Made by a program: the position numbers and the translations under genes. A stretch of 63,994 nucleotides of DNA, filler included, from Streblomastix strix (taxonomy: Eukaryota): the NCBI GenBank assembly GCA_008636045.1. It is 3 parts of 3 records of this genome, joined end to end, with 100 filler letters (N's around TTAATTAATTAA, not from the genome) between each part and the next. Parts side by side here need not be neighbours in the genome. Positions count along the whole stretch, not along the records: positions 1 to 21,852 come from SNRW01000349.1; 2 more parts are not named here. One strand, written 5' to 3'. The notes under the pieces are model-generated. The model did not search any database and had not been told where the DNA came from. It worked only from the letters and a program-made list of their open reading frames with translations. Positions 1-63,994 of the stretch are shown here, piece by piece. Every line of letters begins with the position of its first letter. The first letter of the stretch is position 1.

Positions 1-280
1 TTTCCATATGTTCTGATGAATCTGTTCAAATCAATCAATATCCATTCTGTATTAGTAATATTATCAAAGGAAACTTCTCTCCAAATTCAAACAATCAGCA
101 CATTTGGACTTTAATTTCCCTTAAACTGAAGGAGCTTATTTGAAAAGACTGTTGAAGAATGCATTAACTGAACTAATAGACTTACTGACACATATGCTAC
201 GATATGATCCAGATGAGAGATACAATGCTCATCAATGTCTGAAACATCCATATTTGCAGTTAATTGAGAGAAGCTGACAT
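1..280 (+). pseudogene. C-terminal part of a CMGC (MAK/CDK-like) protein kinase, frameshifted; a Ser/Asn-rich tail follows to ~950
   Basis: Translation LKRLLKNALTELIDLLTHMLRYDPDERYNAHQCLKHPYL (~140-255) matches kinase subdomain XI. A frameshift lies near 120. Confidence 0.7.
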
Positions 281-1050
281 TCGATCAACAACCGATCTTA
301 TCTGAATCATCTGAAGCAAATCCTGAAGCTCTTACATCAATGAATTCAATACAATCATTCTCATCAAGTCAAATATAATATAATGAATATTGAATTGAAT
401 GGATATGAAAGTACAAAAGCTCATTCAGAAAATCTTCAGAATATTCAACATCCACAAACAAATGTTGTTACTCTTCCTTTAAGCTAATCATTTGTCAATC
501 TTTTCAATAGAAACAAGATTAATCACAAACTGGCATTCATTCACTTCCTCCATTATCCAATGCAATATCAGATGAAAACACTTCTAATCAGTAAAATGGT
601 TCATTGAATACCAATTTTATTAATTCAAACACATCACCAAATTTCATTACTTCCTTCACTGAATGATATTTATTCTTCATTCTCTAATAATCATTCTGAA
701 AATCAAATAAATAACAATCTAATTTAATCTCAAATTCAACTGAAACAACAAAATCAATCACTTCAATTTCAAAATCAACTTCATTTATAACTTCCTTCTC
801 TTTGAACACAGTCATCTGCATCATCATAGAATTCTACATCAGCACAACCCACATCACTTCCTTCAATATTGTCTCGATCATTAAGTGATACAGATGATCT
901 ACTTGATTTTAAAGAATATGAATTGTATTTCTAATATTATATTGATGCATTATTCTAAAATGATTATAATAGAGGATTACTAAAAGAATGAAGATGAGAT
1001 TGATATTGAGAATTTAACTCAATTTGAATTACCGATATTAGTAGTATAGT

Positions 1051-1175
1051 ATGAAAAAGTTTGGGACATGTCTAAAATCATTCATTTTCAAATCAATCTG
1101 CACGCGCTAAACGCACAGTTGTAGCCCTTAGATTTGAAAATAAATGATTCTGAACTTATCCCATCAAATCTTCAT
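1051..1175. repeat. Imperfect hairpin at the left edge of the element
   Basis: aatcattcattttcaaatc (1076-1094) pairs with gatttgaaaataaatgatt (1131-1149) at 18/19; looser pairing extends to 1051/1175. Confidence 0.8.
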
Positions 1176-1204
1176 CCAAATTATCTAATAGACATATCAA
1201 AAAG

Positions 1205-1375
1205 CACTAATCCACAACACTAATATAATGAATGAATAAATATAATTAAAATGAACGATTTAAAACAATTTGCACACATTAATCCACAAGACTAGTGAAT
1301 AAGCGTTCATATATTCATTAATCCACAACACTTATGTGTATCATGAATAAATAAACACTAATCCACAGCGCTAAT
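1205..1375 (+). repeat. Four direct repeats CA(C/T)TAATCCACA
   Basis: TAATCCACA at 1208, 1280, 1319 and 1359. Confidence 0.8.
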
Positions 1376-1588
1376 CTATATGATTAATGGTGTTCATTAC
1401 TAAAGTATTTGCGGCGCGGTGAAAACACAATATTTATGTACGTTTACGGATACAGCAAATGGTTTTAGTAAATCTGGACAAGTAATTATACCGTTAATCC
1501 TTATGATTTTCCTGTGTTACTAAAACCAAAGGTTCTGGCAACTGAATTGCTATTTAATTAATAAAAATAAATTTAAGAGGGAATTATC

Positions 1589-1792
1589 TCACTAATTAGC
1601 ATTAGATTTTTTATTTTTAAAATAAGCTTCAGATATACGTATTATGTCACGTACATGGTCTAACATAAAATATAGATTTGAAGCATATTTTTTCTTTGCT
1701 TCGGTATCTTTAATTTCATTATTAAGTTGTTAGTATTCTTATTGTAATTTTGGTTCTAGCTCTTTAAAATACTCATACATTTATTTGTCCAT
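1589..1792 (-). CDS. Small viral hypothetical protein (67 aa, helical)
   Basis: Open ATG-to-TGA frame in TAR=Gln code: MDKQMYEYFKELEPKLQQEY...; upstream TATTATTTTTGTTCC motif. Confidence 0.65.
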
Positions 1793-1818
1793 TTTAAATA
1801 GGGAACAAAAATAATAAT

Positions 1819-2025
1819 TCAAATAAATTTTGCCAAAATAATTATCATATGTAAATTTACTATCATTTCAAATATTATGTCCAATTCATTTTTTATTGAT
1901 TAAGTAACAATACTATCTGTTTAATCATAAAATTAACGATTGTCCAATTATTCTTTCAATATGTAATAATCATTTGTCATGGCATCATAAATACTTTCAA
2001 TTGATCTGAGATGATATGGATTCAT
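1819..2025 (-). CDS. Small viral hypothetical protein (68 aa)
   Basis: MNPYHLRSIESIYDAMTNDYY...; same upstream motif as the neighbouring gene. Confidence 0.6.
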
Positions 2026-2054
2026 TTTTAGTATAGGAACAAAAATAATAGTGT

Positions 2055-2700
2055 CAATATAAATCAAAATTAATATCTTTGTACTATTCTTCATACTTTA
2101 CAGGTTCTTCTTAACATTCTTGAGTAGCTTAAATTTATTCAATTTCTTATTCTTTTCGTGCTTTTGATTCTTTGGATTCTTTTGGTTCTTTTGGCTACTT
2201 ATATTGTTTTACTTTTTATTTATATTTCTCTATTTGTTTAACAGCATCTTAATGTTATTATCTAATAAATGAATTTTCAGTTCTCAATCAAATTAATTCC
2301 TCCAAATCAAGTTGCGGATAAGTATAATTAATTTATGGAGTTTTTAATGTTTTTATTATTCTTTTTCTAACTTGTTTCTTTAATGGTTTTTCTCTAACTT
2401 CGCTTATGGAATTGTCATCACTTTCATTTTATTCCTCTTATGGCTCATAAGATATAAAATCTTCATCTTCATCAAGTTATTTTTAAGGTTGTTTTTAAAC
2501 ATTTTTCTTTGGAGCTACCCCTCCTCTAGCTTATAACAATAACTTATTCTACTATGTTTAAGTTAATTTTTTTTAAGTGTCTTCTTTCCTTCGTCGAACA
2601 CTTTAATATCTTTATTAATTTGGATTATTTATCCAATGACAAAGTATTCAATATTTGTTTCATTCTCTATCATATTCTTTAATGCATGTTGTATGTCCAT
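2055..2700 (-). pseudogene. Acidic/basic low-complexity viral protein, frameshifted
   Basis: MDIQHALKNMIENETNIEYF...; frameshift in a poly-T run near 2570; EPKESKESK-type repeats. End approximate. Confidence 0.5.
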
Positions 2701-2777
2701 TTGAATATTTTTAAATAAAGAAAATGATAAAGGGCATAGAAAGAAACTCAATTCACATGTCAAAAACCAAAAAATAA

Positions 2778-3490
2778 ATGTCAGAGATTAAGCATAAAGG
2801 GCTTACGGATGAAGATAAAATAGGATTGCAATTGATCGATGATGCAATTAGTCGAATCAAGACAATGACTCAGATAGGTCTCGAACGAAGTGAAACCATT
2901 GACGATACATTAAAACCAAAAGAAAATCCAATTTAGACTGAAAATGAAATTATTCAAGTAACACCTGAATAATTGATCCTAACAGAATAAAAAATTACTA
3001 AATATAAGAGCAAATACAATAAAGATAAATATAAACAAATTGATAGAACAACTGCATAAGTATATCCTGAGGAAATAGTTAAAAATACTTATCTTTCTCA
3101 CTCTAAATTGCAGGTAATGAAATTCATTATCGATTGCCTATGGAAGACGGTAACAACAAGAAAAATAGGTGATGATTTTATATTCTCATCAGATAACTTC
3201 ATTAAACTTTGGTCTTTAATCACTTAAGAGAATAAAGATGATATTGAAATTGTACTAGAGGAACCATTAATGAGATCTCGTTCATGCATAGGCAAATCAT
3301 ATAAAAAGAAAGATCAAATAAGAGTAATGGATATTTTGATCAAAAATGTATCTGTTAAAGTACTAGACAATGTTCTCTATAATTCTATTGAGAAACTATA
3401 TCGTGTGAATTGTGATTTTGTTCGTTTATCTAATGTATCTGAAGTAGAGATTTCCAAAAATGATTTTAGAAATAATTAATTTAGCTGTCT
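2778..3490 (+). CDS. Conserved viral hypothetical protein (similar to 52707-53334)
   Basis: Continuous frame from ATG 2778 through track ORF 3270-3479 when TAA/TAG = Gln. The native stop is unclear. Confidence 0.7.
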
Positions 3491-3529
3491 ATTTTTTTTA
3501 CCATTTATTTATTTTTACCAATAACCAAA

Positions 3530-3976
3530 ATGCTTTCACAATCAGAAATCGTTAAATGTGAAATAATTATGCATCCTCAAATTAAAATAGCAAAGGAAAT
3601 TAACGTTGAACCAATATATAAATGTGGTGATGATTTCTATTAACGAACAGTAAATTAATATAATAAACCACACTATAAATTATTGAAACGTTATGGTAAT
3701 AATCCGAGTTATCCATAATAAATTTATATATTGATTGAGAGAAGAAATAATTAGCATATTGATGGTACAATTAAATAGTATATTTAATTGATGAAATAAC
3801 TTAAAGATAACACATCTAACTATCCAATACGAAACTTAAGTGAAGATGATGCAGTCAAATATCGTGAACTAAGATAAGCAGTTGAATAAATGTAAGCTCA
3901 AACAAAATATAATTAATATAATTAATTTGGGATTAAAAGTCTAGTTAATAGTATGTATTATTATGTTAATGAATGA
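3530..3976 (+). CDS. Viral hypothetical protein (148 aa)
   Basis: Open ATG-to-TGA frame MLSQSEIVKCEIIMHPQ...KSLVNSMYYYVNE*. Confidence 0.7.
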
Positions 3977-3981
3977 TCGTT

Positions 3982-4005
3982 GAAACCTTTGGTTTGAGCT
4001 CTGCT
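3982..4005 (+). repeat. 24-bp hairpin element, copy 1 (intergenic)
   Basis: GAAACCTTTGGTTTGAGCTCTGCT; related copies at 13264, 15167, 18515 and 19490. Confidence 0.85.
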
Positions 4006-4057
4006 AATCGTTTATGCTCAGAGAATCATAGATTCAATGATTATTTTTGTAATAAAA

Positions 4058-5053
4058 ATGGAATAATAATTAAGCGATTTAGATATAATTGATGAAGACG
4101 AATAGATTAATTAATAAGAATAGGTAATTAAATTAATAAAATAATGAGAAGAGTAATAAAAATAAATTAAAGAACGTAATACATTATTATAAGATATTGA
4201 TAATGAGATTATTAAGTACTTTAATTATTTAAGTTAATTCTTTAAGAATTCTATCGATTTTGTTAATTTACATACTGACTAGATTATTCGTGGAGTAAAG
4301 ACATTTTTATCACCAATCACTGCTGGCAATTTTATTAAATAAGGTGGAACAAGTAACTAAATTCTATTGACTAATGGTGAAACATTAGATGTAGGTGATT
4401 TTTTACCAAAACAATATCCTCATGCGCCTGGGTAATTGATTATTGAAACGAGTTATAGTATATTAGATTAGGGTATAAGATTAATGAAAAATAATGCGAA
4501 TTGGGATAGTTTTGTACTCACTGGCTGCAACATTGACCCTGCAAATAGAGATTGGGTACGGAAAGTTGGTTAAACTTCATCATAATTTAGAATCTAAAAA
4601 TAAGAAGATTAAACTTATGATTATAAGGGTCTAATTATTGATTTTGATTGTACTACTTTAAAATTTAATAACTAATTTATTGCACCAATATCAGCAAAAT
4701 CAGGAATTTTTCATGTGGGGGATTATGTCGTTGGGTTAAGCTAATGGTCTTTAGTTTTGCATAGCAGCGGTTTCGTTTATATTAGCGCATATCTTCATTG
4801 GACGTCATAAGGTGGTTCGACTTGTATACCCGTCACGGTTGGATACGTTGATGCTGAATTTATCCCCCATTTTTCTGACCGTGTAGCCATGTAACATTTA
4901 ACAGCACGATCTTAACAAATTACTTAATATTTTGACTGTGTAATCAATTAGTATGTGTAAGTTTTTATTAATTCCAATTCTCTTTCAATATTACCTTCTC
5001 CATTAAATGTGGAAATTAATGGTACGTTTTTTATTAATTTTGGTGTAAGCTGA
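4058..5053 (+). CDS. Fibre / receptor-binding protein 1 (phage tail-fibre-like); one internal TGA at 4145
   Basis: N-terminal coiled coil, module FVNLHTDQIIRGVKTF...FIKQGGTSNQILLTNG, and a beta-rich C-terminal head ending INGTFFINFGVS*. Confidence 0.75.
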
Positions 5054-5076
5054 TGATAAATTCAAAAATAAACAAA

Positions 5077-5202
5077 ATGAATTCGAATAATGAAACCATC
5101 ATCTATTCTCTTGAATAATTGAACATTAACTGGCACGAAATCTTTAAAGCTATTTGGGAAGCAGCAATTAAATATGTCTGCGATTCAAAGATATGTAGAT
5201 GA
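5077..5202 (+). CDS. Very small hypothetical protein (41 aa)
   Basis: MNSNNETIIYSLEQLNINWHEIFKAIWEAAIKYVCDSKICR*, preceded by AAAATG context. Confidence 0.4.
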
Positions 5203-5255
5203 AAAATATATTCGAAGATTCTAGACTCGAAGAGTATAATTTTATTTTTGTAAAT

Positions 5256-7240
5256 TCACTAACGTTAAATAACTCCTTTAGCAACTTCTCCAATGACATC
5301 AACATTTAGTACTTAAGGCATTGAACAATCATCAAATATGTTTCTAACAAACGCATCACACAAGTAATGCATCATTGGAGTAATAGATGCTTTAGTTGGG
5401 TTAGTATATGCTCTAGTTCCAATGAATTATTTGAAACCATTTTAGTTCTATGATGGATTTATATTAGTTGTATCAATAATTCCTTTAGTCAAACTTCCTT
5501 GCAAAATAACTACTACATTAGTTCTAGAACCTAGGTTTGAAGAGTTATATCCCCGCATAAATGAATCATCAGTAGTTAGTTTTCATGCAAGCATAAATTT
5601 GTTAGGACAAAGTGTTCTAATAGCTTTATTTCCACTATACAATGTTGTTAAATAGAATATATTAACTGGTTTATAAAAATTTTCAGGATCTATCCATCTA
5701 TAGAAATGGCTCTTATCATCAATATTCAAGGTTTCAAATGTAAGTGAATGATATAGATCTGATGGAGCACTAACAACATCTTAATCAACGAGGCAGTCAA
5801 ACATTTATCCATTAATTGTTTAATTTACTGACTTATATGGTTGTGGGATAACATTATTCTAATCAATATCAAGGTTTAGTCCTGAGAATAATACAGGGAA
5901 AAAACCACATTGGATATTAGGGCATAGCAAATGTCATAAATAATGCCTTTATGTTAGTGAATGACATAATGCTTTACATTGATCCACTATTTTTATCAAA
6001 TCCACTAAATGGAAAGTTTGATGATTATGTTCAAAAAATTTAAGTAGGAAAGTTAATTATTTTTTTGTTATTGAATCAAACCAATTATAGCTTCTTTATT
6101 TTAAATATTGAAGCATACATTCTATATCTCCAATACATCGAATTTAGCTGTCCCAATCTAACTAATTGAATTTTGTAGTATCTTATCAACAATAGCCGCA
6201 TTTTATATATATACAATTTTTACATTATATCTTTAATACGATAGACCATTAGCATTATATCCTGATAATAGATAAACAGTATCAGGTTTCTCAGGAGGAA
6301 TCATGTGATAAGCTAAATGATTATTTTAAATAGTATCATTTTTATTAAGCCAAATAACCTTCAAGTCTTATAAGAAATTTTATATCCATAATTGTAGATA
6401 TAATGTTGCATAATTACGAATAAGCACAGGGAATGAATTGAATATAAGATTTAGTTGGTTAAGATCAAGTACTCCACTAAATGTAATATCATTAGGAATT
6501 CTGTAATAAAATGGTGTTCCAACGGTGGCAGCAGCTGCATATCTATCTATTTCACAAAGTGGAATATCTATAAATACTCCACAATGACGTTTTCGTTCAA
6601 TTATACTTTCTAATTGAGATACGCTATCGCTATTTTTAGTGCGCAAATCACTAAGAGAATTTCCACTAATAACTGCTTATTCTCTTGCATAGATTGCAGA
6701 TCCCCATAGTGCTGTTGCATCATTCAATAGTTAGAATTAGTAGAATGGTCCACACGCAGTTGAGAAACCAATCCAAAATTATAGATGTTCTGATGATTCA
6801 ACCCCTTAAGCTGTTTTATCAAAATATCCTTATGACGCTTATGTCATATTGTCAGTCCAATCAGCTAACGGATTTTCTTTACCATTGAAATTAGTTCGTG
6901 CAATTAATTTTCCTGTAGTATTACAGTCTAAATATGTTTTATTTAATTATTTCGCTAATGTATTTGCTGGTATAGTAATTGTCCAATTTACCTTACAAGT
7001 TTATACCATTGAACATGCTGATTTTCCTCTTGCTCCTAATGGTGCTCTAGTATATTTAACTCCACTTGATGTTTGTTCAGTTATTGGAGAATGGAAAAAA
7101 TTTTGCTTTGATATTTCAAATGATTGTGAATGTATAGATAAAGTTTTTAGAACTTCTCCAAGTAACATATATCCACTAACATAACCAGGTTGTGCTATTT
7201 TTGCTAATTTTTCAAGATAATCACTGCATTTGAAAGACAT
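5256..7240 (-). pseudogene. Major capsid protein (double jelly-roll, metamonad Polinton type), several frameshifts
   Basis: ~660 codons, beta-rich. FWIGFSTACGPF...REQAVISGNSL...HCGVFIDIP...DLNQLNLIFNSFPVL resembles metamonad Maverick MCPs as I recall them. Size and genomic context fit. Confidence 0.75.
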
Positions 7241-7303
7241 TTCAATAAAACAAAAATTAATGAACTGAAGTCAAAGACTAAGCTTCGTTAATAGATGTTC
7301 ATG
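7241..7303 (-). promoter_or_regulatory. Upstream element shared by the MCP and penton genes
   Basis: The 21 nt before the ATG are 19/21 identical to those of the penton gene (18035-18055). A triloop hairpin and AGAT(G/C)TTCATG follow. Confidence 0.6.
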
Positions 7304-7327
7304 TTAAAAGTTTTCATAATAAATCAA

Positions 7328-7534
7328 ATGGGTGTCTTCTCTGGAATAACAAATTTTGGGTCGAAAATATTAGAAGGCGTTAAGAAAGCAGCATAATGGG
7401 TTGCATCAGCATTGCATAAAGTTTTGTCAACAATATCAGGTCCTGTTGGAATGATTCACCCTGGAATTGGAGGCGCATTAGGTGCAAGAGCTAATCTTGC
7501 AGGTGCTGTTGATCGTTTTGTAAATAAACGCTGA
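7328..7534 (+). CDS. 68-aa amphipathic protein resembling the adenovirus protein VI lytic helix; possible N-myristoylation
   Basis: MGVFSGITNFGSKILEGVKKAAQWVASALHKVLSTISGPVGMIHPGIGGALGARANLAGAVDRFVNKR*; intact frame. Confidence 0.75.
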
Positions 7535-7559
7535 TAAAGACCAATTTATTTTTATTAAA

Positions 7560-9782
7560 ATGAACAACACATTGTCTTAATAGTAAATCCGAACAGTTAG
7601 ATAACTTATCACTAACGATATAGCTTACTACATTCAATATTAAAAACGAGGTAATTCTAGTGGAGGAATGATGTCAAATGAAGAGTATCAATTATTCATA
7701 GATAATAACAATGCTTTAGTCTATGCTGCTAACAATTAAATCGTTGATGGAATTGCATCAGATTATGCATTAAAGATAGAACCTAATGGATTATTAACGA
7801 TAAAGAATTTGAAAGTGATTAATTTTGATTTTGTCGCTTAGATTAATTAGTTGATTAATTAAGTGAATTTACTATAACTATCAATTGGGACAACTGAATA
7901 GGATATCACTGACACAAAAAAATGATATTGATACCATTAATCAAGAACTATCAAGATAAACACATTTTCGAGGATATTATTTATTGAATACTGATATATA
8001 AAATTTACCTAAATCCGCTAATGGTGATTTTTCATTTAGTGCTGAAAGTAGGACAGTTCGGTTGTATGATTAAAATTGGTATAATAGCGGAGATATAGTT
8101 CCAGATCAAGTAACGCCTGCAAGTGATGAAACTTCATTATCTGATGGTACAGCAACTGCAGGAATTAGCACTGAATATTCACATGAAGATCAAGTAAATC
8201 CATTAAATATAACAATTACTATTCCACCTATTGATTCTGCTAGTGGATTTGTTGGTTCAACTAACTGTTATGCAAGAAACGATCATTCTCATCCTCTCAA
8301 TATAACAACTTCATTATCTCCGCAAGATTGTGCAAGTAAATCAGTTGGTACAGCTAATTATTATGCTAGATCCGATCATTCTCATCCAATTAACGTAGAA
8401 ACTAATGCTTCAAATATTACAATCGGTGATGGTGTTGGTGCTGATGGAACATCAGCTTTTTACGCTAGACAAGATCACGTTCGTCCATAGCAATTAACTT
8501 ATGATGAAAATGTTACTGCAACTAAATTTATTAAAACTGGTTGAACAAGTAACGATATATTGTTAGCAAATGGTGATACAAAAGTTATATCAGATATAGT
8601 GGGTGATCATTTACTGTAATAGACCCAGAATAATATGTTAAATTATGTACGTTTATAGCTTTAAATACTAGTCCAGATAATTCAATTGAATTCAAAGTAG
8701 CTACTAGAAGTGGATTTGGATAAATATAATTCAACTAACATTGGAATAATGGTATAGGTATAAATAACTATTAGTATAAATTTACTCCCTCATTAGCTTC
8801 TGGTTTTAATAGTGCATGGATCTTATATTTTGAAACAGGTTTAACTAGATATGGTGAATTATGGTGTCTATTAGATAGTTATTCTTCTAATAAAGTTATA
8901 TATTAAACTGATATAAGTGCTTTTTAGGGTAATATTACTGATATATTAACTACTAATTCATAATCAGCTTTACCTACAGACTATTCTATTTTAAATTAAT
9001 TATTTCCAAATTCATATGGTAGTATGTAAGTTAATCCAACTACTAATCAATTTAGTTAAGGAATAAGAATGTCATATTCTACCAATACTAATTATAGAGG
9101 AATATTTCTTGGTTATGATCCACTATCAACTACAGGATCATTACAAGATTAGAGGAACACAGTAAATACACCTGTTGGTTAATTTGTGATAGGAGTTAAT
9201 GATTAAATTACTGAGACAAATTAAGGATTAATGATATCAGCTGATGGAAACACATTAACTTTCAATAATAATTAATTCGTTGATTTAAACATTGATTAAA
9301 CAATTACTGGTAGAAAAACATTCGGAAAATTAAAATAAGTAATTCCATCAAATACTGGAGCATTTAACGAAGGGATAAAAATTAGTAGGCACCCGACCAA
9401 CTAATGGAGTAATATATAATTTGGCAGTGATCCAAATACAAATACTGGATGTATTGATAATTAATGGTTGATCGGAACATCAGGAAATGATGCGTAAAAT
9501 CCACTTGGCTTTATAATCGTTAAAGCAGGATAAGAAGGTTAGGCTAATAGAGGATTACAGATCAGTGCTGATGGAAATTCATTATCTTTCAATGGATAAG
9601 TTATTGTATGAAATGGTGCAAATAACGGTGCCACAGATGGGTCAGTTAATTATTCTGCAAGCAATACAATCCTATGGGGTGCAAATAGTCTTGGAACAGA
9701 TGGTGATTTCTATACCAATGGAACTACTGTATTCTGGAGAGCACATGCATTACAATTTGATCCGCACTACTAAGGATGTTGA
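7560..9782 (+). pseudogene. Long fibre protein 2 with YARxDHxHP repeats; two internal TGA (8542, 9609) and one frameshift (~8610)
   Basis: Four repeats (YSHEDQVNP, YARNDHSHP, YARSDHSHP, YARQDHVRP), a DQTITGRKTF module and two GL.ISADGN.L.FN modules. Confidence 0.8.
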
Positions 9783-9831
9783 GGATTTTTAATTCGCCAA
9801 TTCATACTTGGATAATTTATTTTTGAAATAA

Positions 9832-10230
9832 ATGGAAAAAGCTGTAACACAACCGATAAAAAAATTGTTTAATGAATTAGTTAAATAACACTTTTATGAA
9901 AACAATACTGTTAAAGTTACAATTGAAGCATTTTAAAATTTGTTAAAGAATGATATAAAAGAATCAATTCATCCATTACTCTAAAAATTAATGAGAATAA
10001 ATAAAATGTTCAAATAATCAGCAGCAGTAATTATAAAAATATAAAGAAAATGGTTGATGGAGAAGAATATGAAAATAAGTTATTTAATGAATAGTGTATA
10101 TACTTCAAAAATAAATACCTATTAATAAAAAGCCATTAGATATAAATAATTATCCATAACAAATAAAGAAGTACATTATCTCGGAAGCTAGTGAGGAAGA
10201 AAAATAGATTTACAATTAATTTGTGAATGA
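9832..10230 (+). pseudogene. Viral hypothetical protein, frameshifted
   Basis: MEKAVTQPIKKLFNELVKQHFYENNTVKV...; TTATTTTTG upstream motif. End approximate. Confidence 0.45.
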
Positions 10231-10250
10231 TGAGTAATACAGTAACTTTG

Positions 10251-10559
10251 TCAATTACTATTCTCTTCAGAAGGCATCTCTTAGTGGGGAATAATTTAAT
10301 CTAAAATAATTTGAATTTTAACCTGTTATATATATTCGATTATATCTTTAATTTTATCTTACAATGGATCGAGAGTACAAAAGTGAAAATGTTACAACCT
10401 CATATTATATCTACTTTTATCAGTTTGATTTAACTCAACCATAAATTTCCATGGAATTACTGTATTAGTGTTAAGAGCTTAAAATATTTTGAATTTCTCA
10501 TAATCAGATGCATCATACTTATCACCAATTGTTTTTGCTAAACTATACATCTCGTACAT
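10251..10559 (-). CDS. Viral hypothetical protein (102 aa)
   Basis: Open frame MYEMYSLAKTIGDKYDASDYEKF...EENSN*. Confidence 0.6.
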
Positions 10560-10570
10560 TTTATTATTTT

Positions 10571-10936
10571 TCAAAAAATTTTTTTATTTGGTTAATTTAA
10601 CATTTTAAGATACAAGATGTATCTCCAATGAGTTGCCAATTCCAAATCTTTATTAGATATTGCTTCATTCAAAAATGCTTCAATTAATTCTATAGATAGC
10701 TATGACCAATGTATGCGAGGTTAATTTTTATCCATTTTTTTGTAAAAGAATTGTATAATGTAAATAGTTATATTTAATGGGACCAATACTATATCGAAAT
10801 AACTCCATAATGTTTTAATTACATTAACTGTATCCATTAATTTATCAGGAATTGACATAGATATAATTGATGTTATAAAATTAACTCCATAGAACATGTA
10901 ATTCATTATTCCCATGATTATCGACAGTATGTTCAT
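10571..10936 (-). CDS. Putative membrane protein (121 aa)
   Basis: Track ORF 10721-10936 extends through TAA to TGA at 10571; two hydrophobic segments. Confidence 0.65.
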
Positions 10937-10952
10937 TTTATTATTTTTGAAA

Positions 10953-11973
10953 ATGACATTATAAGAATTATAAGATATAACGTTTACTAATCAAGATCTA
11001 TTGAACGAATATAAAACTAAGCCATTAACGAAGAATTCTTTGTTTCATGTTAATGACAATCATTATATTATTGGAGCTGTTGGAAGTGGTAAAACAACAT
11101 TAATGTGTAAGATAGTTGTGATATATAAGAAAATTATTGATCTATTTATATTGTACTTCTTGAATTACGGAGCAGATGAAACTATGGCATTAAACCTAAA
11201 CAGTAAGAACATTTAACTAATGAATGTAACTTATGGAGAAGCAATGATATTTCTACCTGAATTTTATAAGATAAAATACTCAACTAAGGAGATGTACATT
11301 TAGTACAAAAAGAATGAATAAAAATAATCTTATACTAGCGATTTCACTAGGCGAATGGAAGAATAAATTTTATAAGCTAATGAGATTAAAAAGAATGAAA
11401 AACTTAATGATTATCTTAATAGAATTGCTGAAATATTCAAATAAAAAGTAATCGGAACCATTAATAAATATAGTTAACCTACCAAGATATTGTGATTCGA
11501 TATCCCTGCACTAATTCAAAATGTTAGTTACTAAATGAAATTCAAAATTACGAAAGACGAATAAAATGCTGACTTAAAAAATAATTAAAATACCTATATT
11601 AGAATAAGCTTAATTACTCCATACATTAATGCTCTTCGATGATATTGGATCTAATGCAGATATCTAACGATTCAATTCTTAATTATCTAAAACAATAACA
11701 TGTCTCGTTAGTGATTCCCGTCATTCAAAAAATACTATTTTCTTTATCGCTTAACGTCCAACTTATTTGTTTAAAACAACGAGGATATTAACCCATGTAA
11801 TTTGCTTAGGCGTAAATCTTGGTTAAAGTGACCTAAGCTAAGTGTACAATGAAAATATTATATAAAATTTGGATTTTGATGGGTTCCAATTACTATACAA
11901 TACATTTAAGAAATATGAGTTTATCATACTGAATAAGTGGTTAAGGAAATTTGAGATTCTCAAAAATAAATGA
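10953..11973 (+). pseudogene. A32-like (FtsK-HerA) genome-packaging ATPase; one TGA (11493) and one frameshift
   Basis: Walker A IIGAVGSGKTT, Walker B LMLFDD, and the A32 signature SRHSKNTIFFIAQRPTYLFKTTR. Confidence 0.9.
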
Positions 11974-11999
11974 AAAATCAAGCTATTGAGTCATCGGAA

Positions 12000-14900
12000 A
12001 TGGCATTTTTGGTAAAAAAGTAATCCTTAGCAGTTAATCCATACATAAATAGACAGCATGATTGATTCTCTAATACTATAATTTTTGTATGAATTTCAGT
12101 GATTCCGTTTTTCTCAATTGATAATTAACTCATCTAATGATTCTTCTATCCCAATCTCATATTAGTGCATTTAGTTATCTTACCTTCATCAATGCAATCA
12201 GCAATCTAGTCTTTAATGATCTTATTAGTCTTTTAATTAACTCCTTTCAATTTTATTTTTGAACCATCGCAATAATTCTTGAAAATGATATAATTTTTAG
12301 GAGCTAATGCAATCGTTGATGGACCTTGTCGTTCTATTGCTAATCCAAGGATTTTCTTCTCATCATAAACGTCTTGTCTAATCGAAGGGATGAAATACTT
12401 AGCATTTTCATAATAAAATTCTCGATCATTAATTACAGCATTAAATTACTAAGTAAAATGTTCATTATGATTTCTACTAATTGCCCAATAAGCTGAATCA
12501 ATATCTCCTTCAATAAAATGTATCCTATTCATATCAAAGCATTTGCACATGAAGTTATATATGAAGTTTAGATACCAATATTTAGCATTATCTAATACAA
12601 AGAACGCCACTTATGAAGGAGTATTACAATTGCAATGCTCAGCATTCATTTATACAATATAGTTGTCTTCAGATATCTTTTGTTCGTCCATGAACGCATT
12701 AGATCTAATTGCTCTTTCTGTTTACTTCTTATTCATCATTTTAAATTTATGATATTTCTCTGTATTCATTCTATCAATACCATATGAGCTATTCGTAACT
12801 ATCTAAAAGAACTATCCTTTTCCTTTATTTTCATCTAATTTTGCAATAATTTTGTTTTTGTAAATTTTTTAATAAATGAATTGAATTAATCATGTTTATT
12901 GAACAGAATTGTCTATTTCATATCATCTATAATAAAATGACAATCAACAATTAAGAACCATAAATAATATGAATTAAATGCCATATATTCTCCCGCCGTT
13001 GATGATAGATTAGTCAACTTTCTTTATTTTTGATCAGTCCATATCTTAATATCTTTCATATGATTGAACATATAATATCCAATAGTTCTTTAATCAGTTG
13101 TGAATTCATAATTCTTTAGAATAGGGTAGAAGTTAATATAATAATTAAGGTAATTCTCATCAATGTGACGTTTAACTTCAGCAATGAATAATTAACCATC
13201 TTCTGTAAATCTCTTTTTGCTATTAATCATTCTTAATATAGTTTATTTTGAATGTTCAGTGTTAGCAGAGCTCAAACCTTCGGTTTCTCCAATAATCTTA
13301 CCTGTTTATGATCCACACATATACATTTTGCCTCCAGTATATTTTATAAATTTATGGGGATCAGATGACATAACACTAGGATATAAGGAATTAAAATCAA
13401 TTCCAACCACATGAGTTATTCTGTGATCAGTTATTAAAACTGCGACTTTCTTATTTTCTTTATCATACCATAATTATTTTATAAAATCAACTCCTGATAC
13501 ATTAACTCGATGCATTACATTTGATAATCCTCCTGTTATCCCCGATCTGATAAAATGATATACATCAATATATATTAAATTAGTTGGCAAACATCTTATC
13601 ATACAATATTTACGTAATTGTATGAATAATTATCCTATATTTTTGTCTTTATCCGAACAGAAGCAATTGCAATTTAAACAACAAGGTTGAACATTATCTT
13701 TTGAATGACCTTTTGAATTATCTATTCTGTCTAGAGTTGGTTTATTAGAAATTGTGAATTTACATCCACAAATGCTGCAATTGGAATCTTTGAATAATTA
13801 TTTGAAATATTCGAAATCACTATCTTATACATTATTTGTTGTGTATCTTTTTTTATGTTTATCTTACGATAGATATCCATTCACTTTACTTTACCAATAG
13901 TACTCTGTTAAATAAAATTTTTATGATTAATCTTCAAAATTAGGATATAATCCATTAATATTAAAATCCTTATAGGCTTTAGCATATTTGATAGCATTAG
14001 AGCATGCAGCCATACTCATAAAACTAAACATATCAATCTTATATTTAAATTGTAAGCTAATTAGAGTCATTAATGGCTTAACCATTATATATGTATCTTA
14101 TTCATTAAAGTATTGTAGATAATCCCATCTATTTTTAAATCGCTTTGCATCTTCTAGACAAATTTAATAATCCTTTTAACTAATTTTTGTCCTCTTTAAT
14201 GATGAATTGAAATATTCCATCGTAAACGGTTCTGATTTACTTAATACTTCATTAACGTTCTCGGTATTGAAAGATTCATAAGGAAATATCCCTTTCTTAT
14301 CATCGTAACCATCTCCAAAATCTTTTGCTGCTTACCTTAATTCCATAGGTTAAAGATATGTTAACATGTCAACAAATTTCACTTTCAAATTCAATTTTTT
14401 AAGATGTACTATAATTAACTTAGCTGTTGATGGGCTACCAGTATAATTAGTGATTGTCCAATCTTTACATTACATATATTATATAATTAATGACATATCA
14501 AATCTTGAGCTATTGAATCCTACTATTAGTACTTCAATTGAATAAGGAATTGTTTCATCAATGGTGCAGGCTTCTGTTATATATTAGTTGTCAGCATTAA
14601 CTTACTCAGCTTCTTTAAACAATTAATTTAGCCATTTCACTATAAAATCATCTCCATCCTATTAGTTAAAGAAGATTTTCTTAATCCCTTATTTGTTACG
14701 AATAGCTGCTGCAACTGATAAAGGAAAGTAGTTCATACATTTAATAACTTGATTTACCGAACTTTTTATTAACGCTTTTAGGAATTATTTCAAAATCATA
14801 TGTGATGATGTATTGCGTTGGTTTAAACTCATGTCATTTTCTATTTGCTTATAGATATTGATAAGTTTTATTCTACATAATGTGTGGAACAAATGGCTTT

Positions 14901-16530
14901 TAGATATAATCAAGTTTAACTTTCTTAACTATTTTTCCTTCGTTATTTTCACATTTAATAGTGAGTTTCTCATAGTCTCTTGAGCAATTTTTATCTTAAG
15001 GATTGAATGCTTTTGAGTTACAATGTGGGCAAAATTTCAATCCAGTTAATGCTTGTTTATTGGCTGTGGCAAATGCATGTGATATCTTATTCCCTTCATA
15101 AATAAATTCAACAACTAATATATCGATAGTCTTAATCTCTTAAAGTAAGATTGTTTTGTTTTCTTGAGCAGAGTTCAGACCTTCGGCATCTAACATTTCA
15201 TCTTTATATACTACTTTCATTCCTCTACAATAATTCTTATGTTCATTATCGTAATAGTAAATGTCTTAGTTAATTTTTAACTTTAATGATACTATATTAG
15301 CCTATTTAGTTATATCTAATCCATCAAATGTCTTTAATAAATCAGTCATTTTCTACTCTTTGAATCGAATAGTAGCTCTAATACTTAAATTAATGGTTGC
15401 TTGCTAATGCTAATAATTTCATTAGTACAATAATGTTTCTCCTTTGAATCAGGATGTAATGCTTTTGTTATTGCTTCCATATAGCAATTATTATTATTTC
15501 TTGTATTTTTATAAATAACATTTTTGCGACAATTACAATGAAAATCGATTAATTCTTTAATATTAGCTCCAAAAATTTATGGTTAAAAATTAAATGTTTT
15601 AATCATCATCGAATAGATAGCTATGTATCGTTACCTTATACTATCTAATGTATAATTCTGCATATTTACTATTGCAGATTGAATGTATTATTCATACTCA
15701 TCAATATCATCTTCAGATTATATAACTTTAGGAGCATGTTCTTGAATACGAGTATCTCTAGGTAATATATATCCTTAATCAACGTAAACTTAATCATTCT
15801 ATTCATATTTATATTCTTCGTAAATGACTCTAAAATTTAATTGAATCTTGAATGATTAATGATGTTATTCTTTATAAACTTTTTCAATAAACTACTCAAT
15901 ATTTGTTACTGATCTTATAATATTTTAGTAATGCAATTGGCTTAATTATCCATTTGGTTCTTCTTATTCTACTGTATGTTCACGATCAAATCCTTATCTT
16001 GCAGTATAAACTGTTGCCATAAATTATTCCATATTCTCAGGAAGAAAATATAAAAGAGTACCTGCGTCATTATCTATTTCTTTAGTGTCTTTTCCACTAA
16101 ACTAATTAATTCTATCTTTAATCTCTTTATTTTGCTTGGCAGTTATTTAGTATTGAAGATTCACCTCTTATTCTTCTTCCATTATTCTTCTAGCTTATTC
16201 TTACTCTTCTATGATATAATTAGTCCAGAAATCATTAGCTTATTATCACTCTTATTCTCTACGATATTCATATAAATCCTATTCATATTAATTCTATTTG
16301 AAATGTTAAACCAGATCTTTAGATTTGATAATTTACTGATTGTATTTATAAACTTATTTTAGATGAGTTTTCAAATCCTTGTTGTTATTTCTTCCTCTCT
16401 TCTTATAATTAATTTTGTCTAAATATTCATTGAGTTAATCTTTAAGTTAGTTTACCTTTAATGTATCATTAATGTTTTTGTTGTTGATTTTGAGTAGTTT
16501 AATTAGCTCATCTTTCTTTATGTATGATAT
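12000..16530 (-). pseudogene. polB: Protein-primed family B DNA polymerase: TP-like region, vOTU-like domain, Zn finger, exonuclease, HNH insert, polymerase; frameshifted
   Basis: TYDFE (Exo I), GFNSSRFD (Exo II, ~14510), KGIFPYE, DFNSLYPS (~13390), NSSYG (~12787), GDIDS (~12500; canonical DTD). The start codon appears mutated; ends approximate. Confidence 0.95.
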
Positions 16531-16565
16531 TTTGCTTAAAATAAAAAATAATTTATTTGGACATA

Positions 16566-18034
16566 TCAATAAAATTATATCTCGAGAAGTAAATTATTAT
16601 ACATATCCATATATTGCATTGGTATCTTTCTTCCAAAATTATCGTATAATGTAAAAACTAACGATTTGTTCTATCTCACAAGGCATTATTGACTCATCAT
16701 ATTCTATCCCCATAATACTGGTGCATCAACCAAATTCTATTTGAAACATAGGTTCGAGAATCCATTACCTCCAGTTTATTATAGAGTTATTCATAATAAT
16801 TAATTAGATACGCAAATTATAAGCATTCATGGATACTCTAGAAAATTCCCGATATATGGACAGAATATTGGAAGATCAACATCTAAGCTTTCATTATCAT
16901 GTTTAGTTTAATAGAACCACACTTCGAGATCAATTTATTTAATAGCTGCTGACAAATTAACTAAACAATTGGCTCCATTTACGTTCTATCCATCATATAG
17001 ATCTTATCCACCAACTAATTGTACGTATAGATTTGGAGATAAAAGTATATGATTAGAAAACCAATAAACATTATTTTACTAACAATATTCAGTTACAACT
17101 TATGGAATGAGTTTTCCATAGTAATTTGTTCTTCCAACAGCAGTATAAATATTTTACCATTCAACAGTACTAAATGCTGGTAATGAATTGATAATTCTTA
17201 CTTGAAATGTGCAATATAATTGATAATTTATTACATTGTTAATTGTTATTCATTAATTGGTTAAGAGTCAGATGTAGTAACTGTTCCATTAGCATTTATA
17301 TCAACTTACTTACCAAAAAGATATCTTATTGATAATCTATTACCTTATGTAAAATGTTTAGGTTCAATTGATGTTATGTAGTTATTTGATGTTGGAGAAT
17401 ATAATCGTATTAATTCAATCATTCGATATAGCTCATTAACTGTAGTATCTAAAATCCAATAATGATAGAGAAATGCATCAATTCTAAGGTTAATAGAATT
17501 GATTGCTGAATTCACTAAATCTTATCCATAATTCTAGTTTAATGAGAACATATTATTTTATAATTTTTATACATACTCGTTAATTGCATTATTAAAGCAT
17601 ATTGCTCCACTATTCAAAGTTGATTAAGTCCTAAAATTTTTCTCAATTGTATCTGTAAAATTATCATATTATGTCAGTGTTAGGAATAGTAATTATGGAG
17701 TATATTTATATCTTTATATTGTTTGATCACTATTATAAGCATTATTAATTGCTGTATTCAAACTGATACGTAATGGTGGTAATCTATCCAGCAATTAGCA
17801 ATGAAACTGATCCTCTCCAACTTACTATTAGAAATAAATTTTCCTTGAATCAGTTGATACTGTATTATGCTATATTTCTATGTAATCATTGTTCAAATAA
17901 GATGTCAAATAAATTAGAATGTTATTGATACTATTAACTTAAAAGCTTTAACTGCCTCTAGGGATAGTCGTTTACTATGTTACGAAATCCTTATCTGAAT
18001 GAGAGTTGATAATTTGAAAGCCGATGTTAGTCAT
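16566..18034 (-). pseudogene. Minor capsid (penton) protein, frameshifted
   Basis: N-terminus ...SFQVNSINNI...NDYIEI and C-terminus LVFTLYDNFGRKIPM...LLLEIQFY* fit the penton single jelly-roll pattern (L.D..G..I). Confidence 0.7.
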
Positions 18035-18094
18035 TTCATTAAAACAAAAATAAATCCAAAGGAATCCGAGCAAAGCTTGGCGGATCGAAGATCT

Positions 18095-18319
18095 TCATGC
18101 TCTTTCATTTAAATATTATATCAATTTCATTATTGCAGATTGACTATTCTCAGATGCTATTCATACAATATCTTTTAACTGTTCCATTTTAAGACGTTTA
18201 TTGTATTATCTTAATATAAATCTCAATTCTATCTCGGGATCATTCTTAGTTGCTCGTGATATAACTTAACTTAAAAACGCTGAGTAAGTCATAAATTCAT
18301 CACAATTTATTTTTGTCAT
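18095..18319 (-). CDS. Small viral hypothetical protein with one internal TGA
   Basis: MTKINCDEFMTYSAFLSQVISRATKNDPEIELRFILRQY... Confidence 0.5.
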
Positions 18320-18478
18320 ACTTTTAATCTAGAAAAATAATTTCATTTCAACAAAATAATTATTAACAAAATGCTTGAAATGATAATCATAATGTCCCAA
18401 CATATTGGCTTACATTTAATAGGTTATTATTTTGTTTCCATTTGTTTATTACTAAAATACTAATTATCTATAATTAAA

Positions 18479-19554
18479 ATGTCAAAACGTGAAACTTAAA
18501 AAGGTAAATTAGTTGAGACCGTAGGTCTGAGCTCCGCTAAAACAAAACGACCCAAAGGACAACCTAAGAATAAATCAACTGCAAATAATGTAAACGAATA
18601 TTTGAAATTAAAGAAACCTTTCACACATTTAGGGCAAACTGTTAATCCCTTAAATATAGCAAAAGTTCCATAAATTTTATTGAATTTAGGAAAATATGAG
18701 TAAACATAAGGTAGAATGAAATAATCTGATTATTCAGCTTTATTAAGATAGGTACATCAAATAGATAATAGTGTTTCAGCTTATGAAGCTGATGTTGGAA
18801 TTCAAGGATTAAAAGGCACTGTTAGAAGAGAAAGAATATATGGATCTTTTGACCCAACAGGATTAGTTGCTGATGCTATTTAAACATAATAATTGGTGTA
18901 GAAAATTTTGGCACCATAATAATTATAATCATTATAAGAAGCCAATTTCAATCATAATTTAAACATCAATGATCGATTAGATTAACCATCATAACGAGGA
19001 CCAAGTAATATTGGACCATCAGCCCCTGATCATAGTATAGATGAAAGTGATGATGAAAGAATGGAATTATTTGGAGGATATAATCGTTACTAAATATAAC
19101 CATAATAAGATTTAAATCCTTACTCTCAAAATACAGATTAATAAATTGATTTTGCTTCATAAATTGATGCAACATAGGAAGATATCGAAGATGAAAAGGA
19201 GGAGGTTTAAGAAGAATAAGAGCATGAAGAAGATATTGTCCAAACAAATAGAGAATTATAATATGTAAGAGGATTAAATTGGGGATAAGAACCAGTGAAT
19301 CCTCACTATAATAAAAGACCATTTGCATAAATAATCGATTTTAGCTATAGAGAAATCGATTAATGATTATCAATATATGCAAAAAAATAACATATGACGG
19401 AGGAGGAATTAGTAAACTAACCAAAAAAGTAGAAAAAATATATATCAAATAAAGAATTGAAGAGTACATTAAAAACATAATAAAAACTTAGCGGAGATCA
19501 AACCAAAGGTTTCAAAAAATAAATTAGACGATAATCACACAAGAAATGAAATGA
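18479..19554 (+). pseudogene. Viral hypothetical protein with basic N-terminus (possible core protein), frameshifted
   Basis: MSKRETQKGKLV[ETVGLSSA]KTKRPKGQPK...; contains two copies of the 24-bp element. End approximate. Confidence 0.55.
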
Positions 19555-19806
19555 TCAGAGATTGGGATCTTCAATTATTTGAGAAATTTATTCTAAAATA
19601 TCATCTGATATTATTGTTTTATTAAATATATACATTATTCTCGATTACTAAATAGAGAGTTATTCTTTAAATTATTTTTACTTTAAACGTTACCTCTTCT
19701 TAGCTTCACCACGTTATTTCTTAGCCATTTCTTACGCTTCCTATTCAGTAAAATATTTCTTTGTTCTTCCAACTTTTTAAGTTTGTTTTAAGTTTTCTGT
19801 GTCCAT
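19555..19806 (-). CDS. Small basic putative DNA-binding protein (83 aa)
   Basis: MDTENLKQTQKVGRTKKYFTEQEAQEMAKKQRGEAKKRQR...: a GRxKKY motif followed by a basic helix. Confidence 0.65.
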
Positions 19807-19826
19807 TTATTTATCTAGAAAAAATA

Positions 19827-20990
19827 TCAAACTAATTTGAAAATTTACTTATATTTATCTTTTAATGTTTCAATATTGTTTGCAACCTTATGAATATAAT
19901 AAATTGGTACTTCAACAATCTTAATATCATTATATGGTTTCAACAGTTCACAAAGAACATTTCCATGCTCATTTTTTATAAAAGTTGCTATTTCATTAAA
20001 TTATCTTCGTTATTTCTCAAATCCGTGTGCTGTCTTTTTCAAATCAAGATGAATAGTTATTATATTACCTTTCTTTAGATCCTATAGATTATCCTTATAC
20101 TGTAATTCCTTTGCATCAGCTAATTCCTTAATTTTTTATCTAATAAATATTCCTTCTAAATCTTCATTATCATTTACTTATTTAGGAGAGAATTTCTTTT
20201 TAAATGCTGCGTGTATTGTGTTATTTAAATCATAAACAACTTATTATAATTTTTTATTATTTGCCAATAGTTAAGAATCATTTTCAAACGCATTCCTTAT
20301 CGTTCTAACTACCGAATCAGCTACTCTATTTTTATTAACGAAAGGAGATGAATTATAGAAATAATTTATGTCATTTTCTTTTAAATAATCCTTAATTTAT
20401 TTACTTCCCAAAGCTGATTCACCATCTGATCTAATGTTACTAACAAGTTAATTAGATTTTAATTATTTAATATACTTCAATAATTCATTTGCTGATTTAT
20501 CTTTAATTGAATAAACTTCTAAATGTTTAGTTTTAATATTAATACAAAATAGAAATTATTGAATTACTTTATTAATTGTTGGGTGCATTATAAATATAAT
20601 ATCAATTTCCAAGCATCATAATTCTGGAGAGAAGTATGGACGTTAATACTTCTTTAATAGTTTCAATTTAATGTCTTGTACTATATCAAATTTATCTTTA
20701 ACTTTACTTCTAAATGGATTCTTAATTCTTTATGGTTCTTTTTAAACATTTGTTTTTTAAGGCTTTACGTTTGATTTTATTCGTTCAGCATGATACTTTT
20801 AAAAATTATCAAGAAAAATCTTATACCACTAAGAAATAGTTTTATCTTCGAACTATTCCTCCAAATTATTGATGTTGAATTACTTTTTAAATACAAAATT
20901 CATATTCATAATGAAATCCGCTAATTTAAATTTATCAACTTTGAACGCTTTATCATCTATAAATTATATAATTTATTTTTAAACAGCTGA
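19827..20990 (-). pseudogene. Retroviral-like (RVE) integrase; internal TGA at 20616 and a frameshift
   Basis: RPYFSP...EIDI (D ~20602), FLFCINI.TKHLEVYSIKDKS, IRSDGE (D ~20425), NRVADSVVRTIRN (D ~20317). Start approximate. Confidence 0.9.
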
Positions 20991-21511
20991 ACGATAAAAA
21001 TAAAGGGAGAGGAATTTTGCGGTGATTGTGAGTTTATCTGACAAATTAGTTCATGTTATTTTACGTCTAAGAGTTGCTGCTATATTTCGGATACAAATCT
21101 AAATTTCATACCACATTCTATACACAAGATATGCACCAAATAAATAAAGATCGTTCTACACCTTTACATTCTATTTATTTTTCTATTTTTATTGTCGTAT
21201 TTGTTGTATACATACAAATATAGTACAATTTTATTTATATTCGCATACATTAATACTATTTTCGCTAAAGAAAAATATGCCAATCAGTAATTACCGCGTC
21301 ACTCACACCAGACAATTTTTTGACCATTTCCTATTGTTTACAATTATATATAAGATGCTCAAGTGCACTTTTTTATCACGGTATTTTTAGATTATTTCTT
21401 TTCGCTGGCACTATGCTTCACGAAATTCGCTTTGTTTAAAAAAATATTATTTTCATACACATTTGGATTAACACTTATATTTCTTTATTTTTTAATTCAG
21501 AAACAATTTTT

Positions 21512-21852
21512 ATGCTGAAGAAGAGTGATTGTATGAAATTTACTTTGTTTCTTTTCCATAATTTTCTATTTTTCTTTTTATTTTTTATAGACCGCGTTGT
21601 TCGTGCGCTTGGACATGGTGGATTTGGATCAGCATTTTAAGTAACCGAGATAGCTTCAGGAAAACAACTCGTATGGAAAAAGATGGCAATTGCTAATAAA
21701 GATGATAGAAGAATGGCGCTTGCTGAAGCCGAAATGCTTCGAAACAATAAAAGTGATTACTTAGTTGAGTATTACGGATCGTTTGAAGACGAAAGTGAAT
21801 TCTATATTTTGATGGAATACTGTGATAAAGGTGATCTTCGTAAGTACATTAA
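21512..21852 (+). CDS. Host NEK-family kinase, 5' part, with intron 21531-21590; truncated by the gap
   Basis: MLKKSD^YRVVRALGHGGFGSAFQV...VWKKM...EAEML...YYGSFED...YILMEYCDKGDL; 60-nt GT-AG intron. Confidence 0.9.
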
Positions 21853-21952
21853 NNNNNNNNNNNNNNNNNNNNNNNNNNNNNNNNNNNNNNNNNNNNTTAA
21901 TTAATTAANNNNNNNNNNNNNNNNNNNNNNNNNNNNNNNNNNNNNNNNNNNN
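21853..21952. other. Artificial contig spacer
   Basis: N-run with a central TTAATTAATTAA, 100 nt. Confidence 0.97.
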
Positions 21953-24900
21953 CATAAACAGCAAATGCAGATACAGAAGAATAGTGTTAATGCAATAATG
22001 ACAACCAAAACAATGATCATTATCAACCACCAAGGGAATTTAGATCTTTAATTAACATCAATTATTAATAGAAGAGATTATCCAATCATTCCATCAATTC
22101 CAGTGAAGATCTTTCCATCATTAGATGTCAATATACCATATTACTTATTATTAGGATCAAACCAAGATTATGAATCATTTAATGTAAAATATGCTTTCTG
22201 ATCAGTTTAAGGATCTCCTTCAATAATAATTGCATCAGTACTTCCATCTTCAGGAGGATAAATCATTTCATTTGATATATCATTTTATTATCTATTATAT
22301 TCTTAATTCTTTATTTGAAGTAACAATTATGTAAAGATGGTATTATTAATCTCATTATTTACCTATATAATCTCAAATATCTTTACTCTTAGACTTCCTT
22401 ATATCATATTTGATCCTTCAAGTGTGAATTTGAATACTTTCGGATTCTTATTGTTTATATTAACACTTGCTTTGATTAATATGGTTATTTAGCTCCAAAA
22501 ATACTAAAGGAATTGATTATGTTGGAGAATATATTCTGGAGTTAATTAATTGAATTAGTTTTTATCAACATTTATTCCTTCAAGTTAATTTAAATCTGAA
22601 TTGATATCACTATAATTGCCCTTTATATATTCACCGAGTTATCCATATTGACATATTTCTTTTAATTAACTCATTACAATAAATATACTCTAACCTCCAT
22701 TTACTGCAGAATTATTATATATCTTCATTCCATGCAAATCAATTGCTTATTACGATGGAATATAATCTCCAGATCCAGTAAGGAAGATTGCTCCACCAAA
22801 TCCATTTGGAGAAGTTTAGGAAGATGATAGTGCTTAACATTCATGGAATTATGCATCTTGAATATTAAAGATTGGATTTGTATTAAAGTCAATATCTATA
22901 CTTATAGCTCCACCATTTCCATTATTACAAATGCATTTATAGAATTCGCATGAATCATTAATCTTCAATGAGCTTCCTGATTTCAATTATGCATTAATTG
23001 CTGCTCCATTTCCAATTCCTGATTATTAAATGTTTGAAAATGTTATGGTTATTAATTCAATAAAAGATTTGACAGATTCGGATTTGATTAATAATGAGCT
23101 CATATTATTATTGAGTTTATAATCTTATATTGATGTCTTTTTCATTATTAAATTTCCTCCATTGATCGAAATTATCGAGTGATATAGAATAATAGATGGA
23201 TTTGCAGATTTAAACTCGCAATCAGTAATAATTATATTTGCAGTTGAAGAAATACTATTTGCAGTTTCAGATATTAGTGGATTAGTGGCTAATGAAGGAA
23301 GATTATCAAATTTAAGTCCATACAATTCAAGATAACCAATATTTTCTACTTTGAAGAGGGAATTAGTATTTGTGGTTGTTGATGTTATAATAGATTATTT
23401 TGTATATACATTTGAAGTTTGGTATTAATCGGCTTTAATAGAAATATGATTTCCTATATTTGTGTTCTAATTAATTAAAAGACTATTTTCAAGTGAAGTT
23501 CCACTTTGTAATATTATATTAATAATTACACTACCTATAGGATAATTAGTAATTGCTGCCTTTTCAATATTTAAAATATATCCAATAGTTTAACAAGGAT
23601 TTATATTCGTTCCACAATCATCATTATTATTCTATGCAGAATGAATATAATAAGGATCTTTATATGTGATTGATGGAAGAATTACTGAACATTAATAGAA
23701 AAGTGGACAATGATTAGTTATTGGCTCTTTACCATCAATAACTTTAGATTTATCAATTCCCATAAAGTTGATTTTTTATTCTTCAGATGTAAGAATAGTG
23801 TCATTAACTTTAAGAAGTGATTTAGATGTTATGTTTGATCCAGTATCTTAAGTGTTTATAGATTCAATATGTATATAATTACCAGATTAAACTATAGATT
23901 AGCATCTTGTAAATATAAGATCAATCAAATAGAAATTGGAAGATGTAAGATCTGAAGCAGTAACTAAAGTTTGAATGAAGATCGATCCACCCCAACCAAA
24001 TGATCCTGATGAACCAGAAGTTGTTTTACAATCTGTGAAAGTAGAATTGTTAATCAAGATTACTGATGAAGTACTTTCTTGAATAATAGCCAATGCTCCT
24101 CCATTCCCAGGTTGATTGCAAGAACAGGATGTGAATTATGAATTTTAAATGTTTAATTCTCCATTATTTATTGATGAATATATAGCACCACCTGATCCTC
24201 CACTTTAGCAGTTCTGGAATTAAACATTATTATCTATTAATAATTTCATATCATCATTTACTTCAACAAAGATGGCACCTCCTTATGAGGACTAACAATC
24301 AATGAATTTGGAATTGGATATAAGGATTTAGCCATTATTAGAAATATTGAGAAATAATGCTCCACCAAATGTTGTATAACTCTTGCATTATATGAAGTTA
24401 ATATTTTGAAGTTCTAATCGCCCATCTTAACCCAATTCAGCATAAATAATACCATGATCATTGGTATATGCACTCTATTTAATATCAAGATATAAAAACA
24501 AAGCATTTCCATCTATTTTAAACTAACCATCATTATTATCAATATCGATTTCACTTTGAGTAGTACTATCATTATTAGCGTTTCTAAATGTCCTTGGTGA
24601 GATCGTTTAATAAACATACAATTGAGATGAAAGAGTTGTTTTATCTACAACATACACAATGTAAGTAGATGTAACATGCGCATTACGTTTTATATTATTA
24701 GCATCAAGCGTTTTACATGGAATTGAGAATAAACATCCATTTGTATCACGTCCATCTTGTTTAACATAAAATAATACTGCAGAAACATCACTAAATTAAA
24801 CGTAGCTATTTATAATAAGAATAATGAACAGCATATTCATTAAATTATAATGTTTTTAGCTTGGTTTCTTAAAATCATTCTTCTAATTGATTCTGAATAA

Positions 24901-25350
24901 GAAATGATGATATTTATTTGACTTGCACAAACTGAAGTATGTAGCAATAATTAAAGTAATAGTAAGATTCTTCACAATCTAACGAATTTACCATTATTAA
25001 ATCGATTAACTAAAGTAATTAATTAATTCTCCGAAATTTCTAATAATAGTTTAAATAAAGCTCATATTACTTATATTTATGATTTTCATTATGTTTTCAA
25101 ATTCATTTTTGATTTTATATGAGGTAGAGCCTTGCAATAATGAGATATTAAAGGTGTTTTAGGTTAAGAAGCTAATATTAAAAATTGAAGATTTAAGTGG
25201 AATTTCTTCGGTCAAAGAGTTGCGTGGAGAAAAGAATATTATTCCACCAATACAAGATAATATTGTTACAGTAATAATAATCATGAATAGAAGTATTTAT
25301 TCTCGGAGTAATGAGTTATGACAGATTTTAGAAAAAGTGCTTCTTTTCAT
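21953..25350 (-). CDS. Host surface protein with GGAI/FxxC beta-helix (Pmp/pectin-lyase-like) repeats and a C-terminal TM helix; 3'-truncated
   Basis: Repeated FxxC...GGA(I/L) units; TM segment FPWWLIMIIVLVVIIALTLFFCICCL; signal-like MLFIILII near 24840. The frame is open upstream to ATG 25350. Confidence 0.85.
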
Positions 25351-25869
25351 CTCTGGATAAGAAAATATATATAATATATAATAAAATGAAATATTATAAT
25401 TATTATATTTAATAATTATAAAAGTCCGAGTATTGACAAAACTATTCACGTGACTAACTTCAACGAAAAATTACAGAATATGTTTTATTTAACCAACGAG
25501 AAATAATTAATTTGGAAAAATTATTTTATATATATAAATGGACTTATTCCTGTGATTTGTCTTATTTTATATATTTAAATTTGATTTTTTGTTTATGATT
25601 TAGTTAAAAAAATGAAATTTAAAAGAAAATTAAGTCTAACTTCATCCTAATTTTATGAATGGTTTATAAATTTCCATTGTTGATTTAATCTGAAACAAGG
25701 TAAAAATAAATTGAAATGTTAATAAAACGATTTAAAAAATACTCACAAAACGAAAAAGATTACCTGGATTAAAATGAATGAATGATAATGTGAATAAAAA
25801 AATTAGAAAATAATAATTCAATAAAGAAAAGAAATAAATAAGAAATTGTTCAATTCAATCATTTATTAA

Positions 25870-27330
25870 ATTATTCACTCAATTTTTATTCATCTTTGAT
25901 CTGAGGTAAGTTCAATACTTCAATAATGTTAAGAGCTCCTTTGCAATATGAGAAATATCTTTATCTTAATTTTATGAGTGTGATCGAGTGAGTGAAATTT
26001 AGATTTCAGATTTAATTGTTGCTTTTGTCTCAAATTAACTATGTTTGATAAAGATCATTATGAGATTGATCACTTCAAGACAAAATTTTTCTAATTCATA
26101 ATCTGCCATATAATTTACAATTTTCTTTATAAATCAATTGATAAAAAGTTGAATGTGAATTTTTAATCAAAATATTAATATATAGTAAATAAATTGAATT
26201 AAATAAAATATCAATCCTTCACTTTCAACAAAACCAATAAGCGCAAAGAGTGACCTGCGTTTTGTTTTTATTTCTGGACTTCTGAAATGGACCTTTAACC
26301 GACTAATAATAGTGCGGCTATTTTCTGAAGGTAAAATGATACTTTGTGTGAAAATTAGATTGTTGGTGAAATATTGTCTTTAACATCATCAGATGCATTA
26401 AAATTTTTAATATAATCATTAAGTTATTGATTTATTCCATCTATTTATAATTCATATTCGAATATGCTTTCTTCACCATCATTTTTATTAACACTTCCCG
26501 CTTGACTTACTCTATCAATTATTTCTGATATTTTCAAATTCTTTTGTGTATGTCAAAGGTCTAAATATTTAATTGCGAAATGCACTAATCATTTTCTGAA
26601 AATTTCAATAATTCATCATATATACACTCATTTACAGTTATATATAATTATTCAATCTACCATTTATATTATTGATTAAATGATTTTATTTCAATGATAG
26701 ACATTAACAGATTAATAATTCCACCATTATTCATTTGACGATCAATCATTTGAGGATTCCACTCATATATGCCTGTAATTGAATAACATAGCGGATTAAT
26801 AACTCTTACCATTCCATCTTTACCATCAATAATTATCTTCAGAATACCATATGAATAATTTAATGAATATAATTATACTTCAATCCTTAATATACAACTT
26901 TCATTTATTTTATAACTTAAGATAGATAAGATATTTTTTTTCATTTCATCAAAATGTACAAGTTGTGATATAATTTGGCGTTTGCCCTATGTCAAAAATA
27001 AAACAAATACTCAGTATTGTAAATAAATATATTTTTAATGTTTCATTTGTTAAAATTGTTGATGATGAACAGTTGAATAATTGATTCTAAACATCATTTT
27101 TGGAATCTACCTGAGTTATAGGATCTTATGTTAATGTATTTGAGATACTCGAAAAAACAGCGCAACATCATTGAGTATTTGAGCCAAATTCAAGAACTTC
27201 GAAGCGGAGTGCAGTGCAAATCTGAAAATCAAATGATTTGTTTCTACTTTGTTCTACCAATCATCAAATACTTCTATTTTTTCTTCATAGTAAAATTAGA
27301 GGGGTTAAAATTTGATTGATAGGTTCTAAA
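25870..27330 (-). pseudogene. Host-type helical hypothetical gene with introns, degraded
   Basis: Coding-like stretches (...INPLCYSITGIYEWNPQMIDRQMNNGGIINLLMSII...) separated by GTAGAT..AG introns. Limits approximate. Confidence 0.35.
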
Positions 27331-27369
27331 TTTTTTTTTAATTTTCTTTATAAATACAACCACTTCATT

Positions 27370-29760
27370 GTGTGTCAATCAACAAGAATTTATGTCTTTA
27401 GATTCCAAGTAGAAGATGATTAACATGGTTTTTAGAATGTTAACGTATCAGACATACATATTTTGTCTTATAATTTACTAATTTTAATAAAATGGAAGAA
27501 TTGCCGCTAGTTACAACATTTCTTATTCTGTTTTTGACTAATGATGGTCGATAAATGATGTAAATTCTTTAAAACAGATATTTATATTAAGATAAAGAAC
27601 AAATATAACTTTTAAAAAACAAGTGAATGGAAGAATTAATTAAAAAACGAAAGAAAGTTAAACTGAAATACAGTACGGCTTTTAGGACCGAACAGCATTT
27701 TAGGCCCGGACGCCCATTGTGACAGCAAAACAATCAAACTGCCTAAAAAATGATAAAGTTATTTTTTATTTTTCATCAAAAAAATTACATGTTTACATAT
27801 TTAAAAATTATTAAAAATACACCTACTTATTCTAATTACTGCTCTATGCCAGAAATCGACTGTAAAAAAAATATCGAAATATTTTTATTGCAAATATATA
27901 TTTATTAATCAAAATTAAATATTTAAATAACAATTGTTTATTAAAATATACGATAAATGTGAAAATGAATGAAACATAAGTTGTAAAATTTAAAAAAATG
28001 AAATAATGCTTCTAACGTCACAGTGCATATTCCAATTCACTTCATATTATATAATTCTATAGATAACGAATTAATAAATAAAAATTATTTTAAAAATAAT
28101 ATTATTACCTTAGTATACTTGCATAAACTAAATTCTCTTTTTTGTTTTATAACTATTTGCCGCCTAACCTAGCTGTTCTATAAGTTGATTTAAATTTATG
28201 AAAAATAGCTGTTTAATCAGCATAAAAATCTAAAAATTGTTAATATTTGACTATAATATAAGTATTGAGAAAAAAAAAGTTAAGATTATTGAATTCATTA
28301 AATAGTACTTTAAACAGTAAGAAATTGGAAGTTATTTCCATTCATTTGAATCAATTAATGAGTTTTAAAATCAAATATATATGAAAATTGATAAAATTAC
28401 ACTATATTACAAATTAATAATTTACAATTGTCGATTTCTGGCACATTGGAGCAAGATGAATATATATGTATTTTTATTAATTTTTAAATACGTCAATAAG
28501 TAATTTTTTTAATGAAAAATAAAAAAAATAACTCTAAATTTTTTTTATGCGGTTTGATTGTTTTGTCGTCACAATGGGCTTCCGGGCCGAAAATGCTGTC
28601 CGGTCCTAAAAAGCAGTACTGTAGGAATAATAATGAGATGGGAATGAATTTGATGATCATGTATTGACTGACGTTGAGAAAATAGAAGAATTTTAAAAAT
28701 TATGTGAAGTAATTTTATCTGATGAACAATTTGAGGAAAGATAAATTTTATAAAACGAAATTTTAAAGTCAAAATCCAAGAAAAAGAATTAGATTTGATC
28801 TTATTGCATCTGATGAGTGCAGAAGTACTTAAATTGAAAGAGAAGGTTCAATATATTTGGAGTGAAAGTCAAAAGATGATCTAATAATAGTTAATGTAGC
28901 AAAAGATAGTGCTTAAATTTTTAAAATTTAGCAGGATTAGTTCTATATTGACTATGGAAATTTGCCAAAATTTTCATTCACTGGATTATTTTTGAATTTT
29001 TCAGAAAAGGCATAATAAACAAGCCCGAAAAATCCTCTATTTCGCTTTATTTTCATTCTATTTCCGATCATTAATATCAATCTCTCCTCAATATATAATA
29101 AAACTAATGATTTAATAGAACCTCAAAATCGAACTGATGATTATAACATTTATCATGATGCAGATTTTATCTTTATTCAAATATAAAAAGAAAAAAATTA
29201 TTATCAAAAGGTTACTGATGAATAACAGCAAAACTGCAGAAATAGAAACTGAGTGTACTTTGAGTATAACATCAACGAGAACAGTTGCAACGTCAAATTT
29301 TATCTAGTAGGCCAAATAATAGTAATTTGTTAATTGTTTATAATGAGAGCTTTAACTTACCCAGCCTAATTTTATAAACATCTAGATCGTTCCATAAAAA
29401 AAGGCCAATCACCTGCGTTTCAGCTTTTTGATGTAAACACAATGAATAACTTGAATTATTTAAAGGGATTATAACAATATTTTCACTTGTACTTTCACAT
29501 ATAGCATCCTTCACATAATTATGCTCTGCGAGACTGTTCAGTTCGACTTTCTTCGATGAAATAGAGTAATTCCACTTTTATAACGACGGGGGCAAATACT
29601 TCAGGAATATATAAGTTGACTACTCTTTACTAAGATTAGATGATCATATAATTCCAGGTGCAGAATTTTCTGTCAATTTTAATGAACTTTATCAGAGTAA
29701 AGGGGAGGTAGATGGTTCATTAGGCCAATTTATTATTAAATAATTACAAAATTAAACTAT
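27370..29760 (+). pseudogene. Degenerate Sola-like transposase, interrupted by a TIR element
   Basis: IYNKTNDLIEPQNRTDDYNIYHD matches FYNKTHNLIEPNTRTDLCNICND at ~43270. NDGGKYFRN (~29590) and QSKGEVDG (~29700) look like decayed SDGGPHFKN and HGK..VDG. Confidence 0.7.
27671..28621. mobile_element. Non-autonomous Tc1/mariner/pogo-type element (951 bp), ~200-bp TIRs, TA duplication
   Basis: TA|CAGTACGGCTTTTAGGACCGAACAGCATTTT...AAAATGCTGTCCGGTCCTAAAAAGCAGTACTG|TA; the arms pair inward to GCCAGAAATCGAC. Confidence 0.92.
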
Positions 29761-30334
29761 TTTATTCAATTCCAAATTTGGTTGGGGTCAAAAATGGGGA
29801 GACAACAGCTGGGAGAATATTAAACTTGGACAAAACTACAGCAATTTAGGAAAAGAAATATCTGCATTTTGTCCGCTACCAGCGTTTCAAAGCAATAAAA
29901 CTGAAAAGAATGAAGAATTTTTGTACTTTGATTGGATACTGTAAAATGGAACTGCAGTTTAACCAAAGTTAACTAATATACAACCTTGGGAGTTTTGTGG
30001 GCAAAGGGATAATATCATATACAAATAAGCAATGGAGAATATTTAATATTTTCTTTTATTTGTGTTTGTAGTTATATTATTGAGTTTTGTTTATTACACA
30101 CCTAAATATTATGTCAATAATAATAAACGATAATGAAGAATAGGTTGAAGGGTTTCTTTGATATGTAATTATTTCTTTTTGAATAAATAATAATTCAGCA
30201 TTTGTAGAAGCGTTAAAAGATATTAAAAAATCAATCATTTAATAAATTATCATTAAAAAACAATTTTCTTAAATTCATTTATTTAAAATAATAAATATTG
30301 TATTTAATTGCAGTTAAAAATAAAAAAAATTGTT

Positions 30335-31730
30335 AATTTCAAAAAAATGTATTTAATAATAAAATAATAATTTTTATAAAAATTTAATTTAAAATTTTAA
30401 ATTTTTTAAATAATTTTATCTAAATAAAAAATTTTATTTAATATTTTTTTTTAATAAAATCCGTTATAGTAATTCTAAATCATTAAAAAATTTATTTAAA
30501 CAGATAATATTCGAAAGATTTTCTACTTATTTATTACTAAATTATTTCTCATAATATCTGCATGCAACAATTGATATATCAATTTTAATTATTTATTTTT
30601 CTATCATCAATTTATCATATAATATATTTTTTATTTTAAAAATATAAATTCTAACATCAATTTAAAAGTAATTTTATGTTGAGAAACTATTTTTATTAAA
30701 GCATCGTTTTTCTTTAAAAATTAAGAAATGTCAAAATTAACTAATAATGAAATTTAAGCTACTACAGAAGCTTAGAATGACTAAAATTCGTTTAGACTTG
30801 CAAGAATTAATGCTTTGGCCAAGTTTCATAAACAGCTATCAAATGAATTTTAGCCTGCATGCGGTGCAATTGAATGAGTATTGCAAGTTGATCACGAGAG
30901 AGAAGATAATGTACTTTTTCCAATAAAAAATTATGAGAAAGACATGGGATCTGCGAATAATTAATTATTTGGACGATATTCTCCTATTACACCAGGATTA
31001 ATTGATCATGAAACAACGAACAATCCGTTTGATGTAAATATTCGAACAGTTTGGTCTAACAATCTCGCTTAAGAAATACGAGCTGGAACTGAAAAAAGAG
31101 AAAAAGCACTGGGATTGAACTTAGAATTCAGAGAAGGGAATTATATATTAAAAGGATTGTTGTATAAAATTTCAAAACATTCAATTATAAGTATTTTTTA
31201 CCATCAACTGTTAATTAAAATAATTAAAAGTAAATATTTATATAAAATGTATTGAGTATAATTTAAAAAAAATATTTTTTTATTAAACAACGTAATATTT
31301 AATGAGAAACTTTTGTTTGAAAATTTATTATTTTTATCCTGACAAGGTGGTCAAAAAATAATATATTTTATAACCGAATTTTATATATTTAAACTCAATT
31401 AGCTGACCTCATTTGTAGAAGCTATAAAAGATATTAAAATTCCGATCATATAATATATTATCATTTAAAGACAGTTATCATAAAATTCATTTATTTATTA
31501 TAATAACGATTATATTAAATTAGAGTTGAAAATAAATAAAAATCTTTAGTTTCAAAAAAATCTACTTATAAACATAATAATAATAATTTTTATAAAAAAA
31601 ATTTATTTAAAATTTTAAAATTTTTGAATAATTTTTCCAAATAAAAAAATTTTTTTTAAATTATTTTTAATAAAAACTATTATTGTAATTCTAAATCACT
31701 AATAAAATTCATTAAATGGATAATATATAA
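30335..31730. repeat. Pair of ~180-240-bp AT-rich direct repeats (30335-30510 and 31488-31730)
   Basis: Colinear blocks TTTCAAAAAAAT...AATAATTTTTATAAAAA...GTAATTCTAAATCA...GATAATAT. Confidence 0.6.
30920..31140 (+). pseudogene. Reverse transcriptase fragment (DIRS-like)
   Basis: DLRIINYLDDILLLHQD...IFEQFGLTISLKK; YLDD at 30966-30977. Confidence 0.85.
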
Positions 31731-32269
31731 TACGATCGATGCGGCTAAATTTATACGTATGATTTCATTTTTAATAAAATTATTTTTTTAATATGGAAGT
31801 CTGGAAAGACTTTGCAAACATTGCAATGTAATTAATGTAACTTTAAAAAAATTCAAACCAAAAAACAGACAACCAACAAGAAAAACTTAAATTTTATTCA
31901 TCCAATCAATATTCCTAAATATATCAAATTAAATAAAAGTAGCAACAAAATATATTTTTTCAATAATCTGACATTTAAATAGTGCAATTTGTTGGCATTT
32001 CTAATCTTTTGACCTCGAATAATATGAAGAATAATAGTTTACTTTCAGAATACTTAAAAAGCACATTTTCAATATTCTTAATAATGCATATCTATAAATT
32101 TAAGTTCAACTTGATGAGCATTTAATATTTTATTGCAAAATTCTACATTAGTAACACCAATCAAAGTACGTTTTGCGGGTTAATTAATAATTGTGATGAA
32201 ATTAGTTTAATTATGTTTTAAATTGATACAAATCTCCTGAAAATAATTAGATATATTTAAAAATTTTAA

Positions 32270-32930
32270 AAATAATAATATATAAAATTAAGTAACAAAG
32301 ACAATATTAGACAAACACATTTACTTGGAACATTCGTTTCAGAAAAATAACTCTCAGATAATTTGTATGCTGTCTAATTATAGCCTTACAATTGCTCTTG
32401 CATGACTCCATTATAAGTTGCTTATTTTACTTTAGACAGTGCAAAGTATTATTATTTAAATACATATTACAATTTTATTACTCCAAGCTTAGATATGAAT
32501 AGATTTCATTATATCTACGGAGATACAGATAGTTTGTGCTTTGCTGTTGCTGGTTATGAAGCTGCAGGAATACATTAAGGATTAGAAAATGTAATAAGTG
32601 ATTAATAATTATATTATGAAACATACTATTGGTTTCATCCAAGAAACCATGATGATGTATATGAAGGGAAAAAAATAAATGGATAAACAGTCTAAAGTGA
32701 AGGATCTGCTTGTATAGCATTAGCAGCGAAGTGTTATTATACAAATACCAAATCATCAATTATTAAATTAAAGGAAGTAAATTTGAAGTAAAATTAAAAT
32801 ATTAATTTTCAAAAAGCATTTCAGAACAATACTAATAGCAATACTGTAACAACTGTGGAACACACTTCTTTAATACAAAAGCATGTATTATATCTCGAAT
32901 AACGTAAAATAAAATAGAAATCTATAGATA
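32270..32930 (+). pseudogene. polB: C-terminal fragment of a second protein-primed PolB
   Basis: TPLQVAYFTLDSAKYYYLNTYYNF...RFHYIYGDTDSLCFAVAG. Heavily decayed upstream remnant to ~31790. Confidence 0.88.
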
Positions 32931-32963
32931 ATTATATCAATTAAACCACTTTTGCATCATAAA

Positions 32964-35900
32964 ATGATAAATAATAAGCAATTTTAGTTAAAGAAAACAA
33001 ATTATACAAAGAAGTTAATGAGTTAAGGAAGAAAAATTAAATCAATGCCAATAATGTTCAAGATTGTATGAATGCACTCGAATATGATTATTAGAGTATT
33101 AATGACGAATCATTAGAAATCGTTAATGATTTCGAACTCACGAATGTTGAGCCTTAACTGCAATAAGAGCATAATAACGTAAAATCATAAGAAGAAGATA
33201 ATTTACATCCATTACAACTCACATAAATAATTGAATAAGATTTGTAATAAGATAATATTAAAGATGAAAACTAAAATGAGTCAATCTCTGATTCAGAAGA
33301 TCGAAGATTTACGCAACTTTAGTTGCAACAAACAGAGTTTGCTGTATCTCACGATTCAGTGCAAGTATAATAATCTAAATCTATCATATCTGATGAAGAT
33401 AAATAAGAATTACATCGAAATAGGATATGGAGATAATCATTGACATTAAATACTGATAATGCCATAGGTAAGCTATATAATTATTAGAAATTTATCGAAT
33501 GATATGTATAAGAAATTGAAACTGGGAAAGCAGTAGACATATCAAAATGTCCATATTTAGCTGTTGTTGATATAGATTTTGATAAGAAACTTGACGAATA
33601 ATAACGTAAAGTTATAAATTATGAGCTATTACAATAACTTAACAGTAATAAATCACTTAAAGTTGGCTTAGTTCGAACTTCTCACGGTGGAATATACATC
33701 TATTGTCATATGGGAGATAATAAATTAAGATAGAATTCTATCATTGGGATAATTAAATCGTTGGAATCTAATCCAATGAATAAACGATATGTAGTTGATG
33801 TATTTGCTTGCGTTACATATTATAATGAAGAATTTAAAGAAAAAACATTGAGATGGGTTATATTACCTGATTCAATAGTTAAAGATAAGGATTTTGATGT
33901 TGAATTAGAATACACAAATCTAATTAATATGTGGAAAATAACTAAGCTATCAACTATTAAGAAAGTGTTTTAAACTTTGAATTTTAACATGAATCTTATC
34001 TTATATAATGAGAAATCTAATGATAATAGAATAATTAAATAAGCAGTTCAGTCGCTTGCAAAACTTGTTGGGTAAGAATCATCTTAATAAATTACGACTG
34101 ATTTAGAAATTATCGATGAATTTACAATCAAATACTCACTTCGTGATTAAACAGCTAAAGCTGTGTATATTCAGCTTGAATAAATTGATAAATTATCCTA
34201 TGACATTTCTCAAAGTGATTGTAAGATTGAAATGACATAATAAACATGTATATTATTCTGTAATGGATTAAATGGATTGGAAATTCATAATGATGCATAA
34301 GAACTTAAGAAAGAAATTACATTCTTAGCACTATTCAAGCCTATCAATAGCTTGATTAAGATAGATGATATTAATGAGGATTTCATTAATGATATCTATC
34401 AAAGAATAAGAACTATGAATAATCTTACTGATTCTGCTAAGTAACACTTCGATTCATAACGAGAAAGATATAAGAATGAAATGACAAATCCTTGTACATT
34501 GTAAGGAATCATAAGTGATTATAATCTAAGCTACTATAAAGATGTAGTAATCAAATGATTAGATAAAACTAAGAATGATGACAATATATCTGATAGAACT
34601 TCGTTGACAAGTACGAAATCATAGAGTTCATACAGAAGTCTAGATAAAACTTAGATTCATATGTCATAAATGAATTTAGATGACCCATTCACATTGGTTG
34701 ATATTGAAATGAAAATATACAATTAAGAATATGAATGTGATGAAGATATTGTAACTGATATGCTTAAGATAATGAGAATAATTAATCGGAAGAATGAAAT
34801 ATTCATAATGAAACGATATGATTCTACTGTTAAGAGATGTACATTTGATATATTATCTGATGATGCTGTTTAGAAGACGTTAAGTAAAGAGAAATTGGAT
34901 AGATTTAAGAAGAATAATTTAAAATTATGGAGTTAATTTCAAGAATGCGCTGGAGTATTTAGATTACGAGACGTACCATTCTTAAGTGATGAATAAGATG
35001 TATTTTCCATATTCTAAGGCTGGAAACACAAGTTAGTTAATGAAATCAATATGAATACAATATAATTATACTTAGATCCAATTAAAGAAGTAATTGCAGC
35101 TAATGACAACAATACATATGAATATATTCTGAACTGGATTAGTTTCATTATATAACATCCTGATGTTAAATCAAGGGTTGCTATTGTAATTCATGGAGTA
35201 TAAGGAACTGGAAAGAATACATTTACTGATGTATTATGTGATCTAATAGCTGGTTATTCAGCTAAGAACATAATAGATATTGAAGAAATAACTGGTAATT
35301 TCAACTCAGTTATTGAAAATAAATCATTGATTATACTCAATGAATTGAAGAATTTCACAGAATAAAGAGCTTTAAATAATAATGCATTGAAATCTATAAT
35401 TACAGATGATGTATAACGAATCAATGAGAAGTTCGTTACAAGAAGATATTCATAGAATGTAGCAAATCTTATATTCATATCTAATAATAACTGTCCAGTA
35501 AAAATAGAAACAACTGATAGAAGATACTTAATTTGTTAAACTCTTGATGCTCATAGACATAACTTTGAACACTTCGATAAGATACACTAAGCTATTAAAT
35601 AAGCAGATTTATATGACAATCTCTTAACTTTCTTCATGAAACGAAATATATCTTAGGCAAATCTATAATTAATTCCAATGACTGAAGCCAAGAAATATAT
35701 CTAGAAAGTAAGCAAATCACCAGTTGAAAACTTCATTGTTAAATATCTGAAGCAATTAGAATAAGGTATGGAATGTAATTTAGCAGTAGAATACAAGCCT
35801 AAAGAACTAACTAAGTTCTAATTCAAGGCATAACTCAAAGATATTTGTGATTATGAACGTAAGAATGCTCCAAATAGTAAATGTACGAAGAAGATTGGTT

Positions 35901-36052
35901 ATTATAAGTTATAACTTGGTTTAGTTTAAGATTATGAATCAATGAAAGATGAAGAGAATAAAATCAATGGTGATGACGATGATGAAGAAGAAGATTATAC
36001 AAATCTAAAAATAATATCAAATAATTAAGATGGTGATATAATTAATCAATGA
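32964..36052 (+). pseudogene. AEP prim-pol / superfamily-3 helicase fusion (D5-like)
   Basis: AVVDIDFD (~33570), VRTSHGGIYIYC (His replaced), Walker A GVQGTGKNT (~35200), LIILNE, IFISNN, DRRY. A few stops and frameshifts. Confidence 0.88.
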
Positions 36053-38479
36053 GTTCATATGAATATTATGAACATTATGTCTTAAACAGAGAGAATAAAT
36101 CGATCAAAAGTGTAGTCCAAGTATTCGCATCAAAGCTGCGCTTATATTTGTATCTTCATTAGTAGTTTCATGAATAATAAAACTTGGTTTTTTTCTTAAT
36201 GGAAATGTGCTGATTACCAAAGTTCTTATCTCTTTCCACTTCGAAATTTGCACATTTCTCCGATTTTAGGAATTGATCCACTTTCTGGAAGATCATCATC
36301 CCCACTACTAAGCATATCTAATCCAATATAAGAATTATTTTTATAATTATTTAACATTTATTTTTGAATTATAATTACAATGATTTTTCTTTAGCATTGA
36401 ATGGTTAAAATTATAGTGCAATAGTGCAACGTATGTCTTCTTTAAACGCTTGCTAATTTTATAAGATTTCATCATCGAGTTATGAAGGTGATGCTCTAAT
36501 TGTATCTTTTTCTCCTTTGTGAATAGAATGACTCTTTAGTTCCAATCACTTATATTTATTTATTTTATTTATTTAATTTCTTTGATATGGGGCACTCGTC
36601 ATATTTACATAACTACTCGCGATTTATTAATATTTCAATTCCTTTTGAAGAAATTAAACTTTCTAATTCATTTTGCATAAATTCTTGTTCATTCTATTAA
36701 GGAGTAAAATTTAATTCATTTAAATATAATGCAAAATAAATTAATAAATTTTCAATAAGTTATTTTACTCATTCAGTTCTTTCATGAGAGCTGATAGACA
36801 GTATCAATTTATAAACCGTTGAATAAATGTAAATTAATAATCACTTTGACCACAAGAAATATAAAAAAAAAATTTTCTTTCGTATTAAATTATTTTTCGA
36901 ACTGCAGATGTGAAATGTGTTAAATAAGAATATATTTAAGATTTCCTACATATTATATCTTGGATTTTGATGCTGTATTTGGAAAGTTAACTAAGTTTCT
37001 CTTCAATCAAAACCGAACTAAATTAATAAGATAAGAAAAGTACTTTTTATTGCTTCATAAATTTACTTTTGTTAATAATTATTAATCTGCTATTTTAACG
37101 ATGAAACAGTTATTAATTTTTATTTAATATATTTTTATATTTATTCTGCATTTATTTATTCACATTTCCGAACTATTAATGTATTACGAAACATTAAAAC
37201 CATTGTAATCTCAATAATACTTCAAAAATTCTAATCTTCAATTTATTATCAAAATATTATTTACTGAATATTCAGATCTATCTATTTTTTTAATTTTAAT
37301 TAATTTCCAATTAAAATAATTATTCATCAATAATTCAAGATTATTCTAAGTAATTTTTTCTTATTCTTTTCAATAGATATCAATTTCATTTATGTTATTT
37401 TATTTTTCTATTTTCTTTATCAGATGGAAAAATCGACTAATTATACTTATTACACTGAAATAATTGGAATAACTTCAGATGTAGATATATCAGTATGATT
37501 ATTTTATAATATCTCTTTTTTTCTCTATTTATTAAATTTGCAGACAATTTTTCGTCAATTGAATTAAAAACTTGAATCATATAACACTAATCTGCATATT
37601 CCAGCATTAAAAAAGGACTATTGAATATTTTTGTTGATTGTATAAATTAATATTTTACAATTTTTATTTTTTATTTATTTTTTATTAATTTATTTTAATT
37701 TAAGATCATTAAAACAACGACTTTAGATTGAAATACAATTTGATTTCTTTACTGAATAAATTTTCCGAAAACATTGTAAAGAATGAAGAATTTGTTTATA
37801 ATCATTATATTTTTTATTTGATAAATTTCATTTCAATTATTCATGTTCTGAGAACAACAATCTTACATGATATTGGAATTCGAAATGGAAGTGATGACAA
37901 AATAATTCTTGCATAAATTTCAATTGAATAAAAAGAAAAAGATTAAAAGATTGAATATTTGGATTAATCAAATAGACTAAAAGAAGAACGAATTAAAATT
38001 GAAGATGAATATTTGAAAATAAAAAATGAAGAAATGAACTAGCAAGATAAAGAAATTATTGCTTTGAAGGTTGAAAATTCTAAATTGAATGAATAAATTG
38101 AGAAAATCAAATTCATATATTCTTAAGGTACAAACATTTATTTATCTTCATTATATTAGTTTATTAATTTTATTTATAAATTATTTTTATATTTAATTCT
38201 CATTATTAATTAAATCTGCAATATATTTAAAAGTAATTACATATGATTAAAATATTATATATAGTTTATTGGGTAAATTTTTATTTTATAATTAAACTAT
38301 TAATTGGAAAAAAAAGGAAAAAATTCAATGCATATTTTCCAAGCAAACACAAAGAATACCCGAATAAAGATGATCTTCCTTCATTTACACTACAAAAAAG
38401 TATTAAACAACATACATATCTTGTCATAAGGAAATTGTCATAGCAATAATCAAAAAAATATTGCAATAGTACTATTTGA

Positions 38480-40380
38480 ACAATATAAAGGTTTAAAATT
38501 TAGATCCAGACTATTCACTTTCATAGAGTCAAAAACGAAATAACAATCGCTCTCAATTGATTGTCAAGAGCAGGAAACTATAATTTGATAGAGAAAATTT
38601 TTCATTAAATGTATTTTCTGATGAACTTGAACCCAACAATAGATTAATTTTCCAAATATTTTAATAAAATTCACTTAGAATTTATGTTATTTACAAAGAG
38701 CCATGGATAAATTGCTATTAATGCATGCAATTTCCCTTGAAAGAAAAAATTTCTATGAATTCATTCACCAAATCCTCTCCTTCCGGCTGTTCTAAAGAAG
38801 ATAATAGAAGAACCTATAAGAACAATGATAATAGCACTACTATGACCAGGCCAGATTATTCTCATAGAACTGATAAACAAAAATTGTCAATATTTTATGT
38901 TTTTATTGGAGTATTGAAATATTGAAACCAAGTATATTGTTAATAAAAATTACTTTTATTCCTCTTTAAAGCAAGATTGGTTGCTTTCAGATAGGTAGAA
39001 GGCTAGGAAGTGGGAATGATGCACAAAAAAGAGTTAGAGAGTGTTAAATTTACCCAAAAGAGCAATTGATAAAGTTTTACATACAAAGATACAACACCCA
39101 AAGAAGATTCTATTATACAATGGAAAAACTTAAAAAATGGACCCAAATCAACCATTAACCAATACTTGATTCATTAATAATGAAACCACACATCATTAAA
39201 ACAGAAGTTCCAGCATAATTCAATTCAGCAAATACTTCAACAAGCTCGGCACATCAGTTTCTTAATGGACTTTCCTCAATGCTCTCACTCACATTCGACA
39301 TAGATTTAAAGAATAACCACATGCACCAATTCACCAGAAAAGCAATCTCAGAACATATGATCGTAAAACTGAAATACGAAGACGCATGAAACGTGGGAAT
39401 ATTATTTGACTTCTGGAGAGAAAAAGGATCGAACCGAAATTTGACATACATTGAACTGTAGACTAAATTCATTTCACTCAATATGAGTATCTGTTCAATG
39501 AGACCAGCCGAAATCGAAGGAATATCTCTAAGACACTCAGTAATTTGCGAATAGACTGATAAGGTAGACTTAGGACTACAACCGAAAACAAAGTCTGGAC
39601 AATTCACACAAACTTCTAAAGACTTGAGATCATACTGTATGTCCCGGAGCAGCATCTTTTTGATTGGATGAAAAGAATTTATAATAAATTTTGTCGATTC
39701 ATCAGAAATAATAAATTTGGAACACTCTTGGTGAATGAAGACATAACTATACCAGCCAAAAGAGGCCAAATCTCACTCAGATTAAAGAAATTACTAGACT
39801 TGATGGGTATAAAAGGGAAACAGGTATATTCATTTAGACACTCGGCAGCAACATAACTGGTAGTAATGGGTCTAGACGAAACGTTATTAAACACATACAC
39901 AGGATATGCGAGAAATTCAAAATCAACAAATGAGTACTATGTATTTGCCGAAAGATTAAGAGATAATGAAATAGCAACGAAACTATCTCATACTCATAAC
40001 CAAGTGGAATGTAATCCAATTTCAAGTACTCAATAAAGGTGAAGTTGTTCAATATGATATATACTCTTCAATTGCCAAAGTGGGAATATTGGTAATTAGA
40101 GGATGTATAATAATATACAACAACTTCGCCTTGTTCCCACCCATCAGTCTAAAACTCTATAAAAATGTATTCATATAGTTTTTTACTTTAGTCCCAACCC
40201 TTTGTGGCGTTTGTGAATCAACACTGCACTTTATGTATCATATACTTTCTTTATTTCCTCATCTTTATCAATCTCCGGGAAATGCCATCATGCAACATCG
40301 ACAAGTAAGTCGGTTAACTGTTGACAATGGTATCTAATAAGCCAGTAGGCATGAGATGCCAGCAATCATTCATAGGAGGA
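38480..40380 (+). mobile_element. DIRS-like retrotransposon 3' remnant (MT-like domain and tyrosine recombinase ~39040-40060)
   Basis: LPAVLKKIIEE...IIALL*PGQ; recombinase motifs SMRPAEI, YSFRHSAAT, TGYARNSKSTNEYY. Confidence 0.88.
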
Positions 40381-40885
40381 TATGCTTACGCAGTACGCTG
40401 ATAGAATTGAAACTAGAAACAAAGATATTTTTACTTTTCTGGCCATTTTATTTAACATTTAACTATTTTCATTCAAATTTTTAACTAGTTTTATCTTTAA
40501 CATTTTACTTTATTTCGTTTATTTAACGTTTTTTAATTTAAATTTAATCTTTTTGTTCGATGCTAGTATTTCTATGCTAAATTACGTAGTCATTTATCTT
40601 GTTTTTTATTCTTATACATCATTTGTTTATAAGGAATTTCTCTTGCTGGCTCTCTTCTCACCCACTTTACGTTTATAAACAACACTTCGTCTATTTTTTC
40701 TGCTGGATCTCCAGTTGTGAATCCAGATTTATCAATTTTTCTACCTTTCTTTTTTGTTTTTCTTAATGATCACCTCATTGTAAACATTGTTTGGGGAATG
40801 GCCAGAAAAATCACTTCAAATAGCTGATGGCAATCACTCAATAACGGCGAAGTTGTTGTATATTTGTCAGCTTATCATTTTAAAA

Positions 40886-41900
40886 ATGGAATTTTTTAAT
40901 AATTATTTTAATCTTTATTTGAAAAAATCAAGAAAAAAGACGCATCAAAAAGGTAAAAAAAAGAAAAATGAATTTGCTTCATCAAATTATTCTAATTAAA
41001 AAAATCAGCAAAATTTCAAAATTTCTAATGAGAACTAAAACAAAAGATAAGGAATTTCAATTGATTCCGATGAGTTTGATTCAATCTAAGAATCTAAATT
41101 GGGTAATTAATTGGGATCTATTTAAGGTTAAAATAGTGATAAAGATACTTAAAATATTGAAGAATAAGCTATATAAATTAAAGATAATAATATTATTGAG
41201 TAAGAATTAATAAATTAAATTGAAATTCCAGATAAAATAATTCCAGTTTCTCTTCCAATTTCTTTTCATTAACCACTGCCTCGCTATGGCATTCGAAATT
41301 ATGGAGTGACTTGCTTCATAAATTCAGATTTATAAATCATAACTTCTGCAATTTTGTAACATACAAATCTTTTCCCACCAATTAATAATCCAATTACCAT
41401 ATAAGATATTCTTTCTCAGCGTTCAATGAATTTAGCTCATAATGTATAAGACATAAACATTGAACAATTTATGAATAAATCAATCCGAAGTATTTGCCCT
41501 GTTCTACTTCCAGGGTGAGATGATGCGGGGGTTTTATTCTAACTTCTTATTAATTATTTGTTATTATCATATTCATCACTCGGAAAACCATTTTATTCTC
41601 TAAAATTCTCATAATATGAATGCACATCCTATTACATTTAAAGAAACAATCAAATTTAGAATTCGTACTATATGGTTCTAAAGACTATAGGTAGATTATT
41701 CAACTTAGAAAGTTGAGCGTTTGCAAACCAAAAATTCTTTTTTAAAACTAATAATATAATTATATAATATGCAATATATATATGTAAATAAAAACGTATT
41801 TATAATATCAAATCTCAAAATTCGTGGAGATAATTTTTTTCCATAATAAATGATTAAAAAGTAAAAAACAGCTCTAGAAAAAAGGTAATAAATTGAAATT
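40886..41900 (+). pseudogene. Ubiquitin-specific protease (C19)-like domain, degenerate
   Basis: Cys box GIRNYGVTCFINSDLQ (Cys 41312), G*DDAGVLF (QxDAxEF-like) and INDQKV. No clear His box; internal TGAs. Confidence 0.65.
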
Positions 41901-42467
41901 AATCAATTGAGGAAATAAGTTAAAGAGTTATAGGATTTAGTAAGAGAAAAAGATGTAATATGTGCACAGATACTTGAAATTTCACCAAAATAATAAAAAC
42001 CAGTTTTGCGCTCACCCCTTATTGTAGGTAAGACTTTTAAGGATATAAAACAAAATACATAATTAAATATAAATAAGTCAGATTTTAATACATCTTTAAA
42101 ACGAATAAATAATGAAGATTTTCGTAAAACATAAGATTTAAGATTTGAAGTTGTCAGAAATGATGGTATCCATATACTACATCTGCAATTATTAATAAGT
42201 TTCTTACTGCATTATTCTTATACGTCTTGTTTGAATTAAAGAGGAAAGAGTATTTTAATTATATTATTAAGAAAAAATATGTTTTTAATTTTATATTTTA
42301 TTTTATGTAATTACAGATCTTCTATATATTTCTGTCCCTGAAGAATTTTAAATTAGAAAAAAGAAGACATATATAATTCCCATTTCAATAGGTAGAATAA
42401 TATTTATTTAAAGTTAACTGATTTTTTTATTTCTTATTTTTTCATATTTTTTTAAAAATATAAAAGA

Positions 42468-43792
42468 TTATAAACCAGGCGTAACTATTTATTTCAGAAA
42501 CTTTCTTAAACCTGATGGAATTCAGTTGGAACCTCTATTAATGAATCCGTTTGCATACTCAGGAATTATAACATCCAATCAACTACAAATTATGGATAAA
42601 GAAAGAAATAAAGAAATATTGAGAAGGAAAGCAGTAAAAAAATAAAAAACCAGTAAAATATAAATATCAGAAATAGATGAAGATGAAGATGATATCTCAA
42701 ATCCAGATGTTCATACACCATAAATCAATCGTAATCTTGGTGGATAGATGGATAAAGATCTAGATAATCAATAAAATTAGAATCAGGATTTAACCGAATA
42801 AGTTATTCTCTTAAATAAATTGAAAGAAAGTTAAGAATTATCAAATGATCCTGTAATTCAACGATAAATTAGAATAAGATAAATAAATTAGATAAATTAA
42901 TAAAAACTTAAAAAGAAAAAGAATGAAGTAGAAATGAAAAAATAGAAGAGACGAAGAATTGATTCAGATGAAGATTATGAAGATGAAGGCATATCAGAAG
43001 ATGATGATGGAAAACCTTTAACTGGTTAAGTAAAATAATAAGATTAGTTGTAAGTAATTCATGTTCAAGGACGAGACGATGAAGATCTGAATTAAATTCT
43101 ATAAGGAAATTTTTTTATGCAACCGGAATTAGCTCCTAACAAATCATATTATGGAAACTATGAATTATTAATTGAGAAAAGAATGATTTATCAAAGTAAA
43201 AGAATTATGATTAACTCTTTCAATTTGTTGTATCCATTCGTTCCGATGACAGAAAGAAACTTCTATAATAAAACACATAACTTAATTGAACCAAATACAC
43301 GAACTGACCTTTGCAACATCTGCAATGATGTAGATATAATTTTCTTCAAATTATAACAGAGGAAATTAACTTTTATAGATTTAATAATTTAAGACTAAAC
43401 AAAATTGTCAAAATGGAAGATTCATATATAATATGCTGATAATTAAATAGAATAATAAGAATTTTAAATAGCACATTTATAATAACATGAAGCATCATTT
43501 CACATTGATTTTAAAGAAAATTTCATGCTAGATTTCTTTAAAGATCAAGATAGTGGTGGATTTTATCATAAAACACCAATAACATGTCTTACTGCAGTCG
43601 TTCATAAAGTTGATGCAAGTGGTAAACCAAGAAAAAAAGTAATAACAGTTCTTTCAAATATATTGAATCATACTGCGTCATTTGTTATTATGGCTATTGA
43701 ACGAATGTTTAAATCTGACTTTCTTAAGGACATTGAAACTGTTCGGTGGTGGAGCGATGGTGGCCCTCACTTTAAGAATAAACAGCTAATAT
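42468..43792 (+). CDS. Sola-like DDD transposase, last visible exon; truncated by the gap
   Basis: Uninterrupted frame when TAR=Gln: RTDLCNIC, FHIDFKENF (~43510), RWWSDGGPHFKN (~43760). Upstream GT-AG introns. Confidence 0.75.
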
Positions 43793-43892
43793 NNNNNNNN
43801 NNNNNNNNNNNNNNNNNNNNNNNNNNNNNNNNNNNNTTAATTAATTAANNNNNNNNNNNNNNNNNNNNNNNNNNNNNNNNNNNNNNNNNNNN
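43793..43892. other. Artificial contig spacer
   Basis: N-run with a central TTAATTAATTAA, 100 nt. Confidence 0.97.
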
Positions 43893-44275
43893 TACAGGTA
43901 ATGTTTATTAAGCATTTTATTGTAAATTCATATATTGTCATTAATTATGTATAAATATGTATACATTTATATAGATTATGTTCATGTAGAAATGTAAGTA
44001 CTGGAAAAATTGGAAAAAACGAGCAATTTCTACAACTTAGAGGGCATAATGACAAATACGCTGAACTAAAAGTTGATTATTGAACATCAAATAATAAAAA
44101 AATTGCTAAAACATTTCTGATCTTTTTTTACTGTCGACTTATAAAATGCTGTCGACTTTTAAAGAAACTATATATCCTCAGTATCTCCATAAATTGTTTT
44201 ATAGCATTTAGAAGCTAGATAAATAATACTTTCTCTCTCTGATTCGATAGCACAACCAAACACAATAAATAGTCA

Positions 44276-45340
44276 ATGAGAAAGAAGCAAACGCAAGGAA
44301 AGAATTTGAAGCGGAAAGAAGCTAAGGCGCAGGTTCTTGTGCAAGTTTTATTGGAAATTGATGGAATACAAGATAATTACGATTATTACGCATCTTTGGC
44401 TGCAAGATATGACAGATTGAAATCAAGAGCCAGACCGTTTGGTAGGCTGCCGTTTCATCCCAGCATGATATAAAGAACAAGAAAGCATGGAGGCCCATAA
44501 TTTAGATAAGAGGCGGGTGATGTTCTTGCTACACTTGTCGGTTATTTATACAGAGATATTAAGAAAATTAATAGGTTATTGTCTGCAGTCAGTGCACAAA
44601 AATATATAAATGATAAGCATTTAGACAAACGATTCAGTGAATAAGAATAAGATTTAGATGATAATCAAGCCACTCCTGATATTGCGGTTGTTTATGATTA
44701 GAAAACGAATTCAATTTATTCAGTCAATGGTTATACGACAGCTGTAGGATTTGGTGATAAAGACCATTAACATAAAAGAAATTGGAAAAGATAATGTTAT
44801 ACAGATGTTAATGATTTAGAACGAACAGCTTTGGTAGTCAAATTAAAACAACAAGGGATAAAAGGTGGTCTTTACATGAAATGGCTATAAATAACTAAGC
44901 CACATAATGAAAGAGAAATAAGACTACATTGTTTCAAAGCATTTGCTGTCGATGATAAATAAATAATAGACCAAAATGGAGGCGCAAATTTGTCAATGAC
45001 TATCAAATAACAAATAATGGCATCTGCATGGAATTCAGTATTTATTACCCCTGCTTGAAATATTAGAATATTAAGACGGAAAAATAGACCTATGTGTCAG
45101 AAATAATAAAGCTAAAGTAAAATTGGGAGATTACGAATATTTGTCAATTGCTAAAAGAGTATATAGGAAAGAATTTCCAGCATTTATTGCATAACCATAT
45201 ACTGAATAGCAGATTGGTAAAAAGATTGCATATGTTCTTGCATAAGCAATCGAATATAGTGGTAATAATCTAGGATAGAGATAACAATATATTGATGGTT
45301 ATGATTTAGCTAAATACAAGTTCGTTAGAAACAAATAATT
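44276..45340 (+). pseudogene. Polinton-associated hypothetical protein
   Basis: Long frame with DLDDNQATPDIAVVYD...IYSVNGY, reminiscent of metamonad Maverick proteins (from memory). Later frameshifts. Confidence 0.55.
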
Positions 45341-45557
45341 TATTTTATCATTGTTTTTTTTCATTTCTGGCAGAATGGCAGGCTGGCAGCAGTTTTTGAT
45401 GAAAGTTTCTGACTCAGAACACTCGGAACACTTCAAAGTCATTCACTATTCGAATCAATTTCTCGTGCCATTTTCAATAAATTCATTGATGTTTTAGGAC
45501 TCAGAATATTCAATCCTGTTTATATATGTAATAGTTATTTATTATTATTTTAAATAA

Positions 45558-46795
45558 ATGACAGATAAATCGGATTTTGATTCGTAAAGATTACGCATGC
45601 CTCCGATTGTGCCTCCGATTGTGCCTCCAATTATGCTTACAACTCAATCACTACCAGAGCTATAACCACTTTATCAATCGCCCAGATAAGTACAATAATA
45701 AATGACCTAAATGTAATATTATATTGGATGGATGCAAGTATGTGATTATTAGCCAATACCGTAATTATAAATAGAATGATAATAATAAGTATTAAAGTAA
45801 AAATATATTGAATAGATGTAAACACATAATTATTAACTATCACCTGAAATATAAATGGAGCAACGATAATATTAATTAATGCAAATGTAGAATTATATTA
45901 CATAGATGCAAGCATGTAATTACCTGCCATCACCTGAATTATCACATGAACTGCAACCCGAACAACAGGACGAAGTGCAAATGGACTATCAAATGGATTT
46001 AAGGCCTAAAAAACTAACTCAAAATGTTATAAGAGAATTAATGTTTTTATATGACCCTGAAATTTAATAGAAAATAAACATTAAAGAATTAAGGTCATAA
46101 TTTTCATAAAATTTAGACAAAATCGGTTTAAATCATGGTAGAAACAATAGCGATATAGTTAGAAATGCAATATTATAATCAGAACCATTTGCAATACGCA
46201 TCAGATAAGACATTCAATAAGGCCTTCAAAACGAATAAATTATCGGTGATGCTTACGCTAAATAATTTATGCAAGAATAAGATAACAAATAGCAAATGAA
46301 CGCTTAAGACGAATAGAGCCAACAGCACAATTAATAATGGGAGCAAGTGATGGAAGATTAGCGAGTCAGACATGCAAATTTATTAAAAGAAATTAAAGAA
46401 TAAAAAATAAACCTTAAATAAAATTGAAACGAGTATGTGCTCAAAAATGATAAAGATGAAATAAAAGAATGTAATGATGAAAATGAAGGCAAGATTTTTA
46501 GGCCAATTGATGTTCTTAACATCATGCAGAATACGATTATGTTATGTGTCCCACAACTCGAATAAGAATATGAAAGAAGAAAAAATTTTTAGCGAAAACA
46601 TAAATATAAAATTAACACGTTTAATATAACCCATTCTATGTTCATACTATCAGTCTTACAAAAGTACATCACTTAAATGATTTGACAAAAATTGAAGATA
46701 TCAATGCTTATTTAGATGAAATATATTAGCGAGAATAAAAATTCGCATTTAAAATTGCGTTTGATTTTGGAGTAGTTATTGATTCAGTATCGGAA
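45558..46795 (+). pseudogene. N-terminal (terminal-protein) region of a third pPolB, truncated
   Basis: NLDKIGLNHGRNNSD and EIYQREQKFAFKIAFDFGVV align with YLDKINYKKRGRNNNKD and KVYKEQHHQSFKIQLNFRVI of the contig-1 PolB. Gln-rich N-terminal repeats. Confidence 0.7.
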
Positions 46796-46799
46796 CTCT

Positions 46800-47880
46800 C
46801 TCGAGTCACTGAGGGTTTTATTTATTGTACAGAATGGGTCTGATCAATTTTATTTTTGGCCAGAGTGGGGTAAAAATGGATAGTATTGCTCGACTTATCC
46901 AATTATCTCGTAGAGTAGTGATAATGGGAACAACTGATGAGGACAAGATATTGGGACACGATATTCTAGCTGAGTTGGAGTCACCTGCTGCTACATCGTC
47001 GATTACGCCAGTTAATGACCTGTGCAATCGTGCACTTGTATAAGTTCTGACAGAATAAAACGAAAGAGATCTTATTAGGGATAATTAAGACGACGACAAA
47101 CTCAAAACGGTGAGCTAAGCGTCTTTGACCGAGACAACGAGATCTTAATCAGTTCTTCGAGCTATGGTGAAAGATTAAGCGCAAAATGATAATATTTCAA
47201 CTGATGGTCTGACAGGTACGGCTTAAATAGTCCGTGAGGCTATTCGAAATCGCCGAGACTTCTTCTGGGATGTGTCACAAGATGTACGAGCATAAATATC
47301 TAAAGATACTGAAATATTTCTTGAGGTAAAACCACCAGAAAGATCAGAAGAGCCTCAAATACCAAAGACAACTGAAGAAGTCGAGGACGCACTGAAAGCA
47401 GTCTAAGAAAAGAACAATATTAATATTGCAATGCTATTGGGAGTAAATGCATCTATGATCGAAGGATTATTTGATCCGGATAGTTTGGAGGTTGCATTAG
47501 CTCTTGCAGCAGAAGCAAAAGGGACCTTTTCAGCAGCGCGAAGAGGAAAACTATACGGTTTTCACTAAAATTCCTCGGCCCCTGAAATTCTAATTGACCC
47601 GAGTTTTGACGCAGCAAAGAGAGTTAAAGAAAGTTTTCCATTAATATCTTTCCATGATGCAAAGAAGACTGATAAACCAACAGCGAAATCCGGTTTTTTT
47701 AGACAGAAAGGCCTTGAAAAAAGCGAGATAGAATGGACTATTCTTCGCACCAGCTACGAAACTTGAATTCAAAAAAGAAGTCAAGGAAACCTGATATCGA
47801 GTAAATAAAGAGTAGCTAAGAGTTTCAAAAATTAATAATTCCCCTTGGAGAAGCTCTGAAATGGATAGGAAATTATGAAT
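46800..47880 (+). mobile_element. More GC-rich insertion with a gag-like ORF (probable DIRS ORF1 fragment)
   Basis: Abrupt composition shift; helical ORF from 46876 ...PKTTEEVEDALKAVQ...SAARRGKLYG. Family assignment is tentative. Confidence 0.45.
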
Positions 47881-48204
47881 GTTTTGATTTTTATGCATTT
47901 AAAGCCAAATTGGTAAAAAAAATGTAAAATTTAAATTAACATTTTTTTATAAATAGATCAGATTTATTTATAAAAAAAATAATATTTGGCATTATATTAT
48001 ATGTGTAACATTTAAATATAATATATCATATAATTCCTATCTTGTGTCTAGAAAACCTACGCGCAAGGACTTATTCTCCCCCCTGCATTACGTCTTCAGT
48101 ACATCGTGCATGATTTTTACAATAATTTATGGGTAAAATGAGTGAAAAATAATTAATAAAAATGATTTTTCTCAAACTATTTCAATATTTTATCTTTCAG
48201 GAAA

Positions 48205-50861
48205 ATGGCATAACTGGCAAACAACACTGAAGACAGTAAACTCATTGAATCAATCTTGACCGAATCAACTGAAAAGAGTATTAAATGTATGACACTTGAG
48301 AAAGGACCGAAAAGACAATATAATCGTAAGTCAAAAACAAATGAGAAAGTTAAAGCATTAATTGATCAGGTGATTAATGAACAGATAAATGAACAGACAA
48401 ATGTACAGACAAATGAATAAGAATAAACTAAAGAGTAATCCGATTCCTAAAGTGATTATGAAGTATTCTCTGAAGTATTATTTGAATGTTTCTCTAAAGC
48501 TAATGAAATAATATAATCCAAAACAATCAAAGAGAGAATTGATGGAGCAATCATTGATCTATATGAATATCGAAAATTCGCTTATCCTCAATTAAAAAAT
48601 AATTAATTAACAGGACACATTGTTGATTTGAGTTTGTACAAAGATGATAATTTATGTATTATTGATTTTGATATAGATCATGCAGGTAAATTGAATGAAG
48701 AAGAGAAAGAGAAAATTCGATAAAATGTTATCAGTAACATACTTCCAAAAAATATTGGATTAGTTCTAACTGCAAGAGGCGGAATACATGCTTATTGCAA
48801 TAGGAATGGATATAAATTACTTACAAGCAGAAACGAGAAAGTTGTTATATATAATGATAATCTTGAAATTGATATATATTTGCATAGATGTACACACATA
48901 AAGATGGCGAACTAGTTGCGAATCGAGTAGTACTACCAAATAGCAAAGTAAGAATCATGGAAAATGGAGTATAGAAAAAAGAGGTACTTCAATATAAAGA
49001 ACTTAATGATAGGTCTAATGCTCATCATCTAGCTTCCTTACATAATATTCTTGGTAGTTGGAATGTTGATTTAACTGCAAAAGATGATGATATTTCTAAC
49101 ACAGTTTCATAAGATTGCGCACTTGAAGCAATGCAAATTGAAATAGCTGATGCATGTATATAAGGTTTGAAAGGACTAAACATTCACAATGATATAAATA
49201 TATTAGCAAGAGAGATTAGATTACTTCCATTATTCATGGGACTAAACGGATTAGAATAAACGAAAGATAAATAATATAAAGAAGATGCCTATACAACTGT
49301 TTATAGAAATAATATTCTCATACCTAATGCAAATGAACATTGGAGCGATAGAAAAGGAAGATAGTCCAATAGAGCTAATGCATGAATACTAACGAAAATT
49401 AATAAACTTCATAACAAAAAATACTATGAAATAACTCATAAACATTTGTTCAGAAAGAGATTACTAGATAAAAATAAATCAAAGCATGAAATAAAAATGG
49501 AAACATTTGAAAATTAAGGAATTTATATTAATTATCCATTTATATTTGGAAACATAAGTGAGAAAGCAACAAGAGGAGAATATAAAGAAGAAGCTGATAT
49601 TGCAACTGATTTAACTAAGGAAATTAGATACTATGCAGGTGAATCAGAATTAGTGTTTATTATCAAAAAATATGATGTTTAATAAGAGACTAACGTAACA
49701 CGCTATAAAACAAAGACTAACACATATGAATAAATGCACATAATTAGACTATGGGATGATGGCAAAAACTATAACTATTTATGATATTTTCGAAAAATAT
49801 AGTGGATAATATGTTGTTGAAAGAGTTAGATTCAATTCAGATAATCCAAATGTATTCAGTGTCTTTCAAGTATATAAGTTTGAAAAATTAGAATTAGTTG
49901 ATGAATCAAAGACAGATATGTTCATTAATGATCTAACATATGGAACTATAGCAAGAGAAAATTAAGAAATTTTTGAATATATTCTTAATTGGATTGCATT
50001 CATTGCATAAAATGCAGGATAAAAAACAAGAACAGCTATCATTCTTCAAAGACTACAGAGAATTTGTAAAAATAGATTCACAGATGCTATTTCAGAAATG
50101 TTCTCGCGATATGGCCAACCAAATATATCTATGATCGAAGAATTCACAGGAACATTCAATTCAGTTGTTGAAAATGTAATGTTTGCAGTTCAGAATGAAA
50201 TGATGAATTATAACGAATCCAAGAAAGGTACTGCACAAGAAATGAAGACAATAAATACAGATAAAACTATTAGAATTTATGAGAAAAATTAACCAAGACG
50301 AAGAGCTGAGAATGTAATCAATACAATAATAGTAACTAACAATGATTACCCAATCCAATTAGATAATAGTGATGGACGCTATTTAGTGATAAAATGTAAA
50401 GCAGTTCATAGAGGAGAGCATGAATATTTCAATAAGCTGAGTAAAGGAATGGATAAAGATTTTTATGATAATTTATTAACATTCTTTCTAAACAGAGATA
50501 TCTCAAAATTTGATCCAACTTATATTCCAATGACTGAAGCGAAGAAATAATTATTAAGTTTTAGTTGAAAACAAGTTGATGATATTATTATCAAAAACTA
50601 TTAGAAATTTAAAGATGGCATTCCAATATCAGAGGTAAGCTAAATGAAACCAAATAATTGGAATGAACGAAGCTTCAAGCATTCGATCTTGCAAAAATGT
50701 TCTGAGCAAAGAATATATATTGATAAAAATAAGTTAGAGTATATAAGTTACTTGAAGAAAATTATTTAGTTTATGATGATATGATGAATGATCTAGATAA
50801 AGAAGAATAACGTGAGGAATAAGAGAAAATAGAAAATGCAACTGAATATTTTACAGAATGA
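48205..50861 (+). pseudogene. AEP prim-pol / SF3 helicase, paralogue of 32964-36052, inactivated
   Basis: CIIDFDIDH, TARGGIHAYC; Walker A decayed to LQRLQRICKNRFTD; IVTNNDYP. Frameshifts present. Confidence 0.88.
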
Positions 50862-50919
50862 ATCAATATTTTTTTTGTTCATGAACAGTGGAGAATTAAT
50901 GTGACATCTTTGTTGTGAC

Positions 50920-51340
50920 AGATTCTATCTTATTCTGTCTTAATAATATCAGTGATGTTCACGAGATGTGGAGGATTAATGTGAAATACTTGTTATGACA
51001 GAAAAGACAAGACAAGACAGGAAAAAGTTTATCGTCTTAAGTTGATGGACAGATGGACAGTTGGACAGATTATGAAAAATCTTGTATGATGTATAGTTGA
51101 CGTTTCAGAATCAATATGTTTTCATATATCTGCACAGATTATGTTGGTTCTAAGCAATAATATTCATTTTAAAATATTTTATGTCGAATTAAGGTTGGAA
51201 TCTCAATCTGTCTAACTGTTCATCTGTCCTACAACTTCTGGTGTCTCTTATTTTTCTGTCATGTATTGAATTTAGATCTAATCTTCCACAGCTAGTGAGC
51301 ATCACATATAATATTGCAAGACAAATAAGACAGAAATGAT
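50920..51340. repeat. ~420-bp imperfect palindrome with TGGACAG and AGACA iterons
   Basis: aagttgatggacagatggacagttggacagatt (~51040) pairs with aatctgtctaactgttcatctgtcctacaactt (~51205); 50920-50980 pairs with 51278-51338. Confidence 0.85.
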
Positions 51341-51755
51341 GAAAATGAACATTTTGATTCAATTTCCATGATTAACGTACACCTCTAACGTACATTTTAA
51401 TGCAAAAGTAAATCCGAGCGGACAACCGACCAACTATAATTTTTGTCTTTTTTATAATTTCTATCCTGTACACTTGCATACATGAACAATTCACTTCATT
51501 TATCTTCTTCGCTAACATATACCCTTATTAGTGCATAAATAAATCAAATTCATTGACTATATCGATCAATTATATCGCTAATTTAAAGTAAATCCAGTAC
51601 GTAAGTTATGACAGTTTTTTAAAGGCGTCGAATCAAAAGAAGTTACAAATCGTTAACAGATTCTCGGAATTCCTATCGCTGAATTCTATATTTTTATTGT
51701 TCACGGGATCGTTACTCTGCGGCAATGCGTTCGGCTTCGCATGCTTATACATAAA

Positions 51756-52469
51756 TCATTCTCTAATCATTTTCAATAATTTAATAATTGATTTGCATGT
51801 ATTATCATCTAAATCTAATGTATAATATTATTATTTTGTTCGTCTAATATCATTAATAATCTCATAAAATCTATTTAAATCTTATTCTTATATCTCTACT
51901 CTGTAGATAGCTGCATCACCACTCTTGATCTATCATTTCTTCATTATTTCTCCAAAACTGATGCGTTTGAATATTTCATTCATTAATTGTTTTATTTACT
52001 TATTATATCTTAATGCAATTGATAGAGGAACAAATGAATCAGTCATCTAGTATATATTTTCTAGAAACAATAATCGACTCATTCTACCGTTCCCATCTTC
52101 ATGCGGATGAATGCGTTCGTATGATAGATAACACGGAAACAGAACCATAATCTTATTTGATTGATCATATTCATAAGCAAAGTTCACTAGATTTTATAGT
52201 TCATTTGGATTTATATTTTCATGTTATATTTCAATATTAGCTGCAGAGATTATTTTTGAGTTATTCTTATTACTAACATATACACTATAATGTCTAAATG
52301 TCTCTCTTTTGAATAGTGCTTAGTATAATCCTTCGATGAATGACACTTCATTATTCTTAAGTTATTCAATTGCATCATTAATATTATTTTTTGGTTATGT
52401 ATCCTATTCAATACAGTTAGAATCCATAATATTCTTATACATTAATCTATTTACATCAATTTATGCCAT
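51756..52469 (-). CDS. Fic-domain protein (putative AMPylase); one internal TGA at 51932; frame open upstream to ~52559
   Basis: HPHEDGNGRMSR at 52074-52109 matches the Fic motif HPFx(D/E)GNGRxxR; N-terminal SNCIE. Confidence 0.9.
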
Positions 52470-52566
52470 TACTTTACCTATTTAATCAGATCCATCATCA
52501 TTGAACGTTATTGCAAATTTATTAGTTATTATAGTTTATCTTGGCTTCTTTTTAATTATAAATGAA

Positions 52567-52710
52567 ATGCTATTCAATATAGTTATTGGAACTTCATTAA
52601 TGTTCATTGCTATTGCAAATATTGGCTTATTTCTTACTGCTGCATCTGCATATAATACCTTAACCAAAGAAGAGGAAAAGATTCCAATAAATTTTTTATT
52701 TTATTCATGA
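52567..52710 (+). CDS. Small single-pass membrane protein (47 aa)
   Basis: MLFNIVIGTSLMFIAIANIGLFLTAASAYNTLTKEEEK...*. Confidence 0.5.
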   Translation: MLFNIVIGTSLMFIAIANIGLFLTAASAYNTLTKEEEKIPINFLFYS

Positions 52711-53334
52711 GTATTAGACCTGTTATTTTTGGTAAGAATAAATGTCATAGAAAAGATCAATATTACGATCTGAAAAAATATATTAAACGAACCAATGTCA
52801 CCATGTTAATCTGTTTCGATAATTCCTGCAATAGTTAAAATATATTCGTCATTCGAAAAGGAGTAAGATAAAGTATCTGCATAATCTTTTCGTTCAAAAA
52901 GAAGATCATCTATATTTGAAGATATAATAATACCTGATTCATCTGTATGTCGATGGCTACTTGACATAATTAATGAAGATGAACATTTGACTAAAGAATC
53001 AGCACATTTCATATTATTTGAACCTTAATTGATAAGAGCAATTGCATATATATTTGATGTAGTGAAAATTTAAGTTATTCTTAATACTGAAGATGAAGGA
53101 TGTTGAGGAAAATTTATGCACGATGGTACTAGAACATTAAGAGATATTACAATAAATAATGTTAACATACTTACTCCAGATATTGATGAAGTCAATCTTC
53201 TCAGAGACTCATATAAATTATGCTTACAAAAAGCTAGAAAAATAACTAGTATCTTTGATCTTGTAGATATCTCATCAAAATTAATATCTGCTGCAAGCAA
53301 AGGATTAATAGCAGTTCTATCATACATTCATTGA
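52707..53334 (+). pseudogene. Conserved viral hypothetical protein, similar to 2778-3490
   Basis: FILFEPQLIRAIAYIF..KIQVILN...C*GKF...LRDITINNVNI vs FIFSSDNFIKLWSLI...DIEIVLE...CIGKS...VMDILIKNVSV. Confidence 0.55.
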
Positions 53335-53361
53335 AGGTTCTATATTATGTTTGATAATTAA

Positions 53362-55982
53362 ATGGCTGATGCAGACTTACACTCATTTGATGCGCTCATA
53401 AAACATGATGAGATTTTGTTCGAAAATATTAGATATTACTCAATTGGTTTAGTTGAATAGGTCGAAAATAATAATAATCAAATCAATAAGATAAATAATG
53501 CTCCTGCACCTGATGTATATACTAGACCTGAAGCAAATGAAATATTTGATACAAAAGCTGATAAAATTGATTCTTATACTAGGACTGAAGCCGATACTCT
53601 ACTCGAGGATAAAGCAGATAAAACTGATACTTATACGAAATCTGAAACCGATGTCCTACTCGATGATAAAGCAGACAAATCTGAATTAATTGATTCATAT
53701 TCCAAGACAGAAGACGACGCACTTTTATTATTGAAAGCTAATGTTGCAGATTTAACGAATTATGTTGATTTAACTTTTGCTCAAACAATAACAGGATAAA
53801 AATAATTCGGTGTAATTAGTGTTTCAAGCCTATCGAAATTGAGTAAAAATGTTGCATCTATTTTTTTTGTAGGTAAAGGTGATATGTTAGTAAGTTCATT
53901 TGTAACACAACTATAATTATAGGAAGTTAGAGATATTGCAACTGGAAAGTCAAAAGCATATGTATTCTCATTATAAGGAGAGTTGAATGACTGGATGGCT
54001 GTTTATGAGAATGTTGCAAAACTAATGATTGGAGATAATTTATATATTGTTGATAAGAAAGTAACAGATTATTGGTGGGATGGAACAGACTTAAAAGTAT
54101 TAGAAATAGAACTACCTGATATGAGTTATGTTATCATAACTCTAGGAACAGCAACTGGAGGAGGTAATGCAATAATTAATATATCAATTTATGGAAATGT
54201 ACTAACACCAGTAAAAGATAAAAATTTTGTAGATACAGATTATGATCAAAGTATAAGCGGTTAAAAAACATTTAATACAACTATTCATTCAGTAGGAATC
54301 ATGGTTTAAACATATGATAATTCTAGTGATGTTTGCGCGGAGGAGGTGTAAGATCAATAGCAGATATTTAAAGTGCTTCATATTCCAAATCAGAGGATTA
54401 TGCTTTATTGTTATTGAAAGCTGATAAAACATAATTGATTGATTCATACATTATAGATGAAACAAATAATCTTTTAAATAATAAAACCAATAATGGAATT
54501 TCTTATACTAAAGGAGAAGATGATGCGCTTTTACTATTGAAAGTTGATAAGACACAACTGATTGATTCATATTCTAAAGGTGAAACAAATAATTTATTAA
54601 ATAATAAAGCAGATAAAGGAGTTTCCTATACGAAAGGTGAAGACGATGCACTCTTATTACTGAAAGCAGATAATATGTAACTGATTGATTCATACAACAA
54701 ATCGGAAGATGATGCACTTTTACTATTGAAAGTTGATAAAACATAACTGATTGATTCATATATAAAAAATGAAACAAATAATCTCTTAAATATTAATACT
54801 GATACAGGATTTTCATGTACAAAAGGTAAATATGATTTACTCTTATTATTGAATGCTGATAAGACATAACTAATTAATTCATATACAAATGGAGAAGCGA
54901 ATAATCTCTTAAGTAATAAAGCAAATTAATCAACATCACATACCAAGATAAAAACAGATTATTTAATATCGTAGATTGATGTCGGAGATGTTGATTTGAC
55001 TGATTATTTCAATAAAACAAGAACAGATGAATTATTAGGAGAGAAAGCAGACGCAACCGAAATATCTAATTATGTTACATTAGGTACTGCATAAACAATA
55101 AATGCAAATAAGACATTCAATATTGCTTGTAGATTCGTAAGTTCCATTGATGGAATGTCGACAGTAACAGGATCATCATTTATTAAATCTGATGCAAATA
55201 ATAATGTAGTTTTACTTAGTGTTGGTGGCACCAAATCACTTTCAGAATTTATTGGTACTCCAACTGATTTATCAAATTATTATAATAAAAGTGAAACTTA
55301 TTTAAAAACAGAAACAGAAAATTAATATGTTAGATTGGAAGGTTCAATTCAATAAACAATAGCAGGAAGATTAAAATATGTAAATCCATTTAGTGGAACA
55401 TATGATGAGACATAAGATCCAGTTGAAATATTTACTTAACAATGTCAGAAGTTGACGCTAAACTAACGAATTATGTTAATACTACTAATAACTAATCAAT
55501 AAATTAAACTAAGACATTCAATACAAACGTTAATGCTGCTGGATTTGCTAAAACCGGCAAAGACGATACTTCAGTTTTATTGGCTGGTGGAGGAGATATG
55601 TTATTATCAGCATTTGGATGATTAGAATTAGTAAATATTAATTATACGAGTAATATGGTTAGTCCAACTTCGATAATGTCACTAAAATGATATAGATATG
55701 GATCTCAAATCAACTTTTACGGTTATATATATATATATGGGAAATGGAACAGGAGCATCTGGTGCATCAGTTGCAGTTTGCACACTTGAAAGTGCTGGAT
55801 TTTCAAAGTATTTATTTTATGCAGATGATATAGTTTTTGCAGGCTGTGCATCACATGTCGCAAATTTCAGATTTGAAACTGATGGAAAAGTTACTATAAC
55901 TATTAGAACACTATCTGGAACAGCTGGATTGGCTGGTTCCGCTTCAGCATATATCAACGTTACATATCCTACAGCAAATTGA
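53362..55982 (+). pseudogene. Long fibre protein with many YTKxExDxLLxxKADK repeats and a C-terminal head; frameshifted
   Basis: More than 10 repeats (SYTKGEDDALLLLKADKTQLID), several QTITGxKTF modules, head domain = track ORF 55698-55982. Confidence 0.85.
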
Positions 55983-56055
55983 AAACAATAATGGAGCTAT
56001 TGATATTTGCATTACCTATCAAACAAGTCTAATACTATTATTTTTGAACTATGAC

Positions 56056-56500
56056 ATGAGTTATGAAATAAGCAGTATTTACCTAGATGAAGCATTATTA
56101 GAAGCAGTAGGACTATCTGAATTTTCAGAATTATTCGATTATTCGAATCATCCAAAACCAGTTCCACCAGCATTACAAGTTCCAATCGGAGAATAAATTT
56201 TACAAAAATATGGGAAAGATAATGATGATATACTCAATAATATAAACGAAGAGTTCATTCCATCTGTATCAAATGCCCCAATAAAATTTGATTTAAGCTC
56301 ATAACTGGAACGATCCAGTTTCTTAACATCAAGTGGATAAGATCCATAATTGATTGTGTATTGTGATCGTGTTACATTAACCGCGTCATATGAAACTACT
56401 GGATTGTTTCCCAATGGATATTTATTTAAAAATTATACTGAAGAGGCGAGACCAAAAGAGGGGGATAAAGTGATTGCATTAGTTATTATCTCCTTATAAA
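56056..56500 (+). pseudogene. Short fibre-head-like protein, 3'-truncated
   Basis: MSYEISSIYLDE...IVYCDRVTLTASY...GYLFKNYTEEARPK, then runs into the opposite-strand ORF without a stop. Confidence 0.5.
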
Positions 56501-56509
56501 CAAAGCCAG

Positions 56510-58119
56510 TGAACATATTGATGCAACCTTCTTTATTTTTTTCTAAGAATATAATTTCTTTATATCGGAATGATTTACTATATTTATTTATAATTTATCC
56601 AAGATTAAAATTATTCACGTTTATGAAACGTTTGTCGAACCTAAAGAAATTCATCATATACTTTTCTGATTTCATTGTTATTTTAAATTATCTTTTATCT
56701 CTAATTTTTATATAACATGCTCCATCCTTTATTCCAATAACTCTTCTTAGATCATTGATCAATTAATTGAAATCGCTAATTTTATATTGTCTAGCTTTAA
56801 CATCATTAATATCATATTCTGAATTGTTTATATTAATTGGTTTACCAACATTTGAGTGTTTATATACATTTTTATACATTTACTAATCAATTTGATCCTA
56901 ATGCTTGATGATTGAATAGAACCACATATTTGTGAACTCATACATAAAATATTTCATAACTTTAGAAATTGTCCCATCAACATTGCGATTATGCGTTCGC
57001 TAGTTATACCATTCAGTGTAGCATTTTTTAATAAATTCTTCGGTATGTGGAGGATAACAAATTGAACCAGTTATTTTCTCTAGATTATCAAAGATAGTTT
57101 CAAATTTATTAAGTAACCCAATCATATATTCTTTGTTAAATACTATTAGATTATCATCAAAATCAATATCATCTATTTAATGTTTTTAACATGTGTTTTA
57201 GTTATTATTTTTCTTTCTCCTGCAACTTAAGCTGTACCATTAGCTACGTCTATTAACCTTTTCGCATTAGTAACCTGTTTCTCTTTCTGTTTAAAGCTAA
57301 AAACTTTATAAATAACATTACTCCAATTACTTATCACATCATCCGTCGAATCATCTCGAATACATTAAACAATTTGATTAAATGGTTCATCATTTTCCTT
57401 ACATAATTATCCTGCAATTAGTACTGATTCTTTTCCTCTGAAATTTTTGTTCGAAAGTATATGATGGAATATTTATCGAAATGATTTACTTACTTATTTA
57501 TGTTTATAAATAGAATTATCAACGAATTCACTAATATAATAATAATATCTTTTTGCATTTAAATTCCCAATCTTTTTAACTATTTCCATCATATCTTGTT
57601 AAAGGATTCGTTTCTCATAGAAAACTACATGAATTGAAATCTTCTTAACTGCTTCGGATACATATTTCAAATTATGCTTAGAACAAATTTCAGAATCATT
57701 CGAATAGCCGCCTATGGAATATTATCCAAATTCACTAATCAAAGAATCTAATCATGCAATTATTTATGTGTATTATTCAATTGATTCAATATGGTCAAAA
57801 TCAAAGTACGGATGGCAGTATTTATCAGAAAATATAATTTCATTAAAAACATCTGAACCACCAAATTAAACTCATTAATTTTAGTTGAATCACATGTATA
57901 TATATAAGTTTGATTAGATGGAACATCAATCGCAGGGTATCATTTAACAAAAAATTTAGGAATAATTCGTTTTGATGGTGCTTCTTTTATTTCTTTTATA
58001 TCAAGTAAGACATCATCAAGTGAATTTATTTATTCTTCAGTAGATTCATTAATTGTTGTATTTTTCTCTTCTTCAGCAATCATTTCATCCATTAATTATT
58101 AAGCTGTTTGTCTTGGCAC
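56510..58119 (-). pseudogene. PrimPol-type AEP primase with a PriCT-like region, truncated before any helicase
   Basis: FNEII...HPYFDFD (motif I, ~57800), KISIHVVF (II), FVDNSIYK...FRQIF..ILSNK (III). Confidence 0.8.
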
Positions 58120-58189
58120 TTTGTTTAAAGACAAAAAATTAGATCAGTACACAGAACATGCTAGAAATTATTTTTTCTATCACTATCTA

Positions 58190-58985
58190 TCAATCCGAGC
58201 GACCGACGGAGAACTTTCATTTTAGCAAATTTGGGGGGTCTTATCATGCACACTTGCACACATGGATAATTCAATCAATTTATTCACGATTCTAATTCAT
58301 CTGTCCATCTTTCCATCTGTCCATCTGTCCAACAACTTTAGACGATAAATTTTTTCTGTCTTGTCTTATCTTATCTGTCTTGTTTTCAATTAAGGTAATT
58401 CAATTATCACTTGCCACTTACCCCTTTTTATAGGAGTTTGTGTATAAGCGTGACAGCGTGACAGTTAGTGGAATGGAAAATTTATTTCATTTATCCATAT
58501 CATTTACTCGTATAATTTGGATGTCACATTGCTTCATTTATAGCATATGGCAATGGCAAATTAATTTTTTGGGAGTTAAAATTTTTGTTCCGTCCCATCC
58601 TATGTCCCACATGGAAAATTATTCAATTCATCCACTCCGCTAGCATACACATACTAATAAGAACAGATAATTTTGTCCCATTATCGATAAGCCTACCATA
58701 TTTACTAGTATGATCATTATATTCAATTTATCCACGAAAATAATCACATGAAGCTATATCTATATGATAATATGTCGATACGTCATCAGTTTTCGTCAAA
58801 CTCTCTTGGATTTGTCTAGTCTTGTCTTTTGTCTTATATGATATTTCACTTCATTTGTCCATTCCGCTAGCACATACACTCTAACATAAGACAAAAATTT
58901 TGTCTCATCTTTCAATTAGCTGACATATTTATGGGTATGATCATTTCATTCAATTTACTCATATAAATAATCAATCACATTGTTC
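58190..58985. repeat. Terminal repeat region
   Basis: 58190-58290 is a direct copy of 51405-51510; 58295-58385 is an inverted copy of 51000-51075; ~130-bp direct repeats at 58625-58750 and 58855-58982. Confidence 0.8.
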
Positions 58986-59226
58986 CGCATAATTCGTCCG
59001 AATCAATAGTTACGACACCCACTTTTAACATCAAATTCATGATCAGCATATCAATATTGACCTTAGGACTTTTTCTCAAATCAATTAGAAAACATTTATT
59101 TTCCGTATATTTTTCATTTTTTATTAAATTATATATTAAAAATAAAAATATTTTATCATAGGTCAGAATTCCCATTAAAAAATTTAAAATTTCATATCTC
59201 TTTAATACACTACTCAAGGGTCATAT

Positions 59227-60046
59227 GGATGATTCCGACCAGACTAAACATTAACAATTTTTTTATTTAAAAATATTTAAATGAATTATATAAACATTTT
59301 TCATAAATGTAAATTACAAAATTTTGTCATGGAAAAAATTCAATAGAAAAAAATTTAGTTCGATTCTTCTAATACTAGCAGCTACATATTTAAAATGGTT
59401 CGTTAATTTTAATTAAAAAAATATTTAATAAATATTTAAATATAAATTTTTATTTTTAGGCAACATGAACCGCTGAAAATTAAAAATTGCGTTATTTAGC
59501 TGTTTTCAGCCGTATTATCACTATTTTCATCTCAATTTTAAAACAAAATTTTTGTAAATTTAATAAATATAGCTAACAAATTAATAAATTTTATAAATTT
59601 TTATTTTTACTGAAGAAAAAAATAAGAACAAAATTAAAAAATAAAAATAACCTATTTTTGCACTGCAAGAAAATAAGATTATTAAATATTTTATTAAATT
59701 CAAATAATAGCAATGAAAAATAAGTAATTTATTTAAAATAAATCAATGATTGACAAGTGTGGTATCATAAACAACAAAACAATGCAATTTTTAATTTTCA
59801 GCGGTTCATGTTGCCTAAAATAAAAATTTGTATTTAAATATTTATTAAATAATTTTTTAACTAAAATCAGCAAACCGTTTTAAATTTGTAGCCGCTAGTA
59901 CTCGAAGAATCGAATTAAATTTTTTTCTACTGATTTTTTTTTCATGGCAAAATTTTTAATTTAAATTTATGAAAAATGTTTATATAATTCATTTAAATAT
60001 TTTTATAATAAAAAATTCTTATTGTTGTCTGAGGGCGGAACCACCC
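59227..60046. mobile_element. Non-autonomous TIR element (820 bp), ~270-bp TIRs, 4-bp ATAT target duplication; Sola-like
   Basis: ATAT|GGATGATTCCG...CGGAACCACCC|ATAT; arms pair inward through TAGGCAACATGAACCGCTGAAAATTAAAAATTGC. Confidence 0.88.
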
Positions 60047-61950
60047 ATATCATTCACGTAGATTCCAAAAATGATGTTTATAATCGATTCTGTAACTGTT
60101 CATCACCGTTAATTTTAACAAATAATCCATTTCAATAATTGTATAACTGGTTGATACAATTATTTCATTTTCATTGGTAGAAACTTGATTCGACCAAATA
60201 CTTTAATCAAAATAAGTTATTCAAAATAAGTTAGTCAATATATATTAACATTTATCGCTTAAATTATCAGATTTATGCTATCAGTAGTGATGTAAAATGA
60301 AGCTTGCTTGAGAACCTAAATCATTACATTTATTCATAACAATAACTCCCAATCATTAACCCACTAAGCAACCCATACAAATATCTGTTTTAATTGCTCA
60401 TATCAATTACTTTTAACTAATAAATTTATTCCTAAACAATAAACAATTATCTTGAAGTATGAAATTTAATCATAAACAATAATAAAGAATAATCAATATG
60501 AATAATTTTATTAAATAATTATATATCAATCCTATAAAATATCTCAAATAATTCGCCAATACAATTATAAGATATATATTTACATTCTGAATAAGTTTAT
60601 TATGTTTTTGATTCGAGGGCAGGCTTCTTTTTACATCACTATTAATCACATTTGTTTTGTTGTGAAAATCTTATTCATATTTTGTTAAAACATTCAGAAC
60701 GAAACAGCTAACTTTGATTAATTGTTTATTTCGTTCATATTGTAGCTTATTCGCGGTTTTTTTTCACGAACAGCATCACCGAATAGAGATATATTTGTGT
60801 AAAAACCAATAAACTTTTTTTTCATCAATTGCCATAGGCTGGTTCTTAATAATTACAAGCATTTACATCTATATTATTAATTTTTACACGTCAGCACCTT
60901 TGTTTGATCTTCAATGCAATCCTCAAATTCTTTTAGCTTTACTAAATAGTTTCGATTTTTAACCATATCTTTATAGATTGGATAATTTTCTTTTTCAAAT
61001 CTTCTTAAACAATATTTTATTCATTAATAATTTTTTCGTTTAGTTTGATAGATGCCTTTATCCCTTCTTATTTTGGAAGAAGAGGCACCATAATAAAAAT
61101 AAATTTAATTATTTAGGATAATATCAAAAAATATTGAATTAGTATCTTCTTTCTTCTTAACAAAGTTAAATTTCTCATTATTATACTAATTTACTCGCGG
61201 ATTTAGACGTCTTTTCTGATGCTTACTGGCAAAATTATTTCATGTCTTCGTGTTTTATGAATTAAACCAATTGCACCGCACATTGTACTTTTTCCTCCAT
61301 TTGTATTTTATTATAGTTAGCTCCATTATTCTTCGGCATTAAAGAGGTATTGATATCGAAATATATGTAGATGAATTTGTATAGAAAATACAATATTTGA
61401 AATTTTGAAGTGAATTTATGTAATAATTCAACCGAATAATAATAAAACAACACTATTTCATTTCTCACCTCAAATAATGAGAAGTGTTAACAAAAATTAT
61501 CAATAATACTATCTCTTTCACAATCACTTTCAATGATTGCTAATTTAAATATTTCATAATAATAAATGCATTAAACTATTTATACCAGAGTTGCATTTTA
61601 TCTTTTCCATTTTCTATCAGATTCTCACGTTTTGAGGTTTCACAATGCATGCACTGAAAGACTTTTATAAAATGAATTCTTTGCTTTCGAGATGATGTGC
61701 TTGGAAGATATATGTAATTTAAAAAATGAATGTTTTTTCTCTTTATTAGTAATATATTGAAATAAATATTATATATACAAAATTAATTTATTTAATAAGT
61801 TTAATTTTATATATGTAATATATATTTTGTTACTTATACACTGCTTACCTTTGCTTTTGAGTTTTATCCCAAAGCTAAAATGTACGTAACAAGACACAGA
61901 ATTGGTTTTTGCATTTCTATTCTTTGATGTGAATTAGCTTCCTAAAATTT

Positions 61951-63420
61951 ATGTCAAATGAAGAAAAATTTCAAGAGTTATACACAGTTTATAATAATAT
62001 TTCTCCAGAAGTTAGTGTAAACATAGAGTAGAAAAAAAATTTCTAGAATTCAGAACAGTTATATCTTATAGAAAGTCTTATATTCTTGTAATGAATCATT
62101 TTTTTTGGCGATCTGAACCATTTTGAGACGTTTCATGTCAGGTGACAAGAACGATTCTGAGAGATTTGATAATCCCAAGTTCATGGCATCAATTGAAAAA
62201 AACATGAATTCTTTTGATTTTTGGTTATTAATAGGGTATATGGAGCAAGATGAAATCAACAATAAATCTAAAGCAATCAAGACGTTTGGACATTGCATCA
62301 AAGAAATGAACATTGACTCACCTCCATAAATGTCAATTGCAATTGCATCACAATGCGATCCAAATTTGGTTTCAAGATTGCTGAGTGAAAAGCCAAAACA
62401 GAAATTAGAAAAATAGAATCAGCAGCATTGTCATGAAAAGAAGAGTAAAAGTTAGTTAAATATTGTGTATAGACAATTGAAGAGTTGGGGTACATTACAT
62501 CAGTTGAAACACGATTTAAGGCAAAAGAATCAGACATAGATGAATAATAATATGCTGCTGAAGTGCTAATAAAAGAGATTCCTTGTGAGTTAATTTTAGC
62601 TGCTGATGAAATTGGCTATTAGTAGTTTACTGATTCGCGTACAAATGTGATAATTGTCAAAGCATCCAATAAATTCAAGAAACTATATTTTCCAGTAGAT
62701 TGCAATGAAAAACGACTGTCGATTATGTCAGGCTCAGCACTTTCAAACGACGTTTTTTTACCGTATATAATTGTGAAGAACCCTTTAAATATTGACAGAT
62801 TTATTGTAGCTTGAGTGAGAGATGGCATCGATGCAGTACTTGTAGAGGTGAAAGGAACAGGTATGACTACAGCGTTGCATATAAATTTGCTGGAAAAAGT
62901 TGTCGTAACTTATGTGGAAAATATTAGAAAACGCCTGAAGCTCTACAATGCGATACGAGCATTACTATATGTAGATAATTGCTCTTTACATATATCAGAG
63001 TAAACAAAATTAATTCTAGCAGCAAATAATATTATTTACTTTGTGCTGCCGCCAAATTCAATGTATTACTTACAAATGTGCAATCAAGGCATATTTGGGG
63101 CTTAGAAATACAATTTATAAACTTTAAGGAGAAATAATACTCACGATACATCCGAAATAATTGCATTCCTTGCAATTTCTACATTAAGACAAGCCATAGT
63201 TCCTGTTAATATTTTCAACAACTTCAAGCGCGCGGGCTATTCGCAGCAATGGGATGATAATGGAACGTGCTATGCATAAGTTGTTCATGAATCACTAGCT
63301 GCAGTAAGTGAGACAATTGAAGCAAATGGATTACTTCTTAAATATATACTGGCATAAAATAAACTAGAAATTAAGCGACTAAAGCAAACGGGTGGGTCAA
63401 TGAAGACGAAATTGACATGT
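61951..63420 (+). pseudogene. pogo/Tigger-like (DDE_1) transposase, decayed
   Basis: LILAADEIG (~62605), KRLSIM, LLYVDNCSLH (~62975), FVLPPNSMYYLQMCNQGIFG (third Asp replaced). Stops and frameshift present. Confidence 0.85.
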
Positions 63421-63830
63421 TTGACCATATGGGAAGATTTAACTTAGCGTTTTACTAATAATTAATTGATTAATAAACAAATTTCGTAAAAGTATACGCA
63501 AAATTGGTACCTCATATTTTAAATAGGTGTAGCTATACTTAAAGAGTGCAATTTGCAAGAACTTCGTTTCATAAATTGAAAATTAATGAAAATTAAAATT
63601 TTATTAGACTAATGAAAAGAGAAGAAACTTGGGTTTATCTGAATAATTTCGCAAAATCAAAATGGAAACATATCAGTTCACCAACACCTGCAATTCCAAG
63701 AGCAAATATAAACAAGAAAAAATCATGCTTACAGCAGCATTATTTTAAGGTACTTTTAAATAGGATTTGTCCTCCAACCAAAGGTACTTATCCCACGTGG
63801 AAATTAAAATTTAAATAAAAAATTGTCCAT

Positions 63831-63994
63831 ACAAGTGCGATATTGAGCAACAGTTCTATCATAGTAATTGATGAAGCTACATCATGCATAGACGCTGAAA
63901 CAGATAGAAAGATCTAACGTACTATTAGTTAATAATTTCGTGAGAAGACTGTTATTACAATAGCGCATCGACTGGAAACGATGCGTGAGTGTGA
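63831..63994 (+). CDS. ABCC/MRP transporter NBD2 C-terminal fragment
   Basis: AILSNSSIIVIDEATSCIDAETDRKIQRTISQQFREKTVITIAHRLETM (Walker B, D-loop, H-loop). Upstream part not seen. Confidence 0.88.

Follow-up and report, generated by a model that had tools for sequence, protein, structure and literature searches.

Streblomastix strix is an oxymonad, an anaerobic protist of the termite gut, and one of its contigs carries a densely packed element of ~20 kb that raises two questions: from what kind of virus does it descend, and how would such a virus enter a cell? The window that we analysed is a stretch of 63,994 nucleotides, filler included, whose first part (positions 1 to 21,852) is the S. 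strix contig. An earlier note, made from the sequence alone, had read 1040..21300 as about 20 packed genes of a near-complete Polinton-like virus with an adenovirus-like entry kit; we found 19-20 genes in 1035-~21,100, and the core of that reading held up: a Polinton-type virus of an anaerobic protist, integrated and now decayed, that has a double jelly-roll capsid, a penton, an amphipathic peptide and proteins resembling fibres. That the copy itself is a broken Polinton-type EVE is nearly certain. We give a probability of roughly 60% to the fuller reading, in which the family is a high-copy Polinton-type virus of S. strix that forms double jelly-roll virions and enters cells by means of fibres and a peptide.

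The reading frames of the element are apparent only with genetic code 6, the code of the host; the standard code, which was dismissed, yields just 8 ORFs of at least 60 aa. TAA/TAG codons are more numerous than CAA/CAG in all five of the five long viral ORFs. The element is chromosomally integrated between host genes, with kinase exons or genes on both flanks. Its left terminus (1035..1060, plus strand) is real: the family boundary lies at 1035-1040, short AGT repeats start at 1040, six X1 contigs and four X2 contigs exit there into dissimilar flanks (agreement 0.54 and 0.58), and the depth of X3 contigs is 0 before position 1034. Short direct repeats follow subterminally at 1200..1375 (plus strand; family D18, 38 nt, 79%, with extra partial copies). 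Neither a right terminus nor a right terminal inverted repeat (TIR) was found on the contig, where the left terminus has no inverted partner, so that the description as near-complete stands for the left side and not for the right, which looks truncated. The search for an inverted repeat between the two ends on this contig gave chance AT-rich matches only, in agreement with the statement that no TIRs are evident, and this copy shows neither the TIRs nor the target-site duplication of a canonical Maverick-Polinton. Damage to this one copy is the likeliest reason for the absent TIR, which is not a demonstrated trait of the family. A motif of 17-28 bp is dispersed in five copies (3991+, 13278-, 15181-, 18524+ and 19504-; span 3980..19515), all within the element, against 0.01 expected; the inverted repeat I20 (3980/19515), considered as an internal TIR, was dropped because it is one pair of this motif.

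Contigs matching the element number 26,457 in X1 and 4,407 in X3, a second study, with 30 of 30 bins covered; the family is high-copy, with hundreds of repeats in the S. strix genome. As the earlier note had held in calling the copy dead, most of its large genes carry stops or frameshifts.

The putative genes for replication, integration and packaging are recognised by their motifs. The largest (11978..16540, minus strand; 65% to sibling P0121) would encode a pPolB with an endonuclease VII (HNH-type) insert and vOTU motifs; the insert is matched in PHROG with an E-value of 8.8e-14, and the remaining motifs are ones that we take to be exonuclease, polymerase and vOTU, with the TP apparently fused to pPolB. 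A putative packaging ATPase, probably of A32/FtsK type, lies at 10944..11973 (plus strand; one stop, one frameshift; 54-68% to sibling P0389), with Walker A and B motifs but only generic P-loop matches (E 0.007-0.04). The DDE-like motifs at 19827..21050 (minus strand; stop at ~20,617, N-terminus possibly cut) presumably mark an RVE-type integrase. None of pPolB, integrase and ATPase matched a curated family at threshold, and pPolB and integrase had no match in Pfam or PDB; in scans of the fibres, peptide, pPolB, integrase and TP-vOTU against Pfam, PHROG and PDB, the endonuclease VII match was the sole informative one.

The element also has a number of smaller ORFs. Frameshifted small ORFs, two or three in number and either charged or coiled-coil, lie at 1589..2700 (minus strand, no family match) and are followed on the plus strand by a conserved ORF of ~240 aa (2757..3479; 50% to the sibling model P0352 over 226 aa) and an intact ORF of 148 aa (3530..3976; no significant match). 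A helical ORF of ~120 aa (9832..10194, plus strand) precedes one of 102 aa (10251..10559, minus strand, no match) and a possible small membrane protein (10571..10936, minus strand), whose two stretches reach Kyte-Doolittle 19-residue maxima of 1.37 and 1.66, so that the membrane protein reported before is only moderately hydrophobic. Upstream of the penton gene stands a small conserved ORF (18100..18415, minus strand; one stop, 73% to sibling P0121), next to an intact ORF with a basic N-terminus and an acidic C-terminus (18479..19366, plus strand; 34% to sibling P0123) and a pair of small basic ORFs, one on each strand (19394..19806).

The peptide gene (7328..7534, plus strand) is intact and encodes 68 aa, predicted as an amphipathic cationic helix at residues ~2-36 followed by a Gly-rich hydrophobic segment. 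Its hydrophobic moment of 0.60 is reached in just 13 windows out of a control set of 3,192 (p 0.0008 by shuffling), and it is present in 40 of the 391 fetched proteins at 73-92% identity. We predict that it is membrane-lytic; it could alternatively be a scaffold or cement protein. The claim of a pVI-like peptide thus stands for the amphipathic helix and not for homology: neither single-sequence nor profile searches gave any match in PDB at E<=10, nor was there one in Pfam at E<=1, searches in which so short a query has low power. Adenovirus pVI is a 250-aa precursor that is cut by adenain (PMC4113798). Because the helix of the 68-aa peptide begins at residue 2, unlike that of adenain-trimmed pVI, processing would be unneeded, which fits the absence of a detectable maturation protease.

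That absence holds for this copy at the level of motifs. No adenain-like ORF was recognised, and a scan of 438 code-6 frames of at least 25 aa gave no pair of His-Trp and Gln-x-Cys-Gly in the unassigned genes. Of the two unassigned ORFs longer than 200 aa, one has no Cys shared with its sibling (2757..3479) and the other has no Cys at all (18479..19366), and reading the unmatched ends of sibling models by eye brought up no protease-like piece; nor was adenain seen in any sibling gene. These results argue against a canonical-type Polinton whose maturation protease has diverged beyond detection or, in this copy, disappeared together with the right end, a reading that we consider unlikely. It draws on the insensitivity of library searches here, since Pfam at E<=1 misses even pPolB, RVE and A32, on the right terminus not found, and on the order of genes in siblings, which differs (the ATPase adjoins fibre 1 in P0352 and P0389), so that gene content may differ too. 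The lack of a protease has precedents in any case, being the norm in Polinton-like viruses (PLVs; PMC4642659) and found in 26% of Polintons (PMC4028283).

The double jelly-roll capsid of the preferred reading was examined through the major capsid protein (MCP; 5256..7240, minus strand; two frameshifts, two stops; 271 homologues). The MCP of the window is 27% identical to its homologue P0145 over 396 aa (E 1e-41), and the model of P0145 (pLDDT 72, pTM 0.79; Foldseek E 4e-11) confirms a double jelly-roll fold for the family by way of this homologue. Neither result that would have refuted the earlier note was thus seen, the MCP homologue having jelly-rolls and the single sibling genes showing no adenain. 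Its best VIA match is the PBCV-1 capsid (Z 15.3, rmsd 3.7 over 333 residues), and the 14 highest VIA rows consist entirely of capsid or scaffold proteins with a double jelly-roll, under which adenovirus hexon ranks 16th (Z 7.0), at a score that does not indicate a hexon-type capsid with towers as in Adenoviridae; in BFVD, virophage MCPs occupy the top rows (E 1.6e-12 to 2.8e-11) and hexon ranks 49th. The modelled fold therefore lies nearer to the capsids of NCLDVs and virophages than to that of hexon. A model of a close-sibling MCP (pLDDT 39) gave no fold match, and ten members of the family had no Pfam match to DUF4106, the T. vaginalis MCP, at E<=0.1. The minor capsid (penton) gene lies at 16569..18034 (minus strand; one frameshift, two stops). 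Its sibling P0124, 82-90% identical, has an Atlas feature score of 0.95 with the Sputnik V18/19 cluster (44% V18/19) and of 0.96 with a Parabasalia-virus cluster, which supports a penton family of the virophage minor capsid type, as judged from sequence features.

Such similarities also speak for an intact virus that would parasitise a giant virus of the gut in the manner of a virophage, with fibres that bind the helper virion and a structural peptide. The available text of Bellas et al. 2023 holds that many PLVs may require a giant virus (PMC10120064), and that of a preprint on egoviruses links these to Parabasalia and their polintons (10.1101/2024.03.23.586382). We regard this reading as improbable: the ranking of the capsid fold hardly separates NCLDV, virophage and adintovirus capsids, a protease is present in virophages (PMC3671162), and no oxymonad helper is known, Streblomastix, Preaxostyla and termites being unmentioned in the main text of the egovirus preprint (10.1101/2024.03.23.586382).

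Two genes are fibre-like. Fibre 1 (7560..9770, plus strand; two frameshifts, two stops) has a coiled coil, His-x-His repeats, a swappable middle domain and repeated distal modules, and fibre 2 (4046..5053, plus strand; one stop near 4145) has a coiled N-terminus, shaft repeats and a beta-rich C-terminal head; the two have shaft repeats in common (self-similarity E 2e-5). Among the 120 listed of 260 fibre 1 homologues, 115 have at least two His-x-His repeats, two are auto-named 'Tail fiber protein', and the domains fall into classes of 42, 27 and 5, with 46 unassigned. Fibre 2 is 63% identical to sibling P0375 over 144 aa, with a different head in the sibling. Fibre domains are, by these sequence comparisons, swapped among siblings. 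Coiled coil and His-x-His repeats would be compatible with a phage-type tail fibre, which has a trimeric beta-rich shaft and a receptor-binding tip, and two fibre-like genes are indeed present; the term 'phage-like' goes further than the data, with no tblastn match in 50,697 phage records, a weak PHROG tail match in one of 18 fibre siblings and scores of just 0.78-0.79 with Atlas fibre families. In PDB the fibres have no homologue past a coiled coil.

All 120 listed homologues of MCP and all 120 of fibre 1 come from S. strix, and at least 16 MCP and fibre records, counted by eye among the matches listed, lie on a common contig with locus tags no more than 2 apart. The block of capsid, peptide and fibre genes is repeated in many siblings and retained across MCPs that are merely 51-53% identical, one sibling cluster has full-length 652-aa MCPs in five of the 15 members listed, and intact distant homologues sit on metagenome contigs of 20-22 kb. 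Together with the exchange of fibre domains, these observations make it quite improbable that the present spread of the family is solely that of a self-synthesising transposon within the genome, with its virion module as a decaying relic, for which the broken MCP, penton and fibre genes of this copy and the many fragmentary sibling models might be cited. A pattern search found no related loci in viral or metagenome contigs; because it reaches close relatives only and code 6 back-translates poorly, this result is compatible with free genomes.

In the preferred reading of a virion-forming, Polinton-type virus, intact forms would replicate by the protein-primed polymerase and integrate by the RVE integrase, and the vOTU domain, by analogy, may release the terminal protein (PMC11161782). 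The ATPase would package the linear genome into predicted double jelly-roll virions. The two modular fibres, probably seated on the penton, would bind hosts, with swappable distal domains setting receptor choice, and the peptide, presumably packaged, would breach the membrane by its short amphipathic helix. A bolder version is conceivable and we hold it tentatively: the element would be the integrated form of gut viruses that have a double jelly-roll capsid and free genomes of 20-22 kb and make up an unplaced lineage at the level of a class, in which a propeptide-free lytic helix replaced the protease, fibre-domain swaps change the receptor and an adenovirus-like entry was assembled independently in anaerobic protists. 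Specific kinship with adenoviruses, by which fibre, penton and peptide would be homologous to adenovirus entry proteins, is very remote, since, beyond the same functional trio and a peptide N-terminus that we take to resemble the pVI helix, hexon ranks low, Pfam and PDB show no match to pVI or adenovirus fibre, and TP seemingly fused to pPolB and the putative integrase are unlike adenoviruses.

Both 'adenovirus-like' and 'unusual' relative to canonical Polintons were overstated. S. strix elements are already known, and each trait called unusual has a precedent: MELD viruses have annotated fibres of the phage-like kind, as do oomycete Polintons, and they share with adintoviruses genes annotated as VI-like and cupiennin (10.1101/2023.08.22.554363; PMC8502044). 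What appears previously undescribed is the likely entry kit of two modular fibres and a short predicted lytic peptide with no detected protease. Metamonad Polintons and PLVs are a group unplaced by recent classifications, a 2026 preprint leaving metamonad elements and the ~650-aa MCP ungrouped (10.64898/2026.06.19.733378). For this group, and for the question of how protist Polintons enter cells, the element offers swappable fibre domains, a propeptide-free predicted lytic helix, unit-length metagenomic relatives and an MCP family that reaches deeper and whose fold is confidently modelled.

Nothing links the element specially to Adenoviridae, with which it shares a predicted division of labour (the fibre binds, the penton anchors, an amphipathic helix lyses), whereas no homology is detectable, the peptide has 68 aa with an N-terminal helix against the 250 aa of pVI (PMC4113798), a putative integrase is present and the capsid fold is unlike hexon. 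Adintoviruses and MELD viruses resemble it in that fibres annotated as phage-like occur in them next to small genes for membrane-active products (cupiennin-like, 'VI'; PMC8502044; 10.1101/341131), but adintoviruses were discovered via adenain and are animal-associated. It shares with PLVs (Aquintoviricetes and allies) a minimal morphogenetic module of MCP, probable mCP and probable ATPase with no protease detected (PMC4642659), but differs in its anaerobic gut host and in having both a putative pPolB and a putative RVE, a combination missing from most PLVs. Maverick-Polintons (Polintoviricetes) of the pPolB2 type are like it in size (~20 kb), in the MCP and, by the putative assignments above, in pPolB, RVE integrase, ATPase and mCP (10.1101/2023.08.22.554363), whereas the element has no detected adenain, an ungrouped ~650-aa MCP and no TIR pair in this copy. 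Oomycete Polintons likewise have fibre-like genes and a pPolB interrupted by an HNH-type insert (10.1101/2023.08.22.554363), and an HNH-bearing pPolB here would make a third lineage with a trait described as exclusive to the Polintons of oomycetes and nematodes. The element has the S. strix MCP and code 6 of the 'Metamonada group', for which Bellas et al. 2023 published 820 MCP genes from this host (PMC10120064) and with which it shares host, code 6, a divergent double jelly-roll MCP and high copy number; where the available text of that study catalogues MCPs and gives no gene map of S. strix elements (PMC10120064), the present analysis adds a first anatomy and annotated gene map of this unplaced group.

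The element is a genuine endogenous virus of Polinton type, now decayed, and belongs to a group that has been catalogued but not placed. It sits on the first contig of the window (1-21,852), and because the three contigs, separated by N pads at 21853-21952 and 43793-43892, are unrelated, sequence past 21,852 is not linked to it. Because host exons, identified as protein kinase by their motifs, lie on either flank, the element is an integrated copy. Under the standard code we found just 8 ORFs of at least 60 aa in positions 1-26,000, and under code 6 long reading frames emerge across the element; TAA/TAG are commoner than CAA/CAG in all five viral ORFs tested.

All 30 bins of 1500-21,400 were covered by public contigs at 80% identity or more (26,457, 1,969 and 4,407 contigs in sets X1, X2 and X3), mostly at 80-95%. 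X1 and X2 come from the same sample and X3 from another study; because X1 may be the source sample, X3 is the sole independent set. Contigs of sibling copies diverge into unlike sequence before 1035 (six in X1, four in X2) and one at 1040, with an agreement of 0.54 and 0.58 at the divergence point in X1 and X2, respectively. The depth of X3 is zero upstream of 1034, and some X1 and X2 depth is present at 850-1033. Because the sibling contigs run off and X3 depth stops, the left terminus is placed at 1035-1040. No clear start is seen in the integrase frame, which extends to about 21,050, and the simplest reading is that the right end has been lost, so that the near-complete ~20-kb virus of the earlier note has its left terminus but apparently not its right one. 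A search of contig 1 found no inverted partner of the left end at the right side, in agreement with the lack of evident TIRs noted before for this copy.

The major capsid protein (MCP) gene (7240-5256, minus strand) carries two frameshifts and two stops relative to sibling P0012, and the putative penton gene (18,034-16,569, minus strand) one frameshift and two stops, in keeping with the earlier description of this copy as dead. The ORF at 7240-5999 retrieved 271 homologues, all 120 among the matches listed being labelled S. strix; P0005, one of the MCP homologues, is the gene model of the element's own MCP locus, on a 21,852-bp contig. A first MCP model from 34 close sequences gave no confident fold (pLDDT 39, best Z 4.3). 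A profile search returned 214 proteins, 150 of them listed, and among the matches listed we chose 10 long distant homologues from metagenomes and assemblies, which were included in the 46-row alignment used to model the homologue P0145 (pLDDT 72, pTM 0.79). The best PDB rows in Foldseek were the capsids of EhV-201, PBCV-1, mavirus, iridovirus and Sputnik (E 4e-11 to 7e-9), virophage MCPs led in BFVD, and VIA ranked PBCV-1 (Z 15.3, rmsd 3.7, 333 residues aligned), faustovirus (14.8), the poxvirus scaffold (13.9) and ASFV (13.8) well before the adenovirus hexon (7.0, rank 16). P0145 is 27% identical to the window MCP ORF over 396 aa (E 1e-41), and the homologue model predicts a capsid fold for the family with confidence. 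In a 20-row tree of family members only, in which long branches were flagged, the 12 S. strix rows group together as a single clade on a long branch (support 100/100).

Three of the 10 distant MCP clusters lie on contigs 20.0-21.8 kb long, which matches a unit genome in length; intact relatives of ~30% identity are P0200 (20,640 bp), P0269 (20,007), P0204 (20,667) and P0216 (21,847), all on metagenome contigs. Pattern searches of viral and metagenome contig sets, which detect close relatives, recovered none of these 20.0-21.8 kb contigs.

In the Atlas, P0124, a sibling of the putative penton, matched a Parabasalia-virus cluster at 0.96 and both a nematode-rich cluster and a Sputnik minor-capsid cluster (44% V18/19) at 0.95. 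The protein-primed polymerase (pPolB), integrase and ATPase are candidate assignments, the latter two based on motifs. All three fell below the curated Pfam threshold, and PDB gave no match for pPolB or integrase. The pPolB gene (~16,540-11,978, minus strand) is split into five and shows exonuclease and polymerase motifs, between which lies an endonuclease VII/HNH domain (~13,660-13,980, minus strand; PHROG E 8.8e-14). Where a vOTU domain would be expected from the layout in PMC11161782, the element and sibling P0121 have a Cys motif in common. A second pPolB C-terminal fragment at 32290-32740 is 44% identical to that of the element (tblastx E 1e-26).

Two genes are likely fibres, as judged from their architecture. 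Fibre 1 (7560-9770) contains a coiled coil and has 260 homologues, 2 of the 120 listed being automatically named 'Tail fiber protein'; 115 of 120 siblings carry at least two His-x-His repeats, and the middle domain falls into three classes (n=42, 27 and 5; 46 unassigned). By eye, at least 16 MCP and fibre-1 records among the matches listed pair on contigs of equal length with locus tags no more than 2 apart, and some of these MCPs are just 51-53% identical. Fibre 2 (4046-5053) has shaft modules in common with fibre 1 (E 2e-5), and its head is substituted in sibling P0375. The phage-like character proposed earlier finds little to sustain it: tblastn against 50,697 phage records gave no match, PHROG matched a tail in one of 18 siblings (E 0.0014), and Atlas fibre families reached no more than lead level (0.78-0.79).

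An intact 68-aa ORF (7328-7534, plus strand) encodes a peptide with a hydrophobic moment peaking at 0.60 over 18 residues, matched by 13 of 3,192 windows taken across ten further element ORFs and by 0.08% of 5,000 shuffles, and remaining at 0.51 over 33 residues. It is present in 40 of 391 retrieved proteins (73-92% identity), joined to fibre 1 by gene models in 38. The earlier pVI-like lytic peptide is thus intact, amphipathic and conserved, but Pfam and PDB searches found no match to pVI or any other protein; neither this nor the hexon rank ties the element to adenoviruses. Whereas adenovirus pVI is made as a precursor of 250 aa that adenain cleaves, and is lytic through its N-terminal amphipathic helix (PMC4113798), the element's helix starts at residue 2, so that no proteolytic cut would be needed, and the propeptide-free form may be linked to the missing protease. 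A scan of 438 code-6 frames found no pair of His-Trp and Gln-x-Cys-Gly, which we take to be protease motifs, in unassigned genes; both unassigned ORFs above 200 aa have no conserved Cys, and the remainder are at most 150 aa or low-complexity. Because the same library scans miss pPolB and integrase, their protease negatives are weak, and with the right end apparently gone, adenain seems to be absent from this copy.

Five copies of a 17-28 bp motif (3991+, 13278-, 15181-, 18524+ and 19504-; 0.01 expected) all lie within the element, two in frame inside pPolB and one inside the 18,479 ORF; possible explanations are a very small mobile insert and a regulatory site. Sibling contigs run off in a similar way at 10,738. 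On the third contig, 51021-58356 is flanked by a 50-nt inverted repeat (90%), encodes a Fic-domain protein (E 7.9e-5) as well as fibre-like ORFs rich in repeats (E 1.9e-4 to a PHROG tail fibre), and is probably another mobile element. Two broken ORF sets with P-loop motifs (33503-36052 and 48166-50568), presumably D5-type primase-helicases, suggest a second kind of endogenous element, and MITE-like long inverted repeats of ~0.8-0.9 kb occur at 27680-28611 and 59223-60050.

Bellas et al. (2023, PMC10120064) assign S. strix MCPs, of which they list 820, to a 'Metamonada group' and point out the use of code 6, and a 2026 preprint (10.64898/2026.06.19.733378) describes metamonad elements as still ungrouped. 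Our search of openly accessible articles and preprint main texts found no gene-level description of S. strix Polinton-type elements. What the present analysis adds is the gene map, a capsid fold predicted with confidence, fibre domains that can be swapped, a conserved amphipathic peptide free of a propeptide, and metagenomic relatives of unit length. Jeong et al. (10.1101/2023.08.22.554363) report phage-like fibres and HNH-bearing pPolB2 in oomycete Polintons, and call the HNH domain a synapomorphy of oomycete and nematode Polintons; MELD viruses and adintoviruses have genes annotated as fibre, 'VI' and cupiennin (PMC8502044, 10.1101/341131). A protease is reported in 74% of Polintons (PMC4028283), and Polinton-like viruses (PLVs) lack it (PMC4642659). 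The element is like PLVs in having no detectable protease and, as judged from motifs, would resemble Polintons in replication and integration.

Follow-up and report, generated by a model that had tools for sequence, protein, structure and literature searches.

Introduction

The GC clusters of yeast mitochondria (GC42, GC18) are described as short, palindromic, non-coding mobile units of patchy presence that combine variable loops with conserved stems, merge and nest, and have an unknown mobiliser (PMC4478555). A two-hairpin architecture and optional presence are likewise ascribed to the mitochondrial elements of Allomyces (Paquin 2000, cited in PMC7218506). In Rickettsia, palindromic repeats of 105-146 bp with terminal inverted repeats are tolerated in frame in conserved proteins (PMC2229807), and many short block inserts in coding genes of Magnusiomyces break reading frames and are skipped by ribosomes (PMC5009743). 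It has long been an open question how palindromic micro-elements that lack an enzyme, such as yeast GC clusters, fungal double-hairpin elements and Rickettsia repeats, are able to move.

Here we describe a 24-base unit (the 24-mer) in a Polinton/Maverick-like virus of Streblomastix strix that resembles each of these systems in part. It shares with GC clusters and double-hairpin elements a palindromic structure with variable loops and conserved stems, and presence or absence at many sites. Those elements are mitochondrial, and the Allomyces ones reportedly have longer GC-rich stems, whereas the 24-mer lies in a nuclear-integrating DNA virus. The positions listed for GC42 are intergenic or intronic, with an AG duplication (PMC4478555); the 24-mer shows no real duplication and lies in frame in core genes. 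Like the Rickettsia elements it is inserted in frame in conserved proteins, but it is a sixth of their size and has no terminal inverted repeats, and unlike the Magnusiomyces inserts it keeps the frame and would be translated. We found no report of such elements from viruses in the literature. Because the virus is roughly 20 kb with few genes and hundreds of sibling copies, and because the junctions are sharp to one base and the substrate is a minimal 24 bases, the question of movement can be tested directly with one polymerase and a synthetic oligonucleotide.

Results

The carrier virus

The window, meaning the whole 63,994-nucleotide stretch of DNA that was analysed, consists of three contigs joined by N-linkers at 21853-21952 and 43793-43892, and its Streblomastix DNA was read with code 6 (the nuclear code). 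A decayed Polinton/Maverick-like virus spans bases ~1,200-21,000 (Table 1), and, as expected of such a virus, it carries a protein-primed PolB. A model of a sibling PolB matched phi29 polymerase (E 2.6e-15), and the predicted pPolB fold is phi29-like, with a pLDDT of 73.7 when modelled from the alignment vs 29 from the single sequence; a sequence search of solved structures gave no match. The region that we take, by inspection, to be an integrase gave no match to Pfam and NCBIfam profiles, nor did profile searches match the putative capsid. The window copy of the 18479 gene has a premature stop at 19364-19366. Viral terminal inverted repeats were absent from the longest inverted repeats listed for this decayed copy, and Rfam gave no match at gathering scores in 1-21852.

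Table 1. Features of the virus and positions of the 24-mer copies in the window
Feature	Position	Strand	Remarks
ORFs without annotation	2757-3479 and 3530-3973 (stop to 3976)		
Putative major capsid protein, in pieces	5256..7240	-	Inferred from size and position
Putative packaging ATPase, in pieces, Walker A GAVGSGKTT	10713..11973	+	Weak Pfam AAA_29, E 0.0076
Protein-primed DNA polymerase (pPolB) gene	11978..16245	-	Four frameshifted pieces in window copy; 82% to S. strix KAA6374147.1
Endonuclease-VII-like zinc/HNH domain inside pPolB, motif LDRIDN	13655..13785 (approximate ends)	-	phrog_1035, E 6.5e-12 on sibling P0082
Virus gene (18479 gene), ~344 aa in siblings, holds copies 4 and 5	18479..19549	+	Sibling comparison
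Putative retroviral-type integrase, in pieces	19827..20909	-	Weak PHROGs matches only
Copy 1, loop TTT, target G at 3982	3983..4006	+	Just 3' of the stop of ORF 3530-3976; probably non-coding
Copy 2, loop GAA, in pPolB: G-D -> G-ETEGLSSA-N	13263..13286	-	Coil in model
Copy 3, loop GAA, in variable N-terminal part of pPolB, peptide DAEGLNSA	15166..15189	-	8-aa insertion vs P0082 and P0135
Copy 4, loop GTA, in 18479 gene: V-E -> V-ETVGLSSA-K	18516..18539	+	Empty allele KPV-E-TK in P0480
Copy 5, loop TTT, antisense in-frame SGDQTKGF, C-terminal frame of 18479 gene	19489..19512	-	Sibling comparison

Five copies of a unit with two hairpins

The five copies reported in a first-pass annotation were recovered at the same places and on the same strands: a pattern scan allowing up to 3 mismatches gave 5 matches in the window and none in any of 100 dinucleotide shuffles. 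A profile scan of the window returned no sixth copy, as the five scored 36-41 bits, the next match 17.7 and the best shuffle 14.2. Although the copies had been located correctly, their true ends lie one base further 3' (3983-4006 for copy 1, and so on), with one further base (A) of ambiguity. The context is not TT|AA, as had been noted for three copies, but G^A, which is fixed by junction residues that change from D to E…N and from E to E…K. The unit reads A-RACC-NNN-GGTY-T-G-AGC-TCY-GCT-A and enters G^A without real duplication; a target-site duplication of at least 2 bases is absent, the insertions being exactly 8 aa with D -> E…N. Its ends, ARACC and GCTA, are non-complementary and form no terminal inverted repeat, and GT-AG intron ends are absent from either strand. 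Without terminal inverted repeats or a duplication of at least 2 bases, the unit does not qualify as a MITE or other class II cut-and-paste element.

The hairpin originally noted is present, but it abuts a second triloop hairpin (AGC-TCY-GCT) that had been missed, and together the two span the whole unit. This second hairpin is the main mechanistic clue. Closed into a circle, the 24-mer becomes a 9-pair dumbbell with one mismatch. Among the window copies three pair at 8/9 positions, one at 7 and one, the decayed copy 3, at 6. Circles with 8/9 pairs were equalled by 0-2/500 shuffles and by 13/2,826 sampled virus 24-mers. The stem covariation noted earlier was not significant in the five window copies, which contain one two-sided change; 48/500 shuffles scored as high. 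Folding energies of the copies were no better than those of shuffles (z -1.3 to +1.6).

Triloop hairpins in general were not enriched in the virus (12 vs 9.2). GNA-loop hairpins numbered 4 vs 0.6 (maximum 4), two of them being 24-mer family copies, and a generic dumbbell scan placed the virus barely above shuffles (15 vs a mean of 8 and a maximum of 12). Any two adjoining hairpins look dumbbell-like on paper.

Filled and empty sites in sibling proteins

Alignment of sibling PolBs, suggested in the first-pass annotation, revealed clean filled and empty sites at several positions; for the 24-mer family this evidence comes from proteins only. All four coding copies are 8-residue insertions that almost no sibling protein has, and the 24-mer peptide occurs in siblings at sites that are empty in the window virus. 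The copy 2 site is filled in the window only, among 52 close sequences covering it, and copy 5 is missing from 13/13 siblings spanning its site; at the copy 4 site P0119 is also filled and P0122 empty. Counted by site, the filled form was seen at PolB 909 (1/52 close sequences), PolB 694 (1/44), PolB 567 (1/49 motif matches), the PolB C-end (ETGGLSSAK once vs 8 SYE ends) and the N-terminal site of the 18479 family (2/19). Each site is filled in ~2-10% of siblings, and the insert ends are identical to the base at at least 7 sites. Separate contigs have filled sites in common at the same position (P0117/P0452, P0116/P0119). Nested and partial inserts occur, and the neighbourhood of copy 3 holds related and nested inserts in siblings. 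The insert RKMYICGLQT, a tandem duplication of local sequence, was used as a negative control.

The antisense reading of copy 5 as SGDQTKGF stands, but this copy is not outside a gene and instead lies in frame within the 18479 gene. Eight of nine sites use one frame (expected share 0.39, p about 0.003), a count that left out two other-frame copies, P0015 and P0439, and a bias that weakens to ~0.01 by hand with P0015. The four coding copies keep frame in a decayed genome, in two codon-aligned frames (p about 0.03). Of the peptides, which the first-pass annotation suggested mapping to surface loops, that of copy 2 falls in a coil of the model, and the overall preference for loops is weak (10/14 sites vs 46%, p about 0.05).

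No 24-mer was found in ~42 kb of other contigs in the window (p about 0.003), and no frame-1 peptide match with at most 1 mismatch occurred in 114,114 residues of a host family. The earlier statement that copies are missing outside this virus thus agrees with the host sequence tested, but its scope is ~42 kb of two other contigs and short host flanks, because the window is three joined contigs. The 24-mer pattern had 0 matches in viral contigs and 0 in prokaryote genomes. Three metagenome matches in 47-55% GC DNA, one in a bacterial integrase-like ORF, were judged to be chance, and a single phage-record match was at chance level (E 5).

A similar design in a related Maverick

A related Maverick contig (L004) contains a 33-base double hairpin built like the 24-mer. 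It occurs in frame in the same PolB loop, and at other places as tandem copies. As a circle the unit forms 12/13 pairs, two further copies form 10/13, each was matched by 0/400 shuffles, and the family includes two different compensatory changes. Together with a second 33-base double hairpin, the unit adds 22 residues to one PolB loop, which is 22 residues shorter in 8 homologues aligned there; P0040 has the same loop filled. Its junctions are ambiguous by 1 base (G) or by 3 (a TGA repeat), and L004 and the sister families have no terminal sequence in common. The first-pass view of a short, mobile-looking element is upheld by the clean, in-frame filled and empty sites; that it is specific to this virus is not, since the family occurs in many Streblomastix virus copies and a like design in another Maverick.

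At the peptide level, Streblomastix seems to hold sister families, and Trichomonas Mavericks seem to hold nested inserts. The sister inserts read NKVAAEGS, TFGGTVGA, T[N/S]x[V/A]GGINA, TNKVGGNGIA, CTAGTG and IIEDSxSKG. Among even-length inserts, two of them of the 24-mer family, 7/9 could be codon-paired in full as dumbbells; the corresponding shares were 0.2-14% for PolB windows and 5-34% for composition-matched peptides. In a looser peptide test 7/16 inserts failed to exceed controls. Both tests were devised after the data were seen. No repeated hairpin family appeared among the repeats listed for L005 and L006, and the L004 repeat pattern had 0 matches in viral contigs. A scan of viral contigs for related loci returned one weak locus, L008.

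Candidate enzymes

No HUH enzyme, tyrosine recombinase or transposase was found in the scanned virus ORFs, by profiles that also missed the capsid and integrase. The integrase, proposed earlier as a possible agent of spread, is unlikely to have that role, since the unit shows neither a duplication of 4-6 bases nor terminal inverted repeats. The nuclease domain of PolB is endonuclease-VII-like, and every PolB inspected conserves it, even in L005 and L006, which showed no insert. Arg occupies the position of the usual catalytic His. A candidate cutter is this domain or a host structure-specific nuclease.

Discussion

Presence or absence at many sites, fixed length, the lack of real duplication and two abutting hairpins were observed. 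The explanation we favour, whose chances of being right or wrong we weigh about equally, is that the 24-mer, found at many unrelated G^A sites, is a mobile micro-element, non-coding and non-autonomous, that moves as single-stranded DNA folded into a nicked or closed dumbbell; it is predicted to be joined into one strand of the replicating virus genome and then fixed by replication. Strand displacement by the phi29-like polymerase would expose single strands, on which the unit folds. A filled strand paired to an empty one would then make a four-way junction in which two arms are capped, and a branch-cutting nuclease acting with a ligase could free the dumbbell from it. The reverse one-strand join at G^A would insert it, and replication would part filled and empty daughters. 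Because the virus is gene-dense, the survivors would be only units of length 3n that read as small Gly/Ser/Thr/Ala linkers in tolerant loops. Integron attC x attI insertion offers a precedent, in which a folded single-strand substrate is joined by one strand with little target sequence and replication resolves the product (PMC3458562). That reaction needs a dedicated tyrosine recombinase, of which none was found in the scanned virus ORFs, and a far larger substrate. IS200/IS605 and REP elements share these folded single-strand traits and need an HUH enzyme and likewise far larger substrates.

The 24-mer and L004-type units are likely among the smallest mobile DNAs. They suggest that mobile DNA can carry its own parasites, below the size that repeat finders report, which add residues to viral polymerases. 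More tentatively, metamonad Mavericks may be host to a whole class of parasitic DNA dumbbells of 18-36 bases, defined by shape alone and free of sequence, that leave and enter as closed hairpin-capped mini-duplexes via the viral polymerase-nuclease fusion. If so, these dumbbells would be smaller than any other mobile element known and would steadily supply new protein loops to the virus-like DNA that accounts for about one third of the Trichomonas vaginalis genome.

It is possible, though doubtful, that the inserts arise by template switching with no free intermediate, whereby a stalled polymerase hops onto a folded copy, reads both hairpins and hops back on 1-3 bases of microhomology, with the hairpin bases setting the ends. 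The small junction ambiguities of the 24-mer and L004, the nested and partial inserts and the lack of a dedicated enzyme in the virus ORF scans are consistent with this. However, template switching usually yields looser ends than the base-identical ones found here, and a few sister peptides, at the peptide level only, pair best across the junction as a circle would.

We consider it improbable that the hairpins are functional viral signals (for single-strand protection, priming, packaging or termination) kept and multiplied by selection. GNA mini-hairpins resist 3' exonuclease and are found at phage origins and N4 promoters (PMC13037366), and two virus genes (7269, 18083) have hairpins upstream. 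Against this, each site is filled in few siblings, the unit is found in either orientation, the same loops also hold unrelated sequences, and 2/5 loops are TTT/AAA rather than GNA.

It is distinctly improbable that host end-joining captured small, nuclease-resistant hairpins of DNA or cDNA at breaks, in most cases once the virus had integrated. Such capture would fit the minimal target, the lack of duplication and the decay of the window copy, and introners in dinoflagellate Polintons were mostly gained after integration (10.1101/2025.03.18.643946). However, ragged ends would be expected, the coding copies keep frame despite decay, and neither the other contigs nor the host family yielded a copy.

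Helitrons are defined by 5' TC, 3' CTRR and insertion at A^T. A hairpin ~12 bases before CTAA looks like the 3' terminus of a Helitron, and HUH chemistry would account for insertion without duplication; in the 24-mer CTAA can be read as such an end. That the 24-mer is what a larger HUH transposon (a Helitron 3' end or IS200/IS605-like) left behind, as a footprint or a terminal remnant, is nevertheless highly improbable. The unit lacks a 5' TC, its target is not A^T (GA is followed by T, C, A or G), L004 and the sister families have no common terminal sequence, and the window contained no larger element or lone half.

Finally, although the genome was assembled from single-cell material (according to the title of a paper cited in PMC10120064), a library or assembly artefact such as an adapter or amplification chimera is scarcely credible, as copies vary in loop and stem and keep frame, separate contigs have the same filled sites, and a like design occurs in the unrelated L004 data set.

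A 24-base double hairpin is inserted in frame in virus genes

The first-pass annotation had listed five copies of the 24-mer, and our pattern and profile scans found five in the window and none in shuffles. We gathered sibling proteins through homologue searches plus cluster look-ups and scored insertions against the sibling P0082 in 188 sequences of at least 72% identity (63,664 aligned residues, window pieces counted in). Both copies in PolB, the protein-primed DNA polymerase of the virus, are 8-residue insertions relative to these siblings. The clean filled and empty sites that the annotation had proposed as a check are seen in the protein alignments, where site 909 is filled in one of 52 sequences, the one from the window. 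Sibling PolBs are also filled where the window is empty, at DFG-ETYGLSSA-NGYDD (1 of 49 matches), at FD-ESVGLSYA-NN (1 of 44 sequences covering the site) and at a C-terminal SY-ETGGLSSA-K, where eight others end in SYE. In the second virus gene family (18479), both window copies are insertions as well; copy 5 is missing from 13 of 13 siblings spanning its site, and a third site holds an insert in 2 of 19.

DNA folding gave two hairpins per 24-mer, ARACC-NNN-GGTYT and AGC-TCY-GCT, separated by one base. The folding energies had no advantage over those of shuffles; standard parameters are described as missing mini-hairpin stability, and GNA loops alone passed the test of that study (PMC13037366). 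Three of the five first hairpins have GNA loops and the other two have TTT or AAA. Closing the 24-mer into a circle gives a dumbbell of nine positions with a single G·A mismatch at the junction. Insertion turns D into E…N and E into E…K, a rule that assigns the G to the target and the last A to the element. Additional triloop hairpins between virus genes (table) may be sister inserts, or else native signals of a promoter or terminator.

In the coding DNA of the window virus, the sense-frame counts of G^A targets are 306/141/156 and the antisense counts 126/97/123. The first frame is used at 8 of 9 coding sites (p about 0.003), a count that excludes two matches in other frames (P0015 and P0439), whose inclusion weakens the bias. 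The favoured frames encode small residues. On the AlphaFold model of the sibling P0079 (pLDDT 73.7), the three mappable 24-mer sites all fall in predicted coil; the preference across all insert families is slight (10 of 14 sites vs 46%, p about 0.05). Frame bias, small residues and modelled coil positions suggest that the 24-mer was inserted while the virus genes were still functional.

Distribution in virus and host

The annotation had seen no copies outside this virus. None was found in the other two contigs of the window (about 42 kb), which carry other virus-like genes, but sibling virus proteins carry its peptide too. The frame-1 peptide, within one mismatch, was absent from the 114,114 residues scanned of a host surface-protein family (150 representatives; of nine checked, eight were S. 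strix and one Blattamonas) and occurred seven times in virus proteins totalling 75,468 residues. These seven represent about five events, because the protein of the window is among them, as are two shared sites. The frame-2 pattern, within one mismatch, matched one host protein, inside a motif common to its paralogues.

Two primase-helicase-like genes and their neighbours suggest other endogenous viruses without the 24-mer, and the AT-rich long inverted repeats are possibly the ends of non-autonomous transposons.

Inserts of similar design

A PolB-alignment scan of prokaryote genome bins returned four contigs, probably mis-binned protist virus DNA. In L004, a related Maverick-like contig, a 33-base unit occurs in three copies. 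The unit joins a triloop hairpin of 7 pairs to a tetraloop hairpin of 5 pairs, its junction has one mismatch, and two different compensatory changes are seen. The 22 residues added to the PolB loop that is also filled in P0040 comprise one copy of this unit along with another 33-base double hairpin unrelated to it; the remaining two copies follow one another in tandem within another ORF, where they keep the frame.

S. strix PolBs hold other inserts of 6-11 residues, which reappear at different sites or covary (NKVAAEG twice; TSNAGGINA and TNSVGGINA; IIEDS-type nested inserts). In post hoc tests on peptides, most even-length inserts could be coded as perfect dumbbells, far oftener than controls, but by a looser test 7 of 16 inserts did no better than controls. 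When 14 T. vaginalis Maverick PolBs are set against P0107, one site is empty at one extreme and holds +19 residues at the other, with +7 in between; the nested peptide is seen again at a second site. Nested in-frame micro-insertions occur at two sites in P0101, P0104, P0106, P0107 and P0108, and P0104 has a 3-residue remnant resembling an excision footprint. That the Trichomonas inserts derive from hairpins is a guess, since peptides alone were compared. Two adjoining double hairpins in the acidic tail that follows a second, distant PolB fragment of the window are possible sister elements in another virus family.

The 24-mer is real, family-wide and one member of a broader class, whose double-hairpin inserts share a design rather than one sequence. 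Yeast GC clusters (PMC4478555), Allomyces double-hairpin elements (as cited in PMC7218506) and Rickettsia palindromic elements (PMC2229807) work alike, but the 24-mer departs from each in a defining test. In a search of largely open-access literature we found no report of inserts of this kind in Polintons, Mavericks or Streblomastix (cf. 10.64898/2026.10.13.758929, 10.1101/2025.03.18.643946); Trichomonas repeat libraries could hold such units without a name.

Coordinates of hairpin elements and other features (window positions, except L004)
Feature	Position	Remark
L004 33-base double hairpins, two families	2356-2388; 2401-2433; 5013-5078	Maverick-like contig binned with bacterial genome
Intergenic triloop hairpins	1524-1534; 5210-5235; 7262-7290; 18067-18096	some paired
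Adjoining double hairpins	33283-33341	acidic tail after second, distant PolB fragment
Second, distant PolB fragment	31763-33502	
Short ACTAATCCACA repeat	1200-1388	three copies, near presumed left end of virus
Host surface-protein family	21953-25350	large family, also P0245; NEK kinase annotation on one member
Primase-helicase-like genes	34661-36052; 48205-50568	PHROGs DNA primase, Pfam DUF5906
Fic domain	51933-53327	near primase-helicase-like genes
Fibre-like repeat ORFs	53347-55982	near primase-helicase-like genes
Long inverted repeats	27669-28623; 50865-51525 with 58192-58973; 59223-60050	AT-rich DNA
DDE_1 transposase fragment	62815-63579	
Linkers	21853-21952; 43793-43892	N-flanked TTAATTAATTAA

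Possible routes of movement

The 24-mer is very probably a mobile insertion, whatever its route. We give roughly even odds to one through a folded dumbbell: pairing of a filled with an empty strand would give a four-way junction capped on two of its arms, cuts at the bases of both capped arms would release a dumbbell, and the reverse join, then replication, would insert it. The window virus polymerase is phi29-like, and long single strands are therefore expected, as for this class in general. Folded integron sites are described as using the same one-strand join followed by replication (PMC3458562). PolB also carries an endonuclease-VII-like domain. The endonuclease VII fold is that of a junction resolvase. 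This domain, through which spread was first proposed, is a candidate cutter; it is conserved throughout but has Arg in place of His, and such domains are viewed as homing-endonuclease insertions (PMC11161782). That polymerase template switching moves the 24-mer seems unlikely, at about half the weight we give to the dumbbell route. Spread by the integrase, also proposed, is disfavoured because the 24-mer has neither terminal repeats nor a real target duplication.

The carrier virus

Under genetic code table 1 the first 30 kb holds one ORF of at least 80 aa, and table 6 opens the genes; Metamonada-group endogenous viruses using the host code are described for S. strix (PMC10120064). The window PolB is 82% identical to S. 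strix proteins, and one virus protein has a 100% match. This virus copy is decayed, with PolB split into four pieces. Because the window is three joined contigs, features across a linker are not neighbours. In several S. strix PolBs (P0139, P0215, P0395, P0399 and P0470) GSQT is joined to DMNRIHF (residue ~904 to ~1150), and this common internal deletion of ~250 residues may mark a defective lineage.
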